NCBI RefSeq assembly: GCF_037042905.1
Contig: NC_087251.1
Location: 22,198,001-22,262,000 of the forward strand
Direction: 5' to 3'
Source of the DNA: Lytechinus pictus
Lineage: Eukaryota
Length of the DNA stretch: 64,000 nucleotides
Shown here: positions 1 through 64,000 of the stretch, piece by piece
Position numbering within the stretch: the first letter of the stretch is position 1
How the letters are laid out: the number at the start of each line of letters is the position of its first letter
Translations under genes and position numbers: made by a program
The notes under the pieces: model-generated
Seen by the model: only the letters and a program-made list of their open reading frames with translations
Databases searched by the model: none
Told to the model about the DNA's origin: nothing

Positions 1-174
1 TGGGATAATAGAGTATGAACATGGCATGAATGCAAGATTGTGGGTGGGATAATAGAGTATGAACATGGCATGAATGCAAGATTGTGGATGGGATAATAGA
101 CTGAACATGACATGAATACAAGATTGTGGATGGGATAATAGAGTATGAACATGGCATGAATGCAAGATTGTGGT
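1..174. repeat. ~44-bp minisatellite, about 4 copies (cut by window edge)
   Basis: Unit TGGGATAATAGAGTATGAACATGGCATGAATGCAAGATTGTGG(G/A) recurs at 1, 45, 89 and 131. Confidence 0.9.
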
Positions 175-806
175 ATTATGTTGCTGATGTGCTTTAGTCA
201 TGTTATAAATAAACATAATTAGTTAATACAAGTATGATAAATACAAAAAATTATTTATCAATGAATACATATTTGAAAAGAAATCTATCTATCTGCAAGA
301 AAGATAAATGTGATTTTCTCTCTTTATATCAACAAAGGGTTATTACATTGGCCGGTAATTCTAAGAGGTTTCAATTGTACCATGGTACAAAACCATGGAC
401 TATGAGTATTTCTATACATCATTATGCTTATTTCATTGCATACACTATGAAAGGTCTCATTAGAAATGTTTGCTTTGGGCGAAGGACGCCTAATTGAAGC
501 ACGATAATACAAGAAATCTGCATATTCCATGGTTTTGTAGCATGGTGAAAATGAAACCTCTTTTGAGAATACAGCCATTATATTTACTTTTGAATAACCA
601 CTCTATGTATCATACATTTCTCTCACTATAAAAAAGAAAAAAAAAATAGAATGTGCAACCCCCCCTCCTCCCACCCTGTCGCTGTTTAAAGAAAGAATAA
701 AATAAATTGTAAGGTTTGAAACCAAACAGGATAATCCTACTCCTAAAAAAAACCACAAAAATAGATCACCAAAATTAAGCTGACATCTACATGAAAGAAA
801 CATTAC

Positions 807-909
807 CTTCTGCTTCAAACGTCTCATTTTGTGGTGGTTCAGGAGGGTTAGACCGGTGAGATGCTGAATGTGAATGGGACCGTCTATCATCATGTTCAAT
901 CTCAGGTGC
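807..909 (-). CDS. NINL: Ninein-like protein, coding exon 4 (APEIEHDD...QNETFEAEG); gene continues beyond position 1
   Basis: ttttag|GCA acceptor and G|gtaatg donor; phase 0 matches exon 3; FEAEG resembles the ninein-family motif as I recall it. Confidence 0.75.
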
Positions 910-1650
910 CTAAAAGTATACAAGATGAAGAAAAAAAATATTAGGTATGGTTCTGGTGGGTTAGACCTGTGAGATGCTAAGTGTGAATGGGACCATCTAT
1001 CATCATGTTCAATCTCAGGTGCTAATACAAAAATGAATAAAAAATATCAGAAATATAGTTAAGGGAAGTCACCTTTAATGCTACATTTAAGAAGATATAA
1101 AAAACCGATAAGTTTCTTATTTGTTGTGATCTATAACATGTGACATACATTTGATAGTGCTATGGTACTTTTACCCGAACTGCTATTAAATACAAAACAC
1201 TTGCTAAGTACTGTGAATGACATTTTGCCATATTTGACTTTAAAAAATGACAAAATTTAGGAATATGAACAAAGTATGAAAAAATTACTACACAGGATTT
1301 TTATGGCTAGAGCATCCATTGATTGATCAAAGTAGCTGGTAGAATTCTGATCCATCCTTTTATATTATTAATGTTGGTATATACAATAAAAAAAATCAGT
1401 ATTACAGCCCAGAATGGTTAACATGATTCCGTTAAGATAGCTACATAACCATCATTGACCCTACAACGTTAAGTATCACTGGGATTATTTTAATCTTACA
1501 ATCATTTATCATATAACAAACGAAAATGTATCTTTAACTCTCGTCTGCTCAAATATATGGCATGATTTTTTTACAGCTCTGCATTGAAAGTTGTAGGCCT
1601 AACTCTATGATGCAGATCCTCTGCCATTGGCTCTACATACATTGACTCAC

Positions 1651-1883
1651 CTCAACGTTTTCCTCTACATAAGACTTGGACTTTCTATTAGCACTCTGTT
1701 CACTACTCTCGTGATAAGACTGCATCGGACCAAGCTCTTCAGCCAAGGACTTGGGCTCATTACTGATCAGATCATCGTCCACTTCAGAGAAGTCTGCCGT
1801 CACATCAAAGTCTATATGAGATCTTCTGCCATATCGCCTCCCATCCTTCACATACTTGGGAGATACTTCATCAATCAGGTCAG
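1651..1883 (-). CDS. NINL: Ninein-like protein, coding exon 3 (ADLIDEVSPKYVKDGRRYGRRS...VEENVE)
   Basis: ctacag| acceptor and GAG|gtgagt donor; 233 nt keeps the frame; PKYVxxGxRYGRRS is the conserved ninein/NINL motif. Confidence 0.9.
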
Positions 1884-2357
1884 CTGTAGAAAAGAAAACA
1901 AATAAAAAAAAAACATTATCAAATGCTGATGTTACAAATCAGGAATCAGAAGAAAAAATGTTAAATGTGAATTCAAAACGTATTACAGATGGGAAACAAT
2001 AAAGGAAGAACTAAAAACTAATCTAAGACCCTGAATACATTAAATTCAGGGTTTTTAAAGTTACACAGATACAAATACAAAATACAACTGATAGAAAATT
2101 ATCTAATTAATGGGCATACATACATGCATTTGTCAAGATAAATAGATTCAGATGGTCATGGCTTTCTGTCACAAAGAGTAAAGCATCTTTATTTTATAAA
2201 ATCTATGTCTGAACTAACATTGGGACTGGAATCAAACCAATTTGTAACAGATTGATAAAAAATGCAGTTATAAACTGAAATGACTGTTGTTGCTAATTTA
2301 CATATGAGGATCTGATCAATAAAACTTGATTCTGTGACCTCACTGGTCTTTCATTAC

Positions 2358-2481
2358 CTGAATTGGGGAAGCTACCCATACTGTATTCCTGATCAATATC
2401 AGTTCCTACTTCTACACCATCTAGATCAACTGTTGATGATAGCACCATCACAAAGGCCTCCTTGAAGGTATCAAAGTCAAC
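2358..2481 (-). CDS. NINL: Ninein-like protein, coding exon 2 (VDFDTFKEAFVMVLSS...)
   Basis: atgcag|GTT acceptor and CAG|gtaatg donor; 124 nt; second EF-hand helix similar to NIN/NINL VxFxxFKE.F...LS. Confidence 0.9.
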
Positions 2482-3466
2482 CTGCATCAAGTATTCATAA
2501 ACATGAAATAAAAAGTGTTCTATCTCTGGATATAATCTTGTTAATATTGATTCCTGTCGGGTAATGAGGGTGACCTATCAAAAGGTTGGTATTCACTTGG
2601 TCGACAAGCAGATGCCAAATTCTCAGATTGTCTAAACACCATCATGGCTAAACCCACTGGGTGGTATTCTGATGATTAAACCTAGGTTTAACCCTTGTCT
2701 AAAGTGGAATATTAAACCACACTTCCATGGAATACTGAGCTTTATAATATTTCTACCATATTCAAGACAATTTAAATGGATCAATTAATTTGCAAAAATT
2801 CATAATACTTTCATATTTTTCTATTCTTCCCATTTCACATCTCAATTAATTTTTTGACATCTTTTTTGCAGTAGGATAAGAATAATTTTTAATTGGTAAA
2901 AAGAAGTTAAAAACTGGCACTCCATAAAAGTGTGGTCTAAGTTAACCCAAGTGTAACTATAAACCTCAACTATAAAAAAAAAAACACCCACTGGGTCAGT
3001 GGGTCTACTATCAATCTGGTTCAATTTCCACTTGGTCTTATTGCCATTAAGTCCAATGCCAAGATGATCTAATAATCATAATTTTCTACTTATTATTTGG
3101 TTGATTTAAACAATCCATCTAATCCTATGCACTATAAGGTGGTGTCAGACCAAATGGATATGGACATAGCTATAGCTATAATGAAATTATACTAATAAAC
3201 AAATCGGTTGTGGGATGAGACGAAAAGCAAAATAGACAAAGTGGTTACACTAACTGACAAATTACCTATCAGATGACCTGCAAATATCCTGTAGCTTTAT
3301 TGGTTTCAACATAGTCCTCAAATAGGTCTTTGATCATTATCATCCAAGGAAATCCTTAAAGTAACACAGCACGGCTTTCGCCAAGGGACACAAAGCCCCT
3401 AAGCTACAAAATACATGGAGATGAGAGCAACTTGTTCTTTCAAGTTCACTAGTCAGCAACACTATT

Positions 3467-3971
3467 ATGCTTTTCACATTGCATTTCCTTTATAACCCCA
3501 TACTATCCTTAACCCCGGACTATCCTTAACCCCAGACTATCTTTTTTTTATTCACACTGTCTTTCTTAACCCCATAGTACTATCTGCTTAGCCGGGGTTA
3601 ACGTCTAAACCCCGGACTATCCCACAGCTCATGAATATTGATGATTTTACCATACAGAGCGTGATTAACATGCAATTTCGACTTCTGTGATTGGCTATTG
3701 CTTAGCCCCAGTTTTCCTTAGCCCAGTTTCGTTTCACACTGCATCTCTTAGCACCGAAATTGTGGTGCTAGCACCACAATAAGCCGGCTAACCCTGCTTT
3801 TTTGCAGGGCCAGATAGTACCATACTATACCGTGCTAGCCCACTTTGCTAAAACATAGTGTGAAAACGAAGTGGGCTAAGCTTAACCCCGGGAAATTGGT
3901 AGGGCTAAGGCCCCCCCTTAGCCCCACCAATTTCCCGGGGTTAAGGAAAAAAAGTACAGTGTGAAAGGCAT
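3467..3971. mobile_element. Harbinger-like MITE with 3-bp TSD
   Basis: Imperfect TIR ATGCTTTTCACATTG / CAGTGTGAAAGGCAT; flanked by ATT at 3464-3466 and 3972-3974; internal repeats of CTTAACCCC(GG). Confidence 0.7.
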
Positions 3972-3992
3972 ATTAGTTACTTTCCTACTTAC

Positions 3993-4175
3993 CATCTTTG
4001 AGGTATCATTGCCAAGTAGCTGCTCCAGGAGGAGATCCACCTGTCCTTCTAGCTGGAGCTTGGAACACAATTCCGTCAGCTCCGCTGCACCAAGGCGACC
4101 AAGTCCCTTGGTATCACAGCCGGCAAACAATTCTTTGAGTTGGGAGACATACACATCTTCATCCGACTCATCCAT
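3993..4175 (-). CDS. NINL: Ninein-like protein, first coding exon (MDESDEDVYVSQLKELFAGCDTKGLGRL...LLGNDTSKM; EF-hand N-terminus)
   Basis: ATG at 4175, 183 nt, ATG|gtaag donor; upstream acceptor ttttag| at 4256-4257; closely resembles the NINL/ninein N-terminus as recalled. NIN versus NINL orthology cannot be resolved by eye. Confidence 0.9.
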
Positions 4176-5264
4176 TGTGGTAGATGGTGGTGGGGGTATT
4201 AAAGGGTGATGCAAAGGGTGGAGTCTTATACCAGCTCCCCGCTATAGTTTGTTATCTAAAAGGCAAGAATGTAGAGAGATACTGGTGTTAACAACAAGAA
4301 CAAAATCACTTGAAATCAAACAAGACACGAATTGATTAAAATCGCCTCACTCACAATGATTGTAGCTCATGGCATGAGAAGCTTCATGGTTATCTTGCTC
4401 AGATGCATTCTTGTTTTAAATGATTGACTGCTGTACTGTCATGGTGTACAATGTGGTCTCTGATACCACCCTGAAAACCCTCAAATAAAACCAATTGTGA
4501 CACAGTAGAATTTCAAATCTACATAGCAATTGCCATACAAATAAGAAAGTTTGGTACAGAGGTACATTCCTTTGAAAAACTCAATTACAACCATGCTATA
4601 TGTACCTCACAAACTTGCTTAATGCAGAAAAGGCATGGAAGCTCCTTGCATCTTTAATAATAGATCAATAAATCCTACACCATAGCTAGGCGATAAAGAC
4701 AATGTTTTTCATAGGATTGACAGGAATGCTTGCATTGTCCAATGCAGGGCTGGGTTCACAGTGTTTCTTGTGAACAGCCAAGGGCAAATCAATAACATTG
4801 ATTGAATTCTTCTTAAGATTGCAATCTCATATCTATTTGGGTGAGATTAAAAAAATAACCTGAAATATGTGATTATGTTTACAATTTTTTCTTTACACTT
4901 CGGTTGGCTCCATTAGATATCATTTTCATCTAGGCCTACATGTACATATATGCATGAGAACTCGTCAAATAAAAGTAGAATAGAAATCATGAGATGGTAC
5001 ATACAGTACCATACATTTTAGTAACTGACCTAGAAATGTACATGTATGTATAATTTACAGAAGTCATCAGATATATATGCTATTTATAAAACATGGATAA
5101 AAAGTAGGATAATTATTCAATGTATGAACTGTCATGAATTATTCTTATGTATTGAGCTGTGGATGCAATGTCAAATCAGCCTCTCTTAAGATTTGGTAAA
5201 TCTACCCATAAATGTCTTGAACTTATTCCATTTCATGTACATCAAATATGAAAGTGCATTATCT

Positions 5265-5434
5265 GGGGGTATTTCATGAAAGTTGTCAGCACTGACTAAA
5301 TTGTCAGTGCTGACGATTTCAGTGAAATCCTTGGTTTTGATTGGCTGTGAGGCACTTGCCTCTGACTATTTACTATGGTAACTGTCGGAGAAAGCCAACT
5401 TGTCAGTGCTGACAACTTTCATGAAACGCTCCCC
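5265..5434. mobile_element. Short Harbinger-like MITE (GGGG..TTTCATGAAAG family)
   Basis: TIR TTTCATGAAAGTTGTCAGCACTGAC / GTCAGTGCTGACAACTTTCATGAAA; related to the array at 12245-13280. Confidence 0.7.
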
Positions 5435-7066
5435 CGGACATGGATTAATCTCATTATTTTATAATAAAATTAAAATTATCTACAATATGAAAAAGGAACA
5501 ATTTTTATTTTTTATTCCACCAAAAAACCTATGGTCAGGATCCTACCAAAATTAAATCTCTGCATATTTCTTACTTTTTTTCATATTGCTTCTCAAACTT
5601 GAAATGGGCTGGAAATTCCAAGTTATAATCTGCTCGCACATGTAGCTTTCATATAATAGCATTAAATAAATTTGTTAGACAAGTGTCAAAATTGCCTTTC
5701 TTGAAGAACAATAAAACATTACTGAGAAAGGGGGCTACATGTAATATCCTAAAAACATTTTTTTTTCCATAAATTAACAAATGAAAAAGATTTAAAGGTC
5801 ATTAAGTTTTTTGTAAGATGTTAATATATTAGATGATTCTCATTATATAAAAATACCCAAACTATGACTTATTCCAAAAATAATCTAACTAGTGGTCTGA
5901 AGGAAATATTACCAATACTCACTGAAGATATTTTTTTCTCTTAAAGAATACTGAATATCCCAAGACATTTTTGGTTCATATGAGTAGGAAACTAGATATT
6001 GGTGGTCTATGAATTCCCAAATTAGTAGAATTGGAATTGACCTAGAGCAAGTAAAAAAAAAAATCACTCATATACATATACATGTAATATAGGACCCATC
6101 ATGTCATGCTCAATTTAATAAATATCATTATATAGTTCAGATCTGATTGATCAAAGTTAGATAGAGACATCAAAGTGATATAACTTTAAGTGATATTGCA
6201 ACACGAGTAAAGGACTATATTAGGCCTACCGCCTACCACTTCTTCTTGCCAAATGTTGAAAAGACAACAACACTACAATGTTCAGCGAGCCCAGAGAAAC
6301 AAACTTCATTGAATTCTGTAACATTTTATCACCTGACTTCACAGTTAAATATTTATCTTAAACATGGCAGAACTTGAACACTTAAAAATACATATGTTTA
6401 TTTTCTGCAGTGGGGTTCACTAACTTTTGAGCACTTTTACACGTACATCTGATTAAAATAAAGCTTGACTTATTAGTGTTACATATATGTTTCACATGAA
6501 TGTAAAAGTAAACCCAATAGAGATCAAACTAGATCTATGAATCAAAGTATATCATGCTATAGTTTGAGGTCTATGGTACCCAAACTGAGCCTTCATCCAC
6601 CCATGAATAATAGATAATGTCTAAACAGACAATCAATGTGGGATAAACTGTGCAAAGGAAGTCTTGATGTTAATGTGTCTTCTAATACCTCCCAAGCGTC
6701 CATTCAAGGAAACTATTGATTGATTTCATGTGCCTTGTGTACTAAACTCATTGTTATTGCCATCACAGTGTCTCCTTTCAGATGACTCCTGTTCAACAAC
6801 CAACTTGGTATACACAATATGACTGATCAACTGGTACTAAGTGCATCAGGGACATAAATGTACAGTACATACATACATTATAAATGAATAAGATCCCTTT
6901 GGATTACGAGAGGGGTATGTAAACAAAATATGAGAAGGCACTGCACAACTGCATGTCACCTTTTTTTCTCCAAAAAAAAAAGATGACGAGAAAACAATGA
7001 AGACTTTGCCTAAATAAGAGACACTGTAACCTTGAATAACAGTAAACTGGTAATAAAAGTTCTTAA

Positions 7067-7662
7067 ATGACAAGTACACCCCAACAAAAAATTGATTTGA
7101 ATAAAAAGAGAAAAATCCAAAAAGCATAACGCTGAAAATTTCATCAAAATCAGATGTAAAATAAGAAAGTTATGACATTTTAAAATTTCACTTAATTTCA
7201 CAAAACAGTTATATGCACATCCTGATCGGTATGCAAATTAGGAGACTGATGACGTCATCCACTCACTATTTCTTTTTTGTTTTATTATATGAAATATTCT
7301 AATTTTCTCTTCATTAACAAGTGAAACAGTGATTAATTCCTCCCTGAACATGTGGAATTAGCATTGTTTAATACTATATGGTTCAGTCAAGTTGGTCCCT
7401 ATGGTCAGATCTGTAAAAATAGAATATTGTATAATTCAAACAATAACAAACAAAAGAAATAGTGAGTGGTGGACATCACCGACTTACTCATTTGCATGTC
7501 ATTGAGTTGTGCATATCACTGTTTTGTGATGTAAATAAGCGAAACTTTAAAATGCCATAACTTTCTTATTTTACATCCAATTTTGATGAAATTTTCAGTG
7601 TTATGCAAGTTTGATTTTTCTCTATTTATTCAAATCAACATTTTGCTGGGGTGGACTTGACC
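7067..7662. mobile_element. Kolobok-like non-autonomous element (TTAA TSD)
   Basis: TTAA at 7063-7066 and 7663-7666; long imperfect TIRs CAAGTACACCCCAACAAAAAATTGATTTGAATAAA / TTTATTCAAATCAACATTTTGCTGGGGTGGACTTG. Confidence 0.75.
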
Positions 7663-9941
7663 TTAAGTTTCAACTCTGATTTTTGAAAGCAGACCTATTT
7701 CCAAAAATGTACACAAACGACAACTACCTGCATACCCGCGATGACACATATTTATTATAAACCCCTACACCAACATGAGGGCTATGAGAGATTCGCTCCT
7801 AAAATACAGAAAAGGATAGCAATCTGAGGCACCACAAATTGATACTGGCTGCATATAAATTGTGGAGTTTTAAAATAAAAAAAACCCAGTGCACATAATT
7901 ACAAAATGTATCTCTTTAAAGTTACAACATCAAAAATACTTGCTTGTCAAATTTCTGCTTGTTTCTTGATTGATAACATCACTGGATATCTATTTGAATC
8001 ATCTTAAACTAACCCCCTCCCCTCCAAAAAAAAAAGTAAGGATATGAAGTATTCAGAAGGCAATAATAATAAAAACCAAACCTACCTTAAATGACAAAAT
8101 CCAAACTTGTAGAAGTTACTACAGAAGCTTCCATAATCCATTTCATATCTAACTCACACCATCCATGCTCACACGCTGTCTCCATATGCCTAAGAATTAC
8201 ACCCCTGACCAGCAGGGCATGGGTCATCTACCCCTTCTCCCAAGCTGTTATGTATTCAAGTGCTGGCCTAATAACTGGGCATGGGGCAAAGGCTATGGCA
8301 TTCCTGATTTCAACAATCAATTCAACCCTCATCCTCTTCAAACTTAATTCCTACATGTATTTCACACCAATTGTTTAGAGGCAAAGCAAAAAAAAAAAAA
8401 AAAAAAAAGCAAGGTACTTTTTGTACATGAAGGTATTGACAAGATATACAAAGGAGCTGTGAACCTTTCATCAGTCTAATTCAATTTGCCTATTCACACC
8501 TCAGATTTCAAATATGGGTAAAGGGATTAAGCTTGAAGAACAAAGGTGGTTCACTTGGATTAAATAAGGGTACAGGATGCCCAGGGTCTAGGATTTGTGG
8601 AGCTCATAGAAATGTCAACATCCTGTTTAACCAGGATGTATCAAGACGTAAGCCAACAACATAAAGTTGAACGCAGATTGGAATGCAAAGTAAGTAACTT
8701 TTATGGATAAATCTTTTAATATGGTCAAATCCATGAAAATATTTGTCACTACAACAAAGTAGTAGTTAAAAGTTGCCCACTTAGTGTTGCATGAAACAGG
8801 AGCATAGCATGTTTAGTAATAAAGCCTTATTTTTCAACCTCTTCTTGTACCTATGAAAATATCAGCATGGAAGAAATATTTCATCACTCAATACTCTACA
8901 CACTAAACACACAACTATGATTTATTATTTCCTTTTGTTCAATTTCATTATCAACAACCACTGCAGCTAAATAAATCATTACTTCAGTTTACTCCAAGTC
9001 TCCAACCTATCCCATATTGAGAAGTTTGATTACTGACCTTGCAGTACTTATTGAATGGCGATCATGTTGATAAAATCAATAGATGGCAAGGGGGGTAGTG
9101 CAAATATTTATTCTTTTTTGGATTCTTTTCCTGACTGAGGAATGTGCAACAGTGTGTATCAAAAGGTATTCTGCATTGCACTTTGGCAGCTTACTTTGCA
9201 ATTCCATGAAAGAAGTTAATAGAAAGCATCTATTTTTCTTCTCTGAACAAATGACCTGACTCAAAGTTGCACTGATCAATTTGGTCCCCAGTGGTCCTTT
9301 CAAAATCCTTTTACTTCCAATCTAGCCCCCTGTACACATTTCTATCATTTCCTCCACAAGTGCTTGGTCATGTGATTGTTTTTCATGTACCCGTTCAATG
9401 ACACATGATTGCTCACCTGAGGTGATACTAGACAATGTCAACAGCATCTGATTGCCATGACAACCTTACATGTGAATGTGATAGATCCCGATCAGCCATA
9501 CACACGCATAGTGAGACAGATGGACTTGCCACACACTCTGACTCTGTGTTGTGCAAGAAATTCATACTTTGTGTATAAAAGTTGGTTCCAGATATAAGAT
9601 TAGGCTTCCCCCTGTTTCATGAGAATAAGCCAGTTCGTAGTTCCTTTCTGCGCATGATCAAAAGATTCTACACATGATCAGAGGAAGGTCATTTGTACTA
9701 AAGTGATACGGTGGTTTAAAATCTAATGAGTTAAGCACCAACTTTGATGTCTTGATTATTCATATATTCTTTTGAATTGTGGTTTTCATTTACATCCACA
9801 AAAAACAACAACGAGTCCACGAACGACTGGTTTTCACAGTTTGCCAAGTACATTGTGCAACATGCTATGATATGCATTCAAAGTAGGAATGCAACAAATA
9901 CCTTCATAAAGTGTTCATTGGTGTGCTATTCTAGTCACCTG

Positions 9942-11957
9942 GGGCGGTATTCTGAAAACGTTCTTATCTTAATTTTGTTCTTATCTACGTCACGATCTCA
10001 AATTGGTATTCTGAAAACGTTCTTATCTTTTTCTTATCTTTTGTTCTTATCTTTTCCTTATCTTGCTAAACATCCTATGCTGAGCGCGTAAATGTATTAC
10101 TCGCGCATATAATACAAAAGCGCGCTAAAAAGATAAGAACAAAATGAAGAAAAGTGGTATTCTGAAAACGTTCTTATCTTTTCTCTTTCTTATCTTTCAC
10201 GATATTTATGATAATATTTAAGATAGCTAGAGGGTTATCACATCTCACGATGTCTGCGTTCTTTCTTGCTCAAACTCGATGGTCACGAGTAGTAACAAGT
10301 ACCCACAAGTATTCCTCCTACCCTTTCTATCATCCACCCTTTATTTTGCCAGTCTCTTTTTTCTATCCCTTTTTTCTTTATTTCTTTTCTCTTTTTCTTC
10401 CTTTCTATGTGTCTGTCATTCTTCCTTTCTTTCATTCTTCATTTATATCTTTTGTTTTATTCTTTTTTAAATCTTTTAATTTCTTTAATTTTCTTTTGTT
10501 TTGTTTCATTTATTCTTCATCTTTCTTCCTTTTTTATTTTCCCTTTGTGTTTTTTTCTTTGCCCTTTTCTCTCGTCCTTTCCTTTTCTTTTTTTTTCATT
10601 TTTCTTTCTACCTTCATTTTTTTAAATCTTTTTATTTCTTCCTTATTTTTTTCTTTCGTCTTTATATATGCTTTTTCTTACTTTCTTCCTTCCCTTAATT
10701 TGTATTTTCCTTTATTTTTCTTTCTTTTATTTTTTTCTTTTTATTTTGGGTTCTTCTTTCTGTTTTCGTTGGTTCATTTGTTCTTTCTTTCATTTTGTTT
10801 ATTTCTGCTTCCTGACACTCTTGTGTCTTATTTACTTTCTTTCTTTTATTTTATTCTTTATTTCGCTCATTCTTTTTTTGTTCGTTCTTTATTTACTCTC
10901 TTTCTTTACTTTCTTTTCTGTGTCTTTCTTCTATTAATTAAAAAATCTTTTTCTTTATTCTTTCCATTAATAGTTTTCGTTTTTTTAAATATTAATTCTT
11001 CACTTTTCCTGACTTTTTATTGTTCCTTTTCGTTCCTTTTCTTTCTTTGATTTTACCTTTCTTTCCTTTTTATCTTTCTGTAGTCTTTATTTTTGCTTTA
11101 ATTTTCCTTTATTTTTTTCTCTCTAATCCTTATTTTTTTGTTTCATTTTCCTTTTTTTCTCTTTTCCTTCAATTTTTACATTTTTATTCCTTTTTCTCTT
11201 TCTTTCTTACTGTCTTTCGTTCGTTTTTTCTATCTTTTTTCTTTCTCGGTTCTTTATTACTTCATATTATCCTTTATTAATCTTTTTATTTTGTCCTTTT
11301 ACTTTTTTCCTTTAAGTTTCTTTCCTTTCTTTATTTTTTCTTCCTCACTTTATCATCGATAATCGATCTATTTCTTTTTCCTTCTTTTATTCATTCTTTT
11401 TTCTTTCTTTATTTTTAAGTTTTTTTTTTTCTTGTTTACTTTCGTTTACTCTTTATTTCTTTCATTATTTTCTGCTTTGTTCCTTTCATTGTTTTTTTTT
11501 ATTTCTGCTTCATTCTGACACTTTTATGGCTTCTTACTTACCTACTTACTTTCTTTTCTTCATATTTTATTCTTTATTCGTACCTGCTTTATTTACTTTT
11601 TTCTTTCTTTCTTTATTTCATGCACGTGTCTACGTCTCGAAATAATAATCAGTCATTGCGTATAAATTGCCTATTTCGCGCAATGCGCCAGAAACAGTGT
11701 ACGCGCAGCGCCCATGATATTCTCTTGACATAAGGGACGCTTCTATTGGTTAAAGTGCCAATATAAAGCGCATTTTGATTGGTAATATCCTAAAAATGGG
11801 CGTGTTCAAGATAAGAAGGAGGCAGTCCTTACAAAGATAAGAACGCGTTAAGAAGATTTTCAGAATACCGATTTGCAATTATTTTAGCGTCTTCTTATCT
11901 CAATGAGATAAGATAAAAGATAAGAACAAAGATAAGAACGTTTTCAGAATACCACCC
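9942..11957. mobile_element. Harbinger-like non-autonomous element with CTG TSD, carrying a ~1.3-kb CT-rich tract
   Basis: TIR GGGCGGTATTCTGAAAACGTTCTTATCTT / AAGATAAGAACGTTTTCAGAATACCACCC; CTG at 9939-9941 and 11958-11960; subterminal TTCTTATCT repeats. Confidence 0.8.
10350..11620. repeat. Polypyrimidine (T/C-rich) low-complexity tract
   Basis: Almost purely T/C on the + strand; the source of spurious F/L/S ORFs. Confidence 0.95.
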
Positions 11958-12244
11958 CTGGTCTATTCAATTTCTTCATCCTGCTATGTAAGGCAAGCTT
12001 ACGTAATATTTTGCTTTGAAATCTGCCTATCATAATGAAAGAAATGAAAGGTCATTTGACCGAAAATTGTCCATGAGTAACTACGAACTGGTCTATTGAT
12101 AAATATTTCATTACAAATGTTGATTTGTACTTGTAGGTAGCATATTCAAATATATGAAGAAAAAAATATTCCAAACCACCCCCCCCCCCCCAAAAAAAAA
12201 AAGAAGAAACAAACAAGAGAAAAAAATTCAATTTAAAAGCATTG

Positions 12245-13280
12245 AAAAAATATGTTTTGTCCGACAAGTTGTCAGATCTGACAACTTTTCTGGATTTTGA
12301 TTGGCTGTTGCTATGGTAACTGTCGGATAAAATGGGACTTGTCGGATAAAACGTCTGACAAGTCCTTTCATGAAACGCTCCCCTGGGGAGCGTTTCATCC
12401 GACAAGTTAGGTGGTTTCAGACCGCCTCGAAGTTCGCCAGTTCCAGGTATTCTCTGATCGGGAAATTTACCCCGATCAGAAAATACCAGGTATTTTGGCG
12501 GTGTGAAAGCAAACTACGCGTAATATCCCCGAAAGAAAATACCCGATAAATAGTAGGTACTTGGCGAAATTACGAGAACTTTCGCGGGGATTTTTCCAAG
12601 GTCGTGGGTATTTTGGCGGTCTGAAAGCAAATTACGGGAACTTTTAGCCCAGCGTGTCGTTGGGTGCGGCGCCGTGCATGGGTTGCTGCTGGGCTAGTGA
12701 TTTTGAATTTCGCGCCTTGCTGCTTATCAGACCATACTGCGCATGCTCGTAACTTCAGGAACTTATCCCGAAGGGTATGTTTCAGGGCGGTGTGAATGCA
12801 GGAATAATTAATGGGTATTTTTCAGCCTAAAAAAGTTCTCGTAATTTAACGGGGATTCTTGTGATCGAGGCGGTTTGAAACCACCTGTTGTCAGATCTGA
12901 CATCTTTCCATGATTTTGATTGGTTGAGAGGCACTGTTCCTATGGTAGCTGTCGGATAAAATGGGACTTGTCGGATAAAACGTCCGACAAGTCCTTTCAT
13001 GAAACGCCCCCCTGGGGAGTGTTTCATCAACATTTTCATCCGACAAGTTGTCAGATCTGACATCTTTCTCTGATGTTGATTGGCTGAGAGGTACTGTTAC
13101 TATGGTAACTGTCGGATAAACTGGGGGCGTTTCATCAATATTTTTGTCCGACAAGTTGTCAGATCTGACATCTTTCCTTGATTTTGATTGGCTGAGAGGC
13201 ACTGTTACTATAGTAACTGTCGGATAAAACAGGACTTGTCGGATAAAACATCCGACAAGTCCTTTCATGAAACGCTCCCC
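12245..13280. mobile_element. Head-to-tail cluster of about 4 copies of a ~160-bp Harbinger-like MITE joined at CC(C)CTGGGG
   Basis: Repeated GACAAGTTGTCAGATCTGACA...GATTGG...GTTACTATGGTAAC...TTCATGAAACGCTCCCC; junctions at ~12383, ~13012 and ~13122. Confidence 0.8.
12409..12886. mobile_element. Harbinger-like MITE nested in the MITE cluster
   Basis: 22-bp TIR AGGTGGTTTCAGACCGCCTCGA / TCGAGGCGGTTTGAAACCACCT; 3-bp TSD GTT splits the host sequence GACAAGTTGTCAG. Confidence 0.85.
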
Positions 13281-13639
13281 AATTCCAAACAAAGGCAAAA
13301 GCACAGAATGGCCTGGAACTCCTGCCAAGAATCGTTTCACTTTCAATTAATTTTTCCGTCAAATTTTAGGTGCGCAGATCTGTGATTTTCAAAAGAATTT
13401 GATGCATGCAAGTTGCTTTGTTTACAAATATAAATTAAACTTTTTCATCTTTTTGAAAGTGGCAGGGCCAGGGTGGTCTAGAAGTAGAATAGATCTAGAC
13501 CCTAGAATGAAGAGCAGGAAAATAAGGGGTAGACTTAAAAGATGGATCAATTTCAAGTGTGAGTAGATCGAACAGACTGAATTTTACTTTTAGTAGAGGG
13601 ATCCGGATGTAGGCCTAGATCTAATAGAAAAAGAAGCTC

Positions 13640-14030
13640 CCATCACACGGTCCGACGGCGACGTTAGTCGCCTTGCTTGCCCGGGGCGTCAGCTGGGCGG
13701 TACTAGTACATGCAGCACCCGCTCACTGCAGTCACAATACACGGTAGGTTACAGTAGGTTACGGTACCAGGTTAACTGAAAAAAAATCACTAACTTTGCA
13801 CGATGCGAAAACACGTTTAACAAACATGATTTACACAACTTACCACTCAGCTGGACTGCTTTGTTTGTAATCCACGGTAATTTTGTACTTGATTCATTAA
13901 CATAACATGTTTCTTTGAAAATTTTTGGCTCAGGTTACTCGCATTCCACGGGTCGAGTTGAGTCATAGCGTCGGTGGATATTGTTGTTGGCTTAGGTCAC
14001 GTGACATGTATACGTGCATTCGAGCGTAGT
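13640..14030 (-). promoter_or_regulatory. Candidate promoter and non-coding first exon of the ninein-like gene
   Basis: Local CpG enrichment; minus-strand donor G|gtaagt at 13843; palindromic E-box GTCACGTGAC at 13996-14005; the first coding exon has an upstream acceptor and so needs a 5' exon. Confidence 0.45.
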
Positions 14031-14330
14031 GGGATGATGATTTGAATAGACATAATGAATGAAAGAATGGGGAATGGGATATTCCGGGGGATATTGGGGA
14101 CCCATTGGGAACAATGGGTCTTGGCTAGCGCCTGGGCATAAATGTCATACTGGCACTCGGCTGGCATCCCTTGAAGAAATTTATCCTGTCCGGCCTGGAT
14201 TTGGTAGTCGTGATGTGTTACTGTGTTTCCATATCTTAGCGGGCCGGGATTTCTGTGTGTGTGTGTATTTGAGTTTTGTCAGACGCGTATCAATCAGATA
14301 TGATTATTTACGTCTGGGACCGACCTTTAA

Positions 14331-14913
14331 AGGAGAATGAAACTCTTGGAGCAAGTTAGCTTTTGTGAAAGCAGAAAAATCCAAGAATAAGATCAACAAA
14401 ACTTTGAGTAAAATAGGACTAGCAATAAAAGAGTTATGAGCATTTGAATGTCGAGATCACTAATGCTATGGAGATCCTCCCATTGGCAATGCGACCAAGA
14501 TCTGTGATGTCACACACGTACAACTCTCCCATTCGGACACTGAAAATATACCCCAAAACATCTCTTTTTGCTCATTCTAATCATATGACAAACGATTCAT
14601 CAATGATATAATGTTGTGAAACCTCTGTACTTGTCATCTCATAAAGAAAACACCTAACCTTGTGATAGACTCTATAAAAGTGAGAATATAAGTGAAATAA
14701 GTACTAAAGTAATGAGGGAGTTGTACGTGTGTGATATCACAGATCTTGGTCGCATTGCCGATGGGAGGATCTACATGGCACTAGTGATCTCAATATTCAA
14801 ATGCTCATAACTTTCTTATTATTCATTCAATCTTCCTCAAACTTTCAACAATATGTTTCTTTGATTTTTCTCTTTGATATGGATTCAGCTAGTTTCAAGG
14901 GTTTCATTCTCCT
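14331..14913. mobile_element. Kolobok-like MITE (TTAA TSD), copy 1
   Basis: TTAA|AGGAGAATGAAAC...GTTTCATTCTCCT|TTAA; near-identical copy at 52765-53358. Confidence 0.85.
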
Positions 14914-15056
14914 TTAACGTCACAGGGACGTCACCATCCGAAAGACGTGATCAGGGCTCGAACCTCTGCATCAATTTTCAACTTCCCCACAGCTTGGATT
15001 ACAGGCGCACGCCACAACGCCCAGTCTGTCTTTGCATCATTCCCTTTTATTTACTT

Positions 15057-15297
15057 TAGGATGGGGGGTCGGGTGTCCGGACACTTGATATTTTTGAAGC
15101 CTTCTTTTTTGTCTTTTGATTACACTAAAAATATAAATTCAATAGTTTTAATCATCTCCTATTTTGTTCTCTATAATATTTCTTAACATTTTGTACTAAA
15201 AATTGATGAAACTTCACTTGTAAATTCTTCCAAATGACTTTCTAAAATTGATCGTTCGGACACACAACCTGTCCGAACACACAACAACTGGGTATAT
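15057..15297. repeat. ~240-bp interspersed repeat of unknown class, copy 1
   Basis: TAGGATGGGGGGTCGGGTGTCCGGACAC...CACACAACAACTGGGTATA; second copy at ~45112-45351. Confidence 0.8.
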
Positions 15298-15733
15298 AGT
15301 ACCTCTGAATGAATAGTTGATTTTTTCTATATATATAATAGTACCCCCACAATCCCAGAGGTACCGGAGGGGGGGGGGGGCACTCACATATCCTTTTCTG
15401 CCTTGAGCGATTCCCAACACATCACTTTCACACTTTTTCATTAACCAACCCATGGTCATGCACAGAATTTTTTTGTTTAAAAAAACAAACAAAAACAAAA
15501 CAGGAAAGAGAGAGAGCAAATTGACAGACCTTGTCGATCGGGGTGCTTTTTTTTAAATATTCTTTGTAAATGAAATTGAAGGATTTCATGTATACTTTTG
15601 TGAAAATTTTCAGTGGAAAAAATGTAAGTTATCAAAATGTCAGGGGGGTGGGGGGAATTGCCCCATACCCCCCCCCCCGTTGTGCCGTACGGCCACCCGT
15701 TCTCCCATGTTCCTAAATTTCGTAAGGCCTTAA

Positions 15734-16315
15734 GGGTATGGTTTCAAATTTTGGGCCACAAAGCAAAATGCTAAAAATAAAAAATTAGATAACAAATAAC
15801 GTGACGAAGTTATTGAATTTTTTTAGAATTTGCATTATGCCGGTGAAAGAGTTCTAGCGAGGCATGTCTTTATGAATATTCATTAGGTGGGCTGATGATG
15901 TCATACCCCCTCTTGTTCTTTTGTATTTTATCATATGAAATTAGGTTTATTCAAAAGAAATTTCTACCAAGAACTAAAACAATTGGATTGACAACTGATT
16001 AAGTACATTAATTAGTTATTGCCGCAACTTATTTCGTCATAATGGAGAAACATCATTTACACATAATAAAAATGAAACATTTATTATATCATGTAATAAC
16101 ATAAGAAAAAGGGAAGTGGGGATGTGACATCATCAGCCCACCTTATGAATATTCATGACAATGTGCATACAACTGTTTTCACAAAATATTGATAAACTTT
16201 AAAATGCAATAACTTAGTTATTTGTTATCCGATTTCGGTGAAATTTTCAGCATTTTGCTCTGTGAATTTTACTCTATTTATGTAGATATAAATATTTTCA
16301 GCCTGGACCATCCCT
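15734..16315. mobile_element. Kolobok-like non-autonomous element, degenerate left end
   Basis: TTAA at 15730-15733 and 16316-16319; internal inverted blocks ATGAATATTCA..GGTGGGCTGATGATGTCA / TGACATCATCAGCCCACC..ATGAATATTCAT. Confidence 0.6.
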
Positions 16316-16512
16316 TTAAAAGAGGTGTAAGAGATGTGAGAAGGGTATAAAACATGCCAACATCACAAAAAAAGGGCATACTTCTCAACCCTGGATGTAC
16401 GAAAAGAGTATTTGATGCAGATAGAAGAAACCATGAACAATACTTGTTTAGGGTCCATTTCGAAAGTCTATGCAGCTTCAAACGACAGTGCCTGGGCCCC
16501 TCAATCTATATT

Positions 16513-16565
16513 ATAATAATGATGATGATAACAATAATAATAATAATAGAATAATAATAATAATA
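16513..16565. repeat. (AAT)n microsatellite
   Basis: Imperfect ATAATAAT run. Confidence 0.85.
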
Positions 16566-16854
16566 GAGGATATTTATCAAGCATATAACTAGTATAGTTC
16601 TCTATGTGCTTTATAATTACAAATTAACAAAATATGAATACTAGTATAAAAAGACAAATGATTCAATTATAACAAGAACATAAACAAAATATACTTTAGT
16701 TTACTCTACAATATTGTAGAACTAAGCCTGTTCATTGATCAAAGTAGAATGTCTATTGCTGCTCTCCTTCAGACAAAATTAGATGCACGACTTGTGTTGG
16801 CAGGGGTATCGTAGACAGCAAAAAATTCCATTAAAAACACATGAAAATAAAAAA

Positions 16855-16985
16855 TCACTCAAAATCATAGGCAACCTTCTCCCAATGCTTATCCAGTCTA
16901 TTCTTAAATACAATCACTGAACAAGCAGGAACTGCATCTTCTGGGAGACTGTTCCACACATCTATCACTCGGTTAAAATAACTTA
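16855..16985 (-). mobile_element. 3' fragment of a CR1-group LINE (end of ORF2)
   Basis: Translation FNRVIDVWNSLPEDAV..CSVIVFKNRLDKHW matches the C-terminal motif of CR1/L2-type ORF2 (RV..WN.LP..V...S...FK.RLD). Confidence 0.75.
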
Positions 16986-18363
16986 AAATATCAAAGAAAA
17001 GGTGCAACCTATGTATATGAACGTAAACCCAGCCTAGATCTGGATGCATTCAAGTATTCTCAAACCTGCAGCCAGCTATCAATGAATGGGTGCAGGGATA
17101 AAACAATCACATGCACTCAGACCAAGACTCAAACCCTATTCTGTGCATTCACCCAATTGAGCTCTCTCTACACTCCCCATCTCTGTCTCTTTGATCATAA
17201 ATACAACCATAAAAGTTACTTTCATTGAAATCAGAGATGAAGCAAAGTAATTTTGAAGTTGGGAATTTTTTTTTACTCAATCAATGGTGAATATCATTTC
17301 CAGGGACTGATTAATAGGTAGGTTTATCCCGGGCAACATCTTCAATTTAGCCAAAGTTTGCTTTTCACCTCCTTCTTTTATGAAAATTCCCACCATTGGG
17401 AAGTATAATTTTAAAAGAAGGGTAGAAATCGTCTAAATTATCATAAATCAGACTGTTTACAAAGTGCTTGCAAGAGAATTTATTAGTATTCTTTCAGTTA
17501 ATTTGAACCTCAAATAAAAAGATACTTTTCACTCATATTTTCATAAAATGAGCAAAATGCGATTTGCTCCAAATCCGGATCGTGGAAAAGTTGTAAGGTG
17601 TGCAATGGCCTTTATTTAGATATTCATACTGGCATCTCTGCCATAATACCATGCAGTACCTGACAGATTTTAAAAACGTGTCTTGCATATATTCACTCCA
17701 AGAACAATTTGTGTAGCAAAGTCTCACAAGTACTGGGTAAACTCTGAGTAACTAGTTGATCCCCCAAATTTTGCCATGAAAAGATGTTACCATGACAATG
17801 TATGAATGTAGTACCTGAAAGAGTACCTGTGTTTCATGAGCATTGGGCAATAATTGAGGAAGAAATTTGCTTCTGCAGGATTTTTCCTTGATTCATTGCA
17901 ATATTTTGTTACCATGGAATATCTGAAAATGAGACTTTTGCGTCTTCACTCCAAGACCAATGCGTGTGCAAAGTCTTGTGAGCATCCACCTGAAAATGAG
18001 GATGCATTGCAGATCGATCGATCTTCTCTCTCTCCCAACCATAAAACGGTTTTCTGATTCCTATATCCCCTAAATCATTGTTGGGTGGGGAATATAATAT
18101 AAAAGAGTATCACAGGTATCCTTGCAGTATCATATTTCTTATCCAATCAAGTCTGGCGTTATAAAATCAGTAGATTTCAGCACATGAAATTACCCCCTTC
18201 CCACACCTTTCAGGATGTATTCAAACAATAACTCATGTTGGTAGAAATGAAGACAACACAATATAAATGCATAAGTGTTTTTAAAACATACATGTATATT
18301 TAACTATCCAAAGAGAATATCACAGCAATGAGATGTCGAATTGGGCTGATGTAAGTTCATTAA

Positions 18364-18807
18364 CAGAGCTGCCAAGTTGTATTTTGCATTTTCAGTATTC
18401 TTATCCCCCAAAATCAGTATTTTGACAAAAAAAAATCAGTATTTTTACTGTGTGAGATAAATATTTTTCCCCCCAAAAGTGTATTTCATAATAAAATGCT
18501 TGGCGCACTCGCCCATCACGGCGCTCAAGCTGCATGCAAGCTAAAATGCGCACTGCTCTTGCAGATGAAAAAAAAACCCCATTGAAACTTGTGTATATCT
18601 CACCCTGGTTTTTACAAAATGATTGAAAAAAAAAAAAAAAGTTACCTGAAATTACATTGATCTAATAACCATATTTGCGTACGTTTTATGAAATAGAGAC
18701 ATATAGAGATGATTTTTCTCAATAAATTACGATTTTGTAAAAAAAAAAAAAATTTTGGTTGCAAAAACATACTAAATACGGCTAAAATGTACTGGTTGGC
18801 AGGTCTG
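18364..18807. mobile_element. TIR MITE with 6-bp TSD (CAGAGCTGCCAA family)
   Basis: Termini CAGAGCTGCCAA / TTGGCAGGTCTG; CATTAA duplicated at 18358-18363 and 18808-18813. Confidence 0.8.
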
Positions 18808-18973
18808 CATTAAGCCTATGCTTAGCTTTGAATATCACAACATCGAACCACATGTTAAAATCTGAATGGATTACTCCCCATTATTACCTATATAACAATA
18901 CTACCAAAATAAGAATAGTAAATGATAATAGAAATAATGATGTAAAGGTCGCCACTTCTATCAATAAGACCTG

Positions 18974-19118
18974 GGGCCCATTGCAGAAAGAGTTGCAATC
19001 AATCGCAACTCTAAAAATCATGCACAATTTGATTTTCAACCAATCAACAGCGCGCATTTGGGACTTGCGATTGATTTTTTGACTTGCGTTTAAACGCAAC
19101 TCTTTCTGCAACGGTCCC
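18974..19118. mobile_element. Short Harbinger-like MITE with CTG TSD
   Basis: GGGCCCATTGCAGAAAGAGTTGC / GCAACTCTTTCTGCAACGGTCCC; CTG on both sides. Confidence 0.8.
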
Positions 19119-20866
19119 CTGGACAACATATTGCTACTATATCCCTTCTCTATGTAAAAGGCAACACATGATACAGAAAACAGATTAATTAATTGTGAGT
19201 TTAAAGTTCTTTTTGGAATAATTATTATGTTGATAAAATTTTTATACTGGTATGCTCTTAAAATAAACCTTGATATGCAATGTGCGAGATCAGTCAGCGC
19301 TTTCCTTAGAAATTCAAGTACTCTCTTAAGTGAGCAGGAAATTTCTGATGATGTAATTGATTATTGTAAATGTATGCTCATCCTTTCAACAATATTCTGC
19401 AATCATACTTCTGGCTGCAAAAGAATTTTTAATAAAGCATTACCATCAATATTACCACTGTCAAAGTGCAAATGCACAAGCTTTTGTACACATTAAAATT
19501 TACTGATTGATGCTTAAACAACGGATGCAATCAGTAACAATAACATCATAATTGCTAAGTTTTAAATTCATAAATAGTGCATATCGCATGTGTATAATAT
19601 AAAGGTATCTTTATTTATTTATTAATGGTATCTATGTATCTCATGAATTTGAATATTTATTTAGTACTTGTATAGTGCAAAATATTTATTCAAACTGTAG
19701 CTGTGATTAAAAAATAGTCTTGAATCTGACAAAGGCAAGTATTGATCCAGAACTTTCCTCTATAAATTGCAAGTAAAAATACAGTTCCCTTGCAAGAGAG
19801 ATGGTGATATCGGAAACATGTGTGTAACTATTTTCTCACATTTGATTTTGAATTAAAATTAAAACAAAGAAATATTGATGTGAACTCTTCTTATTCTTTG
19901 GTACACAAAGGAAGATTTTAAGTCCATGTATATCATGGTCCTGTTTCATAAAGACTTGTTATGATAACAAATCCACAAGTTTAGTATAAACCAATCAGAT
20001 TGATGGTTTTCAATGGCTTTAAATTGTTATTGTAATATTTTATGAAACGGGCCCCCAGTAAGGGGCACATGGACTAAAAAGATAGGAAATAAATATGAGC
20101 AGATGTTGATTAAGCTTTCAGGTTAATTATTCCTGTCTCTGAATATATGGGGAAACAGAATATTATATCCAAGATATCCGCAATAGCAACTTCATGTCGA
20201 AATAGCGTACCATTTTACTGTTAAAATTCTTCCAATAAGCATAGTCTCTGTGTGTCCCATACCACTGTAGTAGCTGCAGAGTCGGTCGCTGGATGCTCTC
20301 AAGCCATGTTAAATGGCAAACTTCAATTATTTGGTGCTTTTGTAGATATTTTGTGACTTCCATCTCCTATGAGACTTTCAGGTAGTTTTGTTTACACACT
20401 GGGAATAAATATAGTATACCAATCATGCCAACAAAGATAATCATCTCTGTAAAGTCCTCTGAATGGAAAGTAAAACCTATGAGGATTTACTTCATGAGAG
20501 CATGATTTGTAAAGTCCCAATCTAATTCTTTGATCATATTGATAACATCAGCATAGACTTTTGTCAGTGTTGCCTCAACACTCATTGCACAAACCAAGGA
20601 AGATGACAGCAGAACACATTTATCAGATGAAGACCAATATTCAGGGTAAAGGTGCTTGTTACGATGACCCAACATCCAGGAAAAGCATCTACGATGATTG
20701 ATGTTCCACATCCACACATGCTATCTTGTGACACTGTGACTGGTAGAGTACTTGTGGCATTGTGAATGGTGCCCAGTAAACTTCTGCAGCAATTGGAGTA
20801 AGAATTGCCACAGTGATGGTGCCTCACTAAGGTATTTCTATAGTGTATTTGATATTCCAGTTTAAG

Positions 20867-20998
20867 CTATCTTGTGACATGTTGATAGGCTATCCTGCAC
20901 ACATCCAGGAAGACAACTGCTACAAGAACTGCCATGATTATTGATATCCACGGCAATTGTGATTTCATGCTTGATGAAGATTTCCCAAGAGACTGTTC
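20867..20998 (-). CDS. CDKAL1: CDKAL1 last coding exon (EQSLGK...WISIIMAVLVAVVFLDVCRIAYQHVTR*; tail-anchor TM)
   Basis: atgcag|GAA acceptor, phase 0, TAG at 20867-20869; hydrophobic segment as in ER tail-anchored CDKAL1. Confidence 0.8.
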   Translation of the reverse strand, partial: EQSLGKSSSSMKSQLPWISIIMAVLVAVVFLDVCRIAYQHVTR

Positions 20999-21351
20999 CT
21001 GCATCATAACACAAAAAATATGGAAATAAACTGGTAAAAATAAAACTCAGAAGAGAATATTTTATGACAAATAATGTGACAAAACTCTTTTCATCATAAA
21101 TAAAAGCACACAACAGAAAATTAGAGATATTTCTCTATTTATTTACTAAGCATAATCTATTTACATGTACAAACAAAAAAGGGCTCTTCAAAAACTATCC
21201 ATTATTCTCTATACTTTTAATATTCATCATTATACATGGATACATCTAAGCATGATATCCAATTTAAATAGAATATTCATATTTCCCAATCTTGTTCATC
21301 TGTACAATAGATAAGCATTTCCATGAAAATACCAAGAATTAAAGAACCTAC

Positions 21352-21510
21352 CTTTGCTGAAATCCTGTGTACTGATGCTGCTTGCAGTATTGGTAATTTT
21401 CTAGCAGGCCTTACTTCAAGAACCTTGCCCATCAAGAAATGCTTTCCAACTGACTCTATCTCCACTTCTAATGTCCTACCAAGATATTCCTTGTTGTGTG
21501 GTACCAGTAC
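21352..21510 (-). CDS. CDKAL1: CDKAL1 coding exon 11 (VLVPHNKEYLGRTLEVEIESVGKHFLMG...)
   Basis: ctgtag|GTA acceptor and AAG|gtagg donor; 159 nt; second half of TRAM domain. Confidence 0.9.
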
Positions 21511-22878
21511 CTACAGCAAAAATAAGCAACCACAGTTGCATATTGAACTTTCATTTTGTTTATTTCCATTTCAAATGATTACAATCTTGAAAACATATAG
21601 CAAATTTCTGAACACCAAAATTATACAGTCAAGAATATCATATAAACAGGTCGGGTTAAATAGGTATTGGACGTATAAAGTTCTACCAAGGGATGCTTTA
21701 CAATATTGTAACATTGAAATCCCTCTGAATAAACAATATAAACAGTATTTCATCTATGGGGAAATTAAAATTATATAATGAAAATTCATTGTAAGGACTG
21801 GGCCCCATTTTATAAAAAAGTTGCTGGAATGTCAACTACCATACCAACAGTAAAAATTTTGCTTTTTGATTGGCTCTTCCAGTGAAAGATGATATTCCAG
21901 CATGAGTTGCTATTAAAGCAACTTATCATGAATTCTCGCTACCCCAAATAGGAACAAAAATCTCATAATGCGCGAGACGAGATAATTTTCACTCCGTCCG
22001 GTCGTCATCACCACTTCCGGTTCAGAGTCATGCTCGCGCGAGGTTCGCGATACTGAGTTGGTACTGTGGTTGGTACGTACGGTAGGTATTTCCACCACGC
22101 TGAAATCGATGCCAATCAGCGTAATATGTACAAATTATAATACTTTTTATTTAATTTGGTCAGTTTTAATTCCATTTGAATTATAAATCAAATAAAAAAT
22201 ATATTTCACGTGAAAATAATTTTTATTTATGTTTTTATTTGGTTATTAAAAAATAAAACAAAAAATGAATATCTTAAAATTTTGCATTTAGCGACCGGCC
22301 TGACATCATGATCGTATTCGACTAGACGCTAAATATATACACTACAGCATTCATTCAGTTCAATTTTTCGTCGACCACAAAATGGAAAAAAATCGGTTTC
22401 GGAACTTAAAAAAATCTTAACTGACAGAGGAATACCGTGCAATGGAAAGCGTCGGGCAGACTTGAGCAGAAAAGGCCGTTAAACTATATCGTGAAAGAGA
22501 GGGTTGTGATCACGAACTTTCCGAGCGAAAGCGACGATGTGTTGTTGTGGATGACGGCACTGTTGATCTGAATTGCAAAACAGTGCATTGGACTTCCGAA
22601 CAGGAAGTTGTAATACCGAAAAGCTATCCCATAATGCAATGCGCATTACAGGGATTTTTTCCGGATCTCGGCGAATAAACACAATATTCTATGGCAAGAA
22701 TTGGGGCCCAGATATTAAAGTTTATGCTTAGCATTAGCTCCAATATCATAAAAATTCTCAAACAATAGAATGGACTTGATGACCTTGAGCTTTATTTAAA
22801 GGCATTGAGATTCATTTCTAAAATGCTCTATAAAACACACCCTAGATATTAGACAAAAATAAAAATGAATGCACAAAC

Positions 22879-23025
22879 CTGGTCATAGAACTTGTTATGT
22901 GATACCAGATACTGCTTGTCATGTGACACTTCTGTGACGAGGACTTCAAACCTCTCACCCACCTTATCATCATATGTCTGGTAGCTCTTAAATAGTGTCG
23001 TCAAAGCTTTTGTCCGACGCTTTTT
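22879..23025 (-). CDS. CDKAL1: CDKAL1 coding exon 10 ([15 protein letters not shown]...VLVTE...SHNKFYDQ)
   Basis: tcacag|AAA acceptor and CAG|gtttg donor; 147 nt. Confidence 0.92.
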
Positions 23026-25914
23026 CTGTGAAGACAACATTTGAAATGGTTTATTTTGTAAAGGTACAACATCTACTTTTGATGATAACAAAGCAAATGA
23101 TATCCAATCATTATTCACAAGGCCTTCAATCCTAACTAGACAAAGTTATTTTCGTTGATTTTACTGCCTATTCAGGATCTCAGCTGTAGACCGCAGGAAA
23201 ATCGGAAACATGTAGTCATGGCATATCCTACAGAATCATAATTTTACAAAAAAAAAAATATATATATTTTTTTTTTGGGGGGGGGGGTTAAATTGTGTAA
23301 TTTCAGTGATTATGCTCATTAATAAATGAAATAAAAACTTTGTTTCGTTCAAAATCAAGAAATAAATGTCAAAATATAATAATTGTGGGGCCTGAAATTC
23401 TCTGTGGTCTTCATGGAATGTCTGCTGTGAAAAACAATGTTACAAGAATGGATTCCCATTGTATATCACCGATTTATAATTTTGATATATATTTCTTTGC
23501 TTTTCGAATATTATTTATTTATTCAATAGAAACTGTTGGCAAAACTATTCTAACCAGAAATATAAAAGTCATGGAAATTAAAAATAATAATGACATTTAG
23601 CTGGAAACAGAAGTTTGTGTCTGACGTGCACTTACACAGTGTTGCATACATTTGGCCTTGCATACACAGGCCTTAAAACTTTGGTCTAAGAAATGAGTGA
23701 CAATTACAAGAATAAAAAGTCAGGAAACATTGCAGCAAAATCTTTTTGTGAATTGGACTTGTCACACAAAGTGTGTGTGGGGGGGGGGTGGAGGGGAGAT
23801 CTCCACATCTAGGTAGACTTGACTAAAAGTATGTACCCTGGACTAACCCAAGCAGCTATAGCATTCTGACAGTCTTGGGTCAAGGAACTAAAATGTTGGT
23901 GATTCCAATATCTTAAAGTAGACATCAAATTCGTAGATACATATAAAACAACCTTTCCCAAATAATTTGAGACATATTATTGAACTGCAATCTCAATACC
24001 AGAAAAAGTGTCTGTCTTGGAAGGCTATGCGGTGTTGAAAAACCAGTGGACAAGACTAAGTACTTACTGTGTTGGCACAACCATACAACCTGTCAGTGAC
24101 TAAACTCACCTTGTGTTTTATGTGTTCAGAACAAAGTTTTCTAATGACAGACTGTCTGTCTGCAAATAATAAAGCAGCTAACCAATTTCCTGCTTAACCC
24201 TAACAAGTGGAATGCCTCTGGCCGTCTCACCTGCATCACGCGATTCAATATAGCAGCAGTGCTGATTTTGAAAACTACTATAACTCGCACAAGATGTTCA
24301 GTGATACTTGGTTACTCTTATTTCCACGTTTTATGAACTAGACCAATACACTTATAGAGATATGATGGCAATTCAACAAATACCCCCAACGTGGCCAAAG
24401 TTCTTTGACCTTACATGACCTTTGACCTTGATCATGTGACCTGAAACTCGCACAGGATGTTCAGTGATACTTGATTACTATTATGTCCAAGTTTTATGAA
24501 CTAGACCAACACACTTTCAAATTTATGGCTGTAATTCAACAAATACCCAGAGCTGCCAACCTTGTGCAAGCAAAAAAAGGAATCATTATGGCAAAAAAAA
24601 GGAATTTCCAACAAAAAAAAGGAATGTGTTAAAACGAACCTTAAAACTACATGCGACATACATCCAATGCAAAAAGTATGTATGCAGTGAACAATTAAAA
24701 AAAAGTTAATCTCTAGGCCTAGTCTGGGCTAAGTAACGGAGTGTTACAAATTGGACCCTTAGTCTTGGGCCGTTTGATATAATCTACCAACTTTAATTAA
24801 GTCAGTAGCAGGGCTTGAATGAAGAATTGAGAGGGGCAAGGCCATTTTTAAATGGGCACTTTCAGCTTGGGGCAACCGGCAAAGTGGCCTTGGATGCCCC
24901 AAAATTTCAAGGGGTATCAAGGCCATGAAGGCCACTTTTATTCTAGTCAAATGGGCACCTAGGAAAATTTTTCTAAAAATGACAAGTAGGGCTTTCATTT
25001 TGTAGTGCAACCTACCCCGGCACTTATCAAAGTGAAGATCTGTCGAGAAAAAATTCTTTCAGGGGCACCAAAATCAGTTCTGGTGAACATTTTTAGGGCT
25101 CCATTTTTCTGGGGCTTCCTTTCCACTTCTAAAATAATTCATTGTTTTATGTTGAGTTTCCTGACAAAACTACCAAATTGTAGACTAAGAGAAAAAAAAA
25201 AAAAAGTTGACATCAATTCAGACTTCTCTTCCCATGTAACATTGTTTTTGCCAAACAGTACCCTTTAAAATTAAAGTGTCATAAAATGGAAGTGTACATG
25301 TAACATTCCACAAATATAGAAAAATTATTCATAAATCAATCTTATCTAAAATTCAAATAGATCTATAGATAAGAAGTTGAAATCATTCCACAAAAGTCCC
25401 CTCGTAAATCACTTCACGATGTGCACAGCTCAGCCTCAATCACACTGCACGCACACTCAATCATCCCCAGCAGTGACAGCACTATAGAGCAGACATCTAG
25501 GCCGCCAGAACCGGGGAAGAAATCTTCCCATTCCTGCTAAACTGAATGCTAAAGTGCCGACTTTTTTAATGAATTCCAAAGGCAGTAGGACATCTCTCTA
25601 GTATAAATCATGTGAAACTATCAATAAATGTTGAATATCACCCAGAATTATTACTTCAGGGGACAATGAAGAGCTTTCCAGGTCTTTTCAAAGCCGAATT
25701 CATCGTATTTGTTTGATACGAGTTGATGAAAATTAACCAGACAGTACCGGTACCGTTATTATCCGAAGGGAATTTATATTAATCAATTCAAGAAAATAGC
25801 CTCAAAATTTCATTTCTTTATCACTACAATTAATTTTAAAGTATATGAAAAATATCTTTTGATGATTCAATCTTTAATTTATATGATGAGTATTTTTGTA
25901 AAATTTTGCAAATG

Positions 25915-28139
25915 CAGGGCTCGACACTAGCGCCGGTCCGACGGTCCCAGACCGGTAAAAATCACTGTCGGACCAGTAGATTTTCAGAAATAGCAAGATT
26001 TACTGGTCCGACATGACCAGTAAAAAATATCATTGTCGGGCCAGTAATTTTTCCAAAAATAGCAAGATTTATGGGTCCGACATAAACAGTAATAAAAACT
26101 ATTGTTGGGCCAGTAACTTTTTCAGAAATGGTCAAATTCGCTAGTCCAACATAAACATGAAAAATATTCCATGACTCAAATTGCGAACCATTTTCCTCCC
26201 GTTAAATTCTGGCATTCACACACAGAACACACACAGAATGAATCGCATGCATTTTTTGATAGGGTAACATACAGTGTACACGTGGCTAGCCAGCCACACA
26301 GCCCACATGGTAAATTTCCTACTGGCTGCACGAACGAAGCTTGGCTAACCTCTGGCAGAAATCTCTCACAGAACTGTCAAAATTCACATTTCACACTAAT
26401 GAAAAGCTCTTATAATGTCCATATTTCCTAAAAATTTGCCAAAATTGGGGTAACTCTGTCATTTGTAAGCAGTAAAAGGAGAAATTTTCACTTCTGTTTT
26501 AGTTCAAAGAGATCGGGTTTCGAGTGATATCGTCTGAATACATGATAGCCCCACATATGCATTTGTGTGTGTGTTGATACACTTGGTTTCTTTCGTAGCT
26601 AGTACTAGTATACTAGTATTTTAATTGAGCCAAAAAGAAACTGATAATTTATTTATGATGATAGTTTTAGCTTTCTTCCTTTGTTTTCTTTCAATCTTTC
26701 TTTCCTTCTTTCTTTTCAATCTTTCTTTGTTTCTTCCCTCTCTTCTTTTACTGTCTTTCTTTTTTAATTTTCCCTTTTTCTTTGTCTTTTGTTCTTTCAT
26801 TCTTTCTATCCTGTTAATATTTTTCTCTATTTCTAATGCTCTTTCTTTTTCTTTCTTTTTTGATTTCCTTCTTTCTTTAATTCTTGAGTCCATCCATCCT
26901 ATATTTATCTCTTCTTTCTTTCTTCATTTCCTTCCTTCTTTTCCCCTTTCTTTCCTTCATTCTTTGTTACTTTCTTTCTTTCCTCATTCCATCCATCCTT
27001 TCTTTACCCTTTCTTGTTTTTATTCCTTCTTTCAGCCCTTTCTCTCTTTCATTCCTTCCTTTCTTCTTTGTCTTTTGTTCTTTCTTTTTCCCCTTTGTTC
27101 CATCTATCCTTTTACCTTTTCTTTCTTCCTTTTATTTACTGCTTGCTTCCTTTCCTTTCTTTCTTTGAAGTTTGGTCTTTCTTTTTTGTTCTTCCTTTCA
27201 TTTATTCTTTTACATTTTTTTTAATTTTTTATATTGCTTGCTTGCTTCCTTCCTTCTTTATTCCTTCCCAACATTCCTTTTTCCTTCTATCATTTTCCCT
27301 TTTCTTGATTTCTTCCTTCTTTCAATCCTTTCTTTCTGTTTTCCTTCTTTCCATCTCTCCTTTTACCCTTTTTTTCTTTTTTTATTCCTTCTTTCCTTCT
27401 TTCTTTCATTACTTTGTCTTTTGTTCTTTCTTTTTATATTGCTTGCTTCATTTCTTTCCTTCTTTCCTTCATTCTTTTTTTCTTTTGTTCTTTCTTTCCT
27501 TCCTTTCCTTCTTTGGTTTTTTTTTTCCTTCCTTCACATTTTTTCTTTACTTTTTTCTTCCTTCGTTTCTTTTATTCTTTCTTTTTTCCTTCTTTCCATC
27601 TCTCCTTTTACCCTTTCTTTCTTGTTTTATTGCTTCTTTCCTTCTTTCTTTTTCTTTTTTCATTACTTTCTGTCTTTTATTTTTTCTTTCTTTATTGCTT
27701 GCATCATTTCTTTCCTTCTTTTTTTTTCTTCTTTCTTTCTTTCTTTCCTTCCTTTTTTTCTTTCGTTCTTTCTTTCTTATTTTTTTTCTTTCTTTCCTTC
27801 CTTTCCTTCTTTCTTTCTTTAGTTCTTTCTTTTTTCCTTCCTTCACATCTATCCTTTCTTTACCTTTGCTTTTTTTCTTCCTTCCTTCCTTTCTTTTATT
27901 CTTTCTTCCTTTCTTTCTTTTTGTCTTTCATTCATTCATTCCTTCATTTTTTTTTTGGGGGGGGGGGGTAACAAGAAAGGACAGCAAAATAAACTCACGC
28001 CTTTTTTTTATGTTTTCTTTATTTTTTGGGACCAGTAGATTTTAGGTTCGGACCAGTAAAAAATTGAAAAACTGGGTATCTACTGGTCTGACATGAATAG
28101 GTTGGACCAGTAGAAAAAAAGGGTTAGTGTGGAGCCCTG
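25915..28139. mobile_element. TIR element with 7-bp TSD (hAT/P-like termini), nested third level
   Basis: TIR CAGGGCTC(G/C)ACACTA; GCAAATG duplicated at 25908-25914 and 28140-28146; subterminal GGACCAGTA/GGTCCGAC repeats at both ends. Confidence 0.8.
26670..27955. repeat. Polypyrimidine (TTTC/TTCC-rich) low-complexity tract
   Basis: CT-rich on the + strand; gives spurious F/L/S and K/E/R ORFs. Confidence 0.95.
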
Positions 28140-30030
28140 GCAAATGGAATAATAATTTCCCTCAAACCTCCAAATCCCCCTCCATTACAAATGGACTCTT
28201 CTCTTACTACATTTGGGGAATTACCCTACCCAATTCATCGTACTCCTCGCTCTGCACTGCAAGAACAAACGTTGGCTCCACTCACCTGAAGGTGTTGGCC
28301 CGTGCGTAAAGACAACGTATTAGCAGTAACGTTAGATCTAACATTCGGCGGAAATCTGATTTTCGGATCGTTTTTTTGTACATAAAACATCACTTTATAG
28401 GAAAGAAATTACATGCAAATTTAAGATAAAATATATAAAATTCAGAAATATCGTACCTTAGACCGCAGTTACTGTTATTTCCTTTCAAATGATGATCAAA
28501 ACATAATCATCCTCGATCCTTTCGTTTGTCATCGTAAGTTGCCATCTTGGATGACGTCATCATCCTTACAGACGTATTTACCAGTCGCTATACATCGCGA
28601 TTCGTACCGTGCATGCCGCTCGCATATTCAACTAACGTATATGTACGTGCACGCTATCAAATTATTAAAGTGCGTTGGAAAACCGGCCGGCAGGCGACTA
28701 CGCACGCGCAAGTACCAGGCTCATCTCGGGCTCAACACGCACTCCACATACATACAATTATGTACACACATTATCAAAATTGTCAAAAAACGTAATTTGA
28801 AAAGAAAAACCATAATGCCGTAATTTGAATGAAAAAACGTAATGATTACGGCAAAAACGTAATGGTTGGCAGCTCTGAATACCCCAATTTGGCCAAAGTT
28901 CATTGACCCTAAATGACCTTTGACCTTGATCATGTGACCTGAAACTCGCACAGGATGTTCAGTGATACTTGATTACTATTATGTCCAAGTTTTATGAACT
29001 AGACCAACACACTTTCAAATTTATGGCTGTAATTCAACAAATACCCCAATTTGGCCAAAGTTCATTGACCCTAAATGACCTTTGACCTTGATCATGTGAC
29101 CTGAAACTTGCACAGGATGTTCAGTAATACTTGATTACTATTATGTCCAAGTTTCATGAATCAGATCCATAAACTTTCAAAGTTATGATGGTAATTCAAC
29201 AGATACCCCCAATTCGGCCAAAGTTCATTGACCCTAAATGACCTTTGACCTTGGTCATGTGATGTGAAACTCATGCAGGATGTTCAGTGATACTTGATTA
29301 ACCTTATGTATAAGTTTCATGAACTAGGTCCATATATTTTCTAAGTTATGATGACATTTCAAAAACTTAACCTTAGGTTAAGATTTTGATGTTGATTCCC
29401 CCAACATGGTCTAAGTTCATTGACCCTAAATGACCTTTGACCTTGGTCATGTGACATGAAACTCAGGCAGGATGTTTAGTAATACTTGATTAACCTTATG
29501 GCCAAGTTTCATGAACTAGGTCCATATACTTTCTAAGTTATGCTGTCATTTCAAAAACTTAACCTCAGGTTAAGATTTGGTGTTGACGCCGCCGCCGCCG
29601 TCGCCGTCGGAAAAGCGGCGCCTATAGTCTCACTCTGCTATGCAGGTGAGACAAAAATGTCATGATATGTTGTCAATGTTGACCAAATATATCACAGCAG
29701 ATTCTTCAAAGTTCAAACACAATATAAGAAAAGTTGCTAAGGTCTGTTGAACAAGGTCTAAACAAGTTTTGCTATCACTGATGTTATGATAGTTATTTTG
29801 ACCCATTGCAGATAGGATTCCACAAACACAGCATATGAAAGCTCATCTTGTTAAGCTTTGTTACACCATATCAGCATAAATATCTGACAAAGTTTTACTA
29901 CCAGTGAGGTTATCAAGATATTTTGACCCATTTCACGGTACATTCTGCGGACGCAATAACAAACATTGCTATGTTTGGTCGCACCATGTTTAGAATATGG
30001 GCAGTGATGTCATAATAGGTGACCCATTAC

Positions 30031-30150
30031 CTCTTGTGCAGGGACTTGAGGCCACTTGGCTGCTGGTGTACCTGGTCGAGGGAAGTACTGATTGATGAAC
30101 ACACTGGGAAATCGAAACTCCTCTATCAAACTCAGAGTTTCCTCAAAGTC
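30031..30150 (-). CDS. CDKAL1: CDKAL1 coding exon 9 ([33 protein letters not shown]...)
   Basis: tttcag|GAC acceptor and GAG|gtaat donor; 120 nt; PRPGTPAA MTTase motif. Confidence 0.95.
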
Positions 30151-31137
30151 CTGAAAAAAAAGAAACAATTGAAACCCATAACATTTCTTCCACCACCAAT
30201 TAGCTACATGAAAACCTCACCCTAACCATACCGTAAACTTTACTTTTACAATCATAAAAAAATTCTATCAATACCCCCTTTTAATAATTTTGGAGAAAAA
30301 TATTGCGCTGCTTTAGAACAAATCAAAATCCCAAAGAACAAGAACCCCTCAATGGAACTTTGAAATGGCCTGAAATTCACAAACGTGTTTTTCTATCATT
30401 AATTTGAAATATGGTTTATGCGGTTGCCATGCATTAATAACATTTTTTTTTGGCATATACTGAGAAAAGGTCGTTGAATGATCATAAACAATGTAGGAAA
30501 CTTATAAATTCAAAACTGGGGGCTAAGTTTATTTTTCAAACACTGGCAACAAAGTCAAGGGTGATTTTGGCGCCCTGAGACAAAAGTGCATATCGTATCA
30601 ACATCGTACCCAATCGCAATACATGCACTAAATTAAGTGTAATAAATGCATGAAATCTGCGTTAACAATGGCTTCAGCCATTCATAAACACCTTAGTGAA
30701 TTTTGGCCAAGGCTTTAGACCACAGATTTATAACCAACTTTGTGAATTTAAGAATTTTATAAAAGCTTAATTCAAGCAATTCATTCTAAAATAGTTGAAC
30801 TTGCATAATGAAACGCACCTGTAAAGGACAGAAGACCTTAGGATGCAAACCCCACACTTTTTATCTGAGAATCAAACATTACTTTAGATTTCAATGAAAA
30901 TTGAAATGTAGCTCCATCTTTGGCAGAGTAACATTTTGCAGGGCAAATTCAATGTGAATGGAAAATAATGGCAACTGGCCTAACATGTTCTATACATTTT
31001 GCATATCTCACTGTAGTATTGGTAATTATCATTATCAGCATTACTTTTTTCACTAAATGCACCAAAGTTTAATACCCTTGTTCTGGATCATTGCCATTAA
31101 TTTAAGAATTGTAGTTCACATGAGGACAGATAGTTAC

Positions 31138-31198
31138 CTTATCACTCTCTGTGGGAAATCCGCATATTATGTCTGTTGCTATGGTAACATGAGGCACT
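31138..31198 (-). CDS. CDKAL1: CDKAL1 coding exon 8 (VPHVTIATDIICGFPTESDK)
   Basis: ctttcag| acceptor and AAG|gtaac donor; 61 nt; TDIICGFPTE motif; too short for the ORF track. Confidence 0.95.
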
Positions 31199-32276
31199 CT
31201 GAAAGGCAGATATAAATATGAAAATATACAAAGTACAAAAGTTATTTTGATCATTGATTAATTAATTATGCTGAACAATGATTGGGTAAATACATTTGAG
31301 AGGTAAAGAAAGGATGGTTTTGAGCAACACTTAATCTTAATATTTTTCTGCAACAAATATTCTTGTTTATAATTCATAGGTCTTTCATACATGTGTATAT
31401 GGTACACTATTAAAATAAGTTTTCAAAAGAACGAGTCCCAAACAGCAATACAAACTTTGATTCTAACATGTTTGAATACATACACAATAGATCTTAATTA
31501 ACACAAACTACTGAAAAGTAGAGGATTTCAAAAGTATAAAATATTGGAGGTGGAATGATGGTTTATTCTTTAAAAGCCTGAGTTCAAGATTTCTTCCATG
31601 AAGAGCTAATAAATGAAATATAAAAAAATTACCTAATTCTGAATGGCTTTCACAAGCACACTAACATTTGGCTAAGGGTGTGAATGTATTAAACTTACAG
31701 TTGAGGGTTTGCTCTAAATTTTTGTAAAGTGGAAATGTCAGCAGGCATTCATTTTTAGGCAAATTAAAAAAATAGTTTAAGGTTTCTTAATAACAAATTC
31801 AGCATCCCTCAGCTGACTGATAAGGCAAAATTTTATGCTGGATTTTCCTTTTTTTATTTTTAAATATGATATTCTTTGCAAACCTTTTTAGGTACCAATG
31901 TCATGTTTAATAACAAAACTTATTCTTTTCTATCTCACTTTTAATTTAATTCAATATTCTTTTAGAGGGGCGAAAGAGAACAGAAGTGGAAGTATGATGT
32001 AGTTTCTTTAAACTTGCCAAAAATCCTTGCATGACGGTTCTATTTTTGTTCTTATTTTCAAAACAATTTCTGGTTGGATATTTAGAATAACAGGGAAAGT
32101 ATATTTATTTCAATTGAGACATTATGACCATGTAATGTATTTTTCAAACAAGTATTATGCATGGTGGTGAAATGGTCGTAGTCCTATTACAGAGCCTATA
32201 TCGCTGCTAGTATTACATGTAAGTCGTGAGCCTCAAAATAAACTCCCTGTCAAGAATATTTTTCTTAAAATCTTAC

Positions 32277-32422
32277 TCTTTTCTGAGGAACTTCACAATT
32301 TGCCTGAAGTCATCAGAGCAGTATTCTCTCTTCATGTCCATGAGAACCGAATCTGACCCTGATTGAATTGGTATGTGAAGGAAGGAGTATACCCTAGGAT
32401 GGCGTAGTATCCTGGCAATACC
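32277..32422 (-). CDS. CDKAL1: CDKAL1 coding exon 7 ([34 protein letters not shown]...)
   Basis: ctatag|GGT acceptor and GA|gtaag donor; 146 nt; HIPxQSGSD motif. Confidence 0.95.
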
Positions 32423-33338
32423 CTATAGAAATATTACACACAGACACAATAGCAATTAGTGTGTTTAGCCTTGTTCAGATTTAGTGACACAATGCTCAGC
32501 AATAGTTTCCAGTGTTCAGACATGATAAGACAAATCTTATCACTTTTAATAATCAATGCGGATTACACGCTCCACGTCCCCAAAATTGTATGAAGTTGCA
32601 CTGATAAACTTTTGACATCATAGGGATTCCATAATGATAGCATGAGCTATGCCAAATTACTTCATAATGAGTTCATGAGTTTGTCTCCATAACCTGAGCA
32701 GCCTTTTACAAATGATCCTTTATGTTATTATTAGAAATCTGATTAGAGAAGGTTTTTTTCTGTCTTGTGAAAAAAAAAATATTGCACATCCAAAAATTTG
32801 TTGATGCCTCATTCGCTTTCATAATGTCCTATCCTATTGAATGCTGCTGAGCTATGATGCTAAGCTTTATCACATCTTGTCTGAATGAGGCTGTCATGTG
32901 AGATGGGCCTCATCAGCCTCAATGATACAGAATGATTATGATGGCTACTAAAGGAAAATATACAGGTTGCAGACTTCTGCTCATCGTGAACCAGAGTAAA
33001 AATCAAGAGATGGTGTTTAGCAATTAAATAGGTGTCATAATGAAAGGATATCAATTTCAAATACAAATGAAATTCAGTTACCAATTTTGATATTTGTAAC
33101 TTTTAATGTTATCATTAATATAACATTTTATTATTTTAACACAGCAATAATTCAGCGTACTTGACAATGATGCACATAACAAAATAAAAGTACTAGGTAA
33201 GAAATCATACAACTCGCTACAAATGAAACATTAACTTGTTATGCTCTATGAAATAGGTGTTTATTTTTTGGTGTTTGAAAATTCTGGAATTGTATAAAGG
33301 ATCAATGGGATTGGGGAAGTGACCTTTTTTAAACTCAC

Positions 33339-33505
33339 CTCTAAATGGTCAAGAATATAAGGTGGATTGGTCATGCCTATCCTCATCATACATCCCTCTG
33401 GTATGACATCTACTAACTGGTCAAGGAGCTCAACAATGGTCACTCCTATATCAATGCCATAGGCACCTGTGTCCTCACTGGTCAGCCAGATCTCACAGAC
33501 TCCCT
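33339..33505 (-). CDS. CDKAL1: CDKAL1 coding exon 6 ([17 protein letters not shown]...[16 protein letters not shown])
   Basis: caatag| acceptor and GAG|gtgag donor; 167 nt. Confidence 0.96.
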
Positions 33506-34488
33506 CTATTGACAAGAAAAATAATTGAGAAAATAAATCAAACAATTAACTTTTACTTTAAACTGCTAGTTACAATTTTGTATTGAATGAAATAACAGCT
33601 ACACCAGAAGGTCTGAACCAGTGTGTGCGTGTGTATGATGGGAAATTCTTCATCTGTGCGCATGCCCAGTTAACAGAGGAGAGGAGTTGAATAATCAATA
33701 GCTCTTATTGCGATAAAAGCTTTCAGAAGACCTCTGAATTTGTGTGTATATGTGCGGCCTGCCTTGCAGCCTTGGTGGTGCAGGTTAGCTACAACATACA
33801 TGTACAGTGAGACAACGTTGATCAAGTTGATTTTCCTAACATAAATAATAAAATGTCAAACGTCACTCAATGGTGACATATGAGGGTGCATTTAACGCTA
33901 CATGTTTGTACCTGATGGGGTCATTGGGATCAGGCAGTAAAGCTAGCTGGTCACTGCATCTACATTTTATGACATGATAAATCTTCCAGCATAATCATTT
34001 GATGGAAAGCTTTTACTAATGAGACTCCTCTCTTAAATATACAGATTGGTTCATCTAATGTCAATGCCAAATGTTAGATAATGAAAAGATTTTACTAGGG
34101 AGGAAGATGATAAAGCAAATGAAGCACCCCTGATAGTCTTGCTTGTATTATACAAGCCATTGAGAGTGTCATATAAATTACTTTTTCAATAAAATATGTG
34201 AAAATTAAAAACTGGTATTCAGATACTACAAGAGGGGTAGTATTTCTAGAGTGCATTTTCTATGTCAATGTTCAAATGTGTTTTACAAAATGAATTAACT
34301 GGAGCTTATAGCAATAGCCAAGAAAGTTATTGGCTGAGAGACATCTAACTATGATGGCCCTCTACGCACCTTGTCCAAAATCAAAGGTCTCTCCCGCAGG
34401 ATTCCCGAAAGCAGCTTCTTAATACCAATCCTCACATTTCTTCATAGCCAATATAAAGTAAAATGCAGGACAGTTGTCATAAGCTTAC

Positions 34489-34592
34489 CATCAAAAGACT
34501 GTTTTGCTCTGGCAACTAATTCTTCTGGTGGGTAACTACCAAGTTCTCCCCTTGCATGCTTTGTCTTGCAATAGGTGCATTGGTTTAGGCAG
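34489..34592 (-). CDS. CDKAL1: CDKAL1 coding exon 5 ([21 protein letters not shown]...; radical SAM CxxxCxxC)
   Basis: caccag| acceptor and G|gtaag donor; 104 nt. Confidence 0.96.
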
Positions 34593-34860
34593 CTGGTGGA
34601 ATAAAGGAAAACAAAACATGAAATCAATCCAAAACTACCAGAAATATCCATGACAAACAGAGATATTGCTGTCCTGAATGAGAGCCTTACATGAGTGGAT
34701 TTCAAACTGCAAAGACTGCAAAGCATTCCCAGTTTGACGAGTAATGAATAGAAGAAAAACAAAAATAAGAGTAAGAAACCACAAGAGCAATATTTTATTT
34801 TTCTATCTCCATCATCCTTGTAACATTATACAGCAGTAAGCCTACAGGCAATAGTAATAA

Positions 34861-34990
34861 TAATATTGACCGCCTTTAATTTTCGGGAGATACACATTAT
34901 ATTTCCCTCAAATTGCCCTCGTCAAGACTCGGGCAATGAGACTACTTCAGGTAATATAAATGATATCTCCCTCAAAGCCAGTCAATATTA
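34861..34990. mobile_element. Small (~130 bp) inverted-repeat element
   Basis: TAATATTGACCGCCTTT..GGGAGATA / TATCTCCC..AAAGCCAGTCAATATTA. Confidence 0.5.
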
Positions 34991-35108
34991 TATAAAGATC
35001 AGCAGGGTTCCATTGCATAAAGCTTAGTGATTGATTATATAGTTGATTTCATCATTGACTGTACATATCATAAATACAATCTATAAAACATCTAAGATCA
35101 ATTATTAA

Positions 35109-35494
35109 AGGTAAAATACAGTAGTTGCAGCAAACAATTATTTCATGAGAAAGTCTTTTAAATCATGGTTAATTGTCAAATATTATCAAACATCTAGATC
35201 TGGTACACTAATGTAAACTTATCTTTGTAAAATCATAAAATCTTAGCCCCGATAATGCTGATGATCACCAACACAGAAAAGCATATGTGGGACAGTGTAT
35301 TAATATTGCTTCGCAAAATACTTGACATTTGATGGAAATCTGTGCTTATTTAGCTAATTTCTCAGCAATTACACATTTTCTTCCAGAGCTTTTTGATACA
35401 TGTTTATTTTAAATACATACAAACACTTTGTTTTAATTTCATTGGATTCTGTTCAAACTCATTTTGAGATCGTTGCCACAACTGGTATTTATCT
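35109..35494. mobile_element. Kolobok-like MITE (TTAA TSD), second family, copy 1
   Basis: TTAA|AGGTAAA..CAGTAGTTGCAG...ACTGGTATTTATCT|TTAA; homologous to 41619-42013 and to the split copy at 44096-63666. Confidence 0.8.
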
Positions 35495-35532
35495 TTAAGC
35501 TTTGTTATGGAACCCTTGTGTTCAGTACTTAC

Positions 35533-35653
35533 CCTGTATTTATTGCGAGGATTTCTACCAGCGGATTTCTCCTTATCTTTGGCAGGTCCAGACTAGCCCC
35601 ACCAATCTTCTTTCCTTCCTTCTTCTTCTGGCCAAACAATCTCACTGTATTCC
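35533..35653 (-). CDS. CDKAL1: CDKAL1 coding exon 4 ([11 protein letters not shown]...[20 protein letters not shown])
   Basis: ttacag| acceptor and GG|gtaag donor; 121 nt. Confidence 0.96.
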
Positions 35654-35661
35654 CTGTAATA

Positions 35662-36911
35662 AACAAGGCAAACGCCAAGCGTTGTCTCGCCTGCATATTG
35701 CAGTCATGAAGAGACTGCATGTCAAAACTATGCTATATGACTTAGAAGATGGACCTCTGTTACGAGTTTGGCGATCCCACCTCGAAGCTATAGAAAGTTA
35801 TTGTGTGTACAACACAGCACAGTGCCAGTCATGGAAAGTTCATTGACCTTTGATCTTATTCAAATTCAACTCATATTCGAACTTGACCTGTGCCTTCAGG
35901 AGATGGACCTCTGGTATGAATTTGGTGATCCCACCTCGAAGCTATAGAAAGTTATTGTGTGTACAACATAGCACAGTGCCAGTCATGGAAAGTTCATTGA
36001 CCTTATTCAAGTTCGGCTCACATTTGAACTTGACCCGCACCTTCAAGAGATGGACCTCTTGTATGAATTTGGCAATCTCACCTCGAAGCTATAGAAAGTT
36101 CATTGACCTTTGACCTTAATCAAATTCAACTCACATTCGAACTTGACCTGCACCTTCAAGAGATGGACCTCTGGTATGAATTTGGTGATCCCACCTCGAA
36201 GCTATAGAAAGATATTGTGTGTACAACACAGCACAGTGCCAGTCATGGAAAGTTCATTGACCTTTGACCTTATTCACATTCGACTCATATTCGAACTTGA
36301 CCTGTGCCTTCAGGAGATGGACCTCCGTTATGAATTTGGTGATCTCACCTTGAAGCTATAGAAAGTTATTGTGTGTACAACACAGCACAGTGCCAGTCAT
36401 AGAAAGTTCATTGACCTTTGACCTTACTCAAATTCAACTCACATTCGAACTTGACCTGCACCTTCAAGAGATGGACCTATGGTATGAATTTGGTGATCCC
36501 ACCTCGAAGCTATAGAAAGTTATTGTGTGTACAACACAGCACAGTGCCAGTCATGGAAAGTTCATTGACCTTTGACCTTATTCACATTCGACTCATATTC
36601 GAACTTGACCTGTGCCTTCAGGAGATGGACCTCTGGTATGAATTTGGCGATCTCACCTCGAAGCTATAGAAAGTTATTGTTTGTACAACACAGCACAGTG
36701 CCAGTCATGAAAAGTTCATTGACCTTTGACCTTATTAAAATTCGACTCATATTCGAACTTGACCTGTGCCTTCAGGAGATGGACCTCTGGTATGAATTTG
36801 GTGATCCCACTTCGAAGCTATAGAAAGTTATAGGGTGTACAACACAATTGTTGACGACGCCGACGCCGGAAATAGTGATACCTATGTCTCGCTCCGCTAC
36901 GCAGGCGAGAC
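35662..36911 (-). mobile_element. HINE/DINE-1-like element of a second subfamily, with ~7 x 154-bp internal tandem repeats
   Basis: SubTIR GTCTCGCCTGC at 35684; terminal hairpin GTCTCGCTCCGCTACGCAGGCGAGAC; GACGCC microsatellite; 154-bp period (repeated ORFs at 36110, 36418, 36572). Confidence 0.8.
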
Positions 36912-37440
36912 AATAAAACTGTGAGGGTTGGGATCACGGAAAGGAACTTAAGGTTAGCTTAAAGATAAGGTTTTGAGTTTGGCTTAATAGGCATATTTTT
37001 CATTGCAGCAATTCTGACTGGATCACATTATATAAAATCTTGATGCTTGACAATAGGAATGCTCTTCCATCAGCATTTAGATTGATTTAGTCTTTGCATG
37101 CTGATTTAATTCAGAGTGGATAACATTGATATATGTTCTTCTGACACTTTCACAGAATTCTGTTTTCCTCAGTGCACCAATGAATGCTTTGTTGAGAGGC
37201 ATTTTCTAGTATCTTCCTTATAAACAGATGTGAAGTGCCTATCTTGAGGAAACGAAAGAAGAAAAGACATTCAAAACAAATCTCATCTAAGTTATCAGTT
37301 GAGAGCTGTGAAAGATATCAGTTTACTATAGAAATCAAATTACTTGGTTCTCTGCAAGATAAACTGAAGTCACACAATCATCAAAGTTTAATTGAAGTGA
37401 CTTTTGATGAGCATGTCAGAATGAAATTGGAATACTTCAC

Positions 37441-37671
37441 CCTTTATGGTCTCTTCGACAACTTCCACCACCCTGTCGATTTGTTGCACACCAATGACAC
37501 TGACCCCTTGAATGTATTTAGCTCTTGGCTGGGCCTGAGGTACACAGCCAGCTAGAACCAGAGCTTTGCCCTGCTGCTGTGCTTTCTGGATTTCATTCCT
37601 GAAATGATCTTCAGCCGGGTTCTTCACTGTACAGCTGTTGAGCAGCCAGACATCAGCTCCAGTTGAATCAT
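37441..37671 (-). CDS. CDKAL1: CDKAL1 coding exon 3 ([24 protein letters not shown]...AGCVPQAQP...VEETIK)
   Basis: taacag| acceptor and G|gtgaag donor; 231 nt. Confidence 0.96.
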
Positions 37672-37714
37672 CTGTTAATTGGTGTAAGAAAAGAAGCATC
37701 CATTTGCAGGCATT

Positions 37715-37918
37715 ATCTACACTATTATCATCACTATCATCATTGCAACCACATCATCATCATCATCATAATCATCATCACCACCACCACCACCACCACC
37801 ACCATCATCGTGCCACCGTCACCATAACCGTGCCACAATCACCACCATCCTTATCTGCCATTGTCATCATCACCATTATCATCATAAATATCATCAACAT
37901 CATCCACACCATAATCAT
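37715..37918. repeat. (CAT/CAC)n trinucleotide low-complexity tract
   Basis: Runs of CATCAT/CACCAC; the source of the spurious poly-His ORF. Confidence 0.9.
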
Positions 37919-38056
37919 GGTTTGTTTTTTTTTGTCTTTTGACATTTTTTCCCAAAGTATAAAATGTGAAATTCAAAATCAAACCACAATAGATTCTTTA
38001 TTTTACTCTTCTATTGAGATGTGAAATGGTCTGATTGTGATATACCTGGGACTTAC

Positions 38057-38169
38057 CAGTAATTGAATACCCATAGTTTGCAAGCTGACCTGCCATATAC
38101 TCTCCATCAGAGCTATTGTGTGAGCAACCCCATGTCTTCACAAAGATTTTTTGGGTTCCTGGAATAATG
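38057..38169 (-). CDS. CDKAL1: CDKAL1 coding exon 2 ([38 protein letters not shown])
   Basis: tttcag| acceptor and G|gtaagt donor; 113 nt; TWGCSHN motif. Confidence 0.97.
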
Positions 38170-38457
38170 CTGAAACAAATTAACAGGAACAATAGAATAC
38201 ACATAGAAATAGAATACAAATTCTCCAATGTAAAATAAATTAGAGTTCATGTATTGTAAAGTGTGTAGTCAGTATTTTCCATGTCAAAATATTTAGTACA
38301 TTAAATTGAGGTATGAAGATGTAAACTACGTATAGCCATACCTGAAAGAAAATATAAGTTTTCAAGGCCAATAAACATTTTTTGTACAGGTATGAGCATT
38401 TTTATATAAACTGCACAAGTAGGCAAGAGCTCTCATGAAATTTGAATTTGTGATATA

Positions 38458-39277
38458 CAGTGCTTCCCAGAAAAAACGAAACCGAGATTTAGCTATGATT
38501 TATCATAACTTAATCACAAATATAATAGACAAATGACCTACCAATGTAAAGCTTAGAATCTCCTCTTTCATCTGATATTACTTAGATTATTCCTCATTCA
38601 CGCATGAGGGAGCAAAAACAATTTGAAGAAAGGATACCAAAAACTCATTTGGCGGGGGGTATCTGAATTTTAAAAAGAAAATCACATGCTCAAAAAGTTC
38701 AATATCTGCTCTTTAATTTGATACCTTAATCACAAAAAATGGTCAAGAAGTAAAAAAGTTACGTTCCCTCGAAACAATGCTTGTATTTCCATAATTTCAT
38801 TAAATAAACGTTTTTTCACCGGTTTCCCACAGAAGCTGTCGCATGGTTAACAAAAGACTTCATGCATGGCTGATCGTCAACAAAACGGAGTGTCGAGTGA
38901 GTTTGAACGCTAGCCTGTAAAACCTCTTAATTTTATGAAATTATTGAAATTCAAGCCTTATTTCAAATAACCAGAACTTTCTTATTTCTTGACCATTTTC
39001 TGTAATTGAGGTATCAAATTAAAGAGCAGATATTGAACTTTTTAGAAATGTGGTTTTCTTTTTGAAACCCAGATACAGCCTGCCAAATGACTTTTTGGTA
39101 TTCCCTCTTCAAATTGTTTTTGCTCACTCATGCGTGAATGAGAAGTAATCTAAGTAATTTCAGATGAAAGAGGAGATTCTAAGCTTTACAATGGTAGGTC
39201 ATTTGTCTATTGTATTTGTGATTAAGTTATGATAAATCATCAATAAATCTCCGTTTCGTTTTTTGTGGGACGCACTG
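38458..39277. mobile_element. Tc1/mariner-like MITE with long TIRs and TA TSD
   Basis: TA|CAGTGC.TCCCA...TGGGACGCACTG|TA; inverted arms of roughly 290 bp. Confidence 0.85.
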
Positions 39278-40020
39278 TATATTGCAACTACAAACAGGAT
39301 TATTTTTATCAAACCTTTTGCTCCGAATTAAGGTCTTTCTTTGTTTCAGGTTTTTCAAAGCTGTACAAATCTTATGTTAAAAAGAGTTGCTAGACCCTAA
39401 GGCTCTGTTTGACTTTTTCCCAACTCTACTGTTTAAATGAGAGGTACTGAACATGTAAGTAGCAGAAAACAAGGAGTTTGGAAATTGTTTAATGGGGATC
39501 AACTTTTATTAATTTTACGCTGGTGATAATGGAATATACCCAAATGTAAAGCCCTAAAATAACTTTGTACTGTACACTGAAGTTTACATTATTTACGTGA
39601 AATGATTAAATGTCAGACAGAATAATTTTTTTTTTTATTTTGAGGGGCCTTGCCCTTTCTTAAATGGATATGCTCCAAAATTAAAAAAAAATTGTTCTCT
39701 CTGAGAGTTATTAATTTCAGATTTTCAGTGAAACTTATACACACCTATGGGTTGAAACTTACTTGTACTCATCAAACAAGGATCCCCAAAATCTAACTTA
39801 AGCATGCATATCGTAAAGAACTTGTGATTTTGGTAACTTTGGTATTGGCTACCATGGTAACAGGACCTAGCAGCCAATAAGAATCAAGTTATCCATTAGA
39901 ATTTCATAATGGCAACGTTTTAGGGTTTTTTAATGAAACGGGCCCCCATGCTGTAACAAAGGGCACACACACTCCAACCAAACTTGAGACTCAATTTAAA
40001 TTAAGAAAATTTGGCAATAC

Positions 40021-40184
40021 CTGTCTGCTCTGATATCTTCCTCTTTTTTCCTTCTGTCTTTCTTTCTATTCATCACTTTGGGCATTACATCCTGTTTGTT
40101 TGCAAATCTTTCCTTTGGTGTGACATCTCCAGCTGATATGATGTCTTCAATATCATCAATCCCAACTTCACAAGCAGATGGCAT
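40021..40184 (-). CDS. CDKAL1: CDKAL1 first coding exon (MPSACEVGIDDIEDIIS...VMPKV...EDIRAD)
   Basis: ATG at 40184 just after acceptor cctag| (40192-40193); AG|gtatt donor; MPSxC..DDIEDI N-terminus as in vertebrate CDKAL1. Confidence 0.93.
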
Positions 40185-41618
40185 CTTGATTCTAGGAAAG
40201 CAAAGACAGATGATTATTTATGCTAGGAATATTCATTCTTCAACAACTTCCTATTAAATATCATTCAGGCCTGTGGATATGCGGGGGTGGGTGGTAGTGC
40301 TGGGCAATAATTTGATAATTATGCAATAATTAAAAATTATATATTGAATATTCAATAATGGTTTAATGATTATGTTGATATATATCACGGTAACACAATA
40401 TGACCAAAATACTGCTGATTATGAAAAGTTACTGGTAATCAATATTTATTAACCAAAATGCTGTTTTGTATTGCTTTAAACCAACTCAGAACTTTGTATG
40501 TCGGAACCCAAATGACCGCTTTTCATGGATAAGCACCAACGTAAGCAGCCTTACTTTCATTTTCCCCTTCCCTGCTCTCAAGGAATTACAGCTCATAAAG
40601 AACATATAGAGTCTATCCAACAAAATTTTCAGACTCTTGTGATAATGTCACAAACAAAATTATGCCATTGAAAATTAAACATTAAAAAACTCTGACAAAA
40701 AAAATGCCAGAGATTTATATGGCAAAATTTTTATGCAACGGTCCCCAGGATCAGTACATTTTAGTTACACTTACTGATGTCAAAATTTCATTTTGGGTTA
40801 GATCTAGATCCAACAGTTACTTCACTTTAGAAAATTAATACATGCAACATAGAAAGATATTCAGTAAAAAATCCAACTGGTGGAAAATAATGAATTTTTG
40901 GCATTTCATGTGAAGACCTCAAAATGCAGTCTTTCTCATCAAAATCCCTGAATTGTGTGTAAAAAGAATGGGTGCCAAGACATGGGGCACCATCTTCATG
41001 ATCTTTTTGTTATCTGCAAATGACTGGCCAAGGTTTTTTCCAGAAAATACTATATTTCTCTCTAACTTTTATGAGACTTTTCAGGCCCTGGGAACGACTG
41101 GGGGTGTTGATGTAAATTTGAGAAGCAAAAAAAAAAAAGTTTCACTAATTTTTCACTACAAAATGAAGGTTATTTCTGTCCCGAGAAATTAGATAGGTAA
41201 AAAAAGGTTTTCAAAATATTTGGTCCTTTTGCTTACATTTCTCAATTTTTAAACACCTACCAGAAAGCATGGCAGTGCAGCACCCCGCCTTCCAGGGCCA
41301 TAGAAACTTTTTGGCATAGATCTACTTACTTATAATTGAATATATTTTGTGAAATAAAAAAAATCATGATGAGAGTCTAGATTTAAGTCTAATTAAAACA
41401 ACTTTTAGAATGTAACGCAACTTCCAACTTGATTGTCCACTGTTAAAATTAGACAAGTGCTAAATAATAATTAGATCTATAATATAACTAGACCAAAAGC
41501 ATGAAAAGCATCGGTCTCTGTTTCTGTTATATTGGTTGTTCCGCTGACTTCTGTTGGCTCCACTCACCAATTAAAGAGACCGAAGTTCTAACTCAATGGC
41601 CATATGTTTATGTATTAA

Positions 41619-42013
41619 AGAGAAATTCCACTAGTTGCAGTAAACACTGATTTCATGAGAAAGTCTGTAAAACCAGGCTTAATTGTCAGTATATCATCGA
41701 GGATCTAGATCTGGTACAGTTACATAAACTGAACTTTGTGAAATCTTGAAATCTACGCTGAAAAATGTTCAGACTGAACTTCCCCAACACAGATAAGCGC
41801 ACGTGGGACAGTGTATAATTATTGCTTTGAGCGTCGGGCCCGACACTCTACCCGAATCCTGTGCTTATTTGCTGATTTCTCAGCAATTACACAATTTCTT
41901 CCAGAATCCTTTGGCACATGCGTTTTATTTATACAAACAGACACTTTGGTGGTCATTTCATTGGATTCTGTACGAACTCATTTTGAAATCGTTACCAAAA
42001 CTAGCATTTACCT
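41619..42013. mobile_element. Kolobok-like MITE (TTAA TSD), second family, copy 2
   Basis: TTAA at 41615-41618 and 42014-42017; homologous to 35109-35494. Confidence 0.8.
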
Positions 42014-43244
42014 TTAAGTTTGGATAAACGTTTGGATAAACCAGGGAACTGGGAGTTGCGCGACAGCCAAAGTAAGTCACTGTTTTTTTTCCTTTTATTT
42101 TTCCCCCGTTTTGGTGCATTTCAGGCCTAAACGGAATAGAGTAATCTTTATTTTGGTCCAGTTCTTTTTATATATTTTTTAAATCAAATTAAGACAGTCG
42201 GGGGGATTTTGCATTTGTTAACCCCGGAATGGTAATTTTAAGGTAAGATTCGTGATATTTGTCGGCCAATGCAAGTATTTTTTTCATCTAAGTTAGCACT
42301 GCTCATGATATTGTCGCGTCTTGTTGTAGCTGGGCTACGATAACAAAGACGGCAAGATGGCTTTGGGCTCAAAACCCTAAAGAAAACAAGTATTTTGGAG
42401 CAACATTATTGTTGCCAAAATACTCTGTGCATGTAGAACAATCGCATCTCGTACCTGGCTCTGTGGAGATTAAGCACGTCAGTGATATGACATTAATCTC
42501 CAGGAGCCTCCTCCTGGTTATGCCAGCTGTCTTGGTCTAACTTTACTGCAGCCCAAACACAGTACTTAGCCTAAATAACAGTTAGAGTTAGACATCTAAC
42601 TTGTTACTAAGTATATTTTACTAACGTTAAATACCGGTAGTTGAGCCGAATGAGAATCCCAGAGGCTAATGTCTATCAATATCTGGATGTAATACAGTGC
42701 AGGACCGTTAGGTAAAATGCACCGGGTTAGGAGAGGGCACAAATGAGTTTAGTTGAAACGAAGGTGGCTTACTTCGATCTTGGCTTTAAACACCTCTGGT
42801 GATCCTAGTACTGCTGACAACTTCGTTAGGGAGTTGATTCCCGGCCAACGTTGCATTCACAAAAAGAGAGTTTTTGAACTGCTTTGTGTTACTATGTCTT
42901 CATTGAGTTATTTGTTACTTGTCTTTCTACCATATTTGTTGCATCAAAGTTTACAAATTTCTTAGCTTTGATATTACATTTACTGATTTAGGTCTTGCTT
43001 TAATTAGAAATTTATCAACAGGAAGGGCAGAAACCAACCCCTTGACCACTTTGAAGTAGGATGGAAGTTTCAGGACTTGGCGTCTTGAGCAGTTGAGGCA
43101 AGAGTAGGCAGGTTGAGATTGATAGAAATGCATGCAAATGGAGAAAAACCAAATGAGGGAGTCTCACTCTCACGAGTCTCATGAGTCAAAAAAAAAAAAA
43201 ATGACTGTCTTCGAGAGTTGGCAGCCCTACCTGGCTAAAATTAA

Positions 43245-44006
43245 CCCAGGACTCGTCCGTGTAACATTAGGCAGAGGGCACTCTCCAAAATGGGGTAGAA
43301 TGGGGTCGCAATAGCACCCAAAAAAAAACAAGGGGAACAAATAAATCATGCACTTACCTCAATTATAATATGGATGAAGGTCTATCATGACACAAAATCT
43401 TGACATTGAGGCACAAACTGGACCCTCAAAAAAAGAGGAAAAGTTCTGTCTCTTCGTTCTCCTTCTTTCATGCAGGCTCGCACTAACACACTACCGTCGG
43501 TGAATGGGGATGATCGTAAAATATCAGAAATTGTTGAATAAATCCCCAGAAACGACGGTTATTCCTGTCTAGGAAAGAAGTAAAACTTTGTGTAAAGTAA
43601 GAATATTAATTTTAATTGTTTTTAAAGATCGTGATGTTGCATAAATTTTATATTTTCCTCCCATAAAATCCCACCTTTGTCACTCGGAGTATCAGATCGA
43701 GTTTACGGCCTCGAATTTCGGATAGGTGGAGCGTAGTGTAGTGGTTGTGAAGTGGAGTCTGCACGAACTTCGCTCGAGGTAGATAGATCGATACCGTCAC
43801 CGAGAACGCGACATGGACTCTAACTTTTCCTTTTATTTTTGAGGGTTCAGTTTGTGCCTCTATGTCAGGATTTTGTGTCAAGATAGACCTGAGGTAAGTA
43901 CATAATTAATTTTTTCACCTTCTATTTGGAGTGCTATTGCGACCCCATTCTAACCCATTTTGGAGAATACCCATGTCTGCCTCGTATTACACGGACGAGT
44001 CCCGGG
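43245..44006. mobile_element. Long-TIR (~200 bp arms) MITE, possibly piggyBac-like
   Basis: CCCAGGACTCGTCCGTGTAA...ATGGGGTCGCAATAGCAC...GAGGCACAAACTG is inverted at 43820-44006; TTAA on the left side only. Confidence 0.65.
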
Positions 44007-45111
44007 CTCCGCGGGCCGTAACCCAGGGAGCTCCCTGGGTTAGGTACCATGCTTACGGTACCGTTGCCCCGGGGACCTCGACACAACGTCTTTAAATAAA
44101 GCTAAATAAATGACAGTAGTTGCAGTAAAATACTGATTTTGTGAGAAAGTCTGTAAAACCAAGGTTCAGTATTACTATATCATCGTGGATCTAGATCTGG
44201 TACAGTTACATAAACTGAACTTTGTGAAATCATAATATCTAAGCTAAACAAGTGGAACGCCTCTGGCAGTCTCGCCTGCATTACGCGATTTAATATAGCA
44301 GCAGTGCTAACTTTGAAAACTACTATAAAATAATCATTCACAAAAACACCATTCATATAATGACATAATACCACATTCATTGACCATAGATGACATTTGA
44401 ACGGTGACTTAAGACTTGTCAACTACACCCATGTCCACATTTCATTCACTCTATCCATAAACTTTCAAAGTTAATGATTGGCAATTCAACAATTACCCCA
44501 ACATGGCCTAAGTTTATTGACCTTAACTGACCTTTGACCTTGGTTTTGTGACCTGAAACTCACAGGGGATGTTCAGTGATACTTGATTAATCTTATATCC
44601 CAAGTTTTATGAAATAGATCCATAAACTTCATAGTTAGGATGGTAATTCAACAAATACCCCCAACACGGCCAAAGTTCATTGACCTTAACTGACCTTTGA
44701 CCATGGTCATGTGACCTGAAACTCGTACAGGATGTTCAGTGATACTCGATTACTCTTATGTCCAAGTTTTATGAACTAGATCCATAAACCTTCAGAGTTA
44801 GGATGGTAATTTAACAAAGACCCCCAACACAGCCAAAGTTCATTCACCTTAAATGACCATTGACCATGGTCATGTGACCTGAAACTTGCACAGGATATTC
44901 AGTGGTACTTGATTAACCTAATGTCCAAGTTTCATGGACTAGGTCCATATACTTTTTCTAAGTTATGATGTCATTTCAAAAACTTAACCTTCGGTTAAGA
45001 ATAGATTTTGAAAATAATTCTCCCAACATACATGGTCTAAGTTCATTGACCCTAAATGACCTTTGACCTTAGTCATGTGACCTGAAACTCAGGCAGGATG
45101 TTTAGTAATAG

Positions 45112-45351
45112 TAGGATGGGGGGTCGGGTGTCCGGACACTTTAATATTTTGAAGCCTTCTTTTTTGTATTTGGATTACACTAAAAATATGAATTCAATAC
45201 TTGTAATCATCTTCTATTTTGTTCTTTATAATATTTCCTAACATTTTGTACTAAAAATTTATGAAACTTCGCTTGTAAATTTTTCCAAATGACTTTCTAA
45301 AATTGATCGTCCGGACACACAACCTGTCCGGACACACAACAACTGGGTATA
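45112..45351. repeat. ~240-bp interspersed repeat copy 2, inserted in HINE B
   Basis: Highly similar to 15057-15297; interrupts the HINE core unit. Confidence 0.8.
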
Positions 45352-45523
45352 CTTCATACCTTATGTCCAAGTTTCATGAACTAGGTCCATATACTTTCTA
45401 AGTTATGATATCATTTCAAAAACTTAACCTTAGTTAGGTTAAGATTTGATGTTGACGCCGCCGTCGGAAAAGCGGCGCCTATAACTCATTATAAGGCTAT
45501 AGTCTCGCTCTGCTATGGCTATG

Positions 45524-46408
45524 CCACTCCTAGTAACAATGAGGTCCAAACATTACATGTATGGACCTCATAGGCGACATCACTAGTATTTTTGGTTAGA
45601 AATCTCTGAGAACAGGATATTTCTATATTATATCACAAGTACAAGCTATATTCCTTTCTCTTATTTAAATTATAATTTTATAGTGTAAATGCATCGTTAG
45701 CAACAACAAAAAATGAAAGAAATGAAGGGGAACTTACATTTTCACGGCTTTTTCCTGATTTTCTGGGCAGTTGCTCTTCACTTCTGACTCGCGATCGAAG
45801 CTGATATGAAGATCACGTGATTCGCGTTCTCGTCAGCTGATCGGTTGATTATTCTTTTTGTCAGACGTTAATAATATATATTTTATAATGCTAGCATTCA
45901 TCGCTAATTTAGGTGAAAGAGATTGAAGTTAAACAGGGCCAGGTCGGAATCATAATTATTTTGGAAGAGTGTATTTATACACTCGATCTCATACCTGACG
46001 TAGACGGTACTATTCAACAAATGCACAATCTTCAATATAAAAAATAAAACAGAAAGAACGCCTTGAACACAGGCCAAAATGCCTAACGATTTCTCCGCGG
46101 CATTAACAACTATCGTAAAGGGCGCTCCATTTATTAATAAAGATGGACGTATAGCCGTCTATGGCGACAAAATTTGCCGCAAATATTTACGAAGAATTGT
46201 GAGAAATGGTCTGAAAATGCAACAAAAGAACCGGTGAGTACCGATTAAACATTATCAATTTATTTAATAGAACATACCGTATTTTATGACTAGAGTTTAA
46301 CAATTTCTAGATAATATTGCTTAGTTCTAAGCTAGGGCGGCCCAAATGCGCGTGAGTGGAGTCCCAGTTTATTAACGCGGGTAAGTATTGGGGTGTCGCC
46401 TAGAGTGG
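45524..46408. mobile_element. 885-bp TIR element with 6-bp TSD inserted in the HINE B terminal hairpin
   Basis: Termini CCACTC..TAGGCGACA / TGTCGCCTAGAGTGG; GCTATG at 45518-45523 and 46409-46414. Confidence 0.7.
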
Positions 46409-47009
46409 GCTATGCAGGCGAGACAAAAACGTTCACACTGAATATCACCAACACAGATAGGCACACATGGGACAGTGTATTATTATTGCTGGAATAAAGA
46501 CCCGACGCCGACGGAAGTGACAGAATCCGCGCATATTTCTCAGCAATTAATTACACAATTTCTTCCAGAATCCTTTGGCACATATTTTTTATTCATACAA
46601 ACAGACACTTTGGTGATCATTATATTAAGGTAATCCTGGGTTTTAGGGGCGTAAAATATCTGTATACATTACCGGCCTCTAACTTCAGCAAATCATCCCA
46701 GCATAGTATGGACGGCTAAAAGGGCAAATATTCAAATATGATTGAGCTGTTTTCATCATTTTTGTCTCGCATGTTATAGCTGGATCTTTTCTTGAAACTT
46801 TGGCATTAGGGCAATCAAGTTTCACTGACCGAGTAGAAGGTCACATGATCAAGGTCAAAGGTCATTTAGGGTGAAAATTTTAACAAATAATTGTATTTTC
46901 CCCAAGAAATTTCAATGTAAGGGTAATTGAGTTTTACTTTTTAATATCAACTTATTGCTGGTCACCTGAACAAGGTCAAAGGTCATCTTAATTCGAGGGG
47001 ATTTGGCTT

Positions 47010-49790
47010 GAAAGGGGGAGGGGGTTCTTCAAAGTACCCTACATTTTAGTGGAAAGGGGATCAAATTGGCCTTTATATATATTGCACCTACTGGGTTTGA
47101 GGGGTATAAATTATGTTTTGGCTTAAGGAGGGGGGGGGGGGTACTTCCAAGAACTCTACATTTCAGTGGAGAGGGATCAAATTGGCCTGTATTATATTAC
47201 CTAATTGTACCTACTGGGTTTTAGGGGCATAAACTATTTTCTGGCTTGAGGGGGGGGGGGGTACTTCCAAGAACCCTACATTTAATTGGAGAGGGGATGA
47301 AATTGGCCTATATATATTACCGTATTGTACCTACTGGGTTTTAGGGGCATAAACTATTTTTTGGCTTGAGGGGGGGGGGTACTTCTAAGAACCAAACATT
47401 TAATTGGAGAGGGGATAAAATTGGCCTATATATATTCCCGTAATGTACCTACTGGGTTTTAGGGGCATAAACTATTTTTTGGCTTGAGGGGGGGGGGTAT
47501 ACTTCCAAGAACCCTACATTAAATTGGAGAGGGGATGAAATTGGCCTATATATATTACCGTATTGTACCTACTGGGTTTTAGGGGCATAAACTATTTTGG
47601 GGATTTGAAGGGGGGGTACTTCCAAGAACCCAACATTTAATTGGAAAGGGGATGAAATTGGCCTATATATATTACCATATTGTACCTACTGGGTTTTAGG
47701 GGCATAAACTATTTTTTGGCTTGAGGGGGGGGGGGGTTCTTCCAAGAACGCTACATTTAATTGGAGAGGGGATGAAATTGGCCTATATATATTACCGTAT
47801 TGTACCTACTGGGTTTTAGGGGCATAAACTATTTTTTGGCTTGAGGGGGGGGGGAAGGTACTTCCAAGAACCCTACATTTGAGTGGAGAGGGGATGAAAT
47901 TGGCCAATATATATTGCACCTTCTGGGTTTTAGGGGTATAAACTATTTTTTTGCTTGAGGGGGGGGGGTACTTCCAAGAACCAAACATTTAATTCGAGAG
48001 GGGATGAAATTGGCCTATATATATATTGCACCTACTGGGTTTTAAGGGTATGAACTATTTTCTGGGCCTGAGGGGGGGGGGGTACTTCCTAGAACCCTAC
48101 ATTTAATTGGAGAGGGAATGAAATTGGCCTATATATATTACCGTATTGTACCTACTGGGTTTTAGGGGCATAAACTATTTTAGGGACTTGAATGGGGGGG
48201 GGGGGGGGGTACTTCCAAGAACCCTACATTCAATTGGAGAGGGGATGAAATTGGCCTATATATATTACCGTATTGTACCTACTGGGTTTTAGGGGCATAA
48301 ACTATTTTTGGCTTGAGGGGGGCCGGGGGTACTTCCAAGAACCAAACATTTAATTGGAGAGGGGATGAAATTGGCCTATATATATTACCGTATTGTACCT
48401 ACTGGGTTTTAGGGGCATAAACTATTTTTTGGCTTGAGGGGGGGGGGGGGGGGAAGGTACTTCCAAGAACCCTACATTTGAGTGGAGAGGGGATGAAATT
48501 GGCCAATATATATTGCACCTTCTGGGTTTTAGGGGTATAAACTATTTTTTTGCTTGAGGGGGGGGGGTACTTCCAAGAACCAAACATTTAATTCGAGAGG
48601 GGATGAAATTGGCCTATATATATATTGCACCTACTGGGTTTTAAGGGTATGAACTATTTTCTGGGCCTGAGGGGGGGGGTACTTCCTAGAACCCTACATT
48701 TAATTGGAGAGGGAATGAAATTGGCCTATATATATTACCGTATTGTACCTACTGGGTTTTAGGGGCATAAACTATTTTAGGGACTTGAATGGGGGGGGGG
48801 GTACTTCCAAGAACCCTACATTCAATTGGAGAGGGGATGAAATTGGCCTATATATATTACCGTATTGTACCTACTGGGTTTTAGGGGCATAAACTATTTT
48901 TGGCTTGAGGGGGGCCGGGGGTACTTCCAAGAACCAAACATTTAATTGGAGAGGGGATGAAATTGGCCTATATATATTACCGTATTGTACCTACTGGGTT
49001 TTAGGGGCATAAACTATTTTTTGGCTTGAAGGGGGGGGGGGTTCTTCCAAGAACGCTACATTTAATTGGAGAGGGGATGAAATTGGCCTATATATATTAC
49101 CGTATTGTACCTACTGGGTTTTAGGGGCATAAACTATTTTTTGGCTTGAGGGGGGGGGGGGTACTTCCAAGAACCCTACATTTAATTGGAAAGGGGATGA
49201 AATTGGCCTATATATATTACCGTATTGTACCTACTGGGTTTTAGGGGCATAAACTATTTTAGGGATTTGAAGGGGGGGGGGGTACTTCCAAGAACCCAAC
49301 ATTTAATTGGAAAGGGGATGAAATTGGCCTATATATATTACCATATTGTACCTACTGGGTTTTAGGGGCATAAACTATTTTTTGGCTTGAGGGGGGGGGG
49401 GGGATTCTTCCAAGAACGCTACATTTAATTGGAGAGGGGATGAAATTGGCCTATATATATTACCGTATTGTACCTACTGGGTTTTAGGGGCATAAACTAT
49501 TTTTTGGCTTGAGGGGGGAGGTACTTCCAAGAACCCTACATTTGAGTGGAGAGGGGATGAAATTGGCCTATATATATTGCACCTACTGGGTTTTAGGGGT
49601 ATAAACTATTTTTTGGCTTGAGGGGGGGGGGGTACTTCAAAGAACCAAACATTTAATTCGAGAGGGGATGAAATTGGCCTATATATATTACCGTATTGTA
49701 CCTACTGGGTTTTAGGGGCATAAACTATTTTTTGGCTTGAGGGGGGGGGGGTACTTCCAAGAACCCAACATTTAATTGGAGAGGAGATAA
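47010..49790 (+). repeat. ~120-bp tandem satellite, left arm (~23 units)
   Basis: Unit AAATTGGCCTATATATATTACCGTATTGTACCTACTGGGTTTTAGGGGCATAAACTATTTTTTGGCTTGA(G)nTACTTCCAAGAACCCTACATTTAATTGGAGAGGGGATG. Confidence 0.97.
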
Positions 49791-49964
49791 AATTTCCTAT
49801 TAAACAGCCTGAAAACATAAATAATACAGCTCTTCTAATGTTTTCTATGTTGATGAATTCATTTATGACAGTAATTTTCCATTTTAACCAATGCCTTAAT
49901 CAGAATTACTGGCTCAATGCACTAATTAACATCTATGTGCAATATATCAAGTATATATTCCTAT

Positions 49965-50235
49965 GACCGGTGTGTTGGCTCAGTTGGTAGAGCGTCCGTC
50001 TCACAACCGGGAGGTCGGGGGTTCAAACCCCGCCCGCGTCAGACCAAAAGACGTTAAAGATGGGAGTTGCTGCTACCCTGTTTGACGTTCAATGATTAAA
50101 GGGATAGAACCTCGTCAATCTGGTGCTGCACAGCGGCCGCCGGGCCCATGATCAATTGGGCATAGCAAATTTTCGGACTATTTCATTTCATGTCTATTTC
50201 GAACAATAAATTATGGATTTTCATTTTTTTTCATT
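49965..50235 (+). mobile_element. tRNA-derived SINE
   Basis: Box A TGGCTCAGTTGG and box B GGTTCAAACCC in a tRNA-like head (49965-50040); then body ACCAAAAGACGTTAAAGATGGGAG..., AATAAA and a (TTTCA)-like tail; acceptor stem imperfect. Confidence 0.8.
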
Positions 50236-50339
50236 TGTTCTATGTTAGTTTTATCGAGTGCGCCTGAAAAACATGAAAAATATATCACTAACATATGGTT
50301 AGTGGTAATTAAAATACAGGTGCAATACATATATTTCGT

Positions 50340-51220
50340 TGTCTCTGTATTTATATAGGCGCTGCTTTTCCGACGGCGGCGGCGACGGCAGCGTCGTCAA
50401 CATTGATATATAAAATAAGCAATGCCAATGTCATCATAACTTAGAAAGTATATGAACCTAGTTCATGAAACTGGGACATAAAAGTAATCAAGTATTACTG
50501 AACATCTTGCCTTAGTTTCAGGTCACATGACTAAGATCAATGGTCATTTAGGGCCAATGAACTAAGATCTTGTTGGGGGAATACATATCGAAATCTTAAC
50601 CAAGGATAAGTTTTTAAAATGTTGTCATAACCTAGAAAGTATATGGACCTAGTTCATTAAACTTAAACATAAAGGTAATCAAGTCATACTGAATACCCTG
50701 TCTTAGTTTCAGGTCACATGACCTAGGTCAAAGGTCACTTAGCGTCAATGAACTTTGACCATGCTGGGGGTATTTATGGAATTGTCATAACTTTAAAAGT
50801 TTATGGATCCACATGTAGTTAATGAAACTTGGACATAAGTGCAACCAGGGAAGTCCTGGTGCAACCATGTAGGCCGATCCCTGTATATCCTGTGCGCATG
50901 TCAGGTCAATTAAATGACCAAGATCAAAGGTAATGTAAGGTCAATGAACTTTGGCCATGTTGGGGGTATTTTTTAACTTGGCATCATATCTTAGAAAGTT
51001 TATGGATCTAGTTCATGAAACATAAACATATGGGTAATCAAGGATTGTTTTGCACACATGTTAGGTCACTTGATCATGGTCAAAGGCCATTTTGGATCGA
51101 TGGACATCATATGAATTCTTCTTACGTGAATATTTTATGCAATAGCTGTTTTCAAAGTCAAAACTGCTGCTATATCAAATCGCGTAATGCAGGCGAGACT
51201 GCCAGAGGCGATCCACTTTG
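50340..51220 (+). mobile_element. HINE/DINE-1-like element D (degenerate 5' end)
   Basis: GCTTTTCCGACGGCGGCGGCG, GGTCAAAGGTCA core units, 3' end ATGCAGGCGAGACTGCCAGAGGCGATCCAC. Confidence 0.75.
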
Positions 51221-51563
51221 ATTAGCTCATTATGTCAATCATTAAGCTAATTTTACAACATTAACATTGTTTAAATGAAATACGATATCATAAATGAATT
51301 CCTCGTCATAGAAAACTATGAAATAGCTGTATTATTTATGTTTTAGGGCATTTTTAAAATATAAAATGACAAAGGAATATATATTCATATGTAATTATAT
51401 TGGTAATTATGTTAATTAGCGCAGTATACTGATTGTGCTAATTACACAATAACATTTGTTTAACGGGGAAAATAATGTCACAAAAGAATTCTTCATCAAA
51501 GAAAACCATAGGATAGCTGTAATTGTTTATGTTTTCAGGCTTTCTCAATATAAAATGACAAAG

Positions 51564-51597
<34 letters not shown>

Positions 51598-52488
51598 CAG
51601 ATATATGTTAATTAGCGCATTATGCTAATTATACTAATTACGACAATTACATTGGTAAAAAGGGGGAAAATAATGTCAGAAATTAATTCCTCGTCATAGA
51701 AAACCATGGGATAGCTGTATTATTCATGTATTCGGACATTTTCGATATAAAATGACAAAAGAATGTATATATTGCACATATATGGTAATTAGCGCATTAT
51801 GCTAATTATGCTAATTACGACAATTACATTGGTAAGAAGGGAAAATAATGTCATAAATTAATTCCTCGCCATATAAAACTAGCTTAGGGTACATGTAGCT
51901 GTATTAATCATGTTTGCGGACATTCTCGATATGAAATGACAAAGAAATATATATTTTTATATGTATTACACATATACATATATATATATTAATTAGTGCA
52001 TTATGCTAATTATGTTAATTACAGCAATTTCATTGGTTAAAATTGAAAAATATGGTCATAAATGAATTCCTCGCTATAGAAAAACCCTTAAAGGGATGCA
52101 TTGTCTACGTATTGGGCATTTTTTGGATAGACATCCACAAATATACATATTGCACTTCAATGCTAATTAGCTCATTATGCTAATTGGGATTATTACGATA
52201 ATTGCATAACTTAAATATTTAAATTATTGCTTTAAATCGATTCCTCGTCACGGGACCTCTTAGTAAAATTACATTTTTTAAAAAATCTTTCTGGTTTAAG
52301 AGAAGTAGCATATTACATATCGTAATATGCTAATTAGATGATTATGCTAATTAGGCTAATAAAAATTGCTCAAGGTTACCAAGGTGGCAACCAAGCTGAA
52401 TTTACTTCAATACCCATCTAGAACACAAATCAACAAAAAAACCTTGTACTTAACAACTTTTCCAGTTTTGAAAAATTTCTACTGGACT
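51221..52488. repeat. Diverged AT-rich tandem repeats (roughly 180-200-bp spacing) ending in a TAGTCCAG (reverse) terminus; remnant of another long-TIR DNA transposon
   Basis: Repeated AATTAGCGCATTATGCTAATT..AATTCCTCGTCATAGAAAAC..ATAGCTGTATT; an inverted copy at ~49800-49950; ends ...CTACTGGACTA at 52489 (Academ-like TAG end is an inference). Confidence 0.55.
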
Positions 52489-52489
52489 A

Positions 52490-53840
52490 TCTCTCGTCTT
52501 TTCACATGAAAAAAACAGATGCTCGTAAGTTTCTTCAGTATTCCCACAAAACGAACATTCACTATCTGAGAAAATTTTGAATAAATGTAAATATTTCTTC
52601 GTGTATATTAATTAATAAAGCATTTTAAATTGAAAGTTTTGAAACTCTCTAAGCCTACTGCTTAGAGTACATTTTCTGGGTCTTGAAAATATAGCACAGA
52701 TATCTTTCGGAGAAATTATATGTCTTCTCTATATTATTAAACGCATACAATTTTTCCAATTTAAAGGAGAATGAAACTCTTGGAGCAAGTTAGCTTTTGT
52801 GAAAGCAGAAAAATCAAAGAATAAGATCAACAAAAGTTTGAGTAAAATAGGACTAGCAATAAAAGAGTTATGAGCATTTGAATGTCGAGATCACTAATGC
52901 TATGGAGATCCTCCCTTTGGCAATGCGACCAAGATCTGTGATGTCACACACGTACAACTCTCCAATTTGGACACTGAAAATATACCCCAAAACATCTCTT
53001 TTTGCTTATTCTAATCATATGACAAATGATTCATCAATGATATAATGTTGTGAAACCTCTGTACTTGTAATCTCATAAAGAGAACACCTCACATTGTGAT
53101 AGACTCTATAAAAGTGAGAATATAAGACTTTATAAGTGAAATAAGTACTAAAGTAATGAGGGAGTTGTACGTGTGTGACATCGCAGATCTTGGTCGCATT
53201 GCCGATATGAGGATCTACATGCCACTAGTGATCTCGTTATTCAAATGCTCATAACTTTCTTATTATTCATTCAATCTTCCTCAAACTTTCAACAATATGT
53301 TTCTTTGATTTTTCTCTTTGATGATTGATTCAGCTGGTTTCAAGGGTTTCATTGTCCTTTAATACTTAAAAAGTGCCTTGTATATTTTCTTGGATGTAAC
53401 GTTTGGTTAACTGTTAATCTTACAATTAAATATAAATTGTAGATTTAGACCAGTGTCTTCACAGTTGTCGTTTTTCTTCAAAAGGTGTTTCCATGTTGCT
53501 GGAATATTTTTTAAAACTTTGTAAACTTTATCTATTTCATTTCCATCTAACCCCATTTTCATAAAGTTTCTAGGAGATTTGATGATACTTTCCTTGTCAA
53601 CAATATGATGCAATTTATAATCTATATATTTTTAAGAAATGATTTTTCATCAAATAGCATTTGCCCGTTTAGTCCAATAAGTTTGTTGTTAAAAAATATC
53701 TCAAATGGAAAAAGGAAACGAATAGGATGAAACATTACTGAACCTTCTGGGGAAAACAAACAGTCATTATTATCAATGGCTCTTAATAGAGTGATCCGTT
53801 TCATTTGGAACAGAAGTGTAGGCTTTATGATTTCACTCAC
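52490..53840 (-). pseudogene. Degenerate 3' part of L1/Tx1-type LINE ORF2 (zf-RVT region and CCHC knuckle), interrupted by a MITE
   Basis: Minus-strand CSFCGNTEETYEHLFFSCEK at ~52557-52498; RLREFQNFQFK nearby; NIPATWK segment at 53407-53613. Confidence 0.75.
52765..53358. mobile_element. Kolobok-like MITE (TTAA TSD), copy 2 of the 14331 family
   Basis: TTAA at 52761-52764 and 53359-53362; near-identical to 14331-14913. Confidence 0.85.
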
Positions 53841-54484
53841 AATTTATGCAGGAACATGAAATCAATGTGTGCCATTGGTTGTGGTTTTTTATATCATACC
53901 TAGTTAGAACAAATAAAACATACAATGTTATCTCCAATCACTAATATAGCTCCCCCACCATTGGGCCTACATTATAAATGGGGAATAAAAATGAATAAAA
54001 CTGAATGTCATTTATATTTTCTGATATGTTTTATTTATTGTAATTATTGCATTATAAATTTTGTTGGAAAAATGAATAAATAAATAAATGAATGAATGAA
54101 ATGAAAAAGACGGATTAAGTGTAATCACTTCATTGAGTTAGATTCCATAAAAAAATGTTACTGATGGTCATCCATCCATGACACTTTCAATTCTTGTCAT
54201 AAGCAATTAATGTAAACATTTCAATATCATTCTATATTTATGCCAAATAGTATTAATGGCAAATTCTATCATTCTATATTGGCAAATAAACTGTACATAC
54301 CTGTACCTTTCTCCAATTAGGATATGGAGAGTTTTTTATCAGGGAAATGTCAACGCATAGGCATTTGGACGTGGATGGCCCAGGCTTCCTGATGCTTCAT
54401 CGATGACATCACCCCTTCAAAAATTATCACTCCATACCCCTGCATGGTTTCAGTTGTTACTCTATTATAAAAATTATCTTTTGA

Positions 54485-55475
54485 TAATTGACGACCAATA
54501 TCTTTACTCAGTATCGACTACAAAATTGCAGCTCGGGTTTTAGCGATGCGTTTACAGAAAATTTTATCATCATTAAACTGATCAATGTGGATCGGCATGC
54601 AAAAATGTTATGCTTGCTCAAGATATTATTGACTCTTAATTGTAAATTTAAAAGTTCCCGTGTCATTATTTTTTTTCAGATTTTCTAAAAGCATTCGACA
54701 ATGTGAACCACTCATTTCTGTTTAAAACATTAAAGTTTAAGGAATCGTTTATAAGTTGGACTAAGATGTTACATAAATATGCTCAAGGTAGAGTACTACA
54801 ATGCATGTGGTTGGTTATCAGAATAAAGGTGTAAGACAAGGGTGTCCATTGTCAGCATAGTGGTTTATTTTGTTTTCAGAGATTTTAGCAATTCGTATTA
54901 AAGAAAATGATAAAATCAGAGGTATAGATGTTTCAGGGTATTGTTTATGCTTACCACACAGAAAGATGAAAATAACACTGTTCGCAGACGATACGACGAT
55001 ATTCATTAATTCGATTAAATCCCTTCATAATATTATGAAAGAGCCCGGTGAAAGAGATAAATAATTCCGGTTCCAAAAGTTCCAAAGTAAATTGGAATAA
55101 GACAAACATGTTAAAAATAGGGATATTAAACTTAGAAAGATAAGAAGCGAGTTTGATTTTACCGATGATCCTGTTAAGTATTTAGGAATGTTTGTGTGGG
55201 GGGGGGGGGATGAAGAGTATGTAACGATATAATGATAAATATGAAATTTTTAATTGTGCCTCAAATCGTTTATGTTGGTACGTTTATTCCAATGCCAGAC
55301 TATGTATGCCAGGGTTTACATAAGATATGGAATTCAAAGCGTGAGAAAGTTAAACGTAATGTTTGTGTCAGACCGATAGTTGAAGGTGGTCTTGATATGA
55401 TCGATCTATATTCGAAATCAAAATCACTTATATTGTCTTGGATAAATTCCTTTTTAAAGAGGGATTTTGGGTAGA
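54485..55475 (+). pseudogene. Degenerate reverse transcriptase of an L1/Tx1-type LINE
   Basis: Frameshifted motifs RPISLLSIDYKIAARVLAMRL, DFLKAFDNVNH, KGVRQGCPLS, LFADDTTIF, KYLG, GGLDMIDL. Confidence 0.9.
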
Positions 55476-55856
55476 AATTGGCACTTAAATGGCACTTTAA
55501 AAATAGGCACTTACACGAGAAAGGGTTTTTCAGGCTCCTCCTAAGGTGAAAGGGGCATAGTACACGTTCATGATGGGACATTTTTATTGCGTAAAAAAGG
55601 GCACTTTTTCAATGCTTCATAAGATGGTGGACACTGTGCCCCTACCCCCCCCCCCCCGCATGACAGTAAAAAATCCGGCTCGCGATTTGCACTCGCATTA
55701 ATTGTTAAAACTATATTAACGCATGCATTTGATAAATACAAAAGTACACAAATCAAAAGGCCTTAATATCAACAAACTTCTTGCTCGTATTAGGCTTATT
55801 AGATTAATGAATACATAATAACATATTGATGAAATCCGAGTAATCGAATTTGCCCC

Positions 55857-56976
55857 TTTTTGTCTCACCTGCATAGCAGAGTGAGACTATAGGTGCCGCT
55901 TTTCCGACGGCGGCGGCGGCGGCGGCGGCGGCGGCGTCAACACCAAATCTTAACCTGAGGTTAAGTTTTTGAAATGACAGCATAACTTAGAAAGTATATG
56001 GACCTAGTTCATGAAACTTGGCCATAAGGTTAATCAAGTATTACTGAACATCCTGCCTGAGTTTCATGTCACATGACCATGGTCAATGGTCATTTAGGGT
56101 CAATGAACTTAGACCATGTTGGGGGAATCAACATCAAAATCTTAACCTAAGGTTAAGTTTTTGAAATGTCATCATAACTTAGAAAATATATGGACCTAGT
56201 TCATAAAACTTATACATAAGGTTAATCAAGTATCACTGAACATCCTGCATGAGTTTCACGTCACATGACCAAGGTCAAAGGTCATTTAGGGTCAATGAAC
56301 TTTGGCCGAATTGGGTGTATCTGTTGAATTACCATCATAACTTTAAAAGTTTATGGATCTGATTCATGAAACTTGGACATAATAGTAATCAAGTATTACT
56401 GAACATCCTGTGCGAGTTTCAGGTCACATGATCAAGGTCAAAGGTTATTTAGGGTCAATGAACTTTGGTCAAATTGGGGTATTTGTTGAATTACCGCCAT
56501 AACTTTTAAAGTGTGTTGGTCTAGTTCATAAAACTTGGACATAAGAGTAATCAAGTATCACTGAACATCCTGTGCGCATTTTAGGTCACATGACCAAGGT
56601 CAAAGGTCAATGAACTTTGGCCATAATGGGGGTATCTGTTGAATTACCATCATAACTTGGAAAGTTGATGGATCTTACTCTTGAAACTTGGACATAAGAG
56701 TAATCAAGTATCACTGAACATCCTGTGCGAGTTTCAGGTCACATGATCAAGTTCAAAGGTCATGTAAGGTCAATGAACTTTGGCCACATTGGGGGTATTT
56801 GTTGAATTACCATCATATTTCTATAAGTGTATGGGTCTAGTTCATAAAACGTGGAAATAAGAGTAACCAAGTATCACTGAACATCTTGTGCGAGTTATAG
56901 TAGTTTTCAAAATCAGCACTGCTGCTATATTGAATCGCGTGATGCAGGTGAGACGGCCAGAGGCATTCCACTTGTT
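55857..56976 (+). mobile_element. Intact HINE/DINE-1-like element C
   Basis: TTTTTGTCTCACCTGCATAGCAGAGTGAGAC 5' hairpin; (GGC)n; about 6 core units; 3' ATGCAGGTGAGACGGCCAGAGGCATTCCACTTGTT. Confidence 0.85.
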
Positions 56977-57060
56977 AAGAATTGGAAATCGACAAGTTTC
57001 ATCTCGCACTGAGAAAGAGGAATAGGAAGACAGTCATCATTTTTACATGGTTCCGCATAG

Positions 57061-59019
57061 CATAGGCGGATCCAGGGGGGGCTGAGGGGCCCGGCCCCCC
57101 CCCTATTGGCAGAGCAAAAAAAAAAGGAAAAAAAAGGGGAAAGAAAGAAAAAAAAGAAAAAGAGAGGACAAAAAAGGAGAAACATAAGAGGAGGAAGACG
57201 AGTGAATAAAAAAAGATGAGGGGAAGAGTTGGAAAATAATTTTAAAAGTATTTCATGTCACCATACAGTATAAAATTTTCGCTCGCGCTTCGCGCTTGCA
57301 TTGACTTTTAGGTGATTTCTATATATCTTGCTTAATACAGAGCTTAAGTATCAAATTTTGAAGTCAATATATAAAACATATTTCAGCTCGGAAATCGAAT
57401 TTTCATTATTTTATTTGATTTACAACTTGATTTTTAAAAAGTGCTCTGCAAAAATTTATGTTTTGTCTTCTGCGCACTCGCAAAATTTTATTTGTCAGAC
57501 AGAAGCGGATCCAGGGAGGCCCGAGGGATCCGCCCCCCCCCCCTATTGGCGGAGCAAAAAAGGAAAAAAAGGGGGAAAGAAAGAAAAAATAGAAAGAGAA
57601 GGGAAAAGAGAGGAGAAAAAAAGAAGAGAAACATAAGATGAGGAAGACGAGTGAATAAAATAAGAAGAGAGGAAGACCTGGAAAATAATAAAAAAACTTT
57701 CATGTAAGGATATAAAATTTTCGCTCGTGCTTCGCACTTGCATTGCCTTTGAGGTGATTTACATATCTTACGCAGTATGGAGCTTAAAATATTGAATTTT
57801 GAAGTCAATATACAAAACATATTTCAACTCAGAAATTTAACTTTCATTATTTTGTTTGATTTACAATTTTTTTTAAAACGTGCTCTGTAAAAATTTCTTG
57901 TTTTATGGTCTGAATATTAATATTTTCAGCTTGCGACGCGCTCGCAAAATTTGATTATTCAGGTACCTATTATTTTCCTGTACTCCATAAAGTTATCAAA
58001 ACTTAAGATCCCTATTCACGTCAGATTGTCAAAACGTATCGGCTAGCGCTGCATGCTCGCAATATGATTGGTGAGTACTAATTTTGAAACAAACTACTTA
58101 AAAATCCCAATTTGATGACAGTTTATCATAAATTTCGGCTCGTGATTTTCTCTCGCATTGATTGTTGAAAGATATTAACTCATGCATCTTATTCATAATT
58201 TCGAAAGTGCTTTAAAATAATGTCCACTTTTCAGGCCATAATATTATTAGATTTTGCGCTCTCATGCTTAGGAAGAGAAATAGGAAGATAGTCATCATTT
58301 TTATACGATGACATAATGTCTTTATAGAATGTCCCGGTCCTATGCCAAACTAAAAAAATGAAATATATCAGCTCTTTTAAACTGTGATCCATATCCACGA
58401 AACCTCACAATTTTCCTACAAAGTGCTTGAAATGCAGAGCTTAAATTGACCTTTTTGTCAGATCAGAATATCATATATTTTTAGCTCGGGCTTTGCGCTT
58501 GCTTTATTGATTTTCATGATAACAAAGGTATTTAGAATACCCAAATTCTAGGTCGAAATCTGAAACCCGAAATCTGAAATTCAGATACACAGGTTCTCTA
58601 TTTAAATCATTATCCAGTTTCAGATCACAATATAAAAAAACTGTCTGCTCGCGCTTTGCGCTCGCATTATTAATATAGGAAAATTTCAAGTTACTCATCC
58701 TTTTCATGATTTACAAAATATGAATAGAGTGTCAAAGTTGAGATTAAAATCTCGATTTTTTTTCAGCTCGCGCTTCGCGCTCGTATCAGTTATTTAGTTA
58801 TATACCTATCGTTTTCCATTCTTCAGGTAAAATTGTCAAAATTTTCAGCTCGCTCTTCGCACTTGATAGTTGAAATTTGTAACGTCCTCTTGGCTAAGAA
58901 GCTGCCGTTAACAGAATCTTTTTTTATCAGATCAAAGGGCATATAAAAAATTCTGCTCGCACTTAATAAGGCTTATGATATTATGTGAATATATATAGTC
59001 CTAATAGCTATATATATAC

Positions 59020-59095
<76 letters not shown>

Positions 59096-59240
59096 CTTGA
59101 TTTAGTGACTATGAGGACTATCCCTCAAAAGAAACAAAAAAAAAAATAAAAAAAAAAATTTCTTCGAGCAGCCGAACATGGATTTGGCTGAAAAAATTCC
59201 GGCCCCTCCCCCCTATTGGCGAAGGCTGGATCCGCCCCTG
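57061..59240. mobile_element. hAT-like non-autonomous element (CA..GGCGGATCCAG termini) with a duplicated left end
   Basis: CATAGGCGGATCCAG at 57061, second left end at ~57500, CTGGATCCGCCCCTG at 59226-59240; repeated GCTCGCGCTTCGCGCTCG motifs; TSD only approximate. Confidence 0.6.
59009..59093. repeat. (TA)n microsatellite
   Basis: Long TATATA run. Confidence 0.95.
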
Positions 59241-59744
59241 GTTACGCAATGTCCATAAAATGTTCAGGCCCTTGGTCTAAATAAATAATGTCAGCTCGCT
59301 CTTCGCGCTCGCATCATTTATAGAGTGTGATCCATATCCACTTCACAATTTTCCTACACAGTGCTTCAAATGGTGCTTAACTTTATGATTAAAAAAAGTG
59401 CGTAGAATATGAATTTGTTTAGTTCGAAATGTAAAACATTTTCAGCTTGCGCTGCTCGTTCGCGTTTTCCATCGTTGAAATATGGATCGTCTTATTGGCT
59501 ATCTGCAAACAGGTCCCTTTCGATCAGGCCAGAACGTACATTAAAATATTTTGCGCTCACACTGTTTGAATGGGGCGTATGAGATTATAAGGTTACAAGA
59601 ATAAAGCGAATACAAGAAGTGTCAATTACAACTACCCCTTTACCAATCGAGGAAAATATGGTTGAACAAATTTGTGCCCCCCCCCACATACTGGCAAAAG
59701 TTGGATCTGCCCCTGTACCAATGCGTCATCATGTGATTGAAAGC

Positions 59745-62700
59745 CAATAAAATAGTTTCTACCCCTAAAACCCAGTAGGTGCAATATATATAGCCCAATT
59801 TGATCCCCTCTCCACTCAAATGTAAGGTTCTTGGAAGTACCCCCCCCCCCTTCAAAGCCAAAAAATTGTTTATGCCCCTAAAACCCAGTAGGTACAATAC
59901 AGTAATATATATAGGCCAATTTCATACCCTCTCCAATTAAATGTAGCGTTCTTGGAAGAACCCCCCCCCTCAAGCCAAAAAATAGTTTATGCCCCTAAAA
60001 CCCAGTAGGTACAATATGGTAATATATATAGGCCAATTTCATCCCCTTTCCAATTAAATGTTGGGTTCTTGGAAGTACCCCCCCTTCAAATCCCTAAAAT
60101 AGTTTATGCCCCTAAAACCCAGTAGGTACAATATGGTAATATATAAAGGCCAATTTCATCCCCTCTCCAATTAAATGTAGCGTTCTTGGAAGTACCTCCC
60201 CCCCCCCTCAATCCAAAAAATAGTTTATGCCCCTAAAACACAGTAGGTACAATACGGTAATATATATAGGCCAATTTCATCCCCTCTCCAATTAAATGTA
60301 GCGTTCTTGGAAGAACCCCCCCCCTCAAGCCAAAAAATAGTTTATGCCCCTAAAACCCAGTAGGTACAATATGGTAATATATATAGGCCAATTTCATCCC
60401 CTTTCCAATTAAATGTTGGGTTCTTGGAAGTACCCCCCCTTCAAATCCCTAAAATAGTTTATGCCCCTAAAACCCAGTAGGTACAATACGGTAATATATA
60501 TAGGCCAATTTCATCCCCTCTCCAATTTAATGTAAGGTTCTTGGAAGTACCCCCCCCCCCTCAAGCCAAAAAATAGTTTATGCCCCTAAAACCCAGTAGG
60601 TACATTACGGTAATATATATAGGCCAATTTCATCCCCTCTCCAATTAAATGTAGCGTTCTTGGAAGAACCCCCCCCCCCCTCAAGCCAAAAAATAGTTTA
60701 TGCCCCTAAAACCCAGTAGGTACAATATGGTAATCTATATAGGCCAATTTCATCCCCTTTCCAATTAAATGTTGGGTTCTTGGAAGTACCCCCCCCCCCT
60801 TCAAATCCCTAAAATAGTTTATGCCCCTAAAACCCAGTAGGTACAATACGGTAATATATATAGGCCAATTTCATCCCCTCTCCAATTAAATGTTGGGTTC
60901 TTGGAAGTACCCCCCCCCCTTCAAATCCCTAAAATAGTTTATGCCCCTAAAACCCAGTAGGTACAATACGGTAATATATGTAGGCCAATTTCATCCCCTC
61001 TCCAATTAAATGTAGGGTTCTTGGAAGTACCTCCCCCCCCCCCTCAATCCAAAAAATAGTTTATGCCCCTAAAACACAGTAGGTACAATATAGTAATATA
61101 TATAGGCCAATTTCATCCCCTTTCCAATTAAATGTTGGGTTCTTGGAAGTACCCCCCCCCCTCAAGCCAAAAAATAGTTTATGCCCCTAAAACCCAGTAG
61201 GTACAATATGGTAATATATATATAGGCCAATTTCATTCCCTCTCCAATTAAATGTTGGGTTCTTGGAAGTACCCCCCCCCCCTTCAAATCCCTAAAATAG
61301 TTTATGCCCCTAAAACCCAGTAGGTACAATACGGTAATATATATAGGCCAATTTCATCCCCTCTCCAATTAAATGTAGGGTTCTTGGAAGTACCCCCCCC
61401 CTTCAAATCCCTAAAATAGTTTATGCCCCTAAAACCCAGTAGGTACAATATGGTAATATATATATAGGCCAATTTCATTCCCTCTCCAATTAAATGTTGG
61501 GTTCTTGGAAGTACCCCCCCCTTCAAATCCCTAAAATAGTTTATGCCCCTAAAACCCAGTAGGTACAATACGGTAATATATATATAGGCCAATTTCATTC
61601 CCTCTCCAATTAAATGTTGGGTTCTTGGAAGTACCCCCCCCCCCCCTTCAAATCCCTAAAATAGTTTATGCCCCTAAAACCCAGTAGGTACAATACGGTA
61701 ATATATATAGGCCAATTTCATCCCCTCTCCAATTAAATGTAGGGTTCTTGGAAGTACCTCCCCCCCCCCCCTCAATCCAAAAAATAGTTTATGCCCCTAA
61801 AACCCAGTAGGTACAATACGGTAATATATATAGGCCAATTTCATCCCCTCTCCAATTAAATGTAGCGTTCTTGGAAGAACCCCCCCCCCCCTCAAGCCAA
61901 AAAATAGTTTATGCCCCTAAAACCCAGTAGGTACAATATGGTAATATATATAGGCCAATTTCATCCCTTCTCCAATTAAATGTAGGGTTCTTGGAAGTAC
62001 CCCCCCCCCCTTCAAATCCCTAAAATAGTTTATGCCCCTAAAACCCAGTAGGTACAATATGGTAATATATATATAGGCCAATTTCATTCCCTCTCCAATT
62101 AAATGTTGGGTTCTTGGAAGTACCCCCCCCCTTCAAATCCCTAAAATAGTTTATGCCCCTAAAACCCAGTAGGTACAATACGGTAATATATATAGGCCAA
62201 TTTCATCCCCTCTCCAATTAAATGTAGGGTTCTTGGAAGTACCTCCCCCCCCCCCCTCAATCCAAAAAATAGTTTATGCCCCTAAAACCCAGTAGGTACA
62301 ATACGGTAATATATATAGGCCAATTTCATCCCCTCTCCAATTAAATGTAGCGTTCTTGGAAGAACCCCCCCCCCCCCCCTCAAGCCAAAAAATAGTTTAT
62401 GCCCCTAAAACCCAGTAGGTACAATATGGTAATATATATAGGCCAATTTCATCCCCTTTCCAATTAAATGTTGGGTTCTTGGAAGTACCCCCCCTTCAAA
62501 TCCCTAAAATAGTTTATGCCCCTAAAACCCAGTAGGTACAATACGGTAATATATATAGGCCAATTTCATCCCCTCTCCAATTTAATGTAGGGTTCTTGGA
62601 AGTACCCCCCCCCCCTCAAGCCAAAAAATAGTTTATGCCCCTAAAACCCAGTAGGTACATTACGGTAATATATATAGGCCAATTTCATCCCCTCTCCAAT

Positions 62701-63210
62701 TAAATGTAGCGTTCTTGGAAGAACCCCCCCCCCTCAAGCCAAAAAATAGTTTATGCCCCTAAAACCCAGTAGGTACAATATGGTAATATATATAGGCCAA
62801 TTTCATCCCCTTTCCAATTAAATGTTGGGTTCTTGGAAGTACCCCCCCCTTCAAATCCCTAAAATAGTTCATGCCCCTAAAACCCAGTAGGTACAATACG
62901 GTAATATATATAGGCCAATTTCATCCCCTCTCCAATTAAATGTAGCGTTCTTGGAAGAACCCCCCCCCTCAAGCCAAAAAAAATAGTTTATGCCCCTAAA
63001 ACCCAGTAGGTACAATACGGTAGTATATATATAGGCCAATTTGATCCCTCTCCACTGAAATGTAGAGTTCTTGGAAGTACCCCCCCCCCCTCCTTAAGCC
63101 AAAACATAATTTATACCCCTCAAACCCAGTAGGTGCAATATATATAAAGGCCAATTTGATCCCCTTTCCACTAAAATGTAGGGTACTTAGAAGAACCCCC
63201 CTCCCCCTTT
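59745..63210 (-). repeat. ~120-bp tandem satellite, right arm (~29 units), inverted relative to 47010-49790
   Basis: Reverse complement of the left-arm unit (GCCCCTAAAACCCAGTAGGTACAAT...). Confidence 0.97.
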
Positions 63211-64000
63211 CAAGCCAATTCCCCTCGAATTAAGATGACCTTTGACCTTGTTCAGGTGACCAGCAATAAGTTGATATTAAAAGTAAAACTCAATTACCCT
63301 TACATTCAAATTTCTTGGGGAAAATACAATTATTTGTTAAAATTTTCACCCTAAATGACCTTTTGACCTTGATCATGTGATCTTCAACTCGGTCAGTGAA
63401 ACTTGATTGCCCTAATGCCAAAGTTTCAAGAAAAGATCCAGCTATAACATGCGAGACAAAAATGATGAAAACAGCTCAATCATATTTGAATATTTGCCCT
63501 TTTAGCCGTCCATACTATGCTGGGATGATTTGCTGAAGTTAGAGGCCGGTAATGTATACAAATATTTTACGCCCCTAAAACCCAGGATTACCTATATTAA
63601 ATTATGTGAAAACTCATTTTGTCTTTTTAAGTTTTTTGAGATCGTCCCCACAACTGGAATTTATCTTTAAAAGTTTAAGCTCGAGTCTTGACAAAAAAAA
63701 AACACATCACCAAAAGCCTCTCACTCAGTGACTCAGTCCTGCTGGACTAACATGACTAACTATAAAGTCAGTCAGACTACCAAATGACATGTATGAAATC
63801 GAAATTAATGGTATTTTACCCCGATTTTAGTGCAGGAAGCTGTGTCTTTTGCGCGTTCCCTCGCACCGTCGAGCTGATCTTCACAGGAATAGGAACCGGA
63901 CTGGACTGCTTACGGCGTCTACAGCAGTTACGGTACATACACACAAGTTCAATGGGATTATCACACTCCTGTGATACAGCCACTCAAATTGCACAGGGGG

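Follow-up and report, generated by a model that had tools for sequence, protein, structure and literature searches.

The TU elements of sea urchins, probably the same animal group as the host of the element described here, have a foldback build, in which tandem outer domains consist of short (~15-bp) units. In the Tc1/mariner elements Sleeping Beauty and Bari, the ends are bipartite, and the binding sites further in have no cleavage end; these IR/DR ends carry two to three sites each, compared with ~25 in the present element. Tetris, from Drosophila virilis, resembles the present element in being non-autonomous, in having a flanking and a tandem domain in each TIR, and in sharing a short stretch (37 bp at ~80% in Tetris) between the flanking domain and the unit (PMC4079207). 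Tetris differs in its inner domain, its 220-bp units, its TIRs of at most 1.7 kb and its TSDs of 8-10 bp; a Mutator assignment was suggested for it, free arrays were demonstrated, and Dias et al. proposed both additional sites for the transposase and a path leading to satellite DNA (PMC4079207). In the present element, the shared stretch is 24 bp at 92% identity and begins at base 8, the arms are 3.2-3.9 kb long, and there is no inner domain.

In Galileo-G, from Drosophila buzzatii, a site near the end likewise recurs in the tandem repeats of long TIRs, and its binding by a P-superfamily THAP enzyme was shown by footprinting and EMSA (PMC3688188). The Galileo-G site lies at +63 to +80 and is present in 2 of 4 repeats (PMC3688188), whereas the candidate site of the present element occupies bases 8-31 and recurs in ~52 units. 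Among the zebrafish elements Merlin-2_DR, Merlin-N5_DR and Merlin-1_DR are elements above 10 kb, and mirrored arrays lie near both ends, with units of 79 bp (in 12.5 and 9.7 copies) or 113 bp (in 5.2 copies each); Merlin-2_DR and Merlin-N5_DR are given with mirrored 79-bp and 113-bp arrays, and in the nematode element MERLIN2_CB the repeats begin at base 9 (PMC8101967). The passages and table of that survey that deal with array-bearing Merlins report no match between TIR and unit and no binding data (PMC8101967). Compared with these Merlins, the present element has longer arrays (~23 and 29 copies) and no transposase. The Mutator/Foldback element Tm1 of root-knot nematodes differs in its 14-bp units, its 9-bp TSD and its asymmetric end motifs, and has a MULE transposase partner (PMC3169594). 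The design is already known from fruit-fly and fish transposons, and the binding-site idea is in print for Galileo and Tetris.

Insertion boundaries and target site

The window, the whole 64,000-nucleotide stretch of Lytechinus pictus DNA that was analysed, contains at 46629-63592 a single insertion of 16,964 bp with GG...CC ends, which is almost certainly one foldback insertion. In the single copy examined, the same 8-bp TSD is found at both ends, a coincidence expected by chance at ~6e-5 given the local composition. The features at the boundaries are:

46621-46628, plus strand: left TSD copy, TATATTAA (terminus comparison)
63593-63600, plus strand: right TSD copy (terminus comparison)
46425-46620, resuming at 63601, plus strand: interspersed host repeat split by the element (paralogue alignment and loose ends of run contigs)

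Uninterrupted paralogues of the split repeat are present at ~35258-35498 and 41761-42020. When the flanks were joined with one TSD copy, the product aligned to both of the two paralogues tested and was gap-free at the junction; a target site duplication and an empty site in paralogues, the marks of a foldback insertion, are both present.

Within the window, a boundary placed one base over, with AGG ends and a 6-bp TSD, fits equally well. The GG end was favoured because two contigs from other sequencing runs (X1 record 7 and X13 record 13) start matching exactly at 46629. This comparison covered all contigs of 4 of the 23 listed runs, against 45540-47215 only, and none of the runs shared half of the query words (best, 0.40). 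In the X1 record (679 bases), 158 other letters are followed by the TIR from 46629, and the first unit is also matched; terminus and unit occur together at another site. The X1 contig joins 46782 to 47080 with unknown letters between, a junction that is not claimed as a deletion. The contigs of X7 left the TIR uncovered, which is not taken to mean that it is missing there, and contig depths do not stand for copy numbers. Contigs from X1 and X13 carry 8 extra bases at 46780, compared with both arms of the present copy, and therefore family variants of the flanking domain exist. Loose ends of run contigs at 46621 and 46627 continue in the split host repeat. The outer arms differ at 7 of 566 aligned bases, which suggests either a young insertion or arm-to-arm conversion.

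Architecture of the arms

Each arm consists of a 367-bp flanking domain and an array of 120-bp units, the modular long TIR of foldback elements. The parts of the arms are:

46629-46995, plus strand: left flanking domain of 367 bp, sharing 98.4% identity with its right counterpart (arm alignment)
63226-63592, minus strand: right flanking domain, in which the motif occupies 63562-63585 and the terminal 7 bp occupy 63586-63592 (arm alignment)
46629-46635, plus strand: outermost 7 bp of the left TIR, starting with GG, the presumed cleavage end, unrepeated in the units (TIR-unit alignment)
46636-46659, plus strand: TIR bases 8-31, the 24-bp motif common to the units and candidate transposase recognition site (TIR-unit alignment)
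46781-46986, plus strand: two decayed remnants (46781-46875, 46960-46986) of the 163-bp repeat interspersed in the window, in the flanking domain of both arms (alignment)
47002-49794, plus strand: left array, 23.5 units of 120 bp with 23 motif sites (repeat finding and motif scan)
59741-63209, minus strand: right array, ~29 (28.6) units of 120 bp with 29 motif sites, in the orientation opposite to that of the left array (repeat finding and motif scan)

From the end inward, each arm is made up of ~150 bp of terminal sequence, the pieces of the 163-bp repeat, and the array. These pieces retain 72-76% identity over ~100 bp, and up to 93% over 27 bp. No inner non-repetitive TIR domain was found, and the inner ends of the arms have no sequence in common; such a domain is not universal among foldback elements. 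The left array ends (49792-49958) against an inverted fragment of a 197-bp tandem repeat that lies at 51218-52207, 1.3 kb further in, and this fragment, judging by the sequence, points to rearrangement within the element's middle. Of the arrays (47002-49794 and 59783-63209), 10-12% consists of G-quadruplex-like windows, compared with <1% elsewhere; these windows lie on opposite strands in the two arms.

The terminal motif in the units

The terminus quoted in the initial annotation was confirmed at 46629-46659, with an inverted twin at 63562-63592. Its core had been said to occur about 50 times in mirror orientation, and indeed the 15-mer CTGGGTTTTAGGGGC gave 54 matches at ≤2 mismatches, with the strands opposite by arm. 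These matches comprise the 2 termini, 23 sites in the left array (plus strand, within 47091-49719) and 29 in the right array (minus strand, within 59761-63129), compared with a mean of 0.06 and a largest count of 1 in 100 shuffles. That each unit contains the motif holds for the consensus but not letter for letter: all 52 unit sites match the 15-mer with ≤2 mismatches, 42 of them are exact, and the longer quoted 27-mer is exact at 40 of 52. The outermost partial unit of the left arm starts past the motif position.

The best local alignment between the flanking domain and the unit matched 22 of 24 bases with a score of 38, compared with a maximum of 33 in 2000 dinucleotide shuffles. The rest of the 367-bp flanking domain showed nothing above chance against the unit (next best score 17, shuffle mean 19). 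The match covers only TIR bases 8-31, leaving the first 7 bases, including the terminal GG, unrepeated, and thus the units do not reproduce the cut end itself. A terminal site recurs in tandem repeats, as in Galileo. Each of the window's 52 unit sites falls within the transposon; outside the arrays and termini, the window holds no close copy of the motif (the nearest 24-mer has 6 mismatches, the nearest 15-mer 3), and no long unit array independent of the transposon occurs within these 64 kb. Exact-pattern scans of metagenome and viral contigs, which are uninformative for an animal repeat, returned 0 matches. Three further ideas about the unit were considered and rejected: that it is an ancient dimer built from two halves (p = 0.77-0.93), that it contains a second, inverted motif (p = 0.39), and that it matches the TIR a second time, over 10/11 bases, which was at chance level.

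The initial proposal that the satellite is an amplified array of transposase-binding sites is partly supported by these results, in that the arrays are parts of the arms of one transposon that holds every unit site, and the sole homology between terminus and unit is 24 bp, the size of a footprint. It is likely that the motif is, or was, a transposase site. This functional reading was favoured because the homology consists of 24 bp just inside the cut end, in otherwise unrelated context. The motif might instead be the site of a host protein, kept at the end and in the units. By inspection of the sequence, the motif contains TTAGGG after a G triplet and is loosely telomere-like, in that TTAGGG resembles the telomere repeat, but there is one hexamer per 120 bp, no tandem telomere repeat is present, and a position right inside the TIR is typical of transposase sites. 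A host-protein site is, on these grounds, very unlikely.

Turnover of the arrays

For the unit alignment, 50 full units were used, and the innermost site of each arm, which has no full unit after it, was omitted. The 50 units represent 33 types, and identical types are present in both arms. Mean unit divergence was 8.4% in the left arm, 5.8% in the right arm and 7.4% between arms, and the unit tree was not split by arm (11 changes, compared with 14.9 when shuffled; 12 of 500 shuffles were as low). A five-unit block is duplicated in the left array, L07-L11 being equal to L12-L16, and the duplication includes variants in which the 15-mer is broken (L08/L13 and L09/L14). The outermost units, L01 and R01, are mutual nearest relatives and lie ~8-10% from the consensus, and the G run in the units varies in length. 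The pattern is apparently that of ordinary unequal exchange acting on a shared variant pool.

Conservation of the motif

The check whether the 15-mer is the most conserved segment of the unit gave a mixed answer. The 15-mer ranked 18th among 120 windows; the full 24-mer fared better, ranking 3rd of 120. Nucleotide diversity (pi) was 0.030 in the motif and 0.083 elsewhere in the unit (column-shuffle p = 0.023). Only 7 of 61 variant alleles fell in the motif, which accounts for 24 of 110 columns (p = 0.030), and 12 spanning-tree changes mapped to the motif, compared with 83 elsewhere (p = 0.016). Subfamily-level variants were found in 0 of the 24 motif columns and in 8 of the 86 others, while a Fisher test of variable columns in the motif versus elsewhere gave p = 0.12. 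All of these p values are optimistic because the units share ancestry and are not independent.

The motif is not alone in being well kept. It is better conserved than the unit average but is equalled by a second block, beginning ATGAAATTGGCC (unit positions ~88-107; for example, window 47296-47310), which has a pi of 0.028 and 14 changes and does not overlap the motif. Outside the units, this second block is absent from the window, the terminus included. The units at the array edges drift within the motif at least as much as outside it: relative to the consensus, L01 and R01 differ at 3 of 24 motif sites, compared with 8/85 and 6/85 elsewhere. The two differences in 24 between TIR and unit are as expected without selection at 10-14% divergence (P = 0.33-0.56).

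These last figures bear on a reading in which the motif merely hitch-hiked, a piece of the TIR having been copied inward by repair and swept along by a slippage-prone, G-rich expansion, with no importance for transposition at any time. The TIR-unit difference fits neutral drift, the edge units show no constraint on the motif, and the arrays are rich in G-quadruplex-like windows with G runs of variable length. Hitch-hiking gives no account of why exactly 24 bases inside the cut end, out of 367 bp, recur, nor of the lower variation in the motif, and is considered rather unlikely.

The middle of the element

The arms enclose ~10 kb of non-coding DNA with the following features:

49795-59740, no strand assigned: non-coding middle, ~10 kb, a patchwork of host repeats with a decayed non-LTR retroelement (repeat comparison and Pfam)
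54483-55190, plus strand: relic of a reverse transcriptase (RVT_1, E = 7.1e-10), decayed and read with X in place of stops (Pfam)
52492-52635, minus strand: zf-RVT relic, E = 6.3e-06, just below the curated cut-off, on the strand opposite to the reverse-transcriptase relic (Pfam)

A six-frame comparison of 49800-59761 with Pfam revealed no transposase, and yielded only RVT_1, zf-RVT and one weak unrelated match. Neither the DDE_Tnp_IS1595 domain of Merlin, whose absence is expected for a non-autonomous copy, nor a MULE transposase was found in this search. The repeats of the middle match other repeats of the window at 70-97% identity. The element probably captured its middle, or already contained it at the time of the move, because much of it is more decayed than the arms are diverged.

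A middle resembling old host DNA, together with inner arm ends that have no sequence in common, would also suit a history in which a terminus-plus-array repeat inserted twice, independently and in opposite orientations, on either side of ordinary host DNA. Such a history is largely refuted by the common 8-bp duplication and by flanks that join into one continuous host repeat, and neither an inner TIR nor a motif was found in the middle; it is so improbable that it can practically be set aside.

Several repeats were observed in passing. The RVT_1 and zf-RVT relics may belong to one non-LTR retroelement, inverted or rearranged, and a 600-bp palindromic element (52760-53362) lies between them. 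This element and 14326-14917 are two copies, 94.7% identical, of a MITE-like element of ~600 bp with inverted arms of ~200 bp. A tRNA-Val-like sequence at 49969-50041 (plus strand), followed by an unrelated tail, is probably the head of a SINE. Adjacent copies of a ~410-bp repeat, 80% alike, occupy 57066-57472 and 57505-57912, within the middle of the element. An interspersed family with tandem units of 163/192 bp and a (CGG)n head, which we take to be Helentron-associated (HINE-like), is present at 24201-24548, 28878-29657, 44242-45483, 50354-51227 and 55857-56979, and one pair of its members is 97% alike over 696 bp.

Superfamily assignment

The element probably belongs to the Merlin superfamily, which was favoured because of the GG ends and the 8-bp TSD; Merlins are defined by terminal 5'-GG and TSDs of 8 or 9 bp (PMC8101967), and the present copy has both. 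In the same survey, Merlin TIRs span 24-462 bp, reaching 1000 bp in two zebrafish families (PMC8101967); in the present element, the unique part of the TIR is 367 bp and the whole inverted arm exceeds 3 kb.

The same structure could instead be that of a Mutator-type foldback, like Tetris and Tm1. Most foldback elements have been assigned to Mutator, and TSDs of Mutator/MULE foldbacks, while usually 9 bp (PMC3169594), are 8-10 bp in Tetris (PMC4079207). Against this assignment, the TSD at the GG boundary is 8 bp and not 9, and some published Merlin sequences begin with ggtaa or ggtaat (PMC8101967). A Mutator origin seems unlikely.

Proposed mechanism

The reading that we favour, and consider reasonably probable, is that of a non-autonomous foldback cut-and-paste transposon with bipartite TIRs and amplified inner sites, mobilised in trans, most likely by a Merlin (IS1595-type) transposase. 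Bases 1-7 of the TIR would form the cleavage end and bases 8-31 the recognition site. We infer that each arm ancestrally carried an inner copy of the recognition site at a depth of ~460 bp; the surrounding 120-bp segment would then have been multiplied by unequal exchange or slippage in each arm, with variants exchanged between arms. The units could be bound yet stay uncut because they have no GG end, so that the element would leave whole. By analogy with Galileo, the units are probably secondary binding sites, and the ~25 copies per arm would most simply be a by-product of array turnover.

It is doubtful that the high copy number was selected for synapsis. In its strongest form, this idea holds that the units are selected amplifiers of binding sites and that an element of 17 kb requires ~25 of them per arm for its ends to pair. 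Few parts of the unit are kept as well as the motif (the 24-mer ranks 3rd of 120), motif sites are oriented with mirror symmetry, and Marzo et al. suggest that extra sites offset a length penalty (PMC3688188). The copy numbers of the arms are unequal (23 vs 29), motif variants were amplified along with the rest, and conservation is not unique to the motif. Among the known systems, Galileo-G holds the site in only 2/4 repeats (PMC3688188), Dias et al. raise the possibility that transposition is disrupted by large arrays (PMC4079207), and piggyBat is inhibited by subterminal sequences (PMC11707139). Taken with these points, selected amplification is improbable, and turnover of secondary sites is preferred.

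Confirmed binding would mean that the recognition site of a probable Merlin transposase had been marked out by sequence alone. It would also offer a clear-cut way to ask whether a long element transposes better or worse when it has many extra sites, a question raised and left open in the Galileo and Tetris papers (PMC3688188, PMC4079207). As a putative route from transposon to satellite, the element would repeat what Tetris showed. It is conceivable, if hardly to be expected, that a Merlin-type family turned its recognition site into arms of ~25 uncuttable sites, which load the enzyme cooperatively and allow 17-kb elements to carry ~10 kb of captured host DNA. In that case, TIR bases 8-31, as repeated in the unit, would disclose what a Merlin transposase recognises, and the second block might be bound by another domain or by an accessory protein.

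Surrounding genes

A UPF0004/radical-SAM gene, presumably CDKAL1-like, has exons at 34450-40184 (minus strand) and an apparent start codon near 40184; the element lies ~6.4 kb upstream of this codon. A region outside the element, 45563-46255, matches long contigs of runs X7 and X15 at ~98%. On the minus strand near 45737, an ATG is followed by GTAAG, and this may be a promoter or a first exon near the insertion. Further away, an exon at 3918-4241 (minus strand), which we assume to be ninein-like, has a weak EF-hand match (E = 0.006).

Follow-up and report, generated by a model that had tools for sequence, protein, structure and literature searches.

A 17-kb insertion with inverted, satellite-built arms in an intron of Lytechinus pictus CDKAL1

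We identified a foldback element of 16,964 bp (positions 46629-63592) in a 64,000-nucleotide stretch of Lytechinus pictus DNA (the window), where it is 1 insertion with inverted, satellite-built arms. We explain it best, at a probability of about 0.7, as a cut-and-paste DNA transposon of the foldback kind that is non-autonomous and depends on a transposase encoded elsewhere in the genome; this enzyme is probably a Merlin-type one. The element is probably a young example of how DNA transposons without genes can build up satellite arrays in their arms and carry 17 kb in one move. Should Merlin prove to be the driver and the cargo differ between copies, this little-studied superfamily would gain host-DNA capture, and the idea that additional binding sites in the satellite arms compensate for the cost of size could be tested directly.

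Boundaries, arms, and host gene

The element starts with GGTAATCC at 46629 and ends with GGATTACC at 63592, giving GG...CC ends, and is flanked on both sides by the direct repeat TATATTAA; the termini and the perfect 8-bp target-site duplication (TSD) described by an earlier sequence-only reading of this DNA are both present. When flank lengths of 4-13 were compared at both sides, a direct repeat was found only at 8, and 9 fails. The chance of an 8-bp TSD at a given site, computed from flank composition, is ~1e-4, and because the 8-mer differs from its own reverse complement, it is no by-product of arm symmetry. The empty site (element and 1 TSD copy removed) was computed and aligned through the junction to 2 paralogues in the window, with 160 of 195 matches left of the junction and 46 of 57 right of it for 41761-42021, and 135 of 183 and 47 of 53, respectively, for 35258-35498; none of 500 right-flank shuffles reached the observed score for either paralogue. 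The host MITE thus continues over the junction, which bears out the claim of a single insertion.

Table 1. Features of the element, its flanks, and the host gene in the window
Feature	Position	Strand	Basis or remark
CDKAL1 coding exons	20870..40191	-	12 tblastn pieces; start codon at 40184
CDKAL1 intron upstream of first coding exon	40192..63819	-	23,628 bp, GT..AG; 6,656 bp without element
Host MITE, first piece	44108..44251	+	123/143 to paralogue at 41623
Host MITE, second piece, up to insertion	46425..46620	+	empty-site alignment
Left TSD, 8 bp	46621..46628	.	flank comparison
Left outer TIR domain, non-repetitive, GG start	46629..47001	+	arm alignment
Left 120-bp tandem array, 23.5 units	47002..49794	+	period 120
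Cut-off inverted arm, older repeat of 197-bp units	49790..50330	-	abrupt start at left inner junction; SINE inside
tRNA-derived SINE	49966..50239	+	tRNA-like head 49969-50041, 43.9 bits; 5-bp flanking repeat
Helitron-like element, 163-192-bp internal repeats	50354..51218	+	centre of 197-bp foldback
Forward arm, older 197-bp-unit repeat	51218..52493	+	units 70-80% alike
LINE relic, zf-RVT domain	52453..52611	-	E 1.5e-7
TTAA-flanked MITE	52764..53358	.	563/584 identical to 14330-14913
Decayed LINE reverse-transcriptase relic	54600..55480	+	three frames, many stops; RVT_1 E 0.019, 0.009, below cut-off
Second Helitron-like element	55857..56979	+	94-95% identical to copies at 24201, 28879
Cluster of GGATCC-ended repeat pieces and (TA)n run	57062..59716	.	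sequence inspection
Right 120-bp tandem array	59737..63218	-	28.6 units counted over 59783-63209, period 120
Right outer TIR domain	63221..63592	-	arm alignment and contigs (contig ends at 63592 in 4/4 runs)
Right TSD, 8 bp	63593..63600	.	flank comparison
Host MITE, last piece, after right TSD	63601..63672	+	empty-site alignment
CDKAL1 5'-UTR exon, continues past window	63820..64000	-	public contig

The outer arms align over 373 columns with 4 mismatches and 2 gap columns (98.4% identity) and, in a longer alignment, over 569 columns with 7 mismatches and 5 gap columns (97.9%). Near-identical inverted outer arms had been noted before, with too modest a count: a single mismatch occurs in the first 206 bp, where the sequence-only reading gave 1 in the first ~120. 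Part of the left TIR (46781-46875) is 72-76% like the 163-bp repeat of Helitron-like elements in the window. The same ~120-bp satellite was correctly said to occupy both arms in opposite orientation, and the left and right arrays are 91.5% identical over 3,237 columns. The left array contains a five-unit higher-order duplication (units 8-12 against 13-17), and the right array a three-unit periodicity, with an innermost unit of an old, diverged type. The arms mirror each other only across the TIR and roughly 1.5 units; deeper in, unit order and periodicity diverge (lag 5 left, lag 3 right), and for 33 of 47 inner satellite units the nearest neighbour is found exclusively within the same arm. 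Several features of the foldback structural class are therefore present: long inverted arms, each composed of an outer domain followed by tandem repeats, a TSD marking 1 insertion, and dispersed copies, seen as ends with differing flanks.

A 15-bp motif at 46636 in the element tip was identified in all 52 satellite units, with 24 matches on the + strand (tip and 23 units), 30 on the - strand (tip and 29 units), and 0 in the 56,967 bases outside the arms. Tip and satellite unit agree at 22 of 24 positions, and the motif is a likely transposase site. It shows 0.93 substitutions per column, against a mean of 2.86 for the unit as a whole, but as it ranks 23rd of 91 windows, special conservation or selection within the units is not supported. 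A satellite unit folds worse than 198 of 200 shuffles, which speaks against a structured unit.

In this laboratory sea urchin, the element lies in the first intron, a 5'-UTR intron, of CDKAL1, a housekeeping tRNA-modifying gene, where it makes up 17 of 23.6 kb and has more than tripled the intron. The encoded protein has its best match in Lytechinus pictus, no coding exon was placed inside the element by tblastn, and in a public contig 63820 is directly followed by 40191, with GT..AG at the join, collinear across the element. The sequence-only reading included neither CDKAL1 nor a reading of the ends as AG with 6-bp flanks.

Interior and proposed mechanism

The interior (9,942 bp) is old nested repeat debris. 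Its matches to the rest of the window, 2,600 bp in all, are repeats only and point to no local origin, and no stop-free frame in it exceeds 111 aa. We searched 125 stop-free segments of the interior and left TIR against Pfam (at least 36 aa, or at least 30 in the TIR) and found no DDE family, DDE_Tnp_IS1595 and MULE included, in a search that a badly decayed transposase would escape; weak interior matches under the cut-off (MASE5, Cyclin, C1_1, and others) were dismissed. With inverted arms carrying arrays and no transposase found in this copy, the earlier description as a non-autonomous foldback holds. The further claim that the interior holds only transposable element pieces fits the recognisable repeats and the short frames, but "only" goes beyond the 2,600 bp matched in the window.

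The age of the interior is indicated by the LINE relic in three frames, by 197-bp units that are 70-80% alike, and by nested SINE and Helitron-like insertions, whereas the TIRs are 98% identical; TIR identity may be maintained by conversion, so that young-looking ends are no clock. We take the Helitron-like element at 50354-51218 to be of the HINE type, and the TTAA-flanked MITE at 52764-53358 is presumably of the Kolobok type. For the end region of the 197-bp-unit arm (52200-52500), no inverted partner was found in the window. Neither inner junction of the foldback has a matching inner domain, and the left one cuts the older repeat. For 2 of the interior elements, copies in other parts of the window are 94-96% identical, and these 2 may have inserted later than the jump itself.

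In the mechanism we propose, the transposase would bind the motif where it lies at either end (nucleotides 8-31) as well as the 52 array repeats of the motif, binding to the repeats would help to pair 2 ends 17 kb apart, and the enzyme would cut at GG...CC and insert with an 8-nt stagger. The arrays would originate from duplication of part of the end, after which unequal exchange or slippage would enlarge them independently in the two arms, and the 10-kb middle would be taken up by deletion or repair template switch and then carried passively. We consider it rather likely that the middle was acquired by one of these routes before the present jump; in the single full copy seen, the cargo probably moved with the arms. 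A broader scenario of Merlin-driven Lytechinus "pack" foldbacks, in which each 120-bp unit would serve as a transposase site, two one-ended arms would lift ~10 kb of intervening DNA, cargo would vary per copy, host DNA would be shuffled, the satellite would be seeded genome-wide, and a 3.2-kb inverted stem would form in the CDKAL1 pre-mRNA, is speculative and on balance improbable.

It is possible, though doubtful, that the first insertion was a smaller foldback, consisting of the arms with little or nothing between them, and that the 10-kb middle arose later in place, through ectopic repair at the palindrome centre or nested insertions, and never moved. Repair would give the same inner junctions, and the 2 interior elements resembling window paralogues fit such a history, as do arrays that diverged separately per arm, by which the element has been remodelled. 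A middle that is largely decayed and multiply nested is hard to reconcile with a simple pile-up following recent insertion, however, and a templated fill of 10 kb would be a long tract; the perfect TSD and the close match of the TIRs to contigs of other samples (0-4 differences per 51-157 bases) also speak against this reading.

Copies of the end in public contigs

Of 18 public runs, 4 (X1, X12, X15, and X17) were compared by their contigs; none of the runs had half of the words. Contig pieces stop at 63592 in all 4 runs, which fixes the end as GG with 8 bp, against AG with 6 bp. Loose ends lie behind this position in both X15 (3 contigs, agreement 0.54) and X1 (4 contigs, 0.66). These disagree with one another and hence represent differing flanks, that is, other copies of the end, which shows that the end has further copies, related organisms included, and agrees with the earlier proposal of a family, known here from one full copy and from contig ends; that this family carries cargo and disperses the satellite, as was also proposed, would be conjecture. 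Among the listed contigs of the 4 runs, none bridges the junction, leaving the locus without independent read support, and 63693-63770 is without contig cover in the runs compared; an empty site was not accepted on either ground. The A>G difference at 63561 in 4 of 4 runs was assigned to an allele and not to RNA editing, because the left TIR has this base. Summed depth in X1 is far higher near the tip than in the exon, contig depth being no copy number. The 21-bp terminal pattern was found in neither viral nor metagenome contigs. The 18-bp satellite pattern occurred at 8 metagenome loci with 1 match each, which we put down to chance, as arm BLAST pieces were 18-48 bp and no array or terminus was present in the 3 loci inspected and 4 repeat-scanned.

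Superfamily and known foldback elements

We lean slightly toward Merlin as the superfamily, judging by 2 terminal bases and the TSD length in 1 copy. The available text of PMC8101967 gives terminal 5'-GG and an 8-9-bp TSD as Merlin criteria; the element begins with GG and has a TSD of 8 bp in its 1 copy, and the Merlin-like ends of the sequence-only reading stand to that extent, but no transposase links the element to Merlin. The same text places Merlin TIRs originally at 24-462 bp, with TIRs of 1000 bp listed in Repbase, and lists sea urchin Merlin-type proteins in its supplement (PMC8101967); the outer domain here, at 373 bp, falls within 24-462 bp, and the whole arms measure 3.2-3.9 kb. That DDE_Tnp_IS1595 was missing from the 125 segments is expected for a non-autonomous copy, yet it blocks a firm filing under Merlin.

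Ends starting with G are common in MULEs, and a Mutator/Rehavkus-type foldback would have the same anatomy, with a MULE transposase having made the 8-bp duplication here; we regard this as unlikely. Tm1 is a Mutator foldback, satellite arrays occur in the inverted termini of Rehavkus, some over 11 kb (PMC12581902, in part), and most foldbacks are said to be of the Mutator type in the accessible part of PMC4079207. The TSD of Tm1 and of typical MULEs is 9 bp, however, whereas here 8 fits and 9 fails with the end fixed at 63592, a length inside the 8-10-bp range of Tetris; GG with 8 bp is the Merlin signature as stated in PMC8101967 (available text). A MULE transposase, like DDE_Tnp_IS1595, was not found in the 125 stop-free segments of this copy. 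A superfamily other than Merlin or Mutator/Rehavkus has only a small chance. Polintons/Mavericks have AG...CT ends and a 6-bp TSD, and the element might be a gene-less dependant of such another mobile group, as its ends still pair 1 base further out, the 6-bp flanks match, and the empty site is identical under both readings. This is formally possible but scarcely credible, since a shared terminal T would shift the contig stop from 63592, where it lies in all 4 runs, to 63593, and, in the 2 runs giving a loose-end consensus behind 63592, its first base is A rather than T. Mis-assembly, through a fold-back read or a satellite-mediated join, would accord with the missing bridging contig and is very improbable, given that the arms differ inside in lag and in the neighbours of their inner units, that an artefact would not yield an 8-bp duplication within a continuous host MITE, and that the CDKAL1 exon join is collinear across the element.

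The architecture and the idea of satellite seeding are already known from Tetris, Tribolium Rehavkus, and zebrafish Merlin-2_DR, and the novelty suggested earlier was overrated, with satellite-armed, satellite-spreading foldbacks published in PMC4079207 and PMC12581902 (arms over 11 kb; both seen in part). No description of this particular family was found in the literature searched, which comprised few subscription papers and neither the TU papers nor the reports of Repbase. The TU elements of Strongylocentrotus purpuratus, attributed to Liebermann et al. (1983), are reportedly sea-urchin foldbacks with tandem-repeat arms and an 8-bp duplication, 1 class of which is said to have unlike middles of dispersed repeats. 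At a reported ~3 kb with 15-bp units, they are set apart by description from the present 17 kb with 120-bp units.

PMC8101967 tabulates, in the available part, Merlins from Repbase that have tandem arrays close to either end, including zebrafish Merlin-2_DR (at least 13.6 kb; 79-bp arrays, x12.5 and x9.7), Merlin-N5_DR (a 113-bp array, x5.2 twice; TIR listed as 1000 bp), and Merlin-1_DR, and Merlin is proposed to spread proto-satellites. The present element differs in the length of its arrays (2.8 and 3.5 kb) and in a middle made up of repeat debris, whereas Merlin-2_DR retains a DDE domain; the comparison is by tabulated description, the table giving neither array orientation nor sequence. 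Tetris of Drosophila virilis, assigned to Mutator, is likewise a non-coding foldback with an outer non-repetitive domain and a tandem array, part of the outer domain recurring in the array unit; it has a variable middle, complete copies have an 8-9-bp TSD (8-10 overall), and its TIRs of up to 1.7 kb include an inner domain (PMC4079207, accessible part), in contrast to the 3.2- and 3.9-kb arms here, which have none. Tribolium Rehavkus satellites form long inverted termini, which can comprise as many as 50 units and in some cases exceed 11 kb; these satellites are proposed to spread by transposition and to strengthen transposase binding; a conserved central part is described, with no mention of a mixed genomic middle in the available text (PMC12581902), and Rehavkus is grouped with MULE in the part seen of bioRxiv 10.1101/2021.09.26.461848. 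Galileo of Drosophila also has long TIRs, in which tandem repeats expand independently per arm, and secondary binding sites (PMC3573991; PMC4079207; both in part), but it belongs to the P superfamily, with a 7-bp TSD and TIRs of up to ~1.3 kb (PMC3573991, in part).

Ends of the insertion and further copies

The 17-kb foldback element lies in the first intron of CDKAL1, where it splits an old host MITE. Its 5' terminus is GGTAATCC and its 3' terminus GGATTACC, and both flanks carry the direct repeat TATATTAA, an 8-mer that is not self-complementary; among flank lengths of 4 to 13 only length 8 matched, with a chance of approximately 1e-4 at a given site. Aligned over 373 columns, the left and right outer arms showed 4 mismatches plus 2 gap columns; a longer outer-arm alignment of 569 columns contained 7 mismatches and 5 gap columns. 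With the element and one TSD removed, the flanks of this empty site aligned across the junction to 2 paralogous MITEs within the window, matching at 160/195 positions left and 46/57 right of the junction in one and at 135/183 and 47/53 in the other, and 0 of 500 right-flank shuffles equalled the alignment score. The flanks are continuous with MITE paralogues, and the element is therefore one insertion. The sequence-only reading of a foldback with an 8-bp TSD, inserted as a single unit, is thus real and was well described, being borne out by the ends, the flanking repeat, the arm alignment, and the MITE continuity.

Features of the window (TIR, outer nonrepetitive arm domain)
Feature	Position	Details
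Foldback element	46629-63592	16,964 bp
TIRs	46629-47001; 63221-63592
Helitron-like stretch in outer TIR	46781-46875; 63345-63440	95 bp
Left satellite array	47002-49794	period 120, 23.5 copies
Right satellite array	59783-63209	period 120, 28.6 copies
Middle	49795-59736	longest stop-free frame at most 111 aa
Older inverted repeat	49790-52493	197-bp units
Element in host MITE	45525-46407	883 bp; short inverted ends CACT...AGTG; perfect 8-bp duplication GGCTATGC; CpG-rich interior
CDKAL1 protein match	20870-40184	minus strand, 12 pieces
Intron before first coding exon	40192-63819	minus strand, begins GT, ends AG
Inverted arms, CDKAL1 intron 1	43245-44006	arms ~200 bp, 78%
Palindromic MITE, CDKAL1 intron 2	38441-39294	850 bp, 81% self-inverted
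Array, CDKAL1 intron	35744-36846	113/154-bp units, 92% matches
Second gene, exon-like ORFs	1633-4241	minus strand, start MDESDEDVY...
Pyrimidine-rich low-complexity tracts	10000-11700; 26600-28000	source of spurious ORFs rich in F/L/S, the longest 385 aa

The base just outside each end also pairs, so that AG...CT ends with a 6-bp duplication are formally possible. We compared positions 63225-64000 with public contigs of 4 sequencing runs (from 18), obtaining listed pieces and loose ends. Among the listed pieces, all 4 runs had contig pieces ending at 63592; among the loose ends listed beyond this position (3 contigs of run X15, 4 of X1), agreement was low (0.54 and 0.66, respectively), and the consensus began with A. 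The contig stops and this A contradict the AG...CT reading, and from the stops and disagreeing loose ends it follows that the true end is CC at 63592, that the TSD is 8 bp, and that further copies with other flanks exist. None of the listed contigs of the 4 runs bridged this junction. X1 and X12, which come from organisms A and B, have TIR substitutions and an insertion of 8 bases in common, and along 114 bases of the host exon X1 showed 10 letter differences and 5 gaps; these variants indicate that ends of this family occur in related organisms too.

Satellite arms

The 2 arrays, delimited with Tandem Repeats Finder, pair in reverse at 91.5% over 3,237 columns. A 15-bp motif, located at nucleotides 8-22 of the two termini, is repeated once in every satellite unit with its orientation kept (24 on the plus and 30 on the minus strand, corresponding to 2 tips and 52 units) and had 0 occurrences in the 56,967 bases outside the element arms; tip and unit are identical at 22/24 positions. 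Since the motif is common to the tip and every unit, the satellite is linked to the element end. This suggests that the units are repeated transposase sites, in line with a proposal made for Tetris and with sites reported in Galileo (PMC4079207). Within units, motif conservation ranked only 23rd of 91 windows, which speaks against over-reading it.

Mirror symmetry of the arms covers the TIR together with the first unit, where 1 difference occurs, and extends in part into the second, where there are 4; deeper mirror pairs differ by 2-12, the same as any cross-arm pair (mean, 7.3 differences per 105 columns). Periodicity had a lag-5 minimum in the left and a lag-3 minimum in the right array. The nearest neighbor was in the own arm only for 33 of 47 inner units, in the other arm only for 4, and tied for 10, and 8 cross-arm unit pairs were identical. 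The arrays drew on a common variant pool and expanded separately in each arm, growth unlike that of a fold-back artefact, which is thereby disfavored as the source of the arms. Because the stretch in the outer TIR is 72-76% like a 163-bp repeat of Helitron-like elements, the TIR may include a fragment acquired from that family. Two metagenome contigs (L001, 2326-2347; L005, 612-633) each had a single 22-base satellite match, judged to be chance; both carry the same sequence around it, in opposite orientation.

Middle of the element, mechanism, and superfamily

A profile search of 125 segments, covering the interior and left TIR, returned no match to a transposase family. A zf-RVT match passing the cut-off (E 1.5e-7) and 2 weak RVT_1 matches mark a decayed LINE broken over three frames. 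The middle also holds a tRNA-derived SINE and what we take to be 2 Helitron-like elements and a TTAA-flanked MITE, each with copies elsewhere in the window. The older inverted repeat is foldback-like, with a Helitron-like element at its center; its left arm contains the SINE and is cut off exactly at the end of the 120-bp array, and no inverted counterpart exists for the end of the right arm. The inner junctions of the two arms of the 17-kb element share no inner domain, and matches to the rest of the window cover only 2,600 of 9,942 bp. With its decayed nested repeats, cut-off older arm, and few window matches, the middle looks like old genomic DNA of other origin. It probably travelled together with the arms, uptake in place after the arms had inserted being a less likely alternative; 2 of its elements, 94-96% identical to their paralogues, may be late arrivals.

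The element is best read as non-autonomous and cut-and-paste. Its anatomy, its TSD, and the dispersal of its ends were observed; the enzyme, its binding to the element, and the transport of cargo we infer as follows. A transposase supplied in trans would bind the tips and their repeats in the arrays, pair the two ends, and excise 17 kb, which would then be reinserted, with a stagger of 8 nt, at an AT-rich position within the old MITE. The GG...CC ends, previously called Merlin-like, and the 8-bp TSD agree with the Merlin signature published in PMC8101967, whose supplement tabulates Merlin-type proteins of S. purpuratus. On this pattern Merlin would be the superfamily with a probability of roughly 55%. 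Mutator/Rehavkus is a less likely but possible home, favored by the placement of Tetris (TSD, 8-10 bp) in Mutator (PMC4079207), and any other superfamily is improbable. The foldback shape is found in several superfamilies. We do not file the element as a Merlin member. The boldest reading, a Merlin-driven family lifting different genomic cargo in each copy, is unlikely.

The element is real, and its architecture belongs to a known kind. Sea-urchin TU elements likewise have foldback arms built of tandem repeats. Among other published cases, Tetris shares the order of domains and was the seed of a satellite, Tribolium Rehavkus has satellite arrays forming inverted termini, some >11 kb (PMC12581902), and TIRs are a usual source of satellites (PMC9659126). 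By description in a Repbase table (PMC8101967) that gives neither array orientation nor sequence, zebrafish Merlin-2_DR (at least 13.6 kb) has 79-bp arrays near both ends and Merlin-N5_DR 113-bp arrays within 1-kb TIRs. A literature search, in which most papers were screened as listings, returned no description of this foldback family.

Host gene and neighboring features

Minus-strand exons match TIGR01578 and UPF0004, with Lytechinus pictus threonylcarbamoyladenosine tRNA methylthiotransferase (CDKAL1) as best echinoderm match. Three pieces of the protein map at 100% identity and the others at 80-98%, the lower values probably reflecting alignment overrunning into introns. An X15 contig (2,876 bases) contains 63820-64000 without differences, followed by letters equal to 40162-40191; from this join and the GT..AG borders, the element occupies 17 of the 23.6 kb of intron. 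Pre-mRNA of the insertion-carrying allele would hold a 3.2-kb inverted stem and a 10-kb loop.

In intron 1, inverted arms, both with splice-donor-like motifs, flank a CpG-rich, promoter-like 380 bp. The 883-bp element was inserted in the terminal part of a Helitron-like element, itself within the host MITE; apart from the 17-kb element, the MITE thus contains three levels of nesting. The putative product of the second gene may resemble a ninein-like EF-hand protein.
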